From Cyanophora paradoxa CCMP329 (lineage: Eukaryota; Plantae; Glaucophyta): a stretch of 64,000 bases of DNA. Below the pieces are notes generated by a model. It saw only the letters and a program-made list of their open reading frames with translations. It did not search any database and was not told the origin of the DNA. The stretch is taken from positions 1-64,000 of the forward strand of contig QPMI01000412.1 of NCBI GenBank assembly GCA_004431415.1, read 5' to 3'. Of the stretch, positions 1 through 64,000 are shown one piece after another. Each line of letters begins with the position of its first letter. Within the stretch, counting starts at the first letter, position 1. A program made the position numbers and the translations under genes.

Positions 1-704
1 TCTTTCTGTGGAGGTGGTAATTCGTCCTCTTTCTTTTTGGGCTTCCTGTGGAACCGAGGAAATGCGAAATCTTTGACCAGATCCGCTTTATCAACATAAT
101 AGTTCACCGAATAATTTGCAGAAGACCACACAATATATTGGTAAGAGTGCACATACTCCTCAAACATCTTATAGAAATCGTCCTTGTTTCGCATGATATT
201 ATATTCCTCTTCAATGGCTTCGAGTTCTTTGCGATTGCAGCACTCAGGAACACAGCATAATCCGAATTTACTCGAATTGTTGAAGAAATCCTCAGCTTCT
301 GTGTGATGCAGATAATCGAGATTTTCGAATGGCGACCTCTGGAATAAAGAGTCCCACGATTTTGTCTCGGGTCAAATCAATGATTTCGTTGTCTATTAAA
401 TCATCTAAGACCACACACAGGTGATTGACAGGTTCCCTTTTTCGATTTTCTCCTGCCTTTCATCCAGTAATTTGGAAATGTAAGCAGCATCCCATTTCCC
501 GAGTTGCAATGTTGCAACTGCATCCCAGAAATGATTGAAGGACGTCCCACTCACAACAAGAACAGTATCAATCTTTTTCGCATCATGCAGCTGTTTCAAC
601 CAATATTTCACACATTCTGACTTGCCTGTTGCAGACTTTCCTATGAAAAGAGCACGAAATGGTGGGTTATCATCTCAGAGGCACAAACTTTCTAAATCGT
701 TCAT
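1..704 (-). pseudogene. A32/FtsK-family viral genome-packaging ATPase, frameshifted with one in-frame TGA
   Basis: Joining frames gives PPFRALFIGKSATGKSECVKY (Walker A, 618-641), HLCVVLDDLID (Walker B) and YSRGRHSKISIICITQKLRISSTIRVNSDYAVF (GRH, hhhhQ and IRxN motifs typical of A32-like ATPases). Confidence 0.88.
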
Positions 705-2110
705 GGCTTTGTAGATCTTTCTTATTAAAGATAGATAAAAATAACGAAACGTTACTGATAATGGTTTTACAGATTAATGCGACAACCATCTTGTCAACAA
801 TAATGAAACTGTGCATGAGAGCACGAACATTAACTGTGATTGTCTGGTCAGAAGGCATGTATAGAGTGAGGAAAGAGGAGGAGGAGTTCGTGAGATCAAC
901 ATAGCCAGACTGGGCAATGTTGCGAATCGCTTTCTCTCCATCAACACAGAATGGTAGACCACTGAGGACATATTTGTCTGCAACCTTGTCCATTTGAGCA
1001 CTTGAAGGCATCCGCAATTAATTCGGCACCTTTGAGGAGAGGGATGGGCTCAGTAGCATAGAGACGTTGACCATTAATTTCAACAGTGAAAGTAATGTCT
1101 TTTGAGTTAGCATGCGTTTTAGACACTGTGGGAACCATTGAAACCATCAATACCTGCGGCATCACGAACTGAAACAAGAAGACCATAGACAAGACCAGAG
1201 ATCTGTGACAGGTTAATACGATTTGGTTGAGCATTGCCTTTTGCAGCAAATTGACACTGTCAACAAAACCAATATCCAGAGCAGGAATAGCCATACCAGT
1301 GGTCTTCACCTTCTCAATGACAGTAGCAAACAGTTCATCAGAAACATTAATAGCATGCATGTAAAGACGAGGAGAAGTGACTTTAATTTCGGGGTTGTTC
1401 CAGAATTGAAAAGTGGTGATTGTTGACCAACATGGGCAAGAGTAGCATTAGCAGTAGCACCAAGTCCATCATCCTCTGTCTTATCAGCAGCTGTTCCACC
1501 AACAACTGGAAGAGCACGACCACCATAAGAAGTCTCAACATAACCCTTTCCAGCATCCTTGAACCAGACAGTTACCACCATTTCTCCTGAGAGAGCACCA
1601 AGAGGTAGGTAGTGGTTTAGCCATGGGACTGGGATTTCACAAAAATGACCCACCAAGTCGGTTGGTTCCATGGGCAGGGATACCATGAACCATCCCATTG
1701 AACGCTTCTTCTTGGCGAGTTGATCCTCACTGTAATAGATAAGAGGGAAATGAGCAAGGAAATCAGAAGGCACTGAAAGTGTAAGATCCATAGGTGATTT
1801 CAAGTCGAGAGACAGAGCACCAACGGCGAACGTATCCATTGCGAACAAGGTCGGTATCACCAGCAAAAGTGACAGCTGGAAGGTCAAACGCAAGTTCGAG
1901 TTTTTCCACAGAAATTGTAGCGAGGGAGCTTGAAAGAAATCGATTTTCCAGCATTATTCTCGAAAGTGTGCTTGGGTCACAACAACAAGAACTGGCTTCG
2001 ACTGATCAAGACCAAGCATGAGAGAGTTGTCCAGGAAGAACGCCTTGGCTTCTTCCGGGGTTGTTTAGAGCTTCTTTCAGAGAAAGACGTGAGGTCGAAG
2101 TAATATCCAT
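670..2110 (-). pseudogene. Double-jelly-roll major capsid protein, NCLDV-type, frameshifted (~460 aa reconstructed)
   Basis: Consecutive ORF pieces give KLELAFDLPAV...RLEITYGSY...PSDFLAHF, FCEIPVPWLNHYLPLGALSGEMVVTVWF, VEINGQRLY and LPFCVDGE...QSGYVDLTNSSSSFLTL...VNVRALMHSFIIVDK. These follow the order of NCLDV MCP motifs (LxVxLP, IPLPFW..LPLxAL, LNGxDRF, YSFAL..QPSGxxNFS, VYAxNYNxLxI). Confidence 0.75.
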
Positions 2111-2239
2111 GATTATCTCTTTTATTATACTGCAACATAAAAATTCACCAATGATCCTTGATTTTACGCAAAACTCGCAATTACAGGATAAGATGGATGG
2201 GTTTCCGCCATCCTCCTCTTGAAATATTCATACACAGGA

Positions 2240-3152
2240 TCACCAGCAGGTTCTCACCATATCGAATTCGAAGGTGAGGTGCACAGGTTGACCTTCGAAA
2301 TCAATTGGTTCATTAATTGCATTCACAATGTCAACCGAAAATGTGGAGAGCCCAGATTCTTGTTATAGTATTTATAATCGGATGGGCTTCTGTTGAATTA
2401 TAAACGACATGCTCACCATAATCTTTATCAGGAACACGATTTTGGGAAATATCCAGTGAGGAGACCATCACCACATTGCACAAGATCACCCAGCTCTTTT
2501 ACTCTCACAAATAGGACACTATCCCTGGTCTTCTCGGGTTCAAATGAAGATATATACCATGCACCATCGACCCAGTGAAGATACCATCAGTAAGAGTATT
2601 ATAAACCTGAGATTGGATTGGTGTGTTACCATATCTTCCAGGATCAAGACAAGCAGTCGAGCAGAACTCAAAACTCTGAATCTGTGCCTGGGTTGGGTTA
2701 TTGCGGTTGAGAAAGCCAGGTAAACGGTATGGTTGAATGGAATATAACTCGTTTCAGTGTATCATCCATTTGCAACGAATAGCTACTGCTGGTCTCTCAA
2801 TGCAAGTTTGGAGTTATTACATTCACAGTTGTTGGTGGTTTGAATGGGTGTGCTGCGACTTATCACAATGTGTTCCATGATTCATAATCAGCAGCAGGTC
2901 GATCAGTTGGAATACCAGTGCTTCCTGCACCAGAAAGATATTCAGACCAATAAGGTAGATGCATTATCAATTGTCACATCTCCTACTTTGGTTCACCACT
3001 CACCATGGGAATCTGTTATAGAATTCTGCTGAGACCAGTCTCACTGCTCTTACAAATTCATATGTGCTGGGGAGGCGAGCAATAAAACTCGAAGTAGGTC
3101 CATCTCCCGAAATTGTATTGAAAGAGCTCACTTCAATGTAATCCACAGGCAT
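2240..3152 (-). pseudogene. Minor capsid (penton)-like protein 1, frameshifted
   Basis: N-terminus MPVDYIEVSSFNTISGDGPTSSFIARLPSTYEFVRAVRLVSAEF and C-terminus LSTFSVDIVNAINEPIDFEGQPVHLTFEF match the single-jelly-roll penton patterns (..LP..Y.NV..IxLxSAEI; I.L.D..G..hDFxG...hTLEF). Confidence 0.72.
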
Positions 3153-3179
3153 CTTCTTTTATCTATAAACATATATTAA

Positions 3180-3991
3180 ATGATTCGGCTGGTCAATATA
3201 GATAGCAGAGACCGATCAGATGGACAAATAGAAACTCCTACAAAGTTTCACTCACAACCCCAGTGACCAAACCAAGAGAATGTCGAGTTTTGTATGCAGA
3301 GATCCCCAACAGCATCTATAACTCCATTGGAACAGACCACCTTCTTGTCAGATTCTACTACCAAGGCATCTCTGAAACCAGCAGGTCTTCCTTCTCCAAG
3401 TGGTTACATAAATCAAGGTCATTTCGGGTCACCACTCCATATAATTATGGTCTGAATTTCACATTTACTGGGAGCAACAATCTCACATATGCATTCAAGG
3501 TCTACTACAACCTACCTCCTACAAATTGGAGTTTACAGTAATGTTCAATTCGATATGGTTGCATCTACACAGAGATTGGGTAACTTCTTGGTGGAGTTCA
3601 GTGGAGTGGGTGGCTTCCACTGAACAGATTTACGATTTCCCAGAGTCTGCAAGGTCTTTATATGCCCCGAGAATTTCTTTATTTTTCAGGAATACCAATC
3701 ACCCCAAACCATCCCCAATGGGGAATCACATTCACAGGATATGAATTCGAGGCATCTCGCTTAAACTACAAGTTAGAAGCATCCAGATGACAGATATGAA
3801 TGCAGAACAGTATTTATACATGCACATTAAAGAACTCTCCCCATTTGCTACAAACCACAATATTGTCCCAAGATCACAACCACAGAATCAAGGCGATTCT
3901 CAGATTGCAGTTAAGTAAAGATATTGGGCAGTATGTTTATCACAGTGGAGAGCACAGTGAATACATAAAAATAACGATCGAAACCTTGTGA
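3180..3991 (+). pseudogene. Minor capsid (penton)-like protein 2, frameshifted
   Basis: Starts MIRLVNIDSRDRSDG and after a frameshift continues TTPVTKPRECRVLYAEIPNSIYN. The IDSRDR...AEIPN signature is typical of penton-like proteins of PLVs and NCLDVs. Confidence 0.72.
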
Positions 3992-3999
3992 TTAGAGAG

Positions 4000-4379
4000 T
4001 TAACAGTTGAGTTTCGCGATTATTATGGTGATCTTGTAGATATGATGGAATTGACAATCATTCCAGTTAGAGTTCTTGGCTATTGGTAATGATTTAAACG
4101 ATCCTGATAGAAGAACTCCCCATCTGTTCGAAAATATTAAGAATGGACTCTTTCGATCTTCTGTATACCATCGGCGAATTGTCTTATCCCATTTAGCACC
4201 ATTCTTTTTCAAGAATCTACAAAGAGTTGATCTCCTTGTAATTCGCAATCCCATCTCTTGAAAGATCTCATAATGATCTTGTATTCTTTCACAATCAAGA
4301 TGTAAGTCCCATGGAAATTGTGATATTGCTGGTTAATCGGCATGTTTCCTTTACAGCATGATGGGAAATCGTTTGTCAT
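4000..4379 (-). pseudogene. Small viral protein with a DUF5710-like motif, frameshifted
   Basis: FLKKNGAKWDKTIRRWY resembles the AKxxGAxWDxxxKxWY core of DUF5710. Confidence 0.5.
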
Positions 4380-4509
4380 TTTTGGCGAAACGAGAGTATC
4401 TCATGAGATAGATGAGAGAATAACAGGTGTGTTTTCAGGTTGGAGAAATCGGAGAAACATAGAGTATTGCGATTTCCGAGTTAGTTGACACTGAGAAATT
4501 CAGAATTTC

Positions 4510-4980
4510 AGATGGTCTTACTGAAAATGGTCAGATAATCGGGTGTGACACCTATTTAATTGACTGTGACGCCTCTTTAATTGACTGTGACGCTGTGACG
4601 CTGTGACGCCTACTTTCAAACTTTTTAAAATTTTCAAAAATGACAGACTTCTTAAAACAGCCGTCACAGCCGTCACAGGCGTCACACCCAATTAAAAATG
4701 GAATCTCTTTCTCTTACTGAGATATTCAAAAATATATTCTTGTCTTACTGAAATCCGTCTTGTGACACCTCTGACACCTACAAAACACTATCCATTAATC
4801 CACCTTTCCGAAAATGCGAAGTTGTCTTACTGGAAATGGTCTGCAATTTCGCTGTGACACCTAATTTAATTGAGTGTGACGCCTGTGACGCCTGTGACAC
4901 CTACTTTCAAACTTTTTAAAATTTTCAAAAATGACAGACTTCTGAAAACAGGCGTCACAGCCGTCACAGGCGTAACAGAC
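4510..4980. repeat. Two ~170-bp direct repeats, each with convergent TGTGAC/GTCACA arrays around an AT-rich core
   Basis: 4510-4688 and 4822-4980 share (ctgtgacgc)n-ctactttcaaactttttaaaattttcaaaaatgacagacttct-(gtcacag)n. The motif tcttactg recurs six times between 4516 and 5030. Confidence 0.9.
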
Positions 4981-5090
4981 ATTCCACCCCTCTTACTGAC
5001 TTTCTCAAAAACAAAACTATCTCTTACTGAATATCATTTGAATACTACCTGTCACACTTGATCTCAATTATTCTGTTTTATAGAACATAT

Positions 5091-5336
5091 GCAATCTCAT
5101 CGATTGTTTAATTGGACATAATGCAACTCAGTGACAGTTTTTCGATGCAAAAATGTTCATCAGCAATCTCATCGATTGTTTAATTGGACATGATGCAGTT
5201 CCGATATATTCCAATAGAAAATCGCGCAATCTTCTCAATTGTTTAATTGGACATAATGCAACTCTGTGACACTTTTTCGGTGCAAAAATGTAAATCCGCA
5301 ATCCCATCGATTGTTTAATTGGACATAATGCAACTC
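5091..5336. repeat. Four copies of a ~39-bp subterminal repeat (GCAATCTCATCGATTGTTTAATTGGACATAATGCAACTC)
   Basis: Copies start at 5091, 5163, 5226 and 5298. Spacers 1 and 3 resemble each other, giving a dimeric period of ~135 bp. Confidence 0.9.
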
Positions 5337-5668
5337 TGTGACAGTTTTTGCGTTTTCCGATACAAAATGGGCGGTGGTCTACTTCAATACCGATGAGATA
5401 TATCGAGTTTATGCGAATTTATGCGAATTTATGCGAATTAATCGCGATTATATCGTTCTTTAAGTAGTTTAATGTTAATCAATCGAAGTTATATATGTAA
5501 TCGACAAAGAACATAATCTATCGATATAATATCGATTGAATCAATCGTGAATATGCATTAAATTAAACGCGTTTATCATTTTAATACAAAGTTTGCATTA
5601 ATTTATACAAAGTTTGCATAAAAAGTTAAAGAAATTAATCGATAAATATGTATTTTTGTATTAAATTA

Positions 5669-5763
5669 ACACATATTGAAAAACGAATTTAAATCCAGAG
5701 TGAATCGAGATCGCGAAGCGATCGAGATGAACGAGGGATTTAAATTCGTTTTTCAATATGTGT
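5669..5763 (+). other. 95-nt terminal hairpin at the virus/host junction
   Basis: Perfect 28-bp inverted repeat (5669-5696 / 5736-5763) enclosing a symmetric 39-nt core a-GA-gt-GA-atc-GA-gatcgc-GAA-gcgatc-GA-gat-GA-ac-GA-g. Confidence 0.92.
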
Positions 5764-6015
5764 CGGCAGCGCCTGGGCGACGGGGGCCCGAGGTGGGGCG
5801 GCCGCAGGAGGGGCTCTTCGGAGGCCGGCCCGGGGGCCTGGACGGTGCGGGCCTTCGCGCTCCGCATTGCTGGCGGCGAGAGGCCACGGGCACGATTGCA
5901 AGGGGGGAGGGCGCTGTGCATCTCGTGCGGGGGGTACGGCAGCGCCTGGGCGACAGGGCCCGAGGTGGGGCGGGAGGCCTAGGGGCTCTTTGGAGGCCGG
6001 CCTGGAGGCCTGGAG
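5764..6015. repeat. Imperfect GC-rich direct repeat (~75 bp, period 173) flanking the viral end
   Basis: cggcagcgcctgggcgac..gggcccgaggtggggcgg..ggggctctt.ggaggccggcc occurs at 5764 and again at 5937. Confidence 0.75.
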
Positions 6016-7747
6016 GCCTGCAGCTGGAGCCTGGCGGGAGGCCCATCCTCCGAGGCTCCATCTCCCCCCGCTCACGGGAATAGAGTAAACTTTTACTTCT
6101 TGAGTACTTATTCACAAAGAGGGGCGGAGGGAGACCAATAGACGGGCGAGGGGGTGGGGGGGGTGGGGAAGGGGGGAGGAGAAGGGGGAAGAGCCAACAA
6201 ACCGCCACCGCCGCCAAGGGAGCGCGTGAGCGCCGCCCGCCCCTTGCCTGCCCGCCGGCTCCGCGCCGGGGCCCTCCCCAGGGAGGCCCGCGGGGCCCGC
6301 TCGCTAGGGCCGACCCCGCCGCCCGCCCGGCGCGCGGCGCACCTGCGGCGGGCCCCTCGATCGCCGCCGGCCGCCCCCGCCAGCGTCGCCGCGCCGTCCC
6401 GCACCTGCCGCGTGAGGAGCGCGCGAGCTCCGCCCCGCCTCTCGCCCGCCGCCGGCCCCGCGCCGGGGCCCTCCCAGGGAGGGCCCGCGGGGGCCCGCCC
6501 CCTGCTGGTGGCGCGGCGGCGCGCGTCGGAAATCCAGGCGCCGGCCGCGCTGCACGGTCAGCGGGGCGCGGTTTAGAGCGGGCGGGCGGGTTTAGAGCGG
6601 GCTGCGCTGGCTTGAGTTATGATCGGGCGCGCCCGCTTCGGCCCACGGGGCCCGCGCCCTAGGGCCGGCCCGGCCGCCGCCTGGCGCGCGGCGCACCTGC
6701 GGCGGGCCCCCCAATCGCAGCCGGCCGTCGTCGCCAGCGCCGCCGCGACGCCGCGCAGCTGCTTCGCGGGAGTCTACAATCAGGCACGCCCCCTGCGATC
6801 GGCTGGACCGCGGTGCGGCGCGCGGCAGCGTCCGGGGCTGCACGGGGCGGTCAGCGGGGCGCGGCGCAGAAGAGGGCTCGGGGGACGATGAACGTGGATT
6901 TGAAGAGTGCGCAGAGCATTGATGTGGTACGCGGTCGGGCGCGCGTCGTGCGGCGCTGGCTGCAGCGGGGCGAGCGGAGTCGCGAGTGTCAGCGAAGGAG
7001 CTCGAGACGACGGCGCGCGCGGCGCGGGGAGTGCGCGCGGGGGAGGACGAAGCGTACCGCGGTGAGAAAGTACTACGCCGAGTGCGTGTGCGAGAGGGCG
7101 AGGCTGTAGGCGGACGGGCCGGGGCGCGGGCCGGGACGCTGCAGCTGGCGCTCGCGGGGCCCCGCGCCTGAGAAGAAGACGAGCCGCGCGGGCTTTCGAG
7201 GACTTCGAACGTGCGTTTCAGGCTGCATAGAGACCGGAGAGCGCGTGCGGCGTGCGATCGCGCGGGATACGCTGCGAGCCGGGCCGCCTGGCCGCTGGCG
7301 GCACCGGATTCCCGGAAATCTCCTGCCGAAATTCCCGGACCTGGGCCGACCTGCTGCCCCCCCCCCTCCCCCCCTCCCCCCCCCTGGGCCCGTGCCTGCT
7401 CGACCTAGGCCGACCTGACCTAGGCACACCCCGGCGGCGGTTATTAGTATTTTACTGCCTATGTTAAGTTATCTGGTAATTTTGAAATCTTTTTAGGTTC
7501 TTTTTCAAACAAATATTAGCGCTGCTGCGCATGACGCCATTGATGTTTCCTTGAGTTTTTAGTACTGCAGCCCGAGTCAAAACGGGCCATATTTAATTTG
7601 GCACTGACGAAAACCTCGAGTCTCGATGTTCTCCGTTGCGCATTCCGTGCGGACCGTGCCTTCTCCTGATGAGCCCGTACAGACATATATATACTATGAT
7701 AATGTAAGTTTAACTTAAGTGCTGCTCACTCATTTATTACATATATC

Positions 7748-7882
7748 TTTTGAGAGACTACGGTGCGGGGACGCCGGCGCGCGCCGGCGATCGCGAGCCT
7801 CGGAGGCTGCCGGAGCCCCTTTAAATTTAATTTGTTTTGTGGAGCGAGCCCCCCGTAGCCTGGGCCGTAGGTAGAAATATTC
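7748..7882 (-). mobile_element. Short 3' end of the LINE-like family, with ~75 bp inserted into its hairpin
   Basis: ttttgagagactacggtg...gcgagccccccgtag...gtaggtagaaatatt matches the termini seen at 12833 and 58790. Confidence 0.6.
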
Positions 7883-10254
7883 TGTCTCTAGAGTCTAGAT
7901 TATAGACTAGATCTGCTCGGTACCGGTCTAGCTGGTTCGCTTATCGTCTCTTCTCGATTTGTCTCTGTGTCTTTCCTTTTTTATTGTCGATTCTGGCTTT
8001 TTTTTGTCTCAGAGTCTTGTCTTTCCTCGTGCTCTCGTCTTAGTTATTTTGCTTTTTGTGTCCCTCTGCCCCCGGCCCTGGCCATGGGCAGCCCCCGCAG
8101 TGCTGGCGTCTATAGAGACTGTGGCCGGTAATTCATCAAAACAAAAGGTAGAAATATTAAAGGATATGTCACAGTGTTTGTGGACGTCGCATTGCAATTG
8201 GTACACCACGGCACATGTACCAATGTTCTACTTGACGTGCCCTTCCGACCGATCAGCTAGCTAGCCGAAGATGCTAGCTAGGTGCCGGCCATGGGTCGCT
8301 CAATATGGGAGGTTCGCCTGAGTGGGGGAGACATGGTTTTCGCAGATATCGATAGCCGTAAACTTTGAAACCATGCATATGTCTCCCCCACTCAGGCCAA
8401 CCCTTGCGCACCCTTCCCTCCCCCACCGCCCGACCCCGCCCGCCTCGAGCCCGCCTTTTAAAGGGCAAGCTTAAGACGCGACCCCCCCTCTCCCCTCCCC
8501 CATGGCCACATGCACGTTAAGCCCTTCCCCCCCTTCCTCACCCCCTCCCCTCCTCCCCCCTCCCCCCCCCCCCCCCCCCGCCCCGGTCCCTCTCTGCACG
8601 TTCTCCATATGCATCAATTTCCTCAACCGACCCCACCCCCATCCCCCACCGGTACCCCCATCTCCCCACCACCCCATCCTCCGGCCTCGAGCTCCTTTAA
8701 AACTTTCCGAAGGCGCCTTTACTAGTTAATTTGTGGAACATGAAAAGCGACCCCGGACCGCCCCCGGCGGCCCCTGGCCATGGCCTGTGTGCATGCCGTG
8801 CCCCTGACGCCGACCGTTGAACGGCGCGGCGCGGCTCGGCTCCGATCGCGAGGGTTCTAGATCTCCGACCCGATTTTCGAGCTCCAATTGACGACCGAGC
8901 CCGTGGACCGCGGGCCCAATCGGTCGTACGAATAAGAGTACCGTAGTCGCCCAATCGGTCTATGATACCGTAGTAACGAGTACTCATTCATAAAAAGGTC
9001 AATTCGTAACAATGATGGCCCAGTGGACTTAAGGTTCTATTTTCTTTTTGCAATTGCAATCGACTCGGCGATCTCGATTGCAAAGTTGCATATGCGCATG
9101 CATGCGCAATTAATATCGGACTCGATGCTGTGTACACGTATACGTACATGTTAACGTTGGATAATCTTCGGAATGAAGATGCATATATATGAACTTTCGG
9201 AAGCGTCAATGTCGATATCGAAGCTGAAGGCCTTCCCCGAAGCCCAAGGCCGATATCGATATCGATATGAGAAGATTTGCATTAGCACACAACAACAGCT
9301 ACTAGCCATAGGGGTTTCGGAATTCACATTGCCCAACATAAACCTCTCCGACTGGGTTCTCAGTCTATCCGGCCGCGGGGACCGTCGAGCGCTGCGTTAA
9401 ATCCGATCTACCTTCGTATATCACGGCGATTATAGCCGGAGTTCTATCTAAAGTTGAGGCTACGGCCCGCCTTAAGCTTGCCGTACGACGTCGACCGTCC
9501 GACGGTCTACAGGAGGTGCTCGTTCGCGAAGAAATGGGCGCCCGCCTCGACCTCGATGGCCGCGAGCCCAGCGTCGTCCATCGCGGCGGGGCCATCGGAG
9601 TAAGCGTACGCGTCGGCGTCCGCTGCCTCCTCCTGGTCCGGGGGGGGGGGGGGGGGGTCGGCCTCAGCACTTCGAAGAAGGCCCAGCTTTGGGGGGGAAG
9701 GAGCGGAGCAGGCACCGAGGTGGGGTCGGCGTCGGCGCTGTACTCGTACACGCGCACGACGTTCGCGTCCTCGTCGAGCGCCTTGAGCGTCTGCACACGG
9801 CGCGCGCGCGCGCGATTAGTGATCATAAGTCAGCTTGCAATCCCCGGAACTTCGAATTCAGAAGCATCGATATCATGGCATAGATCGGACCGTATACGTA
9901 TGTAATCTATATATCTATAATCTATCGTACCAGGTCGCCATTCTGAAGCACAGCGATGGTGTTGGCATCGACCAGCCGTGTGATCCTCGGGCTGCATGCG
10001 GGCCGCGCGTATATATCAGTAACTCAAAAACAGAAGAGTACTACAGCTAGATATCATATATGTGCACAGTTGCAGCTTGATCGCGACAGCGCACCAAGAG
10101 TAAGAGAACAAGCCGGCAGCGCTAGAACTGCCCGTGGCTGGCAGACTCGTGAAGGTGCAGGCTGACAGTGGCGAGCCAGAGCCCGGCGGCGAGGTCGGCG
10201 ACCTAATCGGAAGCGACGCTCGCGATCGCTCAGTTATGATCATGTGCGCGCTCG

Positions 10255-11484
10255 TCAGTTGACATCGCGAATGCGAGGTACGCACAGGGTGCCCTTGACA
10301 ATCACTCCGTCAGTGTTCGCGTAGTACTGCTTGCTCAGATCTGCGGACATGCATATGATCAGCAATGCGTTCGGGGGAATAGACCAGAAAAATTGCCCTT
10401 TAACATTCATTTGATCAGACGACCGGCTGCGGGCCGGCGCACCACCCAGCGAGAGAGTCGAGGTCTTGGTGGTGCCACTGAGATCATTGCAGGTGGCGGA
10501 GACAGAGGCGTCGCCTTGATTCAGTACGTGCATCGCGCTATCAGCAAGCAGGATACATAGCCGCGATCGAAAGCAACCCAATACTCCGCCCGCACGGCCT
10601 CACGCACTCATGTCCGCGCTGATGTTCGTGGTCACTCCGGTGCACTTTGCGAAGGTGTTGCCCACGGCGGCTTGCACGCTGAGTTGCACCGCCTGCGAGC
10701 TGCAGTTAGGAGATCTAGAGACCATAGATATCGATGTAGCAGCGCTAGCTGCGCATGCAGCCGCTGAGCGGATCATACGCGCGGATCCGGCCTCGGACCT
10801 TCGTCGGGACGAGCTTGCCGTCATCACCAACTTGGATGACAGATCCCAAATCGAGGCTTGATGAGGCGTTTGTGCCGGCCCCGCAATCGGCGGTGCCACC
10901 GTACGAGCCGGGCAACGTGCCGGTTATCTTGATGCCGACGGTCGTTCCGCTGAACGTTTGGGAGGCGAACTTGACCCAGTTCGGTGCACTCGTGGCGAGC
11001 GCAGAGGCGGCCTGAGTGCCGTCCACGGGGTCTGCGCATGCACATAGGACTTATTAGCTGAAAGGAAAACCATCCCAAGCGACACGGCCAGGCTGGAACT
11101 GACAACGCGTGACTTGCGGAAACGTTCCAGCGATGACCACGCCCGGTCCTAAGCCGGCAATAAAACTCCCGGCGTTAGGGCACAAGGCGTGTGAGTAGGT
11201 GTTCGTTGTGCCAGTGGCTTTCATCCATGCTAGGCCGTCCTGGGTCAAGGTGAACTTCACCCCGACATTGCTGTTGAGGTCTGCGCGCGTTGCACGAGTT
11301 AATTATAAATTACGCGACGGCTGTACGCATGCCTAGGCCAGGTGAGCGCACCGATGGAGGACGTGACGGTGGTGCCGTCGGCGGCCTTGCACGTCGCGTT
11401 GAGGATAGAACCCCATCGGTCCGTCGCATTCTTCTTCGTCAGGGAGATGCCTGAGCAGTTCGTGGTGTTGAACGGAGTCGGCAT
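10255..11484 (-). CDS. Cyanovirin-N homolog (CVNH)-like lectin, ~6 exons, three CVNH-type repeats
   Basis: gccATG start at 11484. Splicing (first intron 11351-11281, GT..CAG) gives PFNTTNCSGISL..ILNATCKAADGTTVTSSIDLNSNVG; KFASQTF..GTADCGAGTNASSSLDLGSVIQVGDDGKLV; NTFAKCTG..VSATCNDLSGTTKTSTLSLDLSKQYYANTDGVIV. Each matches the CVNH pattern F..TC...L.A.C...G....S.IDL...IGN.DG.L. Confidence 0.75.
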
Positions 11485-11680
11485 GGCGGATCCGGAGCTG
11501 GAGCTGTAGCTAGGCGATCAGCTGCAGCTGGACGTTCTGAACCGGCTCGCGATCGGCCGCGGGCGCGGGCGGAGACAACACTGTCACAACAGTCTGACAA
11601 CTGCTGTCACAGTGCTGTGACTAGCCTCGTACGCGTCGGCTTACCGTAGTACTACGGTACTGCGGTAGTAGTATACTGTA

Positions 11681-12343
11681 GAACTGGTTAATTTAGTACA
11701 GGAAAATAATTAGTACTTCGCGATTTTGCTCATTTTAGTGGGCGGGAAATATTTGGTAGGTCCGGCCAAACCGCTCCCTAGGGGCGTCAGCGGAGGCCCC
11801 CCCCCCGCCCCCCCCGCGCCCCCGCCGCTTAGCTTCCTCTGCGAGCACGGCAGCATTCACAGCCACGATCTCCTCCGCCTCCTTCACGCTGGACGCTTTC
11901 GATGGGTCGGGCGCCGGCAGCCCGCGCGCGCAGCATCGCGGGGTCGTTCAGCGCCACGGCGCTGCGGCTGGGCGGCATCTGCTTCTCCGGCAGACGTGCG
12001 CTCGACTCGCTCGCCTTCTCGCCTACTCTGCCAAAGAACGACCAGGCGCCCGCCAGCGGCCGCGCCTTCTGATAGACCGTCGTCGTGTCGGGCTCGGGCC
12101 AAGCTTAAGGCGTGGCTGCTCGGCTGGCCGGCCTTTCATCGCTGGAGCTCGGCGGCGACGCCTGGCGCTTAGCTACACGCTTGGGCGGCATGCTTTCCCG
12201 CGCTCAAGGCCTTTTCGAACGGTACCCCCCCCTCCCGCCTCTTTAGTGAGCGATAAAACTTTGTTACTTCGCTCAAAAATGTTTAGTACTATAAATATGC
12301 AGCCCACTAAATATTTCTGGTTCTCCAGTAACTTGCCCAGTTG
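11681..12343. mobile_element. Non-autonomous DNA transposon (MITE) with imperfect TIRs and apparent TA target
   Basis: TA|GAACTGGttAAtTTAgT...AgTAAcTTgcCCAGTTG|TA. Its right end (aaatatgcagcccactaaatatttc...ctccagtaa) recurs at ~14500-14540. Confidence 0.55.
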
Positions 12344-12452
12344 TAGACTCTAGTAGACTAGATATAGTACTCAGTGACTAGAATTTCTGCGGACGTACCG
12401 CTAGTACCGTAGTAGTACGGTAGTACCGGTCCGCTACACTCAGTGACTGTCA

Positions 12453-12772
12453 GGCTGAAATCCGGTAGGGCGTTTTTGGCCAAAGCTTAGCTAATCGCAG
12501 GTACTTAGCGCGTTTGCAGAGGTACCATTACATCATTACGGAACATGTTAGAGGTTTTACAAGCTAGCGAAGTGCGATTTGGTAACTTTCTTGGCGCCGG
12601 TATGGCCATACCGGCGCCAAGGCCAACTTCGCTAGCTTCAAGCAAACCTCTACGATGCTGCTCCTAGTAATTCGCTAGGAGTCGGACTAGTCCGAGTCGG
12701 AACTAAGCTAGCGACGAAAGCTTAATTATATAAGCTAAAACCGCTTAAGAAATCCCCTACCGGATTTCAGCC
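12453..12772. mobile_element. PIF/Harbinger-like foldback MITE
   Basis: Perfect TIR GGCTGAAATCCGGTAGGG, 3-bp TSD TCA on both sides, and a central perfect 32-nt palindrome cttggcgccggtatggccataccggcgccaag (12590-12621). Confidence 0.8.
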
Positions 12773-12832
12773 TCATCAGTGTGACACGTGCACTGTGTGA
12801 CACCGTGCCGGAGACGGAGGGAAATATTTAGT

Positions 12833-14480
12833 ATTTTTTTTTGAGAGACTACGGTGGGGCGAACCCCCCGTAGGTAGTGATATTAAAGACAACAAAGCAA
12901 TCACAAATCAAAGATACAGTAAACTAGCACAAAATATATACAGAATCAAGAGGGATCACGAGAAGGGACACGATCAGAAGAACGCAAAAGATAAGGAGAA
13001 CGAGCACGAGGAGAAGGAGTAGAAGAGCTCAAGGGCGTCGATGCAGAAGTACTAGTCACACTAGAACGACGAGGAGCACGGGGACGCAGCAAATAAGGAG
13101 AACGAGCACGAGGAACTACAGTCGAAGACGAAGATCTAGACGAAGACGACAAGACAGAGCTAACAGCAGAACTAGAAGACGTAGTCGCAGGAGGCAAAGG
13201 CGGTAGAACAGTAGGAGAGGCGAAACGTAGGACACCACTAGAGGGAAAGTCGAAGCTGGCGGAGTGTCTAAACGGAATCGAGATTGTAGAGTTGGTAAAA
13301 CAATGGACGGCTGAAGACTAATCTGAGGAACTGGGGACGACACGAGGAAAGGGCAGAGCTCGGGTGCAGACTCGGAATCGGCAGTATAAGAGGAGGGGCG
13401 AAACGCAAGCCAGTAGTGACAGGGAAGGCAGACGATGGGGCTGAACCAGGCGGGAGAGGCAAATATAGCGAAGTAGAAGAGAGAGAAGGGTACACACGAG
13501 GAACGTCACCATACACAAAATACTCGCTGCCAAAAACTATACGGTCTGACGGTCGCTGAAGATAAAGAGGCGGAACTGCCTGAGGGCTAACAGTGAGAGA
13601 TGGAGGAGGAAGAGGCAGAGCTAACGACAAAGGGAACGGAATCAAAGGTACAGGGAAGGCATGGAATACACGAGGAACTGGAAGGTGGAGGGGCCAGTGC
13701 TCCTAACTAACATCGATGAAGCATCTGATGGAGGTGACGGCAAAACAACTGAGGGTAAACTAAGTTGAGGTGAAGCGAAGATTGATACAAGACTATCATG
13801 AATCAAAGGGGGCCATGCAGGAACCGGCGGGCGAGGTGGATCTGGCGGGACAGCCAGAGGGGAAGCCGAAGGTACAGGAGAGGAAAGCCGCAGGCGCCGA
13901 GACACATGGACAGGGGACGGATCGGCATCGGGAGGCAAGGTTGAATTCGACGGAGACCGGGGGCGGCGGATTCGTGAAACGGAAGGTATCAGAGAAGGAC
14001 TAGGGGGGGGCAGGGAAGTACGGAGCCGCTGAGCAGGTGGCGACGGTGAGGGTGCAGGGGAGCGAATCCGTCGCAAAGTCGGAACAGGCTGACGGGGCTC
14101 GGCATATGTAGCCGCAGCTGCAGGAGCTGGAGCAAGCACTGGGGGTGCCGGATCCGGAGACTGGAGGCGGGGGCGCTGGGCAGGAGGCACAGGATCTGGA
14201 GGATTCTCTGAACTAGAGGGGGTTCGAGGTCGGCGAACGCCACGGGCATTAGCAGGATGTTTATCAGCCCGAACATGACGGTCACGATCAGCAGAAGACT
14301 GAAAGTTCTTCCCACAAATAGGGCATATTAATGTGGAGGCAGAAGCGGCGCTAGCGCTAGCATCGGCAGACGAGCTCAAACGAGAACTCGAGGGAGCCGG
14401 GACCGAAGCTGTATCAGCGCTAGCAGATGGCCTCGCAATGTGCTGAACTTGAGGATTCACGCCGACGCCATTAACTGTAG
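12833..14480 (-). mobile_element. Non-autonomous non-LTR retrotransposon derivative (N-terminal C2H2 zinc finger, no RT visible)
   Basis: The minus strand ends CTACGGGGGG-TTCG-CCCCACCGTAG-tctctc-A10. ORF 13642-14460 has CPICGKNFQSSADRDRHVRADKH followed by Pro/Ser-rich sequence. The element appears inserted in a deleted copy of the 11681 MITE. Confidence 0.65.
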
Positions 14481-15610
14481 CCCAAACACTTTTAGTTATA
14501 TAAATATGCAGCCCACTAAATATTTCCAGCTCTCCAGTAAGCGCTAGCTCACTGAGTCAACTTCTTCTCAATCACGATCATGCATATGAGCCTCAATGGA
14601 CTCCGGGAGACCGTCGGACGTCGACGAACTTCCGAATGCCCGGACTGAACACAGGTTATACAGCTCTAGATCTACCCGGTAGATCTCGCTAGTACTGTAG
14701 CCTGTAGGATGGCTTAACTTGCCGCGTGGTAAAATTGCCGAATTCGCCCAAAACCGGAATTGCTTTGGCAAGATATTGCTGAATCCATATTTCCGCTCTA
14801 TGGTCGGCTTGGAAAATACCTACCCCCAGCAACAATGCCGATGCTTGAAATTGCCGAATTCGGACTCTCGGCAATGCAGTTGAATGCACGCGTACGGCAA
14901 AATAAAGCGACGGTTTCAAATTAAAAGCCATCCTACGTAAAAAAAGTCGATTCGCGAGGAGTCAAGCATCGACGTACTCCGAGTCTCCGACTCTCCGAGT
15001 CTCCGATCGCGAGTCTCCGACTCTGCATGCCAATGATGCCATCCGATCGCCGCCGGGCCGAGTCGCGAATCGCGATCGATATCGTGGGCCTCGTGGGCCG
15101 TGCCGGGCTCGTGGGCCGAGTCGTGGCATCGACTCCATCCGATGATCGAGACCGTCGGACTGATGAGGATCGAGTGCCATCGACAGTGATCCGATGATCG
15201 ACTTGAGCTCGGAATCCAAGCCTCGGATTTTCGAGCCTCGGAGTTGGAAATGATCGGGTCACCGGGTTTTCGCCGACTTTTCGGACTTCCGGAACTTCGA
15301 GCTGAATTCAGAAGCTCCAGAAAGCTTCGGATTTGGGAATTTCCAGGCATATATACTAATCTGAGTTCGCTACTAATTATATAATACTAGTACTAGACGC
15401 CTAGTGATAGGCCTTTTTTTACTTAAAGGCTGATACTAGAAGCCTAGTAATAGGCCTATTTTCGCAACAAAAAAAAGCGGGCAATTTGTTTTAAAGCTTC
15501 CGAATCGAACAGATAATGTTTTTAGTAACAGGCTACTAACAGGCTAGTAACAGCCAGGTATACATATACGGTGATATATATACCAGGCGCAATTGCAAGT
15601 GCCGCGCAAC

Positions 15611-16242
15611 TAGGGGTGCGGCTTGACCGCCAGAAAGTCGGCTCAAGTCAAGCCAAGCCCAGGGCGCTCGCGGCCAAGCCAAGCTAAGCCGGCCGGCCGG
15701 CCCGGACAAGCGCTTGGCCACTTGGCCGGGTCAAGCGCTTGGCCCGGCTTGAGGCAAGCCGAAGGGGGGGTACACTTCCGCAAGCTTAAGCCCTCAGCGC
15801 CGCAGCGAAATGCTATAGCTAGAGCTTATTTTGTTTTGAATTCGAAAGAAACACATCTAAACACTGATCATGAGCTGATAATATATCGACTCGGCAAGCT
15901 CGGAGCTCGCGATCGCGACGCCGGCCGTCGGCGCGATATCGATGATACCTGCACGCTCTTCATGATCAGACTTCTAGATCTACATCCGGTCCGACGTTCG
16001 CGCGCGATGCCATCGATCGCAGGCACGCGCGCGCGCGTGCGCGCGCTACGTGCCGCGCCGGCTTCGAATTCGCTGCAGCTGCGTCGAAGTTTACGTACCC
16101 CCCCGCGCCGATCCCCCCTCCCCTGCCCCCCCCGGGGCCAGGGCTTGAGCCGGCTTGAGCCGGCCAAAAGCCGGTCAAGCGCTTGACCGCCCAGCCCGGC
16201 TTGAGCTTTGGCTCAAGCGCTTGACGGCAAGCCGCAGGCCTA
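15611..16242. mobile_element. hAT-family MITE
   Basis: 8-bp TSD CGCGCAAC (15603-15610 and 16243-16250), TIRs TAGG..TGCGGCTTG, and dense subterminal TCAAGC/GCTTGA repeats. Confidence 0.88.
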
Positions 16243-16747
16243 CGCGCAACTACCGTAGTACGTATACGGTTACTACGGTATACCGTACCAGCATCCGATG
16301 ATCATCGGATCATTGCGCATTGCGTACTACCGCAGTCTACCGGTACGGTGTTTGCCACGTTGCGCAGCTAATTTGCGCACTGCGGGCAGTCTGCGGCAGC
16401 CTGCAGGGCGCGGGCGGCTGAGGGCGGACTACCCTAGGTAGGGTCCAGGCCCCAGGGACCTCTACCGTGTAAGACTTAAATACCGCGTCACATATTAGCG
16501 CGTTCCAAAAATTTGGGCCCGATTTGTTTTTGGTGAATTACCGGCCACAGCCTCTAGTCTACTCCAGCGCTAGCACTGCGGGGGCGTATACAGGCAAGGT
16601 GGGACATGATCGAATCATCGGAATTTGGGCCCGATTTGCGCTTTACCGCGCTACCAAATTACCGCGTTCCATCGTCTTCGAAAATGTATTATTTGTTAGC
16701 AAAGGGGGTAATACTGCGCTACCAAATCACTGCATATATACAGCTGC

Positions 16748-16923
16748 GTTCTACAATCTCGATTCCGTTTAGATACTCCGCCATGCCAGCTTCGACTCTA
16801 GATCTCCCTTCTAGTGGTGTCCTACGTTTCGCCTCTCCTACTGTCCTGCAGCTGCCGCCTCTGCCTCCTGCGAGTACGTCTTCTAGCTCTAGATCTAGAT
16901 CTGCTGTTAGCTCTATCTTGTCG
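16748..16923 (+). mobile_element. Internal fragment of the same LINE-like element as 12833-14480, opposite orientation
   Basis: ctacaatctcgattccgtttagatactccgcc...ctagtggtgtcctacgtttcgcctctcctactgt...ctgctgttagctct is the reverse complement of ~13150-13290. Confidence 0.8.
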
Positions 16924-17201
16924 GGCCCGGCCGCGGCGGGGCCCGCGCCGTGGGCCGCACGCGTGGGCGGCGTGGCCCAGTGGGCCGGCGTGGCCCAGTG
17001 GCCCGTGGCATTATCAGTGATTCATCACTGAGTCACTGGCCGGGCATCAGTGGCATCACCGTGGCACGGTGGCACTGGCATGCATCATGATGCATGGGGG
17101 CCGATGATGGGGCGTTGACGTCGCCGAGTCGACGCCGCGACTCGACGGTCCTACCGGTAGGTCCGGTACCCCCAGGTACTTACGGTAGGCCTATTAGTAT
17201 A

Positions 17202-17452
17202 CCGTATAACACAATAATATGACGGGCACTTTACTATGTCGGTTCCAAATTATGTCGCTTCGGACGTGAAATAACGACATAATTTGGGACCGTCATAGTA
17301 GGGCACTCTCAGTGGTACCCCATACAATTTCACGCCCCATACAAGCCTGAAAATTTCATGACGACATAATTCGGTACCGTCATATTCCACCAAGAGAAAG
17401 GTCAAGTTTTATAACGACATAAATCTGTCAGCCATATTTTTGTGTTACACGG
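17202..17452. mobile_element. Tc1/mariner-pogo-like MITE
   Basis: TA|CCGTATAACACAATAATATG...CATATTTTTGTGTTACACGG|TA, with an internal repeated ACGACATAA motif. Confidence 0.75.
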
Positions 17453-17797
17453 TAGCCTAGTACTAGTACTAGTAGCTATACGCTCAGCGGCTAGGCCTGC
17501 GATCGCGCTCCCCTGAGTCCCGAAGCCTCCCGTGCGCATGCAAGTGTAGATCTAGAAGCACTTCCCGGTGTACATATCGGACCGGTAACACTACCGCTGC
17601 AGCCTGCAGCTGCGCGCGCGTGCTGCACGACGGGTGCGCGCCACGGCCGCCGGTACCGGTGCGACGTGTGCATGGGGGGCAGCCGCGGCCTGCAGTTGGG
17701 CCATGGAGCTCCGAGCTAGCTATAGCTATGTATTCGCGGCGAAGGCTCAGAATCGCGCCTGCACGCGTATGCTTGCGCGTACGACTGGCGCGATCGG

Positions 17798-20700
17798 ATG
17801 GCTAGCTATAGGTATAGACTTCTGCGAAGATTGTCGACGGCTGCGGTTACTTAGCTTTCTCGCTGTATGCATCCTCGCCCCGTGTTTCAGAGCGCCTCCG
17901 GATCCGTGGCTGGGGCCAGCGCATACACGCGTTCAGCGTGCGTCATGCTTCGCGGCCGCGGACCCCTACCCTGGCACGGGTGCGCGTGTATACGCACACG
18001 ATCGAGCTCGAGCGAATCTTAACACGCTAGCTGTAGCGACCGATCCTTATTGATCAAGCAGTTGCCTTGACTCGCGATCGTAATTATGAACTGTACATGT
18101 TGATCCGGCTCAGGATTGCGCTTCGGTGGCGCTGGCGCTCCGGGCAGAGCGCAGCCAGTTCCCCTCTCTTCTCTCTCATCGCCTTTCAGCATTGAGATAT
18201 GGCACGTCTTTCCATTTCAAAGCTCAAATCTTGCCAATCGCAATTGCAAGCTCCTCCTCGTGCTGATGAACCCGTCGTAGGGTCAAGCCAGACACTGACT
18301 TCATCTCCGATCCAGTAATCGGACGGCATATCGTCCAGTTCTCTTCCGCACCTCTAGATGTGTTCGGTCTCTATCGACCTGCTTTTGTAAGCTGCTAGGC
18401 TGCTTTCCTCCTCCCTTTCCACTACTATTAATAGTGATTTGTTCATTTGCGAAACCGCAGCGCATTATCGTTTGCCAGGCTGGAGAATACTGTAAGCCGA
18501 GTGGCTGGACGTCTTCGGGAGACACCGTCAAATCCTATGCGACTGGCGGATATGATTATCTTCCCGGCTACACGTCCTGGTTCTGGCAGTGCGACCTTTG
18601 CGGGGGCGGCGGCCGCGGCGGAGGCAATGATATTTGGGTGCAATTCGCTGGAGGGTACGGGTTGCGCGCGGGATCCTGGACGGTATGTGCAATTGTCTTT
18701 TGATTTTTTGTTCTATGTCGAGAGAAAGAAGGTGACCCTGCATCGCAGCATTTAGTGATCACTTGGGATGCGAGTGGGCTCATCTCGTTTTACAGAAACG
18801 GCAATCTTATCGGTTCTGTTCCTTACTACTTTTTTCCTGGCGCCCCACCATCCTTCACCTGGGACCTCCAATCCGCATGGATTGGAGGATCGGGAGACAA
18901 CGAGGATTCTTTTTTTTGGGTAGACCCATCTTTTGTCAATGGCTGGGTGTCCGGTGCGTGAAGCGGCGCGAGCAGCGTCTAGATATAGAGGTTTGCATTC
19001 CTTTGAGGCTCTCACTGTTATCGTGATCATGATCAGGCTTTCGTATGTGGTCCAAAGCACTCTCCTCTAGCGAAGTTGTCTCGTCTTACCAGGGCTCGGT
19101 CCCGTCCGGCCAGCGCCTCCTCGACCTTCGAATGGACCTCGCGGACTGCATATACACGCCCTCGCGCAACCTTCTCAAAGATCGATCGGGGTGCACTCGA
19201 GCTCGCACTCTATATGTGAATTCTAGGATTGCCATCGTCTTTTTTAAGCAATTGATATATAATTAAAAGGGCGTCAATTGCAAACTCGCAGGTACGGATT
19301 GCACACAGCCGTCGGCGTCGACATATCCCTCAGCTGCCCACTGCTCACTACACCGAACTACGGTCATCGTCATTAGGCGCCTTCACAATCGAATATATCT
19401 ATATGTTCACAATCGTGCATCAGGCGTATCGTTTGGCACGACAGGCGGCGTTCTCGGGCCTCGATCCATCTCCATGCCCGCCATGACTTTGGGCAGCCAA
19501 TCGAGCCTGGTCATTGAGTTTTGGCGCGTCTTTTTTGTCCAGCTGCAGATCCAGATTGTGATGCATATGGCCTATTGATATTCCGATCCCCGCGTGTTGT
19601 ACAGGATTAGACCTTATGCGACTCAGGTCAACGGAGCGAGGCTCCTGGATTTCGGCAATTATCCGACGCCCACACGGTTCAACGTGGACAGCTTGGTGCT
19701 CGTTTTCATGAGCTGTATGCGAACTCGAATCTAATATGAAAAAAAATCAAATTCATTTCGAGCGCAGATAATCTCTATGTGTCCATCGAGCTCTTGTAGT
19801 GTGAGCTTCAACGCTAGCGCTCTTGATCTTCTTGTAGCATATCCGAGACCCTCTGAGCTTGCCATCTTGACCACTACGGCCAGGTCGTTTCGGGAAGCTA
19901 TGCGCTCAGGATACAGATTTTTCAGGGGACGCAACAAGTTGAATCTTTTGCCGCTTTTCAAGGGTCAAGTAGTATAAAGGTGCGGAGAGTTGCGTTTCAG
20001 ACCTTGCCATCATTGTTTTTCTGCGTTGTTTATGCATTGTGGCTGCTCCCCGGCAGCTGAACACGTGGAACTACGTCGTGCTGTGCTGGAGGCCTCGGGA
20101 TGGGAGCGGAAACAGCGCATTCACGTCCTACTTGAATGGTCTCCAAGTTGATTCGGCGACGCGAAAGGCCATTCCAGAAGTGGAACGCTCACTGAACTAC
20201 ATCGGACACCCAAATGAGTGGGTGCGGTCGCTTAGCTCTGTGGTCGCGAGTCGTTTGGTTCCGAAATGAGACGCACGCGTGCGCAGGGACAGCCGCACTT
20301 GACGGGCGGAGTGCTTGCTGATCTGCGGATTTGGCGGGGCACACCGACATCTGACGATGTCGTTGAAAGCTACTTCGACTCCAGCGCTACCCGTTCTGGA
20401 ACGATGCTTCTCGTGTACCGGATGCGCGATTGCACCACCTCAGGGGTACCCTCTCTACTACACTTCGAATTTCCCGCTGCTGTCGACGTCTCCCCCGCAC
20501 CTTGAACTGACCACTAGGCGCGTTCATTGTTTCGGTTAGAACGACACAAGGAAGGTTAGGGACGACTCCGGCTCCGCGCGGCACGGTCAGATGGACGGCG
20601 ATGTGTCCGTCGTTTGCGCTGGCAGCCCTGCCACAAACCCGCTCAGCCGGCCGAGCATACGGTCCGCGGATACGACGGGCCCAGACAGCCTCGAAGCGGA

Positions 20701-23700
20701 CGTCAGCTTTGCAGCAGGCAGGAGCATCGTGTCCCTTGAACTCCTGTGCTCTGGGTTCGGCGGCCCGGTGAGCACCAGCTGCCGGCACCCCGAAACCCTT
20801 CTTGCAACATGGCTTGGCTCACAATTCCTGCTGTCTCAGTATCGCAGCTCGACGCAAGTCAGCGACGCGGGGGCCAACAGCACAACACTTTCTGTTTTGG
20901 TGGCGCCGTCCTTCGGCGGCTCATACATCGTGTCCTGCGTCGCATTCGCAACCACCAGCCTGGGTGCTACCTCGCCGCCATCCGTGGCCAAAATTGTTAC
21001 GATTCCGGAGGGACAGGCAGTTGCTTCGCAATCCGGTGCGTGCGCTCGGGGCGCCTGCTTCCTGCTTTGTGTGCGGGTACTAAATCCACGACAATCGTGC
21101 ATGCATATGCACTCGCAGCGCTCTTTCCGCCGGGGGATTCGCGACTCCGGAATTCTTTCCTTCAAGTGGCCCTGAATGTCAAGTCCAGCGACCGCGGCCG
21201 CGTCGTGTGTGCTGCGCCGCTTCCCTCGCACCCCGTGGGTCGCCGGGCCCCCTCAAAACGCTTTGCCGTCGTACTTCTTGCGAGCGATGTGAGCTCGAGC
21301 TCGTCTTTGCTCTTCGAATTCGGATTCTCGACCCGTTCACGAACTGATCGTCCGAATTCGCGAATTCGCGTCCGCGCATGATAATTAGGAGTACGTGTAT
21401 TGCGACTACGACGTGGAAGCCGCGGTCTGTCTACTGACCAAAGCCCTATCCGAGGTCCGCGTACGAATTTCGAGCTTATAATTACGTATATATGCGCGCG
21501 GCGGTTTCAAGTTTCGCCTGCGCTGATCGACGTTTGTCCGTGCGATCCAGACCGATGGGACCTCTCTTGGCCAATTTCGTCCCGTCGAATGCGCGTTCTC
21601 TTCCATGGCTCCCTTCCCCGCAGTGGTGCGCGAAACAAAATCGAACGTCATGCTGTCTTCGGTATCAAAATAACGCATTGCTGCCAAAGGACCCTGACAA
21701 TCGAACCCCGCCGAGCGATTTGTCCGCGTATATGGTAACTCATTAAACGACATCTTTGAGCTGACTCTAACATCTTCGAACGTTCTCTTTCGACAGAACG
21801 ACTGGAAGCTTAGATGGCCAGCGAATCACACAATCTCGAGCTTTGGTCTGGCTGATCTAGTTGGCCCTGCAAGCACCGTCTTGCAGCCCCCAGAGAACTG
21901 CACAGGCAGCAGCTGCGTTGCCTTCGGGGCCCAACGACTGGTGAACTCTGTGTACAGCGGATGCGATCCCGGGCCGCTTGGCGCCCTCCGGCCCTGGATT
22001 CCCGGCCTGTGCCAGTCAGCAGATCCTTTTGCGTTTATGGAAGTCGCCTCTAACTTCACACACGATTTCCGCCACTATCGTGCTCTGTACGAGCGCTACT
22101 TCTACGAGTCGGTGCGAGCGGACCGGCAGCGAATGAAATCTTTAATTTAAGGCTAACACAGCTGCGCGCCATCGGTTTCCTCTAGGTCGCTGGCCTTTTG
22201 TCTTCCCAGCCCACGGAAGAGTGAGATCGATATCAGTGTACCAGTACTATGCATATGGTGAAAACTCTGATTCGGAAAACATTACGCCTGCAGACATCGC
22301 TGGGCTTCTATGCTGGGAACCTTGCATCTGTTTCGGCCCTTGGTGAGCGCTGGCGACGCTAATCCGCCGTGTATACGTAATGATCCCGAAATTAATTGCG
22401 TCTCTTTTAATTGCCTTATATGCAGCCGGAAGGCAGCAACCTGGACATCGACAAGTACAAAGAGCGGTTCTACCGAGTTCACGTGAGTCGCTGAGCACTT
22501 CTCCTATATCATAGTATATGGCTACTCATCATCTTCGCCTTGCGGCATGCCTGTGAAGACGGACTTCCTCAATTTCGTTTCGGTATCGGAGGACGCCGTC
22601 GACGTCGCCGAGGCGGACGAGGCGGTCGGTCAGCAGAACCTCTTCAGCATGCTGAACTGCCTGGACTTCTACGACGCGGAGCCGGCTTTAGAGAGGAGGA
22701 CGTTCGAGGGGAACCAGACCGCAGCTGACGTTCGGAGGGCCTACGGCGCGTCGAGCGATTCGCTCCTCCTCCAGGACCAACGCGTGCGTTTTAGCCTAGT
22801 TGCATTCGTCTGCTATTCCGCTGTTAATGAGCTCGCGTTCGCAGTTCTTCGCTTTTGCTGGTCGCGGGGTGGCACTCTTCGCTTCGTTCGCTCAAAGTAC
22901 GCTAGCTGTAGCAGACCAGCCTGCATCGCTCAGATTCTAGCTATGGATCTTCTGTATTTCTTACACGAATTTCCCTGCGCAGCCTCGCCTGTCTCGGTCG
23001 TACCGCTCATCAAGGCATGAATGAGATGTTTAATGTGCTTGAATAGAGGTGCTCCCTTCGACTAATAGCGAGCGCGGGGCAGACGTGCACTCTTTCCCGA
23101 TCCGCCGGTGCGGACGTCGGCCTTCTCGCATTCGACATGGCGTCTCTGGCCCCCGGGGGTCACATGCACATCGCCGACTCGATATACAGGAAGCTCGTGT
23201 GCGTTCGCGCTCGCCTAGATAAGCATGCGCCAGACCCGCGCCTGAGACAGCAGCGCCTGCACGCTCGCAGCTGGCCGACGGAGGACGCAGCCGCATACGC
23301 GGATCTGTATCCCCCGCCGGCGTCGGTTCAGGCCATGCACACAGACGGGCGCGTAGAGCCGGACGGCCCCCTGCTGTACCACGCCATCGTCCGCCTCCCC
23401 TTCTTCCCCTCGTCGCCCTCCAGCGCGGCGTGCGCCGCATCACTCGTCGGCGGCGTCGTGTGTCGAGGTCTCAACGTGACTTACGTGACTGCCATGCTTT
23501 CGTGGTGTGCTTCGGTCATTTGCACTTCCCTTCATTGGGTCCTTTACCACCTGTGCCGTTTAGGTCCGTGAACGCTTCGAGCTTTGAGACGCAACCCGTT
23601 GAGGCGCGCGCCTTCAAGTCGAGCGTCCCCGTCATCGAGACGTACCGCACCGGTGTCGTCGTACACGGCCCGCCGCGCATCCTCCGCTCGGACAGCATTC

Positions 23701-26700
23701 CCCTTTCCGACTCGTGGATCGTGATGAACGAGCGGCCTTTGAATGGGGGTCCGGGAAACGGGGTGCGTTCCCGAGGAAAATTGGAATGCGCGGGCTACCC
23801 CGCCCAATTTTCGTATTGCAGTACCTGGAGGGCCGATGGATCGACCCGCCCGGAGGTCAGTTCGCTTTCTACATTACTGGAGATCAGATCGTCCAGATAA
23901 GGTGATTTTAATTACTTCGTGGATAACGCACATAAATAGCTATAGGGACTTGCCGGGTTGCGTGCAGCTCACAGGTACCGGTGGCGCGCAGGAAGCGGAA
24001 CTCTTACCAGAGCGGAATGGCGGGCGACGTCAGCGGCACGATTACGTACGGGGCCCGCGGGACCCTCTCGTCGTGGCCTTCGGTCTGCACCGCAAGAGCC
24101 TCCAGATATATATGGAATACGTTTGCATTCTGATTGTTATTGCTGATTTTGTGCGCAGGTGGCGGCTGCCGTGTACAAGGATGGGACGCTGTTCATCGTC
24201 CGTGAGGTACACGAGCCGAGCACGACGAGGGCGTTTTCGTTCGCTTCGGCGGAGAGCCCTCGGCCGCGCTTCTCAAACGAGAGACGACTGTCAAGGAGCA
24301 ACGAGCGGGCGCCGACCTCGCAGCTGCTCCGATTCACTGCGGTCGATTCGCAGAGTTTCACACTATCCTCCGTTGCGTGGTCGGTGGTTATTGCAGCGTT
24401 TCCTGGTGCTGAATCGAACTATCCAATTTAGAGTTCTCGATACGTAATTGTTCTCTTTTTGACACAGCGCTTCTTAAACTTGCAGCGAACATTCTCAGCG
24501 CCCACGCGCTCGACGACTTCTCCTCCGATCGAGTTTTTGGTTACAACCTCGAGACGAATCCTGCCATGCCCTTCGCGGAGTCCCCTGTCGTCGTTTTCGT
24601 CGTTTCTGAGCCGTACGTGCTACAGCTCACTCATCTGTAGTTTGATACTCCAGCTTAGTTGTGGGTTTGACTAATTTGAAGTTGTCAGGCCGACGGTCGT
24701 AAAGATGCACACGCGTTGTGCGGCGGCGACTCGCTGGAACTGGGAGGGCGCTCTGTTCAACCAGTCCATCGCTTCCACAGACCTCTGCAAGCCTCTTCCC
24801 CCAGGCGCGCGCGCTCCTGTACACGCCTTCGCAAGACAATTAAATGCCGTTCCTCGAGTCTGACAATCGAGCGCGGGCATGCGCAGGACGGTACTCTCAG
24901 CGCGAGGGCCTCCTATTGGACACAGACGCCTCTCTATGCCCACCGGGTTTCTACAGCGGAACAGGGAGCACGAGCTGCACAGCGTGTCCGCAGGGGTGAG
25001 AACACACTTCCCGAACGTGGTGGACTTGGGGGAAGCGATATTGATGCATAATGGCATTGCACCCGGGCCCGCAGCACATGGTCAACGAACGGGTCCTCGT
25101 CTTGCTACGGTACGCTTTGCTCTTAAAGCTTGGGATTTCGGCTGTTTTAGCACGAATGCTGAAGACATCATAACCGCAGAATGCCCGCAGCAGACTTCGT
25201 CCCTGGATCCGGAGCAGCCGTGCAAACCTTGCGCCGCCGATCGCTTCACGCTAGGGTCGAAGTGGACAGACGCTTGCCTGCCATGGTGCGCATTAATATC
25301 GTATCGATCGCGATATAGTATCTTGAAATCCAATGCACGCGCGTCGCAACTTTCGATTCGATTTCGATGTCAGTTTTGCAGCTGCTGATCGCCATACCCT
25401 AAGTCCGGCAGGGACGTACCTTTACAGCAGCCCAAACAACCCAGGGGGGCGATCCTGCTGGGCGTGCCCAGCTGACCGGTGGTCCCTTCGCGGAGCGGCT
25501 GTTTGCAATACATGTCCGCAACGTCTCGGATCCCGGAAGTCAGCTGCAGACTCTAATTGCAGCCGTGCGCGCGCAGGTCCCCCGGGGTACACTCGTAATG
25601 CGGGCTCAACCGGTTGCGAGCCTTGCCTAGCTGGACAGTACCAGCCGAAAAATGAATCCAGCTGTACTAAATGTCCTGCTGGTGCGAAACATTACTCGCT
25701 CTCAAAATTAAGTACAGATTTAAGTTAAATCCACGCTTGCCAAATTCCTCACTCTCTATCCCGCACTCGCACTCGAAGGAACATGGAGCCCGGAGGGTCG
25801 GAATGGAAGCTGCTTAACCTGCCCCGCCGTGCGCACGCATCAGTCAAGTTTGCGCGGCAAAGCTGAAGTCTGCTTTTCTTTTGATCTAATCTGCGCTCCG
25901 TGATCTGCAGGGCCAAATCACTACTGCTCAGCGCGACGGATGCAGGGCGTGTCCGCTAGGGTACTACGTCGTCAATGGCACTGATGAGTGCACTTTTTGC
26001 CCCATCGACACCATGTGCAACGGGCAAGCCTTTGAAGGGAGCCCCGTTGCGTGCGGTCCGGGATTTGTCTCCGGTCCCGACCGGCTGCAGTGTATTGCGG
26101 TGAGCACGTGCACCGCAATCGACTGCGCAATTAATATGGTCTCAAGCGAGTTTATAACTGAGCTATGCACAACAGTGTCCGGCGGGAACGTACGAAAAGA
26201 GCCCGGGAGTGTGCGAAAGCTGTCCGCTCAACACCGTGGCGGCCCTTTCTGGGGCGCGGAACTGCACCGCGTGCCCAACGGGATCGTTTTCGTCTGCCGA
26301 CTCGCGGTTCTGTTTCTTATGCGGGCCCGGTGAGCCTGCACTCTAGACCTAAATCTCCATCGAACGAAATGCAGCGAATTGCGGAACTGACTGGGCCGGG
26401 GGCGGATATCGATCACGCCAGGCACCTTTCGAAACGCCAGCAGCAAGTCTTGCGTCCCCGTGGAGGCGGTAAGCGTCGCGCCTGCGGGCGCTAACACGAG
26501 CGAGGTCTGTCGCGCCGGCACGATTCCAAACGTGGAAAGGAGCGAGTGCGTCTTTGGACCGCGCTTCAATTACAAATGAATTCAAATATAAAATTCAAGC
26601 GTTCATATATATATGATCATGGATGAATACTCATCGTTGATGCAGGTGCGTGCTTTGTCCGAAAGGCACGTTTGCAGAAGGAAGCGACTGCCAAAGGTGC

Positions 26701-29700
26701 ATTGCTTCGTCCCGAAAAGCCCCAATTCGCAATGCCAGTGCTAAGCTGGTCTGTTCTGGGTCCAGGTGTCCGCTCAACACGTTTACGTCCGAGGTGGGCT
26801 CGAGAACGTGCTCGATTTGTGCGCCTGGGTACATCAGCGCGCCAGACATGCAGTCATGCCTTCCTTGCCCCGATGGTGCCAGCCTTTAATTTGGTATCGA
26901 ATGTGCAAGCCTGCGCATGGTTTGATCAGATCTGATCGCGAGCTCAGGCTACTATCGATCGGCTTTGATGGTGACGTGCGAGCGCGTGAAGGAGGGCACC
27001 GTCGCCCCTGCGGCGTCCTCGAATTACACCGCATGCGAGCCGGGGCACATCCCGAACCTATTGAGCTCCTCCAGTGTCTGCGTGCCGTGCCCAAAAGGTG
27101 ACGAGCTGCCCATCCGCTCGCGGTAGCGCATTAGAGCGACCAGCCGCTGACTCGCGCATTTCGTGCAATGAAACGTGAAGGGAGCTACAAAAGCAATGCA
27201 ACTACATGCAGTAGGTATGGCATGCGCATGATTGACCATGTACACTAGTGCTCCCGCCTGGCCTCGAGCTTACATGTTAAGCTCGCGATCGAAGCAATAC
27301 TAATAATAAGAGCTGATAAATCAATCTTCCTCAATGTCAAGCTCTAAGGCCGCGTGCCTCCTCGAAACTTTGATCAAATTCGGCCTTCGAATTCTCTTTC
27401 ATGATCGATTGCAACCATGCAGGTGTGCGCTGAATACCGTAGCTCCGTTTCTTGGGAGTGCAAACTGCACGGCGTGCGAACCTGGACACGTGGCGGATGC
27501 GAGCGCTCAGGTTCGTGCGTGTGGCGATGACAATCTCGAGTCTTTGTTCGTACGGTTTTCCGACTCTTTCTGATGAATACACGCGTCACAGATCTGCCTT
27601 CCTTGTCTAGCGGGCTCTTACCGCGCGGCGAACATGTCCGTGTGCCAGCCCACGCCGCCCAAGAGTGTCTCTGGCCCTGGCCAGGCCCAGCCCACGTTCT
27701 GCACGCCTGGCACGGTCCCAAACGGTCCCCAAACCGAGTGCATCGCCTGCGGGAAGGGAAGCTACGAGAACGACGGAGTTTGCGAGACGTAAGCGCCATT
27801 TCATATTCGAATTCCCAGATTCGTTTCGCTTGTCTATCGCTGATCTAAATTGTTCTGCAGGTGCCCCCACAATTATGTGTCCTCGGAAGAGGGATCCACC
27901 GCTTGCACAGCGTGCGCTCCCGGCAGCGTCGCCGCGGCGGACCAGCAGAAGTGCGTCCCGTGTGGGGCTGGGGCCTACCGGCCCGCGAATGTTTCGGACT
28001 GCATTCCCGTGCCGCCGAGCGCCGTCGCTTTAGCTGGGAGCGCGATGTACGAGATCTGCGCCAACGGTTCCGTTCCGAATGGTCCTAGGTCGGAGTGCAT
28101 TCTGTGTCGCCCAGGCACGTATACCCCAATTCAATGCAATTGTTACACCCGTTCAGTTACGCAATCAAGCAGGAACCTACCATGTGAACGAGACTTGCCT
28201 TCCCTGCCAAGTGAACAGCTTTGCCGCCCTCCCTGGAAGCACCTCCTGCGAAGCATGCGGGGAAGGCTCCGTGTCGACTGCGGACGGGCAGAAGTGCAGT
28301 CGTGCGCTCCTTTGTATATGTATATTTCGCACGTGCACCTCGAGCTCGAGCTCGTTCACATCCAGTGTCTGACCTACGCGTGTCGACAGCTTGCTTAGGG
28401 GGCTTCTTCAGGCACGATCCCATGGCGGAGTGTTTGGAGGCGCCGTGGGGAGCGGTCGCGCCTCCTGGCTCCCGCAACTACACCGCTTGCGGGCCAGGAA
28501 CCACCCCCAATCTCGAGAGGACGTCGTGCATTCCATGCGGTCCTGGTGCGTCCAATTTTAATTATATATAAAAAGCAAATCGATTTCCTGAATCAAAAAA
28601 GGCACGATCGAAATCGAGCACCAGTGCCGGACGTGCATCGGCAACACGTACGCACCCACAGCTGGTCTCACCGCTTGCCTCGAGTGGTTCGTGATCGGCT
28701 ATTAGAAACCGGCTATACTGGATTCATAAGCTCATGATCATATATATGATTGACCGCCACCCCTCGAACAGCGCGCCAGGAATGGTGGTAGACCCAGACA
28801 GGCAGGGCTGTTCGTGCGTCGCAATTGCGAACGTCGCAGCGGCCATCCGCGTGTTGCTTCCGAGATGAACGCTTCGCAAACTCACATTCCCCCAGCCCTT
28901 GTCCGGCAGGCATGTTCCGATCGGCGAAAATGGCCTCCTGCTCAGAAGTGCGCATAATTGGATAGACTCGAGGGAATTCGAAGCCCCATTCCCCGACACT
29001 AAATTTTTGTGCGAGCAGTGCCTGGCTGGATATATTTCGAAACCGGGCTCTGCCACCTGCGTCCCATGGTGCGCGAGCCCGTTGCTTCAAGCTTAAGTGA
29101 ACAAATCAAATCTCTGAGCGCTAGCCCCTTTTTGCATCGGGCAGCGATCCGGGGACGGAGGCAAGAAAGGGCACGACGTGCGATCTCTGTCGCGCGGGAT
29201 TCTTCTGCGTTCCGCCCTCTGCTGCCTTGCCCTGTCCGGATGGTTTCATCAGCGCCGCTGGAGCTTCCTCCTGCATCGCATGCCCACGCGGGTACATTAG
29301 CAATGCAGACCGGTGCGCCTGCTCCCAAGCATCTCGAAGTCGGACATCCGAAATTTTTTAAGTTGATTGCGATGCTCCCGCCTAGAACCCAGTGTCGTGA
29401 GTGCGGGGGAGGCACGTTCCAGCCAAACGGCTCGGTGCGGCTGCCTGCGCGCGCCGCCGCAAATCGGGCTAATTGTACAACATGCAGAATTCATGTCTTC
29501 CTTGTAAAGCGGTACCCAATTTAATGCAAGCTTGGACTTCCAGCTGCGGACCTCTCACTGTTCTTCAGGGCACATGGGCGCCCCCTGCTACCTCGGACCA
29601 ATGCCTTCCATGTACCCCGGGATCTTTCCCGTCCAACGACTCCACCATGTGCATCCCGTGCGTCGTTATTGAATCTCTGTACACGTTCGGCGCCACGGCC

Positions 29701-32700
29701 CTCATTCTTGATTGCAATGGCGGGCTCCGCTCTGTAGATGCGACTCAGGTGCGAGCGAAAGGCTAGGTTTGGAAAGCTACAAAAGCTGGCTTGCTGTATA
29801 ACCGCTCGCAGGCACCTACATGCCAAACGGGACGCTGCAGTGCGTCAAGGTGCGAGTTTGTTTTAAGTACCGCTCGGAACCTTACGGAACCTCTGACGGA
29901 TTTATTATTTCCTCAGTGTCCCAGCAGTCACTATGCACCCGAAGAGGGCACGCCTTACCAATGCACCGAATGCTCTCCAGTGCGCCACTCCCTTCGCTTT
30001 TCTTCTAACCGCGCTTAAGTGCGCCTCAGGGATTCATTTCAACCCCCGACCGCCGCTCCTGCCTTCCCTGCGCTCCGGTCTGTTTTTCGAAGTATTGTTC
30101 GCTCTTAAAAGCTTTCTTTTGAAACCGGTGCATACAAATGTGCAGGGGTTCACTAGACCCGTGGACGCGCTGCTCGAGAGGTGCGAGCGATGCCCAGCGG
30201 CGCGCGTCGCCCGGCTCGAGGGATCCGCAGCCTGCACTCCCTGGTGCTCTTTTCGTCGATTAACACCGCCCTCTAAGCTCTCACTTGACTAATAGGGCTG
30301 CAGCCCTCCCGGCCAAGTTCCAACGGAAGATCGAGCGAACTGTCGAAGTAATTCGGATCCTGTCTCCTGTTTCCACGACTTCAAAAATTGACGTCGACAA
30401 TGTGCCTAAACTGCTCTGCCGCAGATTGTAATGATGGATTATACCCAAACAATGGAACATGCACTCTTTGCGCTCCGCTAAGTGTGTCCAAGGCGGGAGG
30501 TTCGAGTTTTCTGCGAAGTGCTTCCCGTATACATCGAAAATGCTTACCTAGATGCAACATAGATGCCACCTGTACTCCCTGTCTCTCTGGATTTGTTTCC
30601 GACCCAACCCGAACTCGCTGCACCCCATGCCCGGCCGGCCGGCAGCTTCCACCGGGGGCCGAGGTTTGCAAGCCATGTCCTGCGAACACGGTCTCTGTCG
30701 AAGGTTCTACCGGCTGCACCGCGTGTGAAGCGGGCGCTGTGGTAAGATGCCTCTCGTTGTTGCAGTTGTGAGGGCCAATTGTCAAGCCCGCTAACAGAGC
30801 GACGAGCTCCAAACGTACTGCAAGATGTGTGAGCCGGGCACGTTTCGAAACTCTACCTTGTCGTACTGCATGCCCTGGTTTGCGCTGCTTTATTTATCAT
30901 GTCATCAGCGTCCCCTCAATTAACAATCGCTAATGGTTTGTATCCTTGAAGTCCTCCCGGAACGTTTGCGCCAGAGCCCGGCGCATCGTTGTGTGAGGAA
31001 TGCAAGGACACGCAGCTCTGCCCGCTGGTGCTCCCGCTCGCTCTCAATATGCGCGCCCCGTCAAAAGCTTACCGCGGCGCTCAGGCGACGTCTGAACCGA
31101 TCGAAGTCTCCTTCTTCAGAGACCTTGTTGGACTGGCGCCCCAGGATACCGTCGAGCCTGCCTCTCGCACTCCGCTATCGCGGTCCGCCCGCCGCGGCCT
31201 GGGCCGGGGCGTATAAATAAGCCGGCGTCGAAATCGAAAAGAACGTGGCTTCATGATCAGCTAGCAGTGTCTGACACTTTCCCTTTTTTTACAGGCGGCG
31301 GTCGCGAGCCTTGCAAGACATTGACATCGGTCGCACAACTGTTGCGGCTGCGGACAAACACAGCCCTAGGCGATCGCGACTGCTGCTTGGAGCCGCGCCT
31401 GTCGACGCCGCCCCGCCGCCGGCGGTGCAAGAGGATTTGGAGGACTCCGACGTCGATCTGCTCACGGAGGAAGTTGTGTTCGACACGAACGCCGCCACCG
31501 TCACCAACGCCGTGCGCGCAGCTCGAGCTCGTCAGTCGAAGAACAGTGAACTGCGCTGGCTTCAAGTTGTAACCTGCTCAAAACGCAGGAGATCAAGACG
31601 GAGGAGGTTGCGATGCAGCGCCTGTATCGCATTTTCGCCATTTTGGTGGGTGCGGTCGGGGTAGCAGTTCTGACTGCTGGTCTCCTTATGATGTGCTACA
31701 TCCACTGCGATCGTGACGTGCGCAGAACGTTTATTTCGCTCTCCTCGTGCATGGTTTCTATACAGCTTGACAGTTCAGCAGCTCGTTTTCGGCTCTAGAT
31801 CTCGATCGGCGAGGAGCGCTGCGATGGATGACGTTAAACTTGAGCCACTTGCAAGGATCCGGAATTCAAATTCGAAACGTTCTGAGCGCAGAAAGCAGGT
31901 GCGCTTGCGCGTATGCACCACTTTGTCGGGTGACTTTTTAAAAATTTATGTTTGTTGTGGCGCGTTAGGCCTCTAGACTCGATCTTCTGTACACGGAGGA
32001 AGTCTCCGCGGCCAAGAAAGAGCTGGCGGAGCGCGCGGCAGCGATTGCGAGTGGGGAGCGCAATGCAACACGAGCACCTCACGATCAGCCGCAAGCCTGC
32101 AACATCGCGAGCGCAGAGCGGAAGATGAGCCGTGAGGCACAGCTGCAGCTGGAAACCGTTGACTTTGCCGTCGTGTCGACGTCGACGTCTCTGGACGAGC
32201 GCGTTTCGGATTCCCAGTCGGGCTCTAGATCTTTGTGTGATCTCGATCACGACTTGGCGCCTAGGACTTCATACGGCGAACGCAGCGACGATGAAATCGA
32301 ACTGCGTCGCCCGTCGGCCGAAGCGGCAGATCTAGAGAAGAAGCTTGAATTCGAAGAACAAAGGCCTTCGTCCTCGGAGGAGAAGAGCGTGAGTGCACTT
32401 GCGCCTGCAGCTGATGAGCCGGAACAGTCCGTCGCCGGAGCTTTTGCAACTTTTGTTGGTGCCGGTCTAGTCATTCTGGCGGGTAAGCTCCCTGAATTTA
32501 AACTTCGAATGAATCGCGCTTATTCAAAATCTTCGCTCAGTGTCTTTCGTCATCCTTCAATTCGTGCGCAAATTGAACGCCGTTCGCTCAAGCGTTCTAA
32601 GATTCGTTAATATGCCAATGCCGCGGTACCGCGCAGGCCATCGCAAATTACGAGATCGTCCAAACTCTGCTGCCCGGCAGCTCCCCCACTGCAGGCGCGA

Positions 32701-34828
32701 TCTCGGGACCAGTTGAGGTGTCAGCGAGCTTTCTCGGGTGGACGGGTGCGTCTTCCTCCTGATTTCGTTTTCTCTTGCGTCTTCTTTGTGCTGAAAGCTG
32801 GATCTTAGCGGCGCGGTCGTGCGTCATTAGCCAACAGACGGCCCTCAACTCCTCAGCATCCCTTGGCACGTCGCCGAATATAAATGGATCCCAAGAGGGC
32901 GTGATCATTGCCTGGCGGTCGATCGTGCCTGTGGATGGAACCCAGCCAGCAGTAGCAGTGGCAGCGTACAATCCGTCTCTGCGATCCTGCATGTGCGTTC
33001 GCGCTGCACCTCAGGGCCTTGCAATAGATTAAAGCTGATTATGATTCATAAATCTGTCTGTCCATTTTATATCACATTTTTTACTAATTGTACGTATACA
33101 TCCTGCGCGCAGAGTCTCGTGGCGTTGCAGCAGCTGCCGGATTGCATCGGCCGCTGGATCTGGTCAGTCCTCCACCAATGTTGCCGTCGAATTTCGGATC
33201 GTCTCCCGCCTCGCGTTCGCCATGGCCGTCCGATACACGATAAAGGTGCCTCGATGTTCGCCCCGTTGTGCACTGCGCGGAAAACCGATCGAACATCGAC
33301 CAGATGCCGAAGTACGCTGCCATAAGCGGCGTGGTCACGGCCTCCACGCGCGGAGAGAAGCAGCAGACCGTGTTCCGCGGCCTGCGGCCCGTCATCGTCC
33401 CCGTCCTCCTGACGCCCCTGCACTTCGAAAACGGGGCAGACGGCCTTCCGCAGTACAGCGCTTCCCTGCAGCAGGCCAGCAACCGCCTTTCCGAGCTGGA
33501 CGAGACATCGTTTGTGAGCGAACGCAATATATAGCACGCCACTTGAGCTTTACACGCATACTTAGCGTGGCCGGGTTTCCCGCAGAGACTGTGCTCGCTG
33601 ACGCGTCAGCTCTCCGAGCCGGTCAGGGATCCCCCTCCACCGCCCCTCCGCTCTCCGCTCACGCGCGGGGCACAGGAATGCGCGCCGGAGTCGGTTGGCT
33701 TCCGCGCCGAGTTCGAGGTCAACACGGTCTTCCTGCTCGTGCGCACCCCCGATCGCGACCCACCATTCTGTCAGTCAAGACCCAAATTAAAGCGAGCCGC
33801 CCGCCAATTCTTCAGGTGTCTCGGGTGATTCGCGCGAGCTACTTGGACACAGTGGCGGACATTGCGGCCCTCGCCGGCAGCGCTCTGGAGACTGGGGGGC
33901 AGCTCGTCGCGGCATATTACGCAGTCCTACAATTCTTGCAGGCTTGCCTCCAGATCGCTAAACTTGGATTCTGAAAATGTCGCTCATTGCAGCGTGCGCA
34001 TGCGTGCAGATGCGGCATGTGATCACGCAGAAGGTTCGGGCGGCAACTGGAAGGCACACAAGCAGTACTGCAATTTGCCGTCCATGGCCAGCTTCAGCCG
34101 TGGACGTCAATGCCGCCACTGCACGGCTCTCGGCCTCTCGCAGCTCGTCCGAATTGAACGTGTTCTTCTCTGCAGTGGCCTCTAGATCGCCGCCGCGGAT
34201 CGGCCGCAGCGTTCCGAACGTGTTCCGGCCAGCTCCCTATATTGCTGCGGCTGCATCCAGGCTCGATAGCGAGCCGTTGCCAGCGCCAATCGCAAGTTTT
34301 CCTGACGTGACGGGGGCCGACGTCGACAATGACATGCAGTCGCAGCCCTCGATCGCCCTTATCGATCCACCATCGCTTGACGTCGATCGCGACGCACCTC
34401 GCACCGCTTTTCATGCCCCGAACGTATTCTTCAAATCGGACCCCTCAATTCACCAGAGAGATCCAGACGGGACGCATACGACATCACCTGCCTCCGCGGC
34501 CGATTTTAGATCCGCCCCCAGCGGCAACGTCACGATCAACGTGGCTCAGCTCCATGGCCACGACCAGCTCCCTCGTACGCGTGCACGCAGCGCTAGCGTA
34601 CCCCTTCTCTCGCGTCCGCGGACGAAACTTCGCGCGTCGTTGTCGAAGCCGGCCGATCTGGAGCAGGTGGATCAGGCGATATCGATCCCAACTGCGACGC
34701 CTGATATCGATATCGATCTTGAAGCGATGCGTGCGGATCCTTTCTTGAGCGACTATGTGGCCATGCAAATGGGGCGAATTCGCGCGGATACAGACGACGT
34801 AGCGTCTTGTCCTTATATTGTAATTTAA
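17798..34828 (+). CDS. Giant multi-exon cell-surface protein: 2 LamG/ConA-like domains, many Cys-rich (GCC2/3, ephrin-receptor-like) repeats, ~3 TM segments; boundaries approximate
   Basis: LamG exons: HLVITWDASGLISFYRNG..WIGGS..WSKALSSSEV and WNYVVLCW..YLNGLQV..NYIG..LADLRIW. Repeated CxxCPAGxY/CxxCxxG exons span ~25200-31010. TM IFAILVGAVGVAVLTAGLLMMCYI (~31630), TM VAGAFATFVGAGLVILA (~32430) and YLDTVADIAALAG..LVAAYYAVLQFL (~33840). Low-complexity tail ends at 34828. Confidence 0.7.
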
Positions 34829-36939
34829 TTAATAGTGTGGCTCAACTCTCAAGTATTTGTTGATTGTTATTTGTCTTATTCTCCTTAATGCACTTGCTGA
34901 TGATGACCGACGTCGGACTCCGAGGCTCAGTGAGCTGCAGCGAGCTCGAGCTCCACAATAGCTGAAAGAGCCTGTAGAAGAACTTCGGAAAAGCTTGAAG
35001 GCTTGCATCTGACTCATCGGATACGTATACCGTAGACATGTTTATATACGTGTGTACAGCACTGTGCACTGCGGCAAGCAGAGACTAGTTACACTAGTGG
35101 CCCGGCCGCGTTTGTCGCGCCGGGGGTGCAAGGGGGGAACCGGCCCGGCGGGATCTAATGAAAGAGTCTTAGTGGGACGCACATGCGTGATGCGTGCGGC
35201 AGATCGACCCCGGCCCAGTGCGCGCGGGACGTTGAAGTGTAAAGATAAACACAGATTAAGATTGAAAAAAAAGAAAAGGCTCGATAAGCACACGCTGCGA
35301 TCAAACCGAATAAAGAAAAGCCTTAATGAAAGGCCAGATTCAGCGCACATTATATTAAAGATTGTTCTGGAGCCGAAAAACGCTGCGCATCAACTGTGTT
35401 CGCACGGCCTACCGCTAACCCTGAACAGCTGGCTAAAAGATGATGGTGTTGTCTGCGGAGGGCTCGCCGTAAACATAGGCGATCCAGGCCTTCTGGAGGG
35501 GGTCGGGGCGGAAGTAGATCGCGACCATGGGGGTGGGCGGCAGCCAGCGGCGCCGGTCCTGAAGAGAGCCGTCTTGCAAGAGCATGGCCATGGTGAGGCG
35601 GCCCGCTGCCTCGAGCGCCCCTAGAGCCGCGCGGCTGGCGCGCTGCTCGCTCCCGCTGCGCATCTGGTAGACAAGGTCTTGAATTTCAAAAAAGTTTCGA
35701 TGTCCGCGAGCTCGAGGCCGGCGGGGCGCAGGCGCTCGAGGACCCCCATGTGGAGGTCCTCGATCGCAGGCCTGCCGTTGCGGTGCAAGCTTGATGCAGT
35801 GAAAACTAGTCCAGGCGCCACGGGTACCGTGTGGCGTACGCGGCGCACTGCAGCTGCGAGGAAGCGGAAATCTAGAGGAGACAGCTAGGGAGAACTTCGG
35901 ACAAGCGAGTCCCTGCGGAGCAGGAGTGGCCTTGGGTGTTGAGTTCGAAAACCACTTTTTCCGAGTTCGAGAAAGCTTTCGCGAGCTCGACTTTGACGCT
36001 CGAAAGTCGAAGGCTGACCGGTCCACCGAGCCAATCGGATCGCGAATAACGCGTAAGGCTCATTTTTTGCAGGTGTTGCAAACTGGACCTCGAAAACGGC
36101 CTCGTAGAAAATTTTTGGCTGGAGCGAGGGAACCGGAAGCAAGGGGGAATTCGAATTCTTCCCCCCTTGCAATTACTACTCGATCGCGAGCGCTAGCTCA
36201 TCCTCAGCTACGGGAACTTGAGCTTGGCAACGTGCATGACCTAGAATGTTCGAATTCGCCTTTTGTATCGCAGTAAATATAAATTATGAATTTGCGTCTT
36301 GGGCCCCGCATCGATATCTGTATTCTCATGTGAGCGTGTACCCTTGCGAGTGGTCTTCCCCCCCCCCCCCCCCCCCCGGCCTGTTTCTCCGGTCCTCCCT
36401 CGGGTGACCGCGCGCGGTGCGGGCCCCCGTTTCAAAACAAAGAGCAGCCACCCTCAGGCCTTGAAGCCCCGATTGCAAGACCCATCATGATCATGGCATG
36501 CCAAGTCCACTTCTGCTCCGCAGGGACTCGCTTGTGAATATTCTGCCGGGCGTACACTTCAGTTGACTATAGCTACAATATGAATTGCATGCCTGTATAG
36601 GGCTGCAAACGGGGCTAAGGTCTACAACAAGACCGACAGCTACGAATTTCGAAGGTGCTGGCCTCTGGATCTGGGCGCCTCAAGGGACAGGGTGGGCGGG
36701 AAACGCGAAATATTAATGAACCGACTCGGGCGCCGCGCTTGTTTGCAATCGAGAAAACGCGTATGGGCACGCGATCACAAGTTGCGATTGACCACTTGAA
36801 TCAAATCAGAATATTAACAAGTTTAGACCGACAGCTACGAGCTACGAGGGTGCTGCAGCTGTGGCCACGAAGTTCAGACTTCGAAATCGAGGCTCGAACA
36901 GCCGGCTCGCTACCCTCAGAAAATCTACTTTACTACCCA

Positions 36940-38421
36940 CTACCCAAACAACGGAACCAACACGCTGAATACTGCAATCATAATAGCGACGTTAAGTATG
37001 ATTGCACGTGCGGACTCGAAGCCTTCGTAGATTAGGCTCCGACCGTTTTCCTCGTAGGCTTCGCGAACGCCGGCCCCAAAGAAGGCGGGGCCGAGGGTGC
37101 GCTCCCACCAGCCGAGCTGCCGCTCGAGGGCGCATGTGGCCCACTCGGGCGCGAGCCGCGTGAAGGGCGAGAGGACGTAGGCGAGCACCGATGCCTGGAC
37201 CAGGGCCAAGAGCGTGATAGGGCCAAGGTGCGGCCACCGCCAGGGAAAGAGGCGCGCATTGGCGAGCCAGAGGGCGACGAAGGCGGCGACGGCGAGCGCG
37301 CAGTACGCCGCGAGGACGCCGCCGAGCTGGAGCACGAGGAGAAGGGACAGGGGCACATGCTTGAGGCTCGCGAGCCGCCGGCCGGCCTCGCCGCGGACGA
37401 GGGCCCAGGTCGACGGCTCAGCGGGACCCGGAGCGGGCGAGGCGGGGGTAGCGGCTTGCGCCGGCTCGCTGCGATCGAGCGACGGAGCCGGGGAGACGAC
37501 GACAAACCCGGGGCGGTCGCGATCGTCCCCCGCTTTCGGCGCCGCAGCTGCAGCTGCAGCCTTCGACGCCGACTCGGCAGCGCCGGCAGAGGGGAGGGCA
37601 GGAGACAGCGGCTGAGGCCGGGTCGACGTCCCTTCCGCTTCTGCGCCGGCCCCGGAGCGGCCCTCGAGCGCCAGGTCGGTCTGCGCGCGCCCAAATGTCG
37701 GACCGAATGCTAAGGCCCGGGCCCGCGCCGCCGCCGCCGCCCCCGGCGCTGACCTCGGGGTCGTAGAGGACGGGGCTCGCGGCGGCGCGGAACGCGGCCT
37801 CACACTCGGGGCCCACCTCCCGCCACCGCGCCTGCCCGCCCCGCCCGCGGCCGCGCCGCCCTCCCGCGTGAGGCCTACGGGCGATACGAAGTGGGGGGTG
37901 GGGAGGGGGGTACGGGGGCACCCGAATGCGGCGAAGGGAGAGGCTCAAGTACGGCCCCTCGGCCCCCGAGAGGCCCTCTGCGTCCGCAGTGAGCGGTTAT
38001 TCGCGCGTCTAAGGCGCGCGCGCGCCCCACGGACCGCAGACGGGGCAGATCTCCGCCGCGCCTCCCGCCCGCCGGCGCTCCAGGCACGTCTTGTGAAAGC
38101 TGCGGAAATGCGATTCCGAGTAAATAAAGCATCGCCGGCGCCTGAAACGATGCGCGAGAACGACCGCACTTGTGCCCGCAGAAGAGGTACCCGTCCGAGG
38201 GGCGCGAGACCGGATCGAAGCAGATCGCGCAGAGGTCTCCAGTGTACCCCGGCTCGTGCCGCAGTTTCTGCAGCTCCTGCACGGACCAACAGAACTGTCA
38301 CGAACTTCAATCCGATCTGAGATTCGATCGCCCTCACCTCCAGGGCGCGAGCGGCGGGGGGTACGGAGTGCTCTGGCGGGTCCTGGCGATCAGCTCGCGA
38401 CCCCCTGGGCCAGGGCCACAT
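36940..38421 (-). CDS. RING-H2 E3 ligase-like protein with C-terminal TM helices, copy 1 (multi-exon)
   Basis: MWPWPRG..ALE|ELQKLRHEPGYTGDLCAICFDPVSRPSDGYLFCGH|..FHKTCLERRRAGGAAEICPVC (C3H2C3 spacing); hydrophobic C-terminus. Confidence 0.75.
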
Positions 38422-38536
38422 CCATGGCCAGCGCTTCGCGGCCCAGAGTCCCGCCAGAAAAGCGAGAGCTGCGCGCGAAATTCGACTTCAGGCCGAGCTT
38501 AAGCCTTCAAATTCTACGAAAGCCCGCTGCGCTTGA

Positions 38537-39508
38537 TCATGAGGGTGAGCGGGTTCCGCGCACCGAGTGCAAGAGCGTAGAAGGCGGGTCGCTGAATGGC
38601 AGTTGCGATTGCAGCTGCGGACGATGCGGCCCGCTCGAGAAGCTCCGGCGCGCGGGCAGCCGCAAGGCCCGCAACTGCTTTGGAATCAGCCGCGCGCGGA
38701 CGTGGATTTTAGATGCAAGCTTAAGATCTAGAGAAGCTGCCGGCACCTTCGCTGCCGCTCGCCGCGGCGGCAGGCCGCTCGAAGCGTACGAGAGCCGCGA
38801 GAAACGCCGTTGCAGCCCCTAGACCTGCAGCCGCCGCCGCCGCTCGATGAGCACGTGGGCGCGTAAATTGATCTGCGTGTCAGAAAGATGAGTTCGAGTA
38901 CAGGCCACGGCAATTCACTGGCGCGCGAATAAATCTCTTGCGCGCGATTTAATTTGAATTCCTCGAACCAAGTACTCTGCAAACCTTGATCGCGGCGAGC
39001 TTCTTCATGGCGAGCTCGAGGTTTAGGAGGCTTCGCGATCGAAGTGCATGTGCAGCTGCTCGAGGCTTCGTCAGAGTCTGCATGATCATGACGACTCGGC
39101 GAGCGCGAGATCTAGAAGATGGCGCATGCATAAGGGCGCATTCGTCGCACCGCGGGCTTCCTTCGTCCTCCTCCTGCATCGTTGCAAGATTGAACTCCGC
39201 GTCAAGATCATGAGCGTCGCCCGCGTGGCGATGCGCTGCAGGCGACTGCGGCTGCTTTTCTGCAGCTGGCACGAAATCGAAACGCGTGGGCACGCTGACT
39301 ATCTGCGGCCGCGGCCGCACGCTCCATGAGAGCGTCGCCCCAGAGCGACGCTGCTTCAGTTCCCCCAGTCGGCAGAACGCCGCGACGCGCCGCCGAGGCC
39401 AACGCAGCGCAAGAAGGCTATCCGCGCTTTCGGCTCTTTCCGCGATGGCTTGCGACCAGCTCGCTAAAGGCGCTGCAAAGACCGCGCCGTTGCCTGCGGC
39501 GAGCATGG
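38537..39508 (-). CDS. Hypothetical protein between the RING gene and VPS15 (copy 1 of 3; others ~46030-46987 minus and ~56117-57079 plus)
   Basis: Conserved blocks MLAAGNGAVF.APLASWSQ..RWPRRR and VVMIMQTLTKPRAA..LELAMK are present in all three duplicated units. Exon structure is unclear. Confidence 0.35.
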
Positions 39509-39780
39509 CGGGCCCGGGGCGCGGCTGGCCGAACTCGGAAAGGCCCGGAAGTTGGGGCTGAAACACAGGGACGGGTAGAGGGCCACGCTTCGTTCGCAGG
39601 CCGCTCAAGTCACATCCTCGCCTCTCCGCCCCTCTCGCGCTCGAGGATCCGGAGCTCGTCAGTCGAGAAGAGCGGCACGGGCTCGCTCCCTAGCCGCGGG
39701 GTAGGCGCGCGGTCGTGTGACCCCAAAAGCTCTAGCGGCCCGCGTCCCGGCGGAGGGCGCGCAGTCGCAAGCGCGGCGCG

Positions 39781-42700
39781 ATGGGGGCGGCAACGAGCGT
39801 CTCCGCGCCGGCGATGGCGGCGCAGGGCGACGTGCACCTGCTCGGCATGACCGGCCTCACCTTCGTCGACCACCTCGGGGGCAGCCGCTTCATGAAGACG
39901 ATCGAGGCGATCCACGACGAGGGCCACGTCGTCGTGAAGGTGTACGCGAAGCGCGACGCCATCGCCGCCCGCACTAGGAGCGCCTCGCGGTGCGCGTGCG
40001 GCCCGCCGCGCGTACGGGGCCGGGCCGGGCCGGCGCGCGAGGCCGACGGCGAAGCGGGCGCGCGCAGAGATCAAGAGGCTGCTGCCGCTGGACGAGTGCC
40101 CGAACGTGATGCCATTCCAGCGGACCGTGGAGACGGAGAAGGCGGCGTACCTCTTCCGGCAGCACTTCGCCTGCAACCTGCGCGACCGCCTCGTGTCCGC
40201 CCCGCCCGCCCGCCCGCCCGCCCGCCCGCCGCACCGCCGCGCACCGCCGCGGCCGACCGGGCGGGTGGGCGCAGGACGCGGCCGTTCCTGCTGGCGCTGG
40301 AGAAGCGCTGGATCGCGTTCCAGCTGCTCTCGGCGCTGGAGCAGATGCACGGGCGGGGCGTGTGCCACGGGGACGTCAAGCCGGAGAACGTGCTCCTGAC
40401 GACGTGGGACTGGGTCGTGCTGGCGGACGCGGCGCCCTACAAGCCGGCGCTGCTGCCCGAGGACCCGCCCTCCGACTTCTCGTTCTTCTTCGACGCTGCC
40501 GGCTCCCGCCGCTGCTGCCTCGCCCCGGAGCGATTCCTCCCCGCCCCGCACGCCCTAGCCCCCCCCCCCCCTCCTCCCCCTCCCCCTCGCCGTCCTCCAC
40601 GGCCCCGGCAGCGTCCGCGGGGGCCGGGGCGGCGGCGCTGACGCCGGCGATGGACGTGTTCGGGGCCGGCTGCGCGCTGGCGGAGCTGCTGCTCGACGGG
40701 GCGCCCCTCTTCGACCTCGGCGCGCTCCTCCGCTACCGCCGCGGCGAGGGCCCCGGGCCCGGCCCCGCCCTCGCCCGCATCCCCGACGCGCCCCTGCGCG
40801 CCCTCGTGGCGCATATGACGCAGCGCGACCCCGCCGCGCGCCTCCCCGCCGCCGCCTACCTCCTCCCGGGGCCGTGGAGGGCGCCGGCGGCGCCTTCCCG
40901 CCCTGCTTCCCGCGCCTGCACGCCTTCCTCGCCGGGCTCCGCCCCCTCGACCCGGATTCGCGTGTGGCGGCCCTCGCCCGCGCCCTGCCCGACCTCCTCG
41001 CGCTGGAGGGGCCCGCCGAGTGGCCCCCGCCGCCGCCGCCGCCCCCGCCGCCCTCCTCGCGCGCCGCCCGCGCCGCCGCGCCGGCCGCCCTCGCGGAGGA
41101 GGTGCGCGCCCTCGCCCGCGACTTCGAGCGCTGGCGCGCCGCCCTCGCCTCGCCCCCGGTCCGCGCCTCCCGCCCCCCCGCGCCCCCGCCCCGCCCCTTC
41201 GCCCCTCACCCTTCTGCGCAGGCCGGCGTGCGGAGCCCGCCGCCGGGCGGCCCGCCGCCGCCGCCGGCGATCGCCTCGCCCGGCCCCTCCACGCCCTCCA
41301 CGGCCCGCGCCCGGCCCGTCGTCCCTGAGCCCCGGGAGGCCCCGCGGCCCTCGCCCCCCGAGTCCCCCGCCACGCCGCCGCGGCCGGGCAACGGGTCGCT
41401 GCTCCAGCCCCAGCCGGGGGCGGGCGGGTCGGGCCCGGGCCCGGCGCGGGGCACGCCGGCGGCGATCCTCGCCGGCGCACTATGCGCCGCCTTCCGGAGC
41501 CTGCGCCTGCCCGAGTCGAAGCTGCGCGTTCTCGACCTCATGCTTCAGGCGCGCGAGCGCCGGCCCCGCCCCGCTCCACCCGCCGATCTGATCTGATCTG
41601 ATCTGATCTGATCTGAGCCGGCCTCAGATCTCGCCGGCGGTGGAGGACGAGGTCCGGCTCCAGCGGCTCGTGCCCTTCGCCGCGACGGCCCTCACCGACG
41701 CCGCGCCCCGCGTCCGCGCCGCCGCCCTCCGCACCCTCACCGCCCTCGTCCGCCCCACCCCGCCCCTCCCGCCCCCATCCCGCCCCGCCCCAGCTGAGCT
41801 CGGCGGGAACCAGCTGGGGGCGGTGGGGGCGGTGCCGGAAGGGGAGGGGCCCCTCTTCGCCGAGTACGTCCTACCCGCCCTCTCCTCCCTCGCCGCCGAC
41901 CCCGACGAGGTGCCGTACCCCCCTCCCCCACCCTCTCCCACCCCCCCTCCGACCCCCTCCGAGCAGCTGGTGCGAGTGGAGTACGCGGCGAGGCTGGCGG
42001 ACCTCGCCGACACCGCCCGCCGCTTCCTCGACACCTCCCTCGTGCGCCCCGCCCTTGGCGTATCTTCTTCTTTCCTTTGATCGGCCCGCGCAGCTCGCCC
42101 GGCACCGCGCCGCCGCCGCCGCCGCCGCCGCTGCCGCCGCCGCCGCCGCGGGGGCCATGGCACGGGCGCCATCCCTCGCCCCGCTCGCCTCGCCGGCCGG
42201 GAGCCCGCCCCCACGGGCGAGTCTCCCCGCGGCCGCCCCCACGTCGCCGGCGAGGACGGGGCCGGGTCCGGCCCCGGGGCCCCCGCCCCTCTCGTACGAC
42301 TCGGAGCTCCATGGGCTCCAAGAGGCCTTCTCGCGGTGCGCGCGGCCCCGCCCTGCTTTAGCCTTCGCCCAAGCTCGAGCTTCCTGCTGAGGGCCGCTTC
42401 GCCCCCGCGCAGGCTGGTGATGGATATGATGTCGCGGGACGCGCCCAGCGCCGTCCGTACCGTCCTCCTCGCCGTGAGCACAGCACGCCCTCAGCATGCC
42501 CCGCCGTCCTTAAGCTTCCCGTCGGGCGCCGACGGCCGCGGCCTTGCGCGCAGGAGATGGACCGGCTGTGCGTGATGCTGGGGCGCGAGCGCGCCGCCAA
42601 CGTCGCCCTCCCGCTCCTCATCTCCACCCTCAACGACCGCGACCCCCAGGCGCGCCCCCTCAAGATCTAATCTGATCTGACCTGACCTGACCTGATCTGA

Positions 42701-43583
42701 TTTCTCCCCCCGGCAGCTGCGGCGGGGCTTCTTCCGGGCGGCGCAGGGGATGGCTTGCTTCTTGGGCCCGGCGGCCCTCCACGAGTTCCTCCTCCCCTGC
42801 ATCCTCCAGGCCCGCCCGCCCGCCCGCCCCCAGCGCCCTCAAATCGAATTTGATCCGCGTCTTAAAACTTCCCACGCGCCCGCAGGCCTTCCAGGACGCG
42901 GAGGAGGGGCTGCTGGCTGCCGCCCTCGCCGCGCTCGCCGCCCTCTGCCGCCTCGAGCTCGTCCGCCCCGCCCCGCTCTGCGCCGAGGTCGCCCCGCGGG
43001 CGGCGCCCCTCCTCCTCTACCCGGGCCTCACCGTCCGCCGCGAGGCGGCGCGCCTCCTCGCGACGGCGGCGGCGCTCCTCGGCCCCGCCGACGCCTTCTG
43101 CGGCCTGCTGCCCGTCCTGCGGCCCGTCCTCGCGCGCGAGCCGCCCCGCCTCGAGAGCCCCGAGGCGATCCTCGCCTCCCTACCGCCCCCCGTGCTGCTC
43201 TTTCCCTTCTGCCCTCCCCTTTATTTGCTCCTCGCCCCTCACGCGTCGTCCGCGCAGGTCTCCCGAGAGGCCTTCGCCCGCGCCGTCGTCGCCGCCGCCG
43301 CCGCCGTGCGCCCCGTCCCTTCCTCGCCTGACCTGCCCGCCCCCTCGCCCGCCTGACCACTTTGCAGGCGGCGGCTCCGCCGACGGAGCAGCGGCGCCCG
43401 TCCGAGTCGGCCGCGGGCGCCACGCCGGCCGGCTTCTCCCCCGCGCTGGCCTCCCTGCGCTCCCTCGACCCCGCTGAGCGCTCCCCCCCCCCTCTCCGCC
43501 TCGGCGCCCATCGCCATGCTGCTCCGGCCGGGGCCCGCGCCGCGCGGCCCGGCCTCATCGCGCCCCTCGTCGGCAGCCCGCCC
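39781..43583 (+). pseudogene. VPS15: 3'-truncated VPS15/PIK3R4 copy (pseudokinase plus HEAT, no WD40)
   Basis: MGAATS..LGGSRFMKTIEAIHDEGHVVVKVY, HGDVKPENVLLTTWDWVVLADAAPYKP..FFFDAAGSRRCCLAPERF, HEAT exons (LNDRDPQ|LRRGFF, LQ|AFQDAEE). Identity to the minus-strand copy stops at ~43583. Confidence 0.85.
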
Positions 43584-44262
43584 GCCGTTCCCCTTTCCCT
43601 CCCACCCTCCTCCCCACCCACTCTCCTCCGCCCCCTCCTCACCCCTCTTCCTCCCGGCCATGGCCTCCTCCGGCGCCGATTGTTCGGGCTCCAGCCGCCC
43701 CATTGGCGAAATACTTGCACGTGAGTGTCAACCCGCAGGCTCGATCCCGGTCTCCCATCCCTCGCCCTTCCGCTCCACTCCTCAAGGCTCGCTCCCGTGC
43801 CCGTCCCACCCGTCCGGCCTGCCTCGCTGCCCCTCGCGTTGGAGTGTTGCGCTTTTCTCAGGAGTAGCGAATGTTTTCTCTTTTTTTTATTATTGGCGGA
43901 TGTTTTCAAGTTGTCTTTTCAGATAACAGATCATGATTATAAGCTGTGTTCGACGCTGCTCGGTTGCGCGCTCGTGTTTTCCGGATTCAATTATTGTATA
44001 ATGTTCGACTCGGCGAAATAGCTGCGCACTTTCTTCCCGAGAATTATTTCTTCCATCTAGGCTAGGATTTCAGTACAGTTTCACCGAGTCAGCTAAAGCT
44101 TTTTTCAGTTTTCCGAAGTTTCCCCCCTTTTCTGCAGCTGCACTAACCGCGCCGCTCAGTGACTTCAGCCTTCGAATTCGAATTCCCGGGCGAGGGCCAC
44201 GCGGGGCCGGGCCGCCTCCCTCTCCGATCCAATTGCAATTGCACACTGCCCGCCGCACACTC

Positions 44263-47206
44263 TAGTTGACTTCCAATTAATTGGATGCCTGTATATATAC
44301 TATGATACGATCAGTGAGCTGCAAACGAGGCTAATTATAAGGTCTACGACAAGACCGACAGCTACGAGCTACGAGGGTTCTGCAGCTGGGGCTCGAAATT
44401 CAAACTGCGAATTCGAAATCGGGGGCTCGAACAGCCGGCTTGTTACCCTCAGTAAATCTACTTTACTACGGCGCAAACGGAAAAAATACGCTGAACATCG
44501 CAATCATCGCAGCGACGCTAGGTATGATGATTATACGTGCGAACTCGATTCCTCCGTGGAGCGCAATCCGACCGTTTTCCTCGTAGGCTTCGCGCACGCC
44601 GGCCCCGAAGAAGGCCGGGCCGAGGACGCGCTCCCACCAGCCGAGCTGCCGCTCGAGGGCGCATGTGGCCCACTCGGGCGCGCGCCGCGTGAAGGGCGTT
44701 AGAACGTAGGCGAGCACCGATGCCTGGACCAGGGCCAGGAGCGCGATTGGGCCCAGGATCGGCCCCTGCCAGCGAAAGAGCAGCGCGTTGGCACGCCAGA
44801 GGGCGACGAAGGCAGCGCCGGCGAGCGCGCAGTACGCCGCGAGGACGGCGAGGAGCTGGAGCGCGAGGAGGAGGGACAGGGGCGCGTGCTTGAGGCTCGC
44901 GAGCCGCCGGCCGGCCTCGGCACGGAGGACGCCCCAGTCCGACGGCTCGGCGGGACCCGGAGGGGGCGTGGCGGCGGGGGCGGAGGGGGCGGCCGCATCT
45001 CGCGCCAGCTCGCGGCGATATCGCCGGCCGCGCCGCGGGGAGCTCGAGCCGATGACGGGCCTGGGGCGGTCGCGGTCGTCCGCCGCGCTCGGCGCCGCAG
45101 CTGCAGCCTTCGACGCCGACTCGCGATCGGCGGCGTCGGCGGAGGAGAGGGCCGGAGACAGCGGCTGAGGCCGGGTCCCTTCCGCTTCGAATTCCGCGCC
45201 GGCGCCGGCGCGGCCCTCGAGCGCCAGGTCGGTCTGCGCGCGCGCCAAAATGTTAGGCCGGGCCCGCGCCCCCTGTGCCCCCGGCTCTGACCTCGGGGTC
45301 GTAGAGGACGGGGCTCGCAGCGGCGCGGAACGCGGCCTCGCACTCGGGACCCACCTCCCGCCACCGCGCCTGCCCGCCCCGCCCGCGGCCGCGCCGCCCG
45401 CCCGCGTGAGGCCTACGGGCGATACGAAGTGGGGGGTGGGGAGGGGGGTACGAGGGCACCCGAATGCGGCGCAGAGAGAGGCTCAAGTACGGCCCCTCGG
45501 CCCCCGAGAGGCCCTCTGCGCCCGCAGTGAGCGATTCGCGCGTCGGAGGCGCGCGCGCGCCCCACGGACCACAGACGGGGCAGATCTCCGCCGCGCCTCC
45601 CGCCCGCCGGCGCTCCAGGCACTGCTTGTGGAAGCTGCGCAAGTGCGATTCCGAGTAAATTAAGCACGGCCTGAACGATGCGCGCGGACGACCGCACTTG
45701 TGCCCGCAGAAGAGGTACCCGTCCGAGGGGCGCGAGACCGGATCGAAGCAGATCGCGCAGAGGTCTCCCGTGTACCCCGGCTCGTGCCGCAGTTTCTGCA
45801 GCTCCTGCGCGGACCCAAAGAACTGTCACGAACTTCAATCCGATTTAAAATTCGATCGCCCTCACCTCCAGAGCGCGAGCGGCGGGGGGTACGGAGTTCT
45901 CTGGCGGGTCCTGGCGATCAGCTCGCGACCCCCTTGGCCAGGGCCACATCCATGGCCAGCGCTTCGCGGCCCAGAGTCCCGCCAGAAAAGCGAGAGCTGT
46001 GCGAGAAATCGGACTTCAGGCCGAGCTTAAGCCTTCGAATTCAACGAAAGCCCGCTGTGCTTGATAATACGGGCGCGCGGGTTCCGCGTACCGATCGCGA
46101 GTGCGATCGCGAGAGCGTAGAAGGCGGGTCGCTGGATGGCAGTTGCGATTGCAGCTGCGGACGATGCGGCCCGCTCGAGAAGCTCTGGCGCGCGGGTAGC
46201 CACAACTGCGGTGGCATCGGCCGCGGCGGACGTGGATCTCAGACGCAAACGAGGCTGCTTGCACCTTCGCTGCCGCTCGCCGCGGCGGCAGGCCGCTCGA
46301 AGTGTACGAGAGCCCCGAGAAACGCCGTTGCGGCCCCTAGGCCTGCAGCCGCCGCCGCCGCTCGAAGACGTGGGCGCGTAAATTGATCTGCGTGTCAGAA
46401 AGAAGATGAGTTCGAGCACAGGCCACGGCAGTTCACTGGCGCGCGAATAAATCTCTTGCGCGCGATTTAATTTGAATTCCTCGAACTAAGTACTCTGCAA
46501 ACCTTGATCGCGGTGAGCTCCTTCATGGCGAGCTCGAGGTTTAGGAGGCTTCGAAGTGAATGTGCAGCTGCTCGAGGCTTCGTCAGAGTCTGCATGATCA
46601 TGACGACTCGGCGCGCGCGCGCGCGAGAAGATATCGATGCGCGCAATCGCCGCACCTCGAGCTTGCGCCTTCGTTATCCTCCTGCATCGTCACAGAATCT
46701 TCGCCCGCGTGATGATGGGCTGCAGGCGTCTGCAGCTGCGCATGCGGCTGCGGCTGCTTCTCGGCCACGGTGATTGTGACTCTCTGCGGCCGCGGTCGCA
46801 CGCTCCATGAGATCGTCGCCCCAGAGCGACGCTGCTTCAGTTCCCGCAGTCGGCAGAACGCCGCGACGCGCCGCCGAGGCCAACGCAGCGCAAGAAGGCT
46901 ATCCGCGCTTTCGCCTCTCTCCGCGATGGCTTGCGACCAGCTCGCTAAAGGCGCTACAAAGACCGCGCCGCTGCCGGCGGCGAGCATGGCGGGCCCGGGG
47001 CGCGGCTGGCCGAATCCGAAAGGCCCGGAAGTTGAGGCCGAAACACGGGGACGGGTAGAGGGCCGCGCTTCGTTCGCAGATCGCTCAAGTCGGGTGTGCT
47101 CGCCTCTCCGCCCCTCACGCGCTCGAGGATCCGGAGCTCGTCCGAGAAGAGCGGCAAGGGCTCGCTCCCCAGCCGCGGAGGAGGCGTGCGGTCGTGTGAC
47201 CCAAAA
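44263..47206. repeat. Direct duplication of ~36560-39727 (RING gene, hypothetical gene, VPS15 upstream region), ending ~55 bp before the VPS15 ATG
   Basis: Colinear high similarity, ending at gtcgtgtgacccaaaa. Confidence 0.88.
44466..45949 (-). CDS. RING-H2/TM protein, copy 2
   Basis: Same exon series as copy 1 (CAICFDP..CGH; FHKQCL..CPVC) with a different C-terminal TM tail. Confidence 0.75.
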
Positions 47207-47719
47207 TTAAATTAAATTAAAGCTCGTGTGACTCCGCCCCATGGCCATGCATATATACGTAGTAATAGTCTCGGATCCGATAACTTTTTCTAGTTTTCGC
47301 TGGGTTCTCGGTTTTTTTTCCAACGGAACCCAACTTCCTGAGACGGGGACTTCAACGCCCGCGTAACGGCGCCAGTTTCCGGATAGCCCCAAGTCTAAGG
47401 GCCTCATAGCCCGGACCAGCGCCGCTGAAAGACGCGTCCTAAGCGACCTCGGGATTGCATATCGACATACACTCGCTTCCGGGCGCACGCGGAGCGCAGC
47501 CTGGGCGCCGAAAATGACTATGAGCACTATATAAAGTGAATTCTCGAGCGGCAGCCCTTAATCTGCGGCAGCAGCTGAGATCGCCCTCGCCCGTTTGCAC
47601 GGCCAAAAAAGGCCGAAAAGACCCAAGCGTACCCCCCTCAGCGGCTACGGCGCTACGCCAGCCAGCTTCCCAGCCGGCGCCAGCAGCGTCGCGCGCACGT
47701 CGAGGCGCGCAATCGAACG

Positions 47720-47970
47720 CGCCAAGCGTATCGAATGCGCATGCTCGGGGCCCGTCCGGCGAACCTCGCTCTTTGGGCCAGGTGAGCCAGCGGCCCGGCC
47801 GGAAGGCTCTCGCAACGATCTCTGAGCTATCCGCCCGCAGATGGCCTCCGTCGCGCGCGCCCGCAGTCCGCAGGGCGCCCAAGCGCATCGAATGCCCGGG
47901 GCCCGTCCGGCGTGGCCTCGCTCTTTGGGCCAGGTACCGGTGGCTCTCGCCCGCAGTCCGCAGGGCAGGG
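47720..47970. repeat. Imperfect tandem repeat (~157-bp period)
   Basis: caagcg.atcgaatgc..ggggcccgtccggcg..cctcgctctttgggccaggt occurs twice, as does gcccgcagtccgcagggc. Confidence 0.7.
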
Positions 47971-48551
47971 CGTCCAATTTTCAAGTCCAATTTGCATGTA
48001 CTTTCTGCTATACATGTACATTCTGCGATGCATTATATTATGAGATCGATGCATTCGAATTCCGCCGAGGCTCTCAGAGTCTTCATCCCACACCACTATT
48101 ACTGCCTCCCATGCCTGACTCCGGGAAAGTTCGGCGCGCCACCTGACTCCGGGTTAATCCCCCCTTATACCCCCTTATAGCTTGCCTCCACACAGCCCCC
48201 GCCGAGAGCATCTCGGGTCCTGGTTCTCGATATATATGGCCACCGGCGAGGGACCTAGCTATATAGGTATATACAGTTCCGAAGTTCCCTCGTTTCTAGA
48301 TCATCGGATCATCGGATCTTTCCTTCCCTCGAGGGGAGAACGAGGGGACGAGGGGAGTCACGTGCACAGAGTGAGCCCGGCGGGGACAGGGCGGAGACGA
48401 GGGGGCATGGGAAGGACCGCGGCCGGCTTCCTATTTGATGATCATGAAGGAAGGGGCGAAGGAAGGAGCATCCCCATAGATATAGCTATAGATACCTATA
48501 GCGTATATATACCTACAGCTATAGATAGAATAGATAGCCGCTGAGCTAAAG

Positions 48552-51038
48552 CTACTTCCAGACCTTGATGGCGCCGTCGCGGGAGGCGGAGAGGAGCACG
48601 CGGCTCGGGCTCGCCGCGAACCGCACGTCCAGCACCGCGTCCCCGTGGTGCGCCGGCGCCGCAGGCACCCGCGCGCTCCGCTCCGGCTGCGACGCCGAGG
48701 GGGGCGCCGCCGCCGCCGGCGTCGGCGGGGCCACCTCGCGGCAGTAGGCCACCCCGTTCACGGTCTCGTGCACGTACGAGAAGCGCTCCGGCCCGGCGCC
48801 GGCCGCGGCGCCGGCGGCCGGCGGCCCGCAGATGACGTACGAGTCGGTCCCGGCGAGGTCCCACCAGCGGACGCGCCCGTCGGAGCCGGCGGTGACGAGG
48901 CCCGACCAGCCGTCCGGTGCGCACAGCTGCGCCCGGATCGACGGCTCCGCCCGCAGCGCCCCCGCGCTCCCCAGCTCCTGCGCCGCGGCGCGTCAGAGGC
49001 CTAGCCTCCTAAGCCTAGGCCTGGGGCGGAAGCTTCGGCCTAGGGCGGAAGGGGCGGCACCTCGATGGCCCCATTCAGGTCCGCCCCGGCAACGCCGTCC
49101 GCCCCGGCGGAGGGGTCGGCGGAGGGCGAGGGCGAGGGCGGCTCGGGGGCCCCCAGGGGCCGGGCGGGGCACGAGGCCTGGAAGACGCGGACCGCCTCGC
49201 CCGCGTCCAGGGGGTACACCGAAACTTCGTTGCGCCCCGCCGCCACGCAGACACGTGGCGCCCCGCCGCGCGCCCCCGCCGCGCCGTCCCGCGCCGCGGG
49301 GCCCCAGCTCGACGAGGGGTACAGCAATAGGCTGTGGATGCGCCTGCGCGAACAAGCACGTGAGCCGCGCTCTGATCACATATCAGAAGATTCTCTCTCT
49401 AGTCCTGGGGGCGCACGAGCGGGCCGGGTGGCGCCAGGAGCGGACGGGTACGGCGAATCGCAGGTCCCACAGGAGGAGCGCCCCCCGGTGGGTGCCCCCA
49501 AGCAGCCAGCGGCCCGACACGTCCGCCAGCGCCGCCGTCAGGAAGCCGTCCGAGGGCGCCACGGGCAGGCTCCACGCCGGCCGCTCCGGCCGCGCCCGCA
49601 GGTCCATTGCCACCGCCGCCCCGGAGCGCTGCGGGGCCCGTGAGCGGCGAGCGAAGCGGACATCGATTATCAGCTTATCTTCTTTTACAACTAATCTCTC
49701 TGATAAAATCTTAATCTTAAGCTTAGAGCGGAGCTGGCGGCCCTAGCCTCGAGCCCGGATCGGACCTGGGAGGCGGCCAGGAGGAGGGCCTGCGCCCCGT
49801 ACGGGTCGAGCAGCTCCAGCACCGTAACAGGGTTGGCGCCCGCGCCGGCTCCCGCGCAGGGGAGGGCGGCCCGGCGGGCGCGGGCGGGGCGCGCCCCCGC
49901 CTCCAGGTCGAAGAGGGCGATCGACCCCGCGTCGGCGCCCGCCGCGAGGCCGCGGCCCCGCTCGAAGAAGGCGACGGCCCGGGCCCGGCCCCCAAGGCCG
50001 CCGCCCTGCGCCGGCGCCGCCCTCAGAGCGCGCGGGGCCGCCCGAACGGAGCAGGGCGCGCGCGGCACAGCTTCGATCTAGAGCTCGAGCTTAGATAGCA
50101 TCTTGATCCCATCTTCTTGCGCGTGTAGCTCTAAAAATGAGATACGATCTTAATCCCATCTTCTTATTAATTCCCGCGCACGGCGACGGTCTAAGCTAGG
50201 TTTAGGAGGTACGTAGAGAAGGTCTAAGCTAGTGCTCTAAGCTATATATATGAGCTCTTAGCTTACATCGGAAGTGCTCTCATCTCTCGTCTGATAGATT
50301 AGATAGTATCTTAACCCCATCTTCTTATCGATTCCCGCGCACGGCGTCGAAGGCGGAGAGGGTCGCCCTTGGCTAAGATCTTCCTCTTATCTCCTTGTAC
50401 GCAATAATAGTAATAAAGCTTGGCATCTAGCTTAGTAATATAGATCGATCTCTTAATCTTGTGCGAGGGACCCAGCGCACGGCGTCGGAGGTCGAGAGGG
50501 TCGCCCTGGGGTCGAACGCGACGTCCCGCTCGAGGCGGGCGCAGTCCCACAGCTTGCACGTCCCGTCGTCCGACGCCGTCGCAAAGAGCGGCGCCGGGGA
50601 CCCCTCCGCCGCGACCGCGATCTGCACATGCAGCCGGCGTGAAAAGATTAAGAAGATTAAGAAGCTTAGAGGCTCTTAGGAAGGCGGGCAGCCGGCGTGA
50701 ACGGCGTGAAACGCGGCTCGAAATGGAGCTGAAGGGAAGGAAAAATCAACAGGAACTTCAAGAAAGATCAGAAGAAGCTAGAAAGAGGCTCAATAGAAGT
50801 TTGAGAGGAGATCAGAAGAAGTTTAAAATAGCTTTTAGAAACCCGGAGGAGGCTGGCTCAATAGCTTTAAATAGCTTTCGGAGGAGGCTTCTGAGCTCAG
50901 AAGAGGCTTCGAAGGGGCGGGGGCGCACGCGGTTGACGGCGGCGTCGTGGGCGGGGAGGTGGAGGGCGAGGACGCCCCGGGGCCGCCAGTCCCGCGCCCA
51001 GTCATCCCGGCCCCTGAAGCCTGGGGTGAGGGAGAGGG

Positions 51039-51079
<41 letters not shown>

Positions 51080-54000
51080 GGGGAGGGGGGCGCACGCGCT
51101 CCCGACCCAGCCGGTGCTCACGCCGGCGCCGCGGACGGGGCGGGGACCAGCGCGGGGGAGGGAGCTCCGGCGGGGCGGCGGCGGCTGGATCGGACGGGGA
51201 GAGGGCCGCGGGCCACCGGGGGGGGCGCCCTCGGGCGGCTCGGGCCCGAGCGGGGCGAGCGAGGGCGGCGGCGCGGCGAGGCGGCGGACCTCGGGCGGCG
51301 GGCGCGGGGCCGCCGCGGGGCCGGCGGCGGCCTCGGCGGGGCGCCGCCGGGGCCGGCGCCGGCCTCGCCCTCGGCGAACGCGGCGGGGCGGGCCGCCTGC
51401 GCCACGATGCCGGCGTGGCGGCCTCTGACAAGGGCCGCCTCGCCCGCCCGCAGCGGCGCCCCGTACACGCGCGGCCGCCCGTCGCCGCTGCCGCCGTCGC
51501 CGCGGCCCGCGCGGCCCCAGCCGGAGGCGCGCGCCTGCGAGCGAGCGAGCGGGCGGAGTTACAATCGCGGGGCGGGGAACGGTTAGACGAACGGGCGCGG
51601 CGCAGGCGCACGTGCAGAGGGCCGCGGCGGCGGCGCGGATGTAGGGGGCCAGCCTGCGCAGCTTCTCCTGCGGGAGCCCTTCAGTCGGCGCCGCGCGGGG
51701 AGGGGCGGGGCGGCAGAGGGTGCCCGCCTCCTCTGTAGGGAGCCCCCGGCCCGAGGGCGATGCAGCGGCCGCGGCCTCGTCGCTGGGCGCGGGCCCCGCG
51801 GGGCGGGGCGCCGGGCCGTCGGAGCCAGAGGGCGGGGCGGGGCCGGAGGGTCCGGAGGCGGCGGGGGCGCGGGGCGGGTCGCTGGTCTCAGGCGACGAGC
51901 CGCGCTCCTCGTCGCTCTCGTCGGCAGCGGGCGGCGGGGCGCGGGGCGGGCGGCGGGGCGGCGGGCGGCGGGGGCGGCGGCGGGGAGGGTACGGGGCGCG
52001 GGGCGGTGCGGGAGGGCCCCGCGGGCGGCGAGCCGACGACAAGAGCGTCGGGCGCGGCGGCGCGACGGCGGCAGAGGCGGCGGAGGAGCGGCGGGGTGGA
52101 GGATGGGCGGGCTGCCGACGAGGGGGCGCGAGGAGGCCGGGCCGCGCGGGGCCGGCCCCGGGCGGAGCGGCATGGCGATGGGCGCCGAGGCGGGGAGGGA
52201 GGGGGAGCGATCGGCTGGGTCGAGGGAGCGCAGGGAGGCCAGCGCGGGCGAGAAGCCGGCCGGCGTGGCGCCCGCGGCCGACTCGGACGGGCGCCGCTGC
52301 TCCGCCGGCGAAGCCGACGCCTGCAAAGCGGTCAGGCGGGCGGGGGGGCGGGCGAGTCATGCGAGGAAGGGACGAGGCGCACGGCGGCGGCGGCGGCGGC
52401 GACGGCGCGGGCGAAGGCCTCTCGGGAGACCTGTGCGGACGACGCGTGAGGGGCGAGGAGCAAATAAAGGGGAGGGCAGAAGGGAAAGAGCAGCACGGGG
52501 GGCGGTAGGGAGGCGAGGATCGCCTCGGGGCTCTCGAGGCGGGGCGGCTCGCGCGCGAGGACGGGCCGCAGGACGGGCAGCAGGCCGCAAAATGCGTCGG
52601 CGGGGCCGAGGCGCGCCGCCGCCGTCGCGAGGAGGCGGGCGGCCTCGCGGCGGACGGTGAGGCCCGGATGGAGGAGGAGGGGCGCCGCCCGCGGGGCGAC
52701 CTCGGTGCAGAGCGGGGCGGGGCGGACGAGCTCGAGGCGGCAGAGGGCGGCGAGGGCGGCGAGGGCGGCCGCCAGGAGCCCCTCCTCCGCGTCCTGGAAG
52801 GCCTGCGGGGGTATAAAACTCGGATCGAATTTGATCTCGTGAGGGCGCTCGGGGCGGGCGGGGGGGCGGGCCTGGAGGATGCAGGGGAGGAGGAACTCGT
52901 GGAGGGCCGCCGGGCCCAAGAAGCACGCCATCCCCTGCGCCGCCCGGAAGAAGCCCCGCCGCAGCTGCCAGACCGGCTCAGATCAGATCGGATCGGATCA
53001 GATCAGATCTGAGGGGGCGCGCCTGGGGGTCGCGGTCGTTGAGGGTGGAGATGAGGAGCGGGAGGGCGACGTTGGCGGCCCGCTCGCGCCCCAGCATCAC
53101 GCACAGCCGGTCCATCTCCTGCAGGCGACGCCGCGTGGGAAGCGTAAGGACGGCGGGGCATGCTGGGGGCGGGCGGGCTCACGGCAAGGAGGACGGTGCG
53201 GACGGCGCTGGGCGCGTCCCGCGACATCATGTCCATCACCAGCCTACGCGGGGGCGAAGGAAGCGGCCCTCAGCAGGAAGCTCGAGCCTAGGCTAAAGCA
53301 GGGCGGGGCCGCTCGCACCGCGAGAAGGCTTCCTGCAGCCCGTGGAGCTCCGAGTCGTACGAGAGGGGCGGGGGGGCCGGCGCCGGCCCCGCCCCCGCCG
53401 GCGACTCGGGGGCGGCCGCGGGGAGACTGGTCCGTGGGGGCGGGCTCCCGGCCGGCGAGGCGAGCGGGGCTAGGGAAGGCGCCCTTGCCATGGCCCCTGC
53501 GGCGGCGGCGGCGGCGCGTTGCCGGGCGAGCTGCGCGGGCGCTAAGATACAGAGGCGCCAAGGGCGCTAAGAGCGCTAAAAGGGCGGGGCCGCACGAGGG
53601 AGGTGTCGAGGAAGCGGCGGGCGGTGTCGGCGAGGTCTGCCAGCCTCGCCGCGTACTCCACCCGCACCAGCTGGAGGGGGGGTGGGCGGGGCGAAGGGGG
53701 GGAGAGGGTGGGGGAGGGGGGTACGGCACCTCGTCGGGGTCGGCGGCGAGGGAGGAGAGGGCGGGTAGGACGTACTCGGCGAAGAGGGGCCCCTCCCCTT
53801 CCGGCACCGCCCCCACCGCCCCCAGCTGGTTCCCGCCGAGCTCAGCTGGGGCGGGGCGGGATGGGGGCGGGAGGGGCGGGGTGGGGCGGACGAGGGCGGT
53901 GAGGGTGCGGAGGGCGGCGGCGCGGACGCGGGGCGCGGCGTCGGTGAGGGCCGTCGCGGCGAAGGGCACGAGCCGCTGGAGCCGGACCTCGTCCTCCACC

Positions 54001-55864
54001 GCCGGCGAGATCTGAGGCCGGCTCAGATCAGATCAGATCAGATCAGATCAGATCGGCGGGTGGAGCGGGGCGGGGCCGGCGCTCGCGCGCCTGGAGCATA
54101 AGGTCGAGGGCGCGCAGCTTCGACTCGGGCAGGCGCAGGCTCCGGAAGGCGGCGCAGAGGGCCCCGGCGAGGATCGCCGCCGGCGTGCCCCGCGCCGGGC
54201 CCGGGCCCGGCTCCCCGGCCCCCGGCTGAGGCAGAAGCAGCGACCCGTTGCCCGGCCGCGGCGGCGTGGCGGGGACTCGGGGGGCGAAGGCCGCGGGGCC
54301 TCCCCGGGGCTCAGGGACGACGGGCCGGGCGCGGGGCCGTGGGAGGGCGTGGAGGGGCCGGGCGAGGCGAGCGCCGGCGGCGGCGGCGGGCCGCCCGGCG
54401 GCGGGCTCCGCACGCCGGCCTGCGCAGAAGGGTGAGGGGCGAAGGGGCGGGGCGGGGGGCGCGGGGGGCGGGAGGCGCGGACCGGGGCGAGGCGAGGGCG
54501 GCGCGCCAGCGCTCGAAGTCGCGGGCGAGGGCGCGCACCTCCTCCGCGAGGGCGGCCGGCGCGGCGGCGCGGGCGGCGCGCGAGGAGGGCGGCGGGGGCG
54601 GCGGCGGCGGCGGGGGCCACTCGGCGGCCCCTCCAGCGCGAGGAGGTCCGGCAGGGCGCGGGCGAGGGCCGCCACGCGCGAGTCCGGGTCCAGGGGCGGA
54701 GCCCCGCGAGGAAGGCGTGGAGGCGCGGGAAGCAGGGCGGGAAGGCGCCGCCGGCGCCCTCCACGGCCCCCGGGAGGAGGTAGGCGGCGGCGGGGAGGCG
54801 CGCGGCGGGGTCGCGCTGCGTCATATGCGCGACGAGGGCGCGCAGGGGCGCGTCGGGGATGCGGGCGAGGGCGGGGCCGGGCCCGGGGCCCTCGCCGCGG
54901 CGGTAGCGGAGGAGCGCGCCGAGGTCGAAGAGGGGCGCCCCGTCGAGCAGCAGCTCCGCCAGCGCACAGCCGGCCCCGAAGACGTCCATCGCCGGCGTCA
55001 GCGCCGCCGCCCCCGCGGACGCTGCCGGGGCCGTGGAGGGCGAGGGGGAGGGCGAGGGAGAGGGGGAGGAGGGGGAGGGGGAGGCGGGGGCGTGCGGGGC
55101 GGGGAGGAATCGCTCCGGGGCGAGGCAGCAGCGGCGGGAGCCGGCGGCGTCGAAGAAGAAGGAGAAGTCGGAGGGCGGGTCCTCGGGCAGCAGCGCCGGC
55201 TTGTAGGGCGCCGCGTCCGCCAGCACGACCCAGTCCCACGTCGTCAGGAGCACGTTCTCGGGCTTGACGTCCCCGTGGCACACGCCCCGCCCGTGCATCT
55301 GCTCCAGCGCCGAGAGCAGCTGGAACGCGATCCAGCGCTTCTCCAGCGGCAGCAGGAACGGCCGCGTCCTGCCCGCACACGGTTGGCCGCGGCGCGGCGG
55401 GGCGCGGTGGGGCAGCGGGCGGGAGGGCGGGCGGGCGGTGCGGACACGAGGCGGTCGCGCAGGTTGCAGGCGAAGTGCTGCCGGAAGAGGTACGCCGCCT
55501 TGTCCGTCTCCACGGTCCGCTGGAATGGCATCACGTTCGGGCACTCGTCCAGCGGCAGCAGCCTCTTGATCTCTGCGCGCCCGCGCCGCCCCGTCGGCCT
55601 CGCGCTCCGGCCCGGCCCGGCCCCGTACGCGCGGCGGGCCGCACGCGCACCGCTGAGGCGCTCCTGGTGCGGGCGGAGCGGGGTGGCGTCGCGCTTCGCG
55701 TACACCTTCACGACGACGTGGCCCTCGTCGTGGATCGCCTCGATCGTCTTCATGAAGCGGCTGCCCCCGAGGTGGTCGACGAAGGTGAGGCCGGTCATGC
55801 CGAGCAGGTGCACGTCGCCCTGCGCCGCCATCGCCGGCGCGGAGACGCTCGTTGCCGCCCCCAT
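48552..55864 (-). CDS. VPS15: Phosphoinositide 3-kinase regulatory subunit 4 (VPS15), full length, multi-exon
   Basis: MG start at 55864, kinase-like domain, HEAT repeats, WD40 exons (FATASDDGTCKLWD; LLGGTHRGALLLWDLRF) and the characteristic end HHGDAVLDV..LLSASRDGAIKVWK*. A few apparent frameshifts lie in G/C runs. Confidence 0.9.
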
Positions 55865-58630
55865 CGCGCCGCGCTTGCGACTGCGCGCCCGCGCTCGCGC
55901 CCGCTGGGCCGCTCGAGCTTTTGGGGTCACACGACCGCGCGCCTGCTCCGCGGCTCAGGAGCGAGCCCGTGCCGCTCTTCTCTACTGACGAGCTCCTCGA
56001 GCGCGAGAGGGGCGGAGATGCGAGGACACCCGACTTGAGCGGCCTGCGAACGAAGCGTGGCCCTCTACCCATCCCTGTGTTTCGGGCCTTTCGGCCAGCC
56101 GCGCCCCGGGCCCGCCATGCTCGCCGCTGGAAACGGCGCGGTCTTTGTAGCGCCTTTAGCGAGCTGGTCGCAAGGCATCGCGGAGAGAGCCGAAAGCGCG
56201 GATAGCCTTGCGCTGCGTTGGCCTCGGCGGCGCGTCGACGTCGCGGCGTTCTGGGGATTGCGGGATTTAAAGCAGCGTCGCTCTGGGGCGACAGTCTTAT
56301 GGAGCGTGCGGCCGCGGCCGCAGAGAGTCAGCGTGGCCACGCGTTTTGTCTCAGCTGCAGAGAAGCAGCCGCAGACGCGTACGCCTGCAGCCCATCATCA
56401 CGCGGGCGGCGATTCTGTTACGATCCAGCAGGATACCGATCGCGAAAGCGCAATCTCGAGGTGCGGCGATTGCGCGCATGCGCACGCGCCACCGATATCT
56501 TCGATTCTCGCACGCGCCGAGTCGTCATGATCATGCAGACTCTGACGAAGCCTCGAGCAGCTGGACTCCAAAACCTCCTACGCCTCGAGCTCGCCATGAA
56601 GGAGCTCGCCTCGATCGCGACCAAGGTTTGCAGAGGGCTTATAATTAGTTCGAGGAATTCAAATTAAATCGCGCGCAAGAGATTTATTCGCGCGCCAGTG
56701 AACTGCCGTGGCCTGTGCTCGAACTCATCTTTCTGACGCGCAGATCTAGATACGCGCCCACGTGCTTCTCGAGCGGCGGCGGCGGCTGCAGGCCTAGGGG
56801 CCGCGACGGCGTTTCTCGCGGCTTTCGTACACTTCGAGCGGCCTGCCGCCGCGGCGAGCGGCAGCGAAGGTGCCGGCAGCTTCTCTAGATCTTAAGCTTG
56901 CATCTAAAATCCACGTCCGCGCGCGGCTGATTCCAAAGCAGTTGCGGGCCTTGCGGCTGCCCGCGCGCCGGAGCTTCTCGAGCGGGCCGCATCGTCCGCA
57001 GCTGCAATCGCAACTGCCATTCAGCAACCCGCCTTCTACGCTTTTGCACTCGGTGCGCGGAACCCGCGCACCCTCATGATCAAGCACGGCGGGCTTTCCT
57101 TGAATTCAAAGGCTTAAGCTCGGCCTAAGTCGGATTTCGCGCGCAGCTCTCGGTTTTCTGGCGGGATTCTGGGTCGCGAAACGCTTGAGGTGGCCTTGGC
57201 CCTCCATACCCCCCGCCGCTCGCGCACTGGAGGTGAGGGCGATCGAATTTCAAATCGGATCGAAGTTTGTGACAGCTCCGTTTGTCCGCGCAGGAGCTGC
57301 AGAAACTGCGGCACGAGCCGGGGTACACTGGAGAGCTCTGCGCGATCTGCTTCGATCCGGTCTCGCGCCCCTCGGACGGGTACCTCTTCTGCGGGCACAA
57401 GTGCGGTCGTTCCCGCGCATCGTTTTATGGATCAGATTGTGCTTTATTTACTCGGAATCGCACTTGCGCAGCTTCCACAAGAAGTGCCTGGAGCGCCGGC
57501 GGGCGGGAGGCGCGGCGGAGATCTGCCCCGTCTGCGGTCCGTGCGGCGCGCGCGCGCCTTAGACGCGCGAAAAATCGCTCACTATGGTTGCAGAGGGCCT
57601 CTCGGGGGGCGAGGGGCCGTACCTGAGTCTCTCCCTGCGCCGCATTCGGGTGCCCCATCCCCGCCCTTTCGTATCGCCCCCAGGCCTCACGCGGCGGGCG
57701 GGGCGGCCGCGGGCGGGGCGGGCAGGCGCGGTGGCGGGAGGTGGGCCCCGAGTGTGAGGCTGCGTTCCGCGCCGCCGCGAGCCCCGTCCTCTACGACCCC
57801 GAGGTCAGCGCCGGAGGCGGCGGCGGCGGCGCGGGCCCGGGCCTTAGCATTCGGTCCGACATTTGGGCGCGCGCGCAGGCCGACCTGGCGCTCGAGGGCC
57901 GCTCCGGGGCCGGCGCAGAAGCGGAAGGGACCCGGCCTCATCCGCTCTCTCCGGCCCTCCCCTCCGCCGGCGCCGGCACTAGTACTGCCGAGTCGGAGTC
58001 GAAGGCTGCAGCTGCGGCGCCGAGCGCGGCGGACGTCCTTGATCCCCCCGTCGTCGGTTCCCCGCGGCCGGCCACCCCCGCGGCGCCGAAAGCTGCAGCT
58101 GCGCATGCGGGGCTGAAAGCGGCGGACGATCGCCGTGGGCCCGTCGTCGGCTCGAGCTCCCCGCGGCGCGGCCGGCGATATCGCAGCGAGCTGGCGCGAG
58201 ATGCGGCCGCCCCGTCCGCCCCCGCCGCCACGCCTGCTCCGGGTCCCGCCGAGCCGTCGAACTGGGACCTCGTCCGCGGCGAGGCCGGCCAGCGGCTCGC
58301 GAGCCTCAAGCACGCGCCCCTGTCCCTCATCCTCGTGCTCCAGCTCCTCGGCGTCCTCGCGGCGTACTGCGCGCTCGCCGGCGCTGCCTTCGGGGCCCTC
58401 TCTCTCGCCAACGCGCTCCTCTTTGGCTGGCGGTGGCCGGCCCTGGGTCCCGCCACGCTCCTGGCCGTGGTCCAAACTTTGGTGCTCGCCTACGTCCTCA
58501 TGCCGGTCATGGAGCACGCGATTTTGTGGACCAAGGGCGCCTTCGAGCGGCAGCTCGGCTGGTGGGAGCGCACCCTCGGGCCGGCATTCTTTGGGGCCGG
58601 CGTGCGCGAATCCTACGAGCGAAACGGGGG
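52103..58630. repeat. Inverted duplication partner of ~36990-43583
   Basis: Reverse-complement colinearity across the VPS15 5' half, the hypothetical gene and the RING gene. Confidence 0.88.
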
Positions 58631-58727
58631 GATCCAGCTCGTCGTAGGCTTCGCGATAACATTAACACTCTTGCTTACTCTTGATTTGATTGTTGCAATG
58701 GTCAGCGTAGTTGCTCTGTTTTCCTAG
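57185..58727 (+). CDS. RING-H2/TM protein, copy 3 (start ATG appears changed to AGG, exon 1 shortened)
   Basis: ttgAGGtggccttggccc here versus ATGtggccctggccc in copies 1 and 2. RING exons are intact; the TM tail is the most divergent of the three. Confidence 0.65.
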
Positions 58728-58789
58728 ACTTTTTGTTAGCTCTGTACGTCTGCGATCGGGCGCTTGGAATTTTCATGAGCCGCAATTTT

Positions 58790-58890
58790 CTTTTTTGTTT
58801 TTGAGAGACTACGTTTACGGTGGGGCGAACCCCCCGTCACGGCGTAGGTAGTGATATTGGGGCGAACCCCCCGTAGGCAGTGATATTAAT
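58790..58890 (-). mobile_element. Short 3' end of the LINE-like family with a duplicated hairpin half
   Basis: T-run then gagagactacg..ggggcgaacccccc..gtaggtagtgatatt ggggcgaaccccccgtaggcagtgatatt. Confidence 0.75.
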
Positions 58891-59034
58891 ATTAATGATA
58901 ACAGGATAACAAGCCCGAATTTTCATGAGCGAGTTTTCATCATATCATAGTAGTATAATTATTCGATTCATGTCGCCTTTCCGAAGTTCTCTCATGATCA
59001 TGATCATGATCGGATCGGATTTGATTTGATACCG

Positions 59035-59631
59035 GCGACTCTCGTACGACTCGGAGCTGCACTGATCAAGAAGCCTGAAAGCTTCTCAGAGTCCGACGGT
59101 CTTGCGGTGCGAGCGGCCGCCGGGCCCCGCCAGGCTTCATGATCAGCCTTTAGCTAGGCTCGAGCGTCCCCTTAAATGCCCCGGCCGCTTCCCCGCTCGC
59201 TCACTGACTCAGTGAGTCGACGTCACCCGCCCCCGCCCTCTGCGGCAGGCTGATGCACGCGCCCAGCGCCGTCCGCACCGTCCTCCTCGCCGTCACACAC
59301 GGCGTGAGCACAGCACGCCCCCAGCTGCAGCATGCCCCGCTGTCCTTAAGCTTCCCACGCGGCGTCGCCTGCAGGAGATGGACCGCCTGTGCGTGATGCT
59401 GGGGCCCGGGGCGGGCCGGGGAGCGGGGCGCCAGCGTCGCCCTCCCCCTCCTCATCTCCACCCTCAACGATCGCGACCCCCGGGCCCCAGGCCCGCCCCC
59501 TCAGATCTGATCCGATCTGATCTGATCTGAGCCGGTCCGGTGCGGCAGCTGCGGCCGCGGGCGGGGCTTCTTCCGGGCGGCGCAGGGGATGGCGTGCTTC
59601 CTGAGCCCGACCGCCCTCCACGAGTTCCTCC
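59035..59631 (+). pseudogene. VPS15: Degenerate internal VPS15 fragment (HEAT-region exons and introns)
   Basis: Matches ~42290-42792 (SYDSELH, APSAVRTVLLA, EMDRLCVML, LLISTLNDRDP, GFFRAAQGMACFL..ALHEFL) with many indels. Confidence 0.8.
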
Positions 59632-60099
59632 TAGCTATAGGCCTCCTATATATGCATCCTCCGGATCCCGGAGTAACAGACGTACACGCCGACAGCGCTG
59701 CCGTCAGGCGCCGGCGGTCCGGATCAACCCGCGAGGCCCGGCGAGGCGCCGGCGCGGATCCGGATTTGGCTGGCGGCGCCCGGCGCGTCTCCGTACTTAC
59801 GTACAGTCCGTAACAGTCCGATACAGTCGCTCAACCGGGGTACGAATTAAAGTGGCATTGACGTCTAGTGTAGCTATAGGGGCACATGATAGCTTTCCGC
59901 GCCTAGCGGCCCAGGAGGCCAGTCGGTAGTCAGCAGTGCGCTCAATTGCAACGGCATAAACCCACGCCTCCGGCCGCCAGCTGTGCGGTGCTGTATGCAC
60001 TGCATCAATGCAGAGCCGTGAGCGCGAACTGATGGTCCGCGTGCGCAGAGAGATGGCAAATGCACAAATAGCTTAGACAGGAGCGCGTGTGGCTGTGCC

Positions 60100-63000
60100 G
60101 AGTCGCTGTGCCGAGTTGCTGTGCCGTGCCGAGTCGGGGCATCCTGTCAGCGCGGTTAGCGGCGAGGGAGGCCGTGCAGCTCAACCAGCGCTGCAGCCAT
60201 GGCGGTCTCAGCGGCAACAAGAGGAGCTCAGCGATGTGGGCTTACCTTCTGCGTCGTGCAGCGGAGAGCGCAGAACCTTTCCTCGCGTGCGCCTGCGCGA
60301 AAGCCAGGCCGCACGTCGTCCGCGACGCCTTCGTCTGATTATTGAAGCGCTTCTGCGCAGCCTTCATCAATGCACCGTACGATCCGCTTCCGGATGGGAG
60401 CGGTTTCCGCTACTCGCTGCTCACGACGAGGCAGTACAAACTGCGGTGAGATCCAAAGCCTCTGTGCATCCGACCGACTTGCGCTTGACGCGCTTGATTG
60501 CAGGCTGGTGGCCCGCGACCCAGAGGCGTGTGCAGCCTGGCAGGGAGCTACGCTGCGGGTCTCCTTGGCTTTCGCAGACACGGGAGAGGTTGTGCTTACA
60601 GCTGCAGGCCGCCCGGACCGCTGTGCGTTCGAACCATCAACATTCACTGAAGCGGACTCTCTGAACTTGCCCTCGCTCGCAGACGGGAAGCGCAGGAAGT
60701 CTCTAACAGGTCGGCTCGAAGGGCCCTCGCACTCGCTCGCTCGCGCCCGTGCCGTCCCATTCGAATCTCGTGCACCGCGCATCGCAGGCGGCGATCGAGC
60801 CGCGGGCGAGCCGGGGGCACCGATGCTGTCGGACCCCAGCGCTCCGCCGCTCCTTGCCTACCACGATTTGATCTCGCAGGACCCGCGGGCGACGGGGCAG
60901 GGCCCACCCCCCTCGCGCGGGCCGATCCCCTGCCGCGAGGCGCGCGCGCCGCCCGCTCCCCAGCCGCCCCGTACCCCTCCACGCCTCCGAGCGCGGCCGT
61001 AGGTCCTGCTCCGCATCGGACCCAACGGCGAAACCATCGGCACGTTCGGCCTGCTCGCCTCTTCGGTGCCCGCCGCCGCCTCCCACGCACGCCGCTCCCA
61101 CGCTCAGCGCCCAGCGCCCAGTTCCGGCACGACCGGCGCTCCTTCGCGCTTCGTATCGCTGTGGACAAGAACACCGGCGGGCCGCCCCGCTTCGTCGACC
61201 TGGAGGAGCGCCTGGTGGTCTCCACGCTGGCCAGGAAGCCACGTGCGCCGCGCAGCTTGCGGGCCGCGTATTGATTGTATCCCTCGGCGCTCATCCGCCG
61301 CGCCCGCCCGCCGCGCCCGCCGCCCGCAGGAGGCCGCAGCGATTCGGTCGCCGCCGCCTCGGAGATCGACGACAGCGCTTCCGCCGCAGGAGAGGAGGAG
61401 GATGAGGATGAGGATGAGGATGAGGATCGTGTGGGCGCGCCCCGCCCGATTCCAGCGCCGCCGCGCCCTCTTCCCCCGCCCGCCCTACGCCTGACTCTCG
61501 CCTCCGGTCGGTCTCTTTGTCCAGGGAGGCCAGCAAGCGTGTGCTCCTCGGCGGCCGGCGGCGGCGGCGGGAAGCGCGGCCGCCGCCCCAGCGTGCAACC
61601 GGTTCACTCCAAGTGCGCATCGCTCGCCTGCGCCCCGGCGCGTCGCCCGCGCTGTTCCGACGGGATGCGCGTGCCCGCAGGCAGGAGCCGGCGCCCCCTC
61701 CGGCCTTCCCGCCGCCCCCGCCGCTGCTCTCGGCCCCCACGTTCGGCCCCGCCTTGTCCTTCGGGGTCGGCGCACCGTACCCCTGGCCCCCCGCTTCCCT
61801 CTACCCCGGTTCCTTCTCCTCTTCCCCCCCCCCCGCACCTCCCCGGCGGCATCTCCGGTCTCGCGGACCTCGCCCATTTCGGCGCCGTACCCCCCTCGCC
61901 GGCGACCTCTCCCTCGTACGCGTCCCCGGGTACGGCGACGATCGGCGTTTCCAGCGGGGGCGTCTCATCTGAGGACGCTTCCCCGAACACAAGCGAAGGG
62001 GTACGCAGGCTCCCCCGGCCGGCCGGCCGGCCGGCCCGCGGCGCTGAGGTACGGCAATTTTGACGCGGGGGGTACACCGCAGGATTTCGAGGGCGCCTTG
62101 GACCGCCTCTGCCTGTGCGCGGCCCCGAAAGTCTCTCCGCCCTGCCGCCCGCCTCACGCGGTCCTCGCCGCAGGGAGGACCGCGCCGCCGCCCCTGACCC
62201 GGACGCCATCATAGATCTCGAGGACTTCGAAAAGGTGCGCTACCCCCCCGCGTCGCCCTTTGCCCCCCCCCCCGCCCCGCCCCCCCCCGCCGCCCCCCCC
62301 CCCCCCCCCCCCCGCCCCCCCGCCCCCGTCGTGACCTCGCGCCAGGCGCCCTACCACGCGACGCGGCCAGGGCGCTTCTCGAAGGCGAGCCGTACCCCCT
62401 ACCCCTCCCCTCCCCCTCTCCTTCCTTCCCTTCACCCCCTCTCCGCTTTTCGCGCGCGGGGCTCGTTCACCCTGACGTTTCGCGTACCCCAGATCTTCCA
62501 TGAGATGGAGCTGCAGCTGGGCAGGATCGTGTACACCTGCGAGCCCGACGATCAAGCCGAGCCCCTGTACCCCTCCCCCTTCCCCGTCGAAGCGTGCCCG
62601 CGCCATCTCACGCCTCGCTTCCGGCGTAGACCCCTCTCTGTACCCAAGCCGGCCCCCGCCTGGATTCCCGTCCCGATCGTCCAGCTGGATCCCTCGCCCC
62701 TATCCGCCGCTGTGCGCCTCTTCCCGTCCCTCTGCCCGCCCGCCCGCCCGCTGGCCGGCCGGCCTCACCCCGTCGCCAGGCCTTCCTGCGCCCGCCTAAT
62801 GCCGAGGCTGACGCCGTGCTCTCCCGGGTACGGTGGACGCCAGCGCGCCGCCCGCCCGCGCCGCCTCACTGCTCCCCTCGGCCCAGCTCCAAGCTGCGTA
62901 CCGCTCTCCGGACGCCCTGAGCACCCCCCACGGCCTCGCCGCCCTCGCCTCGGTGCGCCATCCCCGCCCCGCGCCCCTGTACCCCCCCCTGACCCGAACC

Positions 63001-64000
63001 GCGCCGCCCGTGCCGCCCCGCGCCGCCCGGCAGGCCCTCTCCGATCCTTGTCTCCTCGGGACCGAGCTCTTCAACTCCTTCGAGGGCCACTTCCGTGCGC
63101 CCTGTACCCCCCTCCCTCCCTTCCGCCCCCCCACGCGCCGCCCCCGATTGCGACCCGCGCGCCCGTTCGCTCGGCAGGGGTACAGGCGATGCTCTACCGG
63201 CTGGAGGAGGCGGGGCAGCGCTCCGTCGTGCGGCCCGCCCCGCTCAGCCCGCCCCCGCCGCTCCGCTCCACGCTGGAACGCGCCCCGACCCGACCCGCCC
63301 TGCCGCGGCCGGCGCGCCGCAGGTGGACTCGGTTCTGGAGGGCCACCGGTCGCGCCTGCTCGCCCTGCAGCACTCCGCCGACCCGTGCGGCCCCCGCCCC
63401 CCGCCGAGCCGTGCCGAGCGCAGCCCGGCTCCGCTCCGCTCTGCTCCGGCTATCGATTTCAATCCCGTGTCCTCGCAGGGAGGAGACCGCGCTGGCGGCG
63501 ATGGGTATCATGGAGTTCGTCACGGCCGGTGAGCCGTACCCCCTCGCGGCCGGCAACGCGCGGCGCTGGCCTGACGGGCGGGCGGCGGGGGGTACAGTGA
63601 CGACGTGGATGGGGCCCGTGCCTGCCGACCTGCTCCCCATGCGCCCCGAGCACGCCGCCGAGGCGCGCCCGCGCACGCGTACCCCCTCCCTGCCGGCGGG
63701 CCCTGACCCGCGCGCGTACCCCCAGCTCCTGGACAAGGCGGGCGAGCTCCTGACCGGGCACGAGGACGCGGTACCCCCCTCCCCTTCCCCCTCCTCCCCT
63801 CCCGCCTCCCCACCTCTCCTCACCTGACCGGCGCGCAGGCGGCGCTGGCCTGCTGCGACCTGCTGTACCGGAGGGCGATGCACGCCTTCCAGACGGGGCA
63901 GGACGCGAGGGCCCTCGAGCTCTGCTACGAGGGCTGGGCCCGCGTCATCCGGCACCGCCTGTACCCCTGCCGCGTCGAGGCCCGCCTCGTCCGCAGCTGC
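60100..64000 (+). CDS. Multi-exon hypothetical protein, possibly an Ig-fold DNA-binding domain, acidic tract and TPR-like helices; runs off the window
   Basis: Exon-like pieces ATLRVSLAFADTGE, VLLRIGPNGETIGTFGLLASS, FRHDRRSFALRIAV, RFVDLEERLVVSTLARKP, EEEDEDEDEDED and LLYRRAMHAFQTGQDARALELCYEGW. The start is uncertain. Confidence 0.45.

Follow-up and report, generated by a model that had tools for sequence, protein, structure and literature searches.

The first 5,763 nucleotides of a 64,000-nucleotide stretch of the Cyanophora paradoxa CCMP329 genome (contig QPMI01000412.1; the whole stretch is hereafter the window) raise the question of what kind of element ends here, and how the end of such a genome would be copied. 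Positions 1..5763 form the right end of a virus-like element that is integrated in dozens of copies in a GC-rich genome (Table 1). Taken as a whole, the explanation that we rate best, at slightly better than even, is the right end of a multi-copy A32-ATPase element, likely a Polinton-like virus (PLV) of a protist, whose terminal hairpin likely primes copying.

Table 1 Features of the right end of the element and of the adjoining host flank, in window coordinates.
Feature	Position	Strand	Basis
A32-type (FtsK-HerA) DNA-packaging ATPase gene	1..704, runs past window start	minus	several frames; PF04665 relative
Likely double jelly-roll major capsid protein (MCP) gene, ~445 codons, ~ten frame pieces	770..2110	minus	size, place beside ATPase, motifs by eye
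Possible minor capsid (penton) gene 1, broken	2243..3152	minus	frames
Second possible minor capsid (penton) gene, broken, divergent from gene 1	3180..4087	plus	frames
Short reading frame, unassigned product	4090..4400	minus	contig support; weak DUF5710 match
Subterminal repeat block A	4515..4981		families D3, D5, D8, D9, I1, I3; folds
Subterminal repeat block B, four 63-72 nt units	5086..5349		families D1, D7; self-BLAST
AT-rich spacer, 10- and 21-nt tandem units	5404..5668		D11, D13
Terminal hairpin, GCGAAGC cap, final base = final base of element	5669..5763	plus	fold, contigs
Host flank, GC-rich unit at 173 bp spacing	5764..6014		D4, D6

A preliminary description of this DNA had placed a sharp AT/GC boundary at the end of the element, and base composition agrees, with a GC content of 27% at 5400-5763 and 73% at 5764-6100; the insertion point coincides with the start of a GC-rich flank unit. 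Short-read contigs locate the same end. Loose ends leaving the element at 5763 or 5764 are listed in runs X2, X5 and X12, as is, alike in all three, a mirrored loose end at 5665, and several other flanks begin at 5763/5764. A 57-nt junction contig (5737-5793) matches the window with 0 differences in X1 (87x) and X5 (84x), and depth steps in X12 imply, by our own arithmetic, a junction contig at 99x. This contig reaches 27 letters on one side of the boundary and 30 on the other, below the 31-letter bar, and is absent among the X2 contigs; since contigs drop rare variants, neither the missing X2 junction nor the missing flipped form of the hairpin (see below) proves anything. In the older run X2, a 194-nt contig (contig 22) joins 5764-5860 to another GC-rich unit, with 97 letters on each side, showing the site without the element, and the depth at 5764 (57.4) equals that of two other contigs added together (26.1 + 31.3). 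The site differs between the older and newer DNA runs, a possible insertion polymorphism. The earlier proposal of an integrated small Varidnaviria-type element is therefore upheld by the A32 ATPase, by the many flanks at one exact end and by the short-read junction contig.

Genome-wide, the short-read contigs indicate ~20-36 near-identical copies of the element and ~46 of the hairpin, counted in units of a divergent single-copy contig (57.9x in X1, 41.9x in X2, 68.6x in X5). The contig over 437-666 in the ATPase region (0 differences) gives 23 and 20 copies, that over 800-1364 gives 36 and 36, a divergent subfamily comes to 18 and 17, and the hairpin contig over 5671-5762 (0 differences) 46 and 48. 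Hairpin depth is thus 1.3 to 2 times gene depth, a ratio ambiguous between a hairpin at one end and at both. Copy ratios are stable across runs, which fits chromosomal copies; free virus as the source of the depth was rejected on these stable ratios and on the differing flanks. The high copy number had been missed in the preliminary description.

The window copy is full of frameshifts, which raises the possibility of a chimeric contig or a decayed relic. The contig over 800-1364, in X1 and X5, has 0 substitutions and 5 gaps relative to the window, the same number as the bases missing from the stop-free frame path, and the single-copy host flank at 5846-6286 likewise shows 0 substitutions and 5 gaps. 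Two contigs also carry substitutions, 14 over 2116-2478 and 9 over 2992-3510. The frameshifts tested look like assembly errors, an origin not recognised before, and the same artefact is described in section 7 of PMC10120064. We are fairly confident that this is a young, largely intact family and that the window frameshifts are mostly assembly errors. A chimera or relic, for which the short junction contig and its absence from X2 would also speak, is very improbable in view of junction words that match exactly, at 84-99x, in three runs, the several other flanks starting at the same base, and gaps without substitutions in element and host flank alike.

The best-defined gene is the ATPase, already called A32-type in the preliminary description. 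Its product is 84% identical over 64% of the query (E 4e-36; tblastn 2e-88) to P0001, an unbroken protein of 261 aa that carries PF04665, and its alignment contains Walker A, Walker B and arginine-finger motifs. Among the best 10 Atlas matches with a family assigned, 10/10 are Pox_A32 or its clan. In a tree of 177 sequences, built without named references, the query falls within a clade of six, the 32 ATPases whose neighbours are known all lie outside that clade, and the nodes below it have support of 0.3-0.7; on these sequences the clade appears small and unplaced. Only 4 representatives among 1.84 billion reach E < 1e-30 to the ATPase, and searches for loci of its close relatives returned 0/40, 0/103, 0/316, 0/3 and 0/14. 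An alignment of the sister clade found 38/158 and 4/327 loci, all only 22-30% identical to the query. Such an unplaced clade would form an extra branch on the continuum from PLVs to giant viruses.

We consider it probable that the gene at 770-2110 encodes the major capsid protein, and somewhat less so that the two divergent genes beside it encode pentons; both calls are likely, on the basis of size, position and motifs by eye. The 770-2110 product presumably has capsid-like motifs in an NCLDV-like order, and we take the end motifs of the 2243..3152 product, and the start and end motifs of the 3180..4087 product, to be penton-like. The MCP with an NCLDV-type pattern claimed earlier did not find support. 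A 425-aa read-through without stops, its 9 breaks written as X, fell within the shuffle range when compared with 54 NCLDV capsids (hhalign probability 2.6%, 11 columns), whereas two dwarf-virus control capsids, L178 and L179, scored clearly (hhalign 48.5%; Capsid_N E 4e-6); the query here was a single sequence laden with errors, and the profile leans towards capsids that bear the motifs. Frameshift-aware alignment gave 16.1 bits versus 15.9 +/- 1.8 for shuffles, and global alignment z was 1.3-1.9 versus 2.4-7.9 for four dwarf-virus controls. No significant match came from an HMM of the 54 capsids on six frames or from hmmsearch with the X read-through, and the pieces had no capsid match in Pfam, PDB sequences (best E 0.28) or the Atlas. 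Searches for longer homologues of 1309-1953 found 0 of 2116 candidates, 0 of 10 stretches matched in viral contigs, and 237 ORFs and 25 protein clusters (loci L140-L181) contained no match. Two single-sequence folds, with pLDDT of 41 and 34, were too poor to use. A tie of the capsid to giant viruses is thus not supported by these sequence comparisons. The two penton-like genes fared similarly, borne out by no score: they lay inside the shuffle range against one penton-like protein and against each other, and a Pfam scan gave no significant score.

Additionally, a fifth, short frame at ~4090-4400 had been overlooked; it matches DUF5710 at E 3.6e-4 and 20.6 bits, below the 26.5 cut-off, and the contig over 4174-4419 (~24 copies) shows 0 substitutions and 2 gaps. 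Two AT-flanked TCTA motifs, resembling the CroV late promoter, lie 31 and 18 nt ahead of start codons; 1.9 are expected by chance, which makes them a lead at most. Run X15, which may be RNA, covers the element with shallow contigs and is evidence neither way on expression.

As described before, no polymerase or integrase was seen in the part of the element within the window, with 0 matches among 17 element fragments and 0 in a further scan of 15. In the right 5.8 kb of the element, we saw no pPolB, rve integrase, cysteine protease or tyrosine recombinase, and a Pfam-type scan gave no VLTF2/VLTF3, RuvC, HUH or Mriya48 matches; an Rfam scan of the window had no match. PLVs in the broad sense have TIRs and a target-site duplication and are 15-40 kb in size; the left end of this element lies outside the window. 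Read inward, the end of the element starts with AC, not AG, and so does not fit the 5'-AG termini that we take to be a trait of the Maverick-Polinton group (Polintoviricetes).

These genes bear on a further reading, in which a dwarf member of the Nucleocytoviricota, mriyavirus-like and with covalently closed hairpin telomeres on its free genome, became integrated. Seven of the 8 Atlas rows listed for the ATPase are mostly labelled Nucleocytoviricota, as database labels that span PLV-sized viruses too (10.64898/2026.06.19.733378). The capsid motif order by eye and a global z slightly above zero are in keeping with this reading, as are endogenous mriyavirus-like regions in algae (10.1101/2025.04.19.649669; 10.1101/2022.07.28.501842). 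Also, a 17-kb contig (L179) combines an NCLDV-like capsid with a weak protelomerase match, so that closed ends may exist in small viruses. Against it stand a capsid without a significant score where both controls scored, the ATPase as the only mriyavirus core gene seen, and the many precise insertions of the element family, mriyaviruses being described as lacking integration genes (10.64898/2026.06.19.733378). Together with the terminal evidence below, we regard this origin as improbable.

The element is likely a variant of the endogenous Polinton-like viruses; it is real and integrated, and less exotic than first proposed. Of the undescribed lineage suggested earlier, the small unplaced ATPase clade is supported and the NCLDV-type capsid is not. 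That the element represents a still-mobile, unnamed dwarf DNA virus lineage, its ATPase and capsid too divergent to place, possibly nearer giant viruses than classic PLVs and copied from a strand-specific hairpin, is a minority possibility that we hold well below even. GC content and intron style are in keeping with a glaucophyte host, and the element may already be among the 156 PLVs counted for the glaucophyte class in Table S6 of PMC12220804, or among the mriyavirus-related regions reported in glaucophytes (10.1101/2025.04.19.649669).

Next, we consider the end itself. The ~1.3 kb of repeats noted in the preliminary description are present at ~4450-5763. In block A an internally inverted unit occurs twice, 291 bp apart, alongside tandem units of 8, 9 and 21 nt; block B has the greatest summed depth anywhere in the element; and the spacer occurs in two variants among copies, ~32 and ~14 (contig depths 1880 and 801 in X1). 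The terminus is a short dinucleotide repeat. The hairpin reported at the element end is likewise clear: 95 nt at 5669-5763, with 46-nt arms, a 28-bp perfect outer stem and a fold z of -9.4 (0/200 shuffles equally stable). All seven mismatches are G·A or A·G (3+2+2), a pattern that had been missed; its chance is ~1e-6 to 4e-6 if mismatches are independent, a figure that is overstated since the seven are not independent events. In other copies, a variant hairpin centre carries tandem GCGAAGC units on the same strand. The 21-nt hairpin core had 0 exact matches in viral contigs.

By their chemistry, sheared G·A pairs and GCGAAGC should stabilise the fold of one strand and not of its complement. 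The seven mismatches and the loop therefore point to a stable fold on the strand with the 3' end, although the energy model makes the strands nearly equal (-34.3 and -32.9 kcal/mol). GCGAAGC is an unusually stable DNA mini-hairpin with relatives at phage single-strand origins (PMC13037366). The mechanism that we propose would begin with the excised genome: its final 95 bases would form a hairpin on the 3'-end strand, and this hairpin likely primes copying. We judge it an even call that folding of the single-stranded plus strand brings its 3' end at 5763 into pairing with 5669, where it can be extended inward, the fold being stabilised, as that of the complement is not, by sheared G·A and GCGAAGC. 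An integrase encoded left of the window would then insert the element, with the palindrome kept in one orientation.

Orientation separates this model from a closed telomere. Closed telomeres with mismatches, of the poxvirus type, occur as flip and flop forms. No flipped hairpin form was found among the listed contigs, and the X12 contig runs unbroken over 5661-5733 at a depth like that of 5704-5762 (3698 and 3655). The single orientation disfavours a covalently closed flip-flop telomere, as a dwarf Nucleocytoviricota origin would entail, and with the stable fold on the 3'-end strand it favours self-priming. The same observation also counts against simple hairpin priming, in which terminal resolution would invert the palindrome, yet one orientation is seen at full depth in X12.

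A single orientation fits an ordinary PLV with long TIRs and protein priming, in which the dinucleotide repeat would serve slide-back initiation and the hairpin would be an accessory origin structure. Protein-primed genomes end in short dinucleotide-type repeats, as this element does, and its 1.3-kb repeat-rich end resembles PLV TIRs (PMC12220804). We consider such priming unlikely: a 3' end that is already paired and followed by template would be directly extendable, and superfluous for protein priming, the window lacks pPolB, and the palindromes of Halocafeteria lie mostly in non-pPolB elements (10.64898/2026.07.28.741278). Slightly less likely still is a hairpin that acts not as a primer but as a strand-specific single-stranded DNA signal, whether primase landing site, HUH or integrase recognition site, or nuclease shield. 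This would account for the G·A strand bias and the fixed orientation without a resolution step; phage G4 mini-hairpins mark primase sites and resist exonuclease (PMC13037366), and HUH genes occur in mriyaviruses (PMC11253617) and in about half of the 'Zoraviruses' (10.64898/2026.06.19.733378). It leaves unexplained the exact coincidence of the end of the stem with the element's final base, and no HUH or primase gene is visible. For the hairpin-priming model that we prefer, there is precedent in palindromes that lie in TIRs beside target duplications, in elements that mostly carry RVE integrases and replication genes other than pPolB (10.64898/2026.07.28.741278). That preprint places palindromes inside the TIRs of endogenous PLVs and virophages, so the earlier suggestion of hairpin ends rather than TIRs posed a false alternative.

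Among known systems, the Mriyaviricetes and NCLDV-like dwarf viruses (PMC11253617; 10.1101/2022.07.28.501842) share the small size class, the A32 ATPase and endogenous algal copies. They differ in VLTF2/3, RuvC, HUH and Mriya48, not seen in the right 5.8 kb here, and in capsids with highly significant NCLDV profile matches (PMC11253617), of which our candidate has none. Closer are PLVs, including the NCLDV-related Zora, Zephyr, VC40 and Alpensee groups (10.64898/2026.06.19.733378), which resemble the element in a compact module of A32 ATPase and likely MCP/mCP and in their endogenous multi-copy state; some Trimcap B members likewise have two copies of mCP (10.64898/2026.06.19.733378). The element stands apart from these groups in its ATPase clade (0/32 neighbour-known ATPases) and its capsid (matches to 0/25 protein clusters tested). 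Two further likenesses are functional only, the genes being unrelated. The mini-hairpin as an origin signal recalls the phage G4 single-strand origin (PMC13037366). The second likeness is to the parvovirus terminal hairpin. That hairpin is an imperfect terminal palindrome that primes from its 3' end, and the element shares an imperfect terminal palindrome that could prime; no flip/flop was seen here and no Rep is visible.

The nearest parallel is provided by the endogenous PLVs and virophages of Halocafeteria seosinensis (10.64898/2026.07.28.741278), with tens of low-GC copies in a protist, a palindrome at the extreme end, and hairpin priming proposed in 2026 without a test. Compared by description, their palindrome is 52 nt and was screened with <=4 mismatches, and ours is 95 nt with 7 all-G·A mismatches and a GCGAAGC cap. 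Terminal palindromes with a proposed priming role are thus already known; the parts of that preprint available to us describe them without mention of strand bias, and we did not find the G·A strand bias in print. To the question of how ends are copied in PLVs without a protein-primed polymerase, the element adds a directional clue, a stable fold on the 3'-end strand in two subfamilies. Its tens of young copies and possible insertion polymorphism offer a practical system for end mapping and, were it to belong to an unnamed hairpin-copying lineage, dozens of near-identical, probably intact copies would make PLV hairpin priming directly testable in a cultured protist.

The virus-like element, of which the right 5.8 kb was examined, is a multi-copy family with an exact, integrated end. 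Short-read contigs from five of the 24 listed sequencing runs (X1, X2, X5, X12 and X15; all figures are among the matches listed, and such contigs lose rare variants) gave summed depths over 1–5763 of ~1,600–17,800 in three DNA runs, compared with 46–69 for single-copy contigs in X1 and X5. Taking a divergent single-copy contig as the copy unit, exact contigs correspond to 20–36 copies for the genes and 46–48 for the hairpin, and a subfamily ~83% alike numbers 17–18 copies.

Loose contig ends in X2, X5 and X12 depart from the element into other sequences at 5763 or 5764 (24 of 57 rows listed). The junction itself is covered by a 57-nt contig over 5737–5793 that equals the window, at a depth of 87x in X1 and 84x in X5, with 27 and 30 letters on either side, below the bar of 31; depth steps in X12 (231 then 202.6) are consistent, by arithmetic, with the junction contig at 99x. 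We regard an artefact as highly improbable. An empty form is present in X2 (dated 2012), where the depths of two other contigs add up to that at 5770–5797, and a contig of 194 nt links 5764–5860 to another copy of a 173-bp host unit. Because the host contig starts at 5764 in X1, X5 and X12 too, this form may be an allele or a paralogue.

Assembly error is the apparent source of the frameshifts that were tested. In both X1 and X5, a contig over 800–1364 shows no substitutions and five gaps, the number of bases missing from the stop-free path, and the single-copy host flank at 5846–6286 likewise has 0 substitutions and 5 gaps; such an artefact is described in section 7 of PMC10120064 (accessible in part). 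Against this origin stand 14 substitutions in the contig over 2116–2478 and nine over 2992–3510.

The A32-type packaging ATPase named in the preliminary description was borne out: an intact 261-aa PF04665 protein, P0001, was the sole protein match to fragment 3–371 among 38 candidates, at 84% identity, and its alignment spans several frames of 1–704. Compared with 1.84 billion representatives, the ATPase gave 1432 matches, just four at E <1e-30 and the next only at 1e-21. Its close relatives lie on short contigs from Logan or ENA. A tree of 177 sequences (145 of 157 proteins picked by length and another 32 from loci) puts it in a clade of six with a support of 0.95; deeper nodes are without support, and none of the 32 tree ATPases with known neighbour genes lies near it. 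Its neighbours in Atlas, a protein cluster resource, are Pox_A32 clusters, mostly with Nucleocytoviricota labels in seven of eight rows among the matches listed; database labels of this type extend to viruses the size of Polinton-like viruses (PLVs) too (10.64898/2026.06.19.733378, in part). The clade is unplaced in this tree and counts among what is new here.

CpG observed/expected is 0.55 (depleted) in the coding part, 1–4450, and 1.41 (enriched) in the terminal repeats, 4450–5763, the host lying at ~1.0–1.1. Only two AT-flanked TCTA motifs occur in 1–4450, a count equal to chance, and they lie a little upstream of the start codons of the ATPase and second penton-like genes; the motif is similar to the CroV late promoter that mavirus uses (PMC8547959, in part).

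The minus strand at ~770–2110 is readable as 425 residues, with X at nine breaks and no stop. The motif order of its product, judged by eye, we take to be similar to that of double jelly-roll capsids, and a candidate capsid gene is plausible. The proposed NCLDV (giant virus) type of capsid found no support in any test of this single error-laden query. Against a profile of 54 NCLDV capsids drawn from 139 motif-scan loci, none of the six frames scored, frameshift-aware alignment reached 16.1 bits versus 15.9 ± 1.8 in 150 shuffles, and hhalign of the read-through gave a probability of 2.6% and a score of 25.4 (best of 40 shuffles, 26.5). Global alignment of the same error-laden read-through to NCLDV capsids gave z of 1.9 and 1.3, with 2.4–7.9 for four capsid-like control proteins from two 17–18 kb viral contigs. 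The two genes described as penton-like scored inside the shuffle range, no better than shuffles. Membership of Mriyaviricetes or NCLDV failed on capsid similarity, the one feature within reach of testing.

Separately, a 4.5–5.0 kb single-copy contig (X1, X2 and X5; on window 1260–1939) carries a relative of the capsid gene that is far more divergent, and the genome thus holds at least three subfamilies. Two small viral contigs of 17–18 kb, L178 and L179, have capsid-like genes matching the NCLDV profile near an A32 ATPase (Capsid_N, E 4e-6 in L178; Pox_Rif, E 0.009 in L179). A weak match to the telomere resolvase ResT/TelK in L179 (E 0.0013, below cut-off) makes a small virus with true hairpin telomeres possible there.

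The terminal hairpin has a folding z of -9.4. Its outer 28 pairs are perfect, each of the seven mismatches is G·A or A·G, in groups of 3, 2 and 2, and its loop is GCGAAGC; other copies have a variant centre in which the same strand carries GCGAAGC units in tandem. In DNA, G·A pairs placed in tandem are stable, and the complement strand would have T·C mismatches; model energies for the two strands are -34.3 and -32.9 kcal/mol, in which G·A stability is not captured. GCGAAGC is an unusually stable DNA mini-hairpin whose closing pair is a sheared G·A, and related mini-hairpins are found at phage single-strand origins (PMC13037366, in part). The favoured strand would have its 3' end at 5763, base-paired with 5669 and backed by template, a self-priming geometry. 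This strand-biased hairpin counts among what is new here.

Most likely, excision or displacement would release the element as a single strand; its 3' hairpin would then prime the second strand, the genome would be packaged into capsids via the A32 motor, and new copies would be inserted by an integrase encoded farther left. What we observe of this scheme is limited to the motor, the copies, their shared end and the hairpin. An X12 contig is continuous over 5661–5733 at the depth found at 5704–5762, and therefore no flipped hairpin form was seen in it. This single orientation argues against closed flip-flop telomeres and AAV-type resolution, and a dwarf NCLDV with closed telomeres is quite improbable. 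The single orientation is the chief difficulty for simple hairpin priming as well. Priming by a protein at the dinucleotide repeat that ends the element is rather unlikely, and a hairpin acting as a signal instead of a primer is unlikely.

The host is a eukaryote, probably a protist, whose genes are very GC-rich; matches to 30 scanned host frames include a protein kinase as well as an ephrin-receptor-like repeat. Large segmental duplications of the host within 36825–59000 contain two copies of a protein kinase gene, which we take to resemble VPS15. Summed contig depth in X15 (RNA by guess) reaches ~30,700 in a single bin that had no Rfam match; this peak, at a C-rich run, may be a repeat artefact. 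A 304-aa frame in a purine-skewed region, with a C2H2-like motif, a proline-rich tract and no Pfam match, is perhaps, we presume, a non-LTR retrotransposon start.

Coordinates of features in the window and in one comparison contig
Sequence	Position	Strand	Feature
Window	1–704	-	A32-type ATPase gene
Window	735	-	TCTA motif
Window	770–2110	-	Candidate capsid gene
Window	2243–3152	-	First penton-like gene
Window	3162	+	TCTA motif
Window	3180–4087	+	Second penton-like gene
Window	5669–5763	+	Terminal hairpin
Window	7210–7476		X15 depth peak
Window	13642–14556	-	304-aa frame
Window	25890–28395	+	Cysteine-rich ephrin-receptor-like or TNFR-like repeats, intron-rich host gene
Window	36825–39727		Duplication, repeated at 44352–47206 (85%)
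Window	37489–43583		Duplication, inverted at 52105–58064 (89%)
L179	15091–16047	-	Side-observation site, noted together with L178

What the preliminary description observed is confirmed in part, and its interpretation is supported in part: the A32 ATPase and the integrated small virus stand, and the NCLDV-type capsid found no support. Among the papers listed on polinton terminal inverted repeats, palindromes or hairpins, only 10.64898/2026.07.28.741278 concerns PLV ends, as judged from the listing; its accessible part describes terminal palindromes and a hairpin-priming model. The literature searches showed no report of G·A strand bias in PLV ends, and preprint supplements may contain hairpin sequences or the element's family. 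It is well known that protists harbour endogenous multi-copy PLVs (PMC10120064; PMC12220804; both in part), and PLV-sized viruses with NCLDV-related capsid modules have been described (10.64898/2026.06.19.733378; PMC11253617; 10.1101/2022.07.28.501842; all in part), with further related literature in PMC8502044 and 10.1101/2025.04.19.649669 (in part). The element works like an endogenous Polinton-like virus that ends in a palindrome, and it probably is one.

Follow-up and report, generated by a model that had tools for sequence, protein, structure and literature searches.

The window, which is the whole stretch of 64,000 nucleotides of Cyanophora paradoxa DNA analysed here, opens inside an inserted element that ends at position 5763 (Table 1). 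The GC content is approximately 0.40 over positions 1–5763 versus 0.50–0.85 in the remainder, with a step from approximately 0.2–0.4 to 0.76 at 5763/5764. The element is known here from positions 1–5763 alone; its other end, replicase, and integrase lie outside the window.

Table 1. Features of the element, its terminal palindrome, and the adjoining host DNA (window coordinates).
Feature	Positions	Strand	Basis or remark
P-loop ATPase gene, frameshifted; likely packaging ATPase	3..674	-	Walker A GKSATGKS, Walker-B-like stretch
Double jelly-roll major capsid protein gene, frameshifted	670..2110	-	Similarity to P0001
Minor-capsid (penton)-like gene, frameshifted	3171..4089	+	Motifs in translation
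291-bp direct repeat, TGTGAC clusters in both orientations	4515..5060	.	Sequence
135-bp direct repeat, 9-bp motif x4	5091..5345	.	Sequence
Subterminal very AT-rich stretch, GC 0.19–0.27; differs among copies	5401..5668	.	
Terminal fold-back palindrome	5669..5763	+	G-A-rich strand is +, 3' end at 5763
Stem, inner arm (perfect 28 bp)	5669..5696	+	Base-by-base pairing
Upper part: three tandem 5'-GA/5'-GA steps and one A.G amid 2, 3, and 6 normal pairs	5697..5735	+	
GCGAAGC mini-hairpin tip	5713..5719	+	Pairing
Stem, outer arm; final base is the element end	5736..5763	+	Pairing and short-read contigs
Host repeat rich in GC; 173-bp unit, followed from 5937 by a partial second copy	5764..6014	.	Insertion site

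The capsid gene is 37–58% identical, in four pieces over nearly its whole length, to the C. paradoxa protein P0001, the sole relative found in protein searches. Comparison of P0001 with double jelly-roll capsid clusters gave values of 0.97–0.98, with 12–18% of cluster members carrying Capsid_N/Capsid_NCLDV and a recognition value below the bar of the tool. A Pfam search of the capsid gene returned no match, and the BLASTP comparison of P0001 with an NCLDV capsid was not significant. Two structure models of the capsid were too poor to trust (pLDDT 34 and 40); the top Foldseek match from such a model was an adintovirus capsid (E 1.5e-4), and the search of the PDB gave nothing at E 0.001, with the PBCV-1 capsid at rank 3. 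No relatives of the capsid and ATPase pieces or of P0001 were confirmed in viral contigs, and an atlas search with a window fragment gave no usable match.

The ATPase gene matched weak P-loop families only (E 0.03–0.09). The gene at 3171–4089, a candidate penton or minor-capsid gene by its motifs, had no Pfam or PHROG matches. A coding-like frameshifted stretch lies between it and the capsid gene (2100–3150, plus strand), and a short ORF facing it (4000–4332, minus strand) gave a weak DUF5710 match (E 6e-4) below the cut-off; paralogy between the two plus-strand gene regions was not detectable. Many of the frame breaks in the element genes are probably assembly errors, because gaps of a single base account for most differences between the window and the short-read contigs described below (for example, 0 substitutions and 5 gaps in 570 letters).

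Two features of a Polinton-like virus (PLV) are present, a double jelly-roll capsid and insertion in many low-GC copies into a eukaryotic genome; positions 1–5763 are likely an endogenous PLV. Capsid look-alikes of the Capsid_N/NCLDV kind point away from virophages; neither a virophage-type maturation protease nor a Rep-type nickase (Rep/NS1) was seen in the available 5.7 kb. Of the noncoding features, the 291-bp repeat is likely the inner part of a terminal inverted repeat, the 9-bp motifs are candidate protein-binding iterons, and the subterminal AT-rich stretch contains a 10-bp repeat (x3.6, 5404–5439).

The last 95 nt of the element form a hairpin. Base-by-base pairing about position 5716 reproduced the order of stem and mismatches given in the initial annotation: above the 28 Watson–Crick pairs (5669–5696/5736–5763) follow A.G, G.A, A.G, 2 pairs, G.A/A.G, 3 pairs, G.A/A.G, 6 pairs, and a GAA loop (5715–5717). 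As had been noted there, all mismatches are purine–purine (7/7 are G.A or A.G), and the arms are equal at 46 nt each. The plus strand has a folding energy of −34.3 kcal/mol (z −13.75), and 0/200 shuffled sequences folded as well. No other perfect stem in the window reaches 28 bp (the runner-up has 19 bp), and the stem sequence is present solely as the two arms of the hairpin. No Rfam families were found within the window. At a loose end before 5665, the palindrome seemed to continue for 4 bases into one flank; this was set aside as a possible product of chance or alignment overhang.

The claim that folding is strand-specific was not borne out by the nearest-neighbour model. The complementary T-C strand forms the 28-bp stem too, and its folding energy of −32.9 kcal/mol differs by only 1.4 kcal/mol from that of the G-A strand; in the same model, folding the upper part by itself leaves the outer G-A steps unpaired. 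Since the model barely separates the strands, strand specificity would follow from the chemistry of G.A pairs; the model is not known to treat sheared G.A steps in DNA by a term of their own. Pyrimidine–GA–purine context favours sheared pairing, and 5/6 GA dinucleotides of the hairpin are in this context.

Fourteen DNA-type or unlabelled sequencing runs of one organism contain approximately half of the words of positions 1–5900, and no RNA runs were found among the listed runs sharing the element's words. We compared contigs from 5 of the 24 listed runs (X1–X4, then X1–X3 and X5), which may be one strain, and one of which may be the source of the window. A 92-nt contig of X1 shows 0 differences from positions 5671–5762, and identical pieces are present in X2, X3, and X5. 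The depth of the hairpin contigs versus host contigs was 2683 versus 46 in X1, 1875 versus 14.5 in X2, 4600–4858 versus 64 in X3, and 3256 versus 50 in X5; the core is letter-identical at approximately 60–75 times the host depth in three runs, although contig depth is GC-biased and is no true copy number. The simple reading of these depths is that dozens of identical copies of the hairpin exist. The hairpin and its GA mismatches are thus kept in other copies, with an identical core at high depth in 4/4 runs, and the hairpin is linked to viral genes, with the capsid and ATPase genes in the same element within 1–5763.

No variant positions at 1% were listed within 5669–5763. X1 has 243 variant places at 5% in 7000 nt, from which approximately 3 would be expected per 95 nt, so this is modest evidence of constancy. 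Over the 68 bases inward of the hairpin, alternative sequences occur together with one insertion and two substitutions; in the hairpin itself, a few low-depth contigs (3.7–70) have a single change or gap. The hairpin contig is approximately twice as deep as the identical ATPase contig (2683/1351 in X1, 4858/2451 in X3, 1875/819 in X2) but only approximately 1.3–1.4 times as deep as the capsid contig in X1 and X3; the twofold depth is a hint that the hairpin stands at both ends of the element. Strand-switch joints, as expected of a flop form or an end-to-end dimer, did not occur among the listed joints, where words of 31 letters make them nearly invisible across a 28-bp stem. At 5696, contigs of X1 and X5 are interrupted, and the one contig of X2 that crosses this position unbroken speaks weakly against a frequent flop form.

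A second version of the palindrome occurs in all four runs, at loose ends behind 5698 (X1) and before 5733 (X1, X2, X3, X5). Read by hand from these loose ends, it keeps the 28-bp stem and has a 29-nt interior of three tandem GCGAAGC units. Folded by hand, this interior has equal arms, 6 normal pairs, 7 purine–purine pairs (G.A, A.A, G.G), and a GAA loop, and it keeps the A.G and G.A steps at its base; it could alternatively form three mini-hairpins. The pairing partly follows from the repetition of GCGAAGC itself, and either fold is available to the purine strand only. Although it is read from loose ends, the second version is the best evidence for selection on structure rather than on sequence.

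The final base of the hairpin had been taken to coincide with the host junction, and different host flanks do join at 5763 in the short-read contigs. The junction of the window is present in X1 and X5 (5737–5793; depth 87 and 84) in contigs with 27 and 30 letters on either side, just below the 31-letter rule of the tool. In a 570-nt contig of X5, 520 other letters are attached at 5763; a further flank follows behind 5764 in X2, and in X2, X3, and X5 the stem is met by a host-like flank of 255 nt. Some of these flanks may represent the same insertion; among the loose ends (24/50) and pieces (32/210) listed, the outer end has at least two host flanks and probably three or four. Virus-free copies of the 173-bp host repeat also exist in the short-read contigs.

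The host part of the window resembles eukaryotic DNA that is repetitive and contains short exons. Kinase or ephrin-receptor-like matches on short stretches were found for 3 of the 50 ORFs scanned, together with one duplicate kinase match. A host segment of approximately 7.5 kb with a kinase exon is repeated directly and inverted (36950–47120 and 52197–58720, 80–98% identity), and 25333–28398 contains short exons with cysteine-rich ephrin-receptor-like repeats. Host hairpins at 8316–8397 and 12561–12638, with perfect stems of 19 and 16 bp, are possibly ends of other mobile elements, and the strongly purine-skewed stretch 13000–14460 (AT skew 0.49, GC skew 0.33) is possibly a decayed element.

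The design of the hairpin had no counterpart in the viral sequences compared. The 20-mer of the tip had 0 matches in viral contigs, the arms were absent from 38/38 metagenome loci with this 20-mer, and a G-A zipper enclosed by a long perfect stem was found in 0/82 viral loci (74 found with the architecture pattern and 8 with the triple-GCGAAGC pattern). The best look-alike (L057/L121) was rejected since its hairpin is internal, lying where a giant-virus capsid gene ends. At L121:4543–4605, this GCGAAGC-tipped hairpin with purine mismatches overlaps the stop of the capsid gene and is perhaps a transcript-end hairpin; the mimivirus rule places hairpins at transcript ends. Eight viral contigs, two of them labelled GVMAG, have runs of GCGAAGC repeats in intergenic-looking DNA outside long perfect stems (L113–L120), with more than a dozen units each in L113 and L117.

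The initial annotation had pointed to poxviruses, asfarviruses, and parvoviruses; the nearest precedent is the terminal palindromes of PLVs and virophages of Halocafeteria, not those of a poxvirus or parvovirus. In the available text of that study, terminal palindromes are described in endogenous virophages and PLV subtype 4 of Halocafeteria seosinensis with a hairpin-priming model; they adjoin target duplications, are linked to non-pPolB replicases and rve integrases, and were searched for with ≤4 mismatches (bioRxiv 10.64898/2026.07.28.741278). The likeness lies in a palindrome at the extreme end of an integrated PLV-type element and in the model; the figured subtype has 52-nt palindromes, and the text outside the supplements is without mismatch chemistry, strand polarity, or a second version. 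Autonomous parvoviruses share a mismatched 3' fold-back, with some ends in a single orientation (PMC8242256, in part), whereas here the element is a dsDNA, double jelly-roll one, and the hairpin is an unbranched, equal-armed rod. Typical Streptomyces telomeres share 3'-strand hairpins, sheared G:A closure, and position at the end of a linear replicon, but they are bacterial, consist of several short palindromes, are patched by protein priming, and do not belong to an integrated virus (PMC4513846, sections available). The flip/flop telomeres of poxviruses are likewise incompletely paired terminal hairpins, but with extra-helical loops needed for packaging (PMC8956199, in part) instead of equal arms and purine–purine pairs.

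The tip motif is identical to the GCGAAGC mini-hairpin known from single-stranded phage and plasmid origins and resistant to nucleases; the available text of the review reports no eukaryotic virus end and has 0 occurrences of "parvovirus" (PMC13037366). Within the accessible parts of PMC12220804, PMC10120064, and PMC8547959, no hairpin or palindrome mentions were found, nor were the stem and tip motifs in the supplement text of PMC12220804; there is a single legend mention in the part of 10.64898/2026.10.13.758929 available, and PMC11296320, to the same extent, mentions poxvirus hairpins only. Terminal palindromes in PLVs and a hairpin-priming model have thus already been reported, and a PLV end with a G.A zipper was not found in print among the matches listed, in a literature coverage that leaves subscription journals outside.

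The initial annotation had read the palindrome as an opened, covalently closed viral telomere or rolling-hairpin origin or as the recognition site of a nicking or integration enzyme. The viral-terminus part of this reading stands, given the element end, gene linkage, many copies, host junction, and recurrence of the purine design; covalent closure and recognition by a nicking enzyme would be further, putative properties. We favour, at a probability of roughly 0.55, the reading that the palindrome forms the conserved terminus of a many-copy integrated element, likely a PLV, and that in free viral DNA the G-A strand likely folds at its 3' end into a predicted continuous rod and primes or seals replication. 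A self-priming or sealing hairpin is favoured because the G-A strand is the plus strand, whose 3' end is the element end, as self-priming needs, and the fold sets 5763 on 5669.

Once freed by excision or by strand displacement, the last 95 nt at the 3' end would fold, and within the helix the GCGAAGC tip and the sheared G.A steps would stack and withstand nucleases. The 3'-OH at 5763, paired to 5669, would prime inward copying to give a hairpin-closed duplex, a substrate for rolling-hairpin copying by a helicase-type replicase that needs no protein primer. The end would then be opened to a full duplex, and an rve-type integrase would join the final base to host DNA; the mismatches would make the strands unequal, such that a single orientation works as an end. 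These enzymatic steps are suggested because glaucophyte and Halocafeteria PLVs encode such enzymes. By hand count, the 156 complete glaucophyte PLVs in Table S6 of PMC12220804 include 85 with an rve integrase, 0 with a tyrosine recombinase, 49 with pPolB, and 40 with a D5-type domain.

An assembly or read fold-back artefact, in line with which many single-base indels separate the window from the short-read contigs within the element, carries practically no weight: as the initial annotation had expected, it is refuted by identical short-read contigs in 4/4 runs and by arms that are imperfect copies of each other. It is very improbable, and already largely refuted, that the palindrome is a functionless by-product of fold-back repair at the element end that later decayed, even if accidental annealing is raised by the Halocafeteria authors (bioRxiv 10.64898/2026.07.28.741278, in part). 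Decay of a perfect palindrome would leave seven G.A/A.G mismatches with p of 3.6e-6 to 2.8e-8, and many identical copies and a second all-purine version speak against this origin.

The fold might act as a protein-binding cap instead of a primer, guarding a 3' single-stranded end and recruiting a terminal-protein priming or packaging complex; we consider this unlikely, though it has analogues in the telomeres of Streptomyces (Tap/Tpg) and vaccinia (I1). The 5' end of the element terminus opens with a short AC repeat, which would suit protein priming too by the slide-back rule. In the sources as far as available, the 3' overhang hairpins of Streptomyces are closed by sheared G:A pairs and bound by Tap (PMC4513846), pPolB is present in 49/156 glaucophyte PLVs (PMC12220804), and the vaccinia mismatches are needed for maturation, with a role in packaging and not in DNA synthesis, which counts against self-priming (PMC8956199). 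Yet a 28-bp stem that pairs the final base would probably hide the template end that protein priming needs, and the Halocafeteria palindromes described in the text available occur preferentially with non-pPolB elements (bioRxiv 10.64898/2026.07.28.741278). It is rather improbable that the hairpin would mainly be a site on single-stranded DNA recognised by an excision or integration enzyme, with no role in priming. Junctions at the final paired base would suit such a site, as would the HUH endonucleases that, in the accessible text, all mriyaviruses, small relatives with similar capsids, encode (PMC11253617). No HUH endonuclease gene was seen in the available 5.7 kb, however. HUH- or IS200-like enzymes discriminate strands via an imperfect palindrome, whereas an rve integrase acts on duplex ends, and it is as rve that the integrase of glaucophyte PLVs is annotated in the part of PMC12220804 available.

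The replication mode of most PLVs is stated as unknown in the literature available. The hairpin-priming idea has so far been based on the mere presence of palindromes; for the self-priming terminus that we favour, the two versions add a direction, the 3' strand. One stem with different all-purine interiors makes the model testable with short oligonucleotides and existing long reads. Such ends could be overlooked or cut short by screens that allow ≤4 mismatches and may therefore be commoner than reported.

More tentatively, an algal PLV lineage may have dropped protein priming for strand-specific, non-Watson–Crick telomeres built of sheared purine zippers and GCGAAGC tips, selected for structure and used in rolling-hairpin replication self-primed on one strand. 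If true, a double jelly-roll dsDNA virus would have converged on the kind of ends found in parvoviruses and Streptomyces, and the second version would be a natural genome end made of three tandem mini-hairpins.
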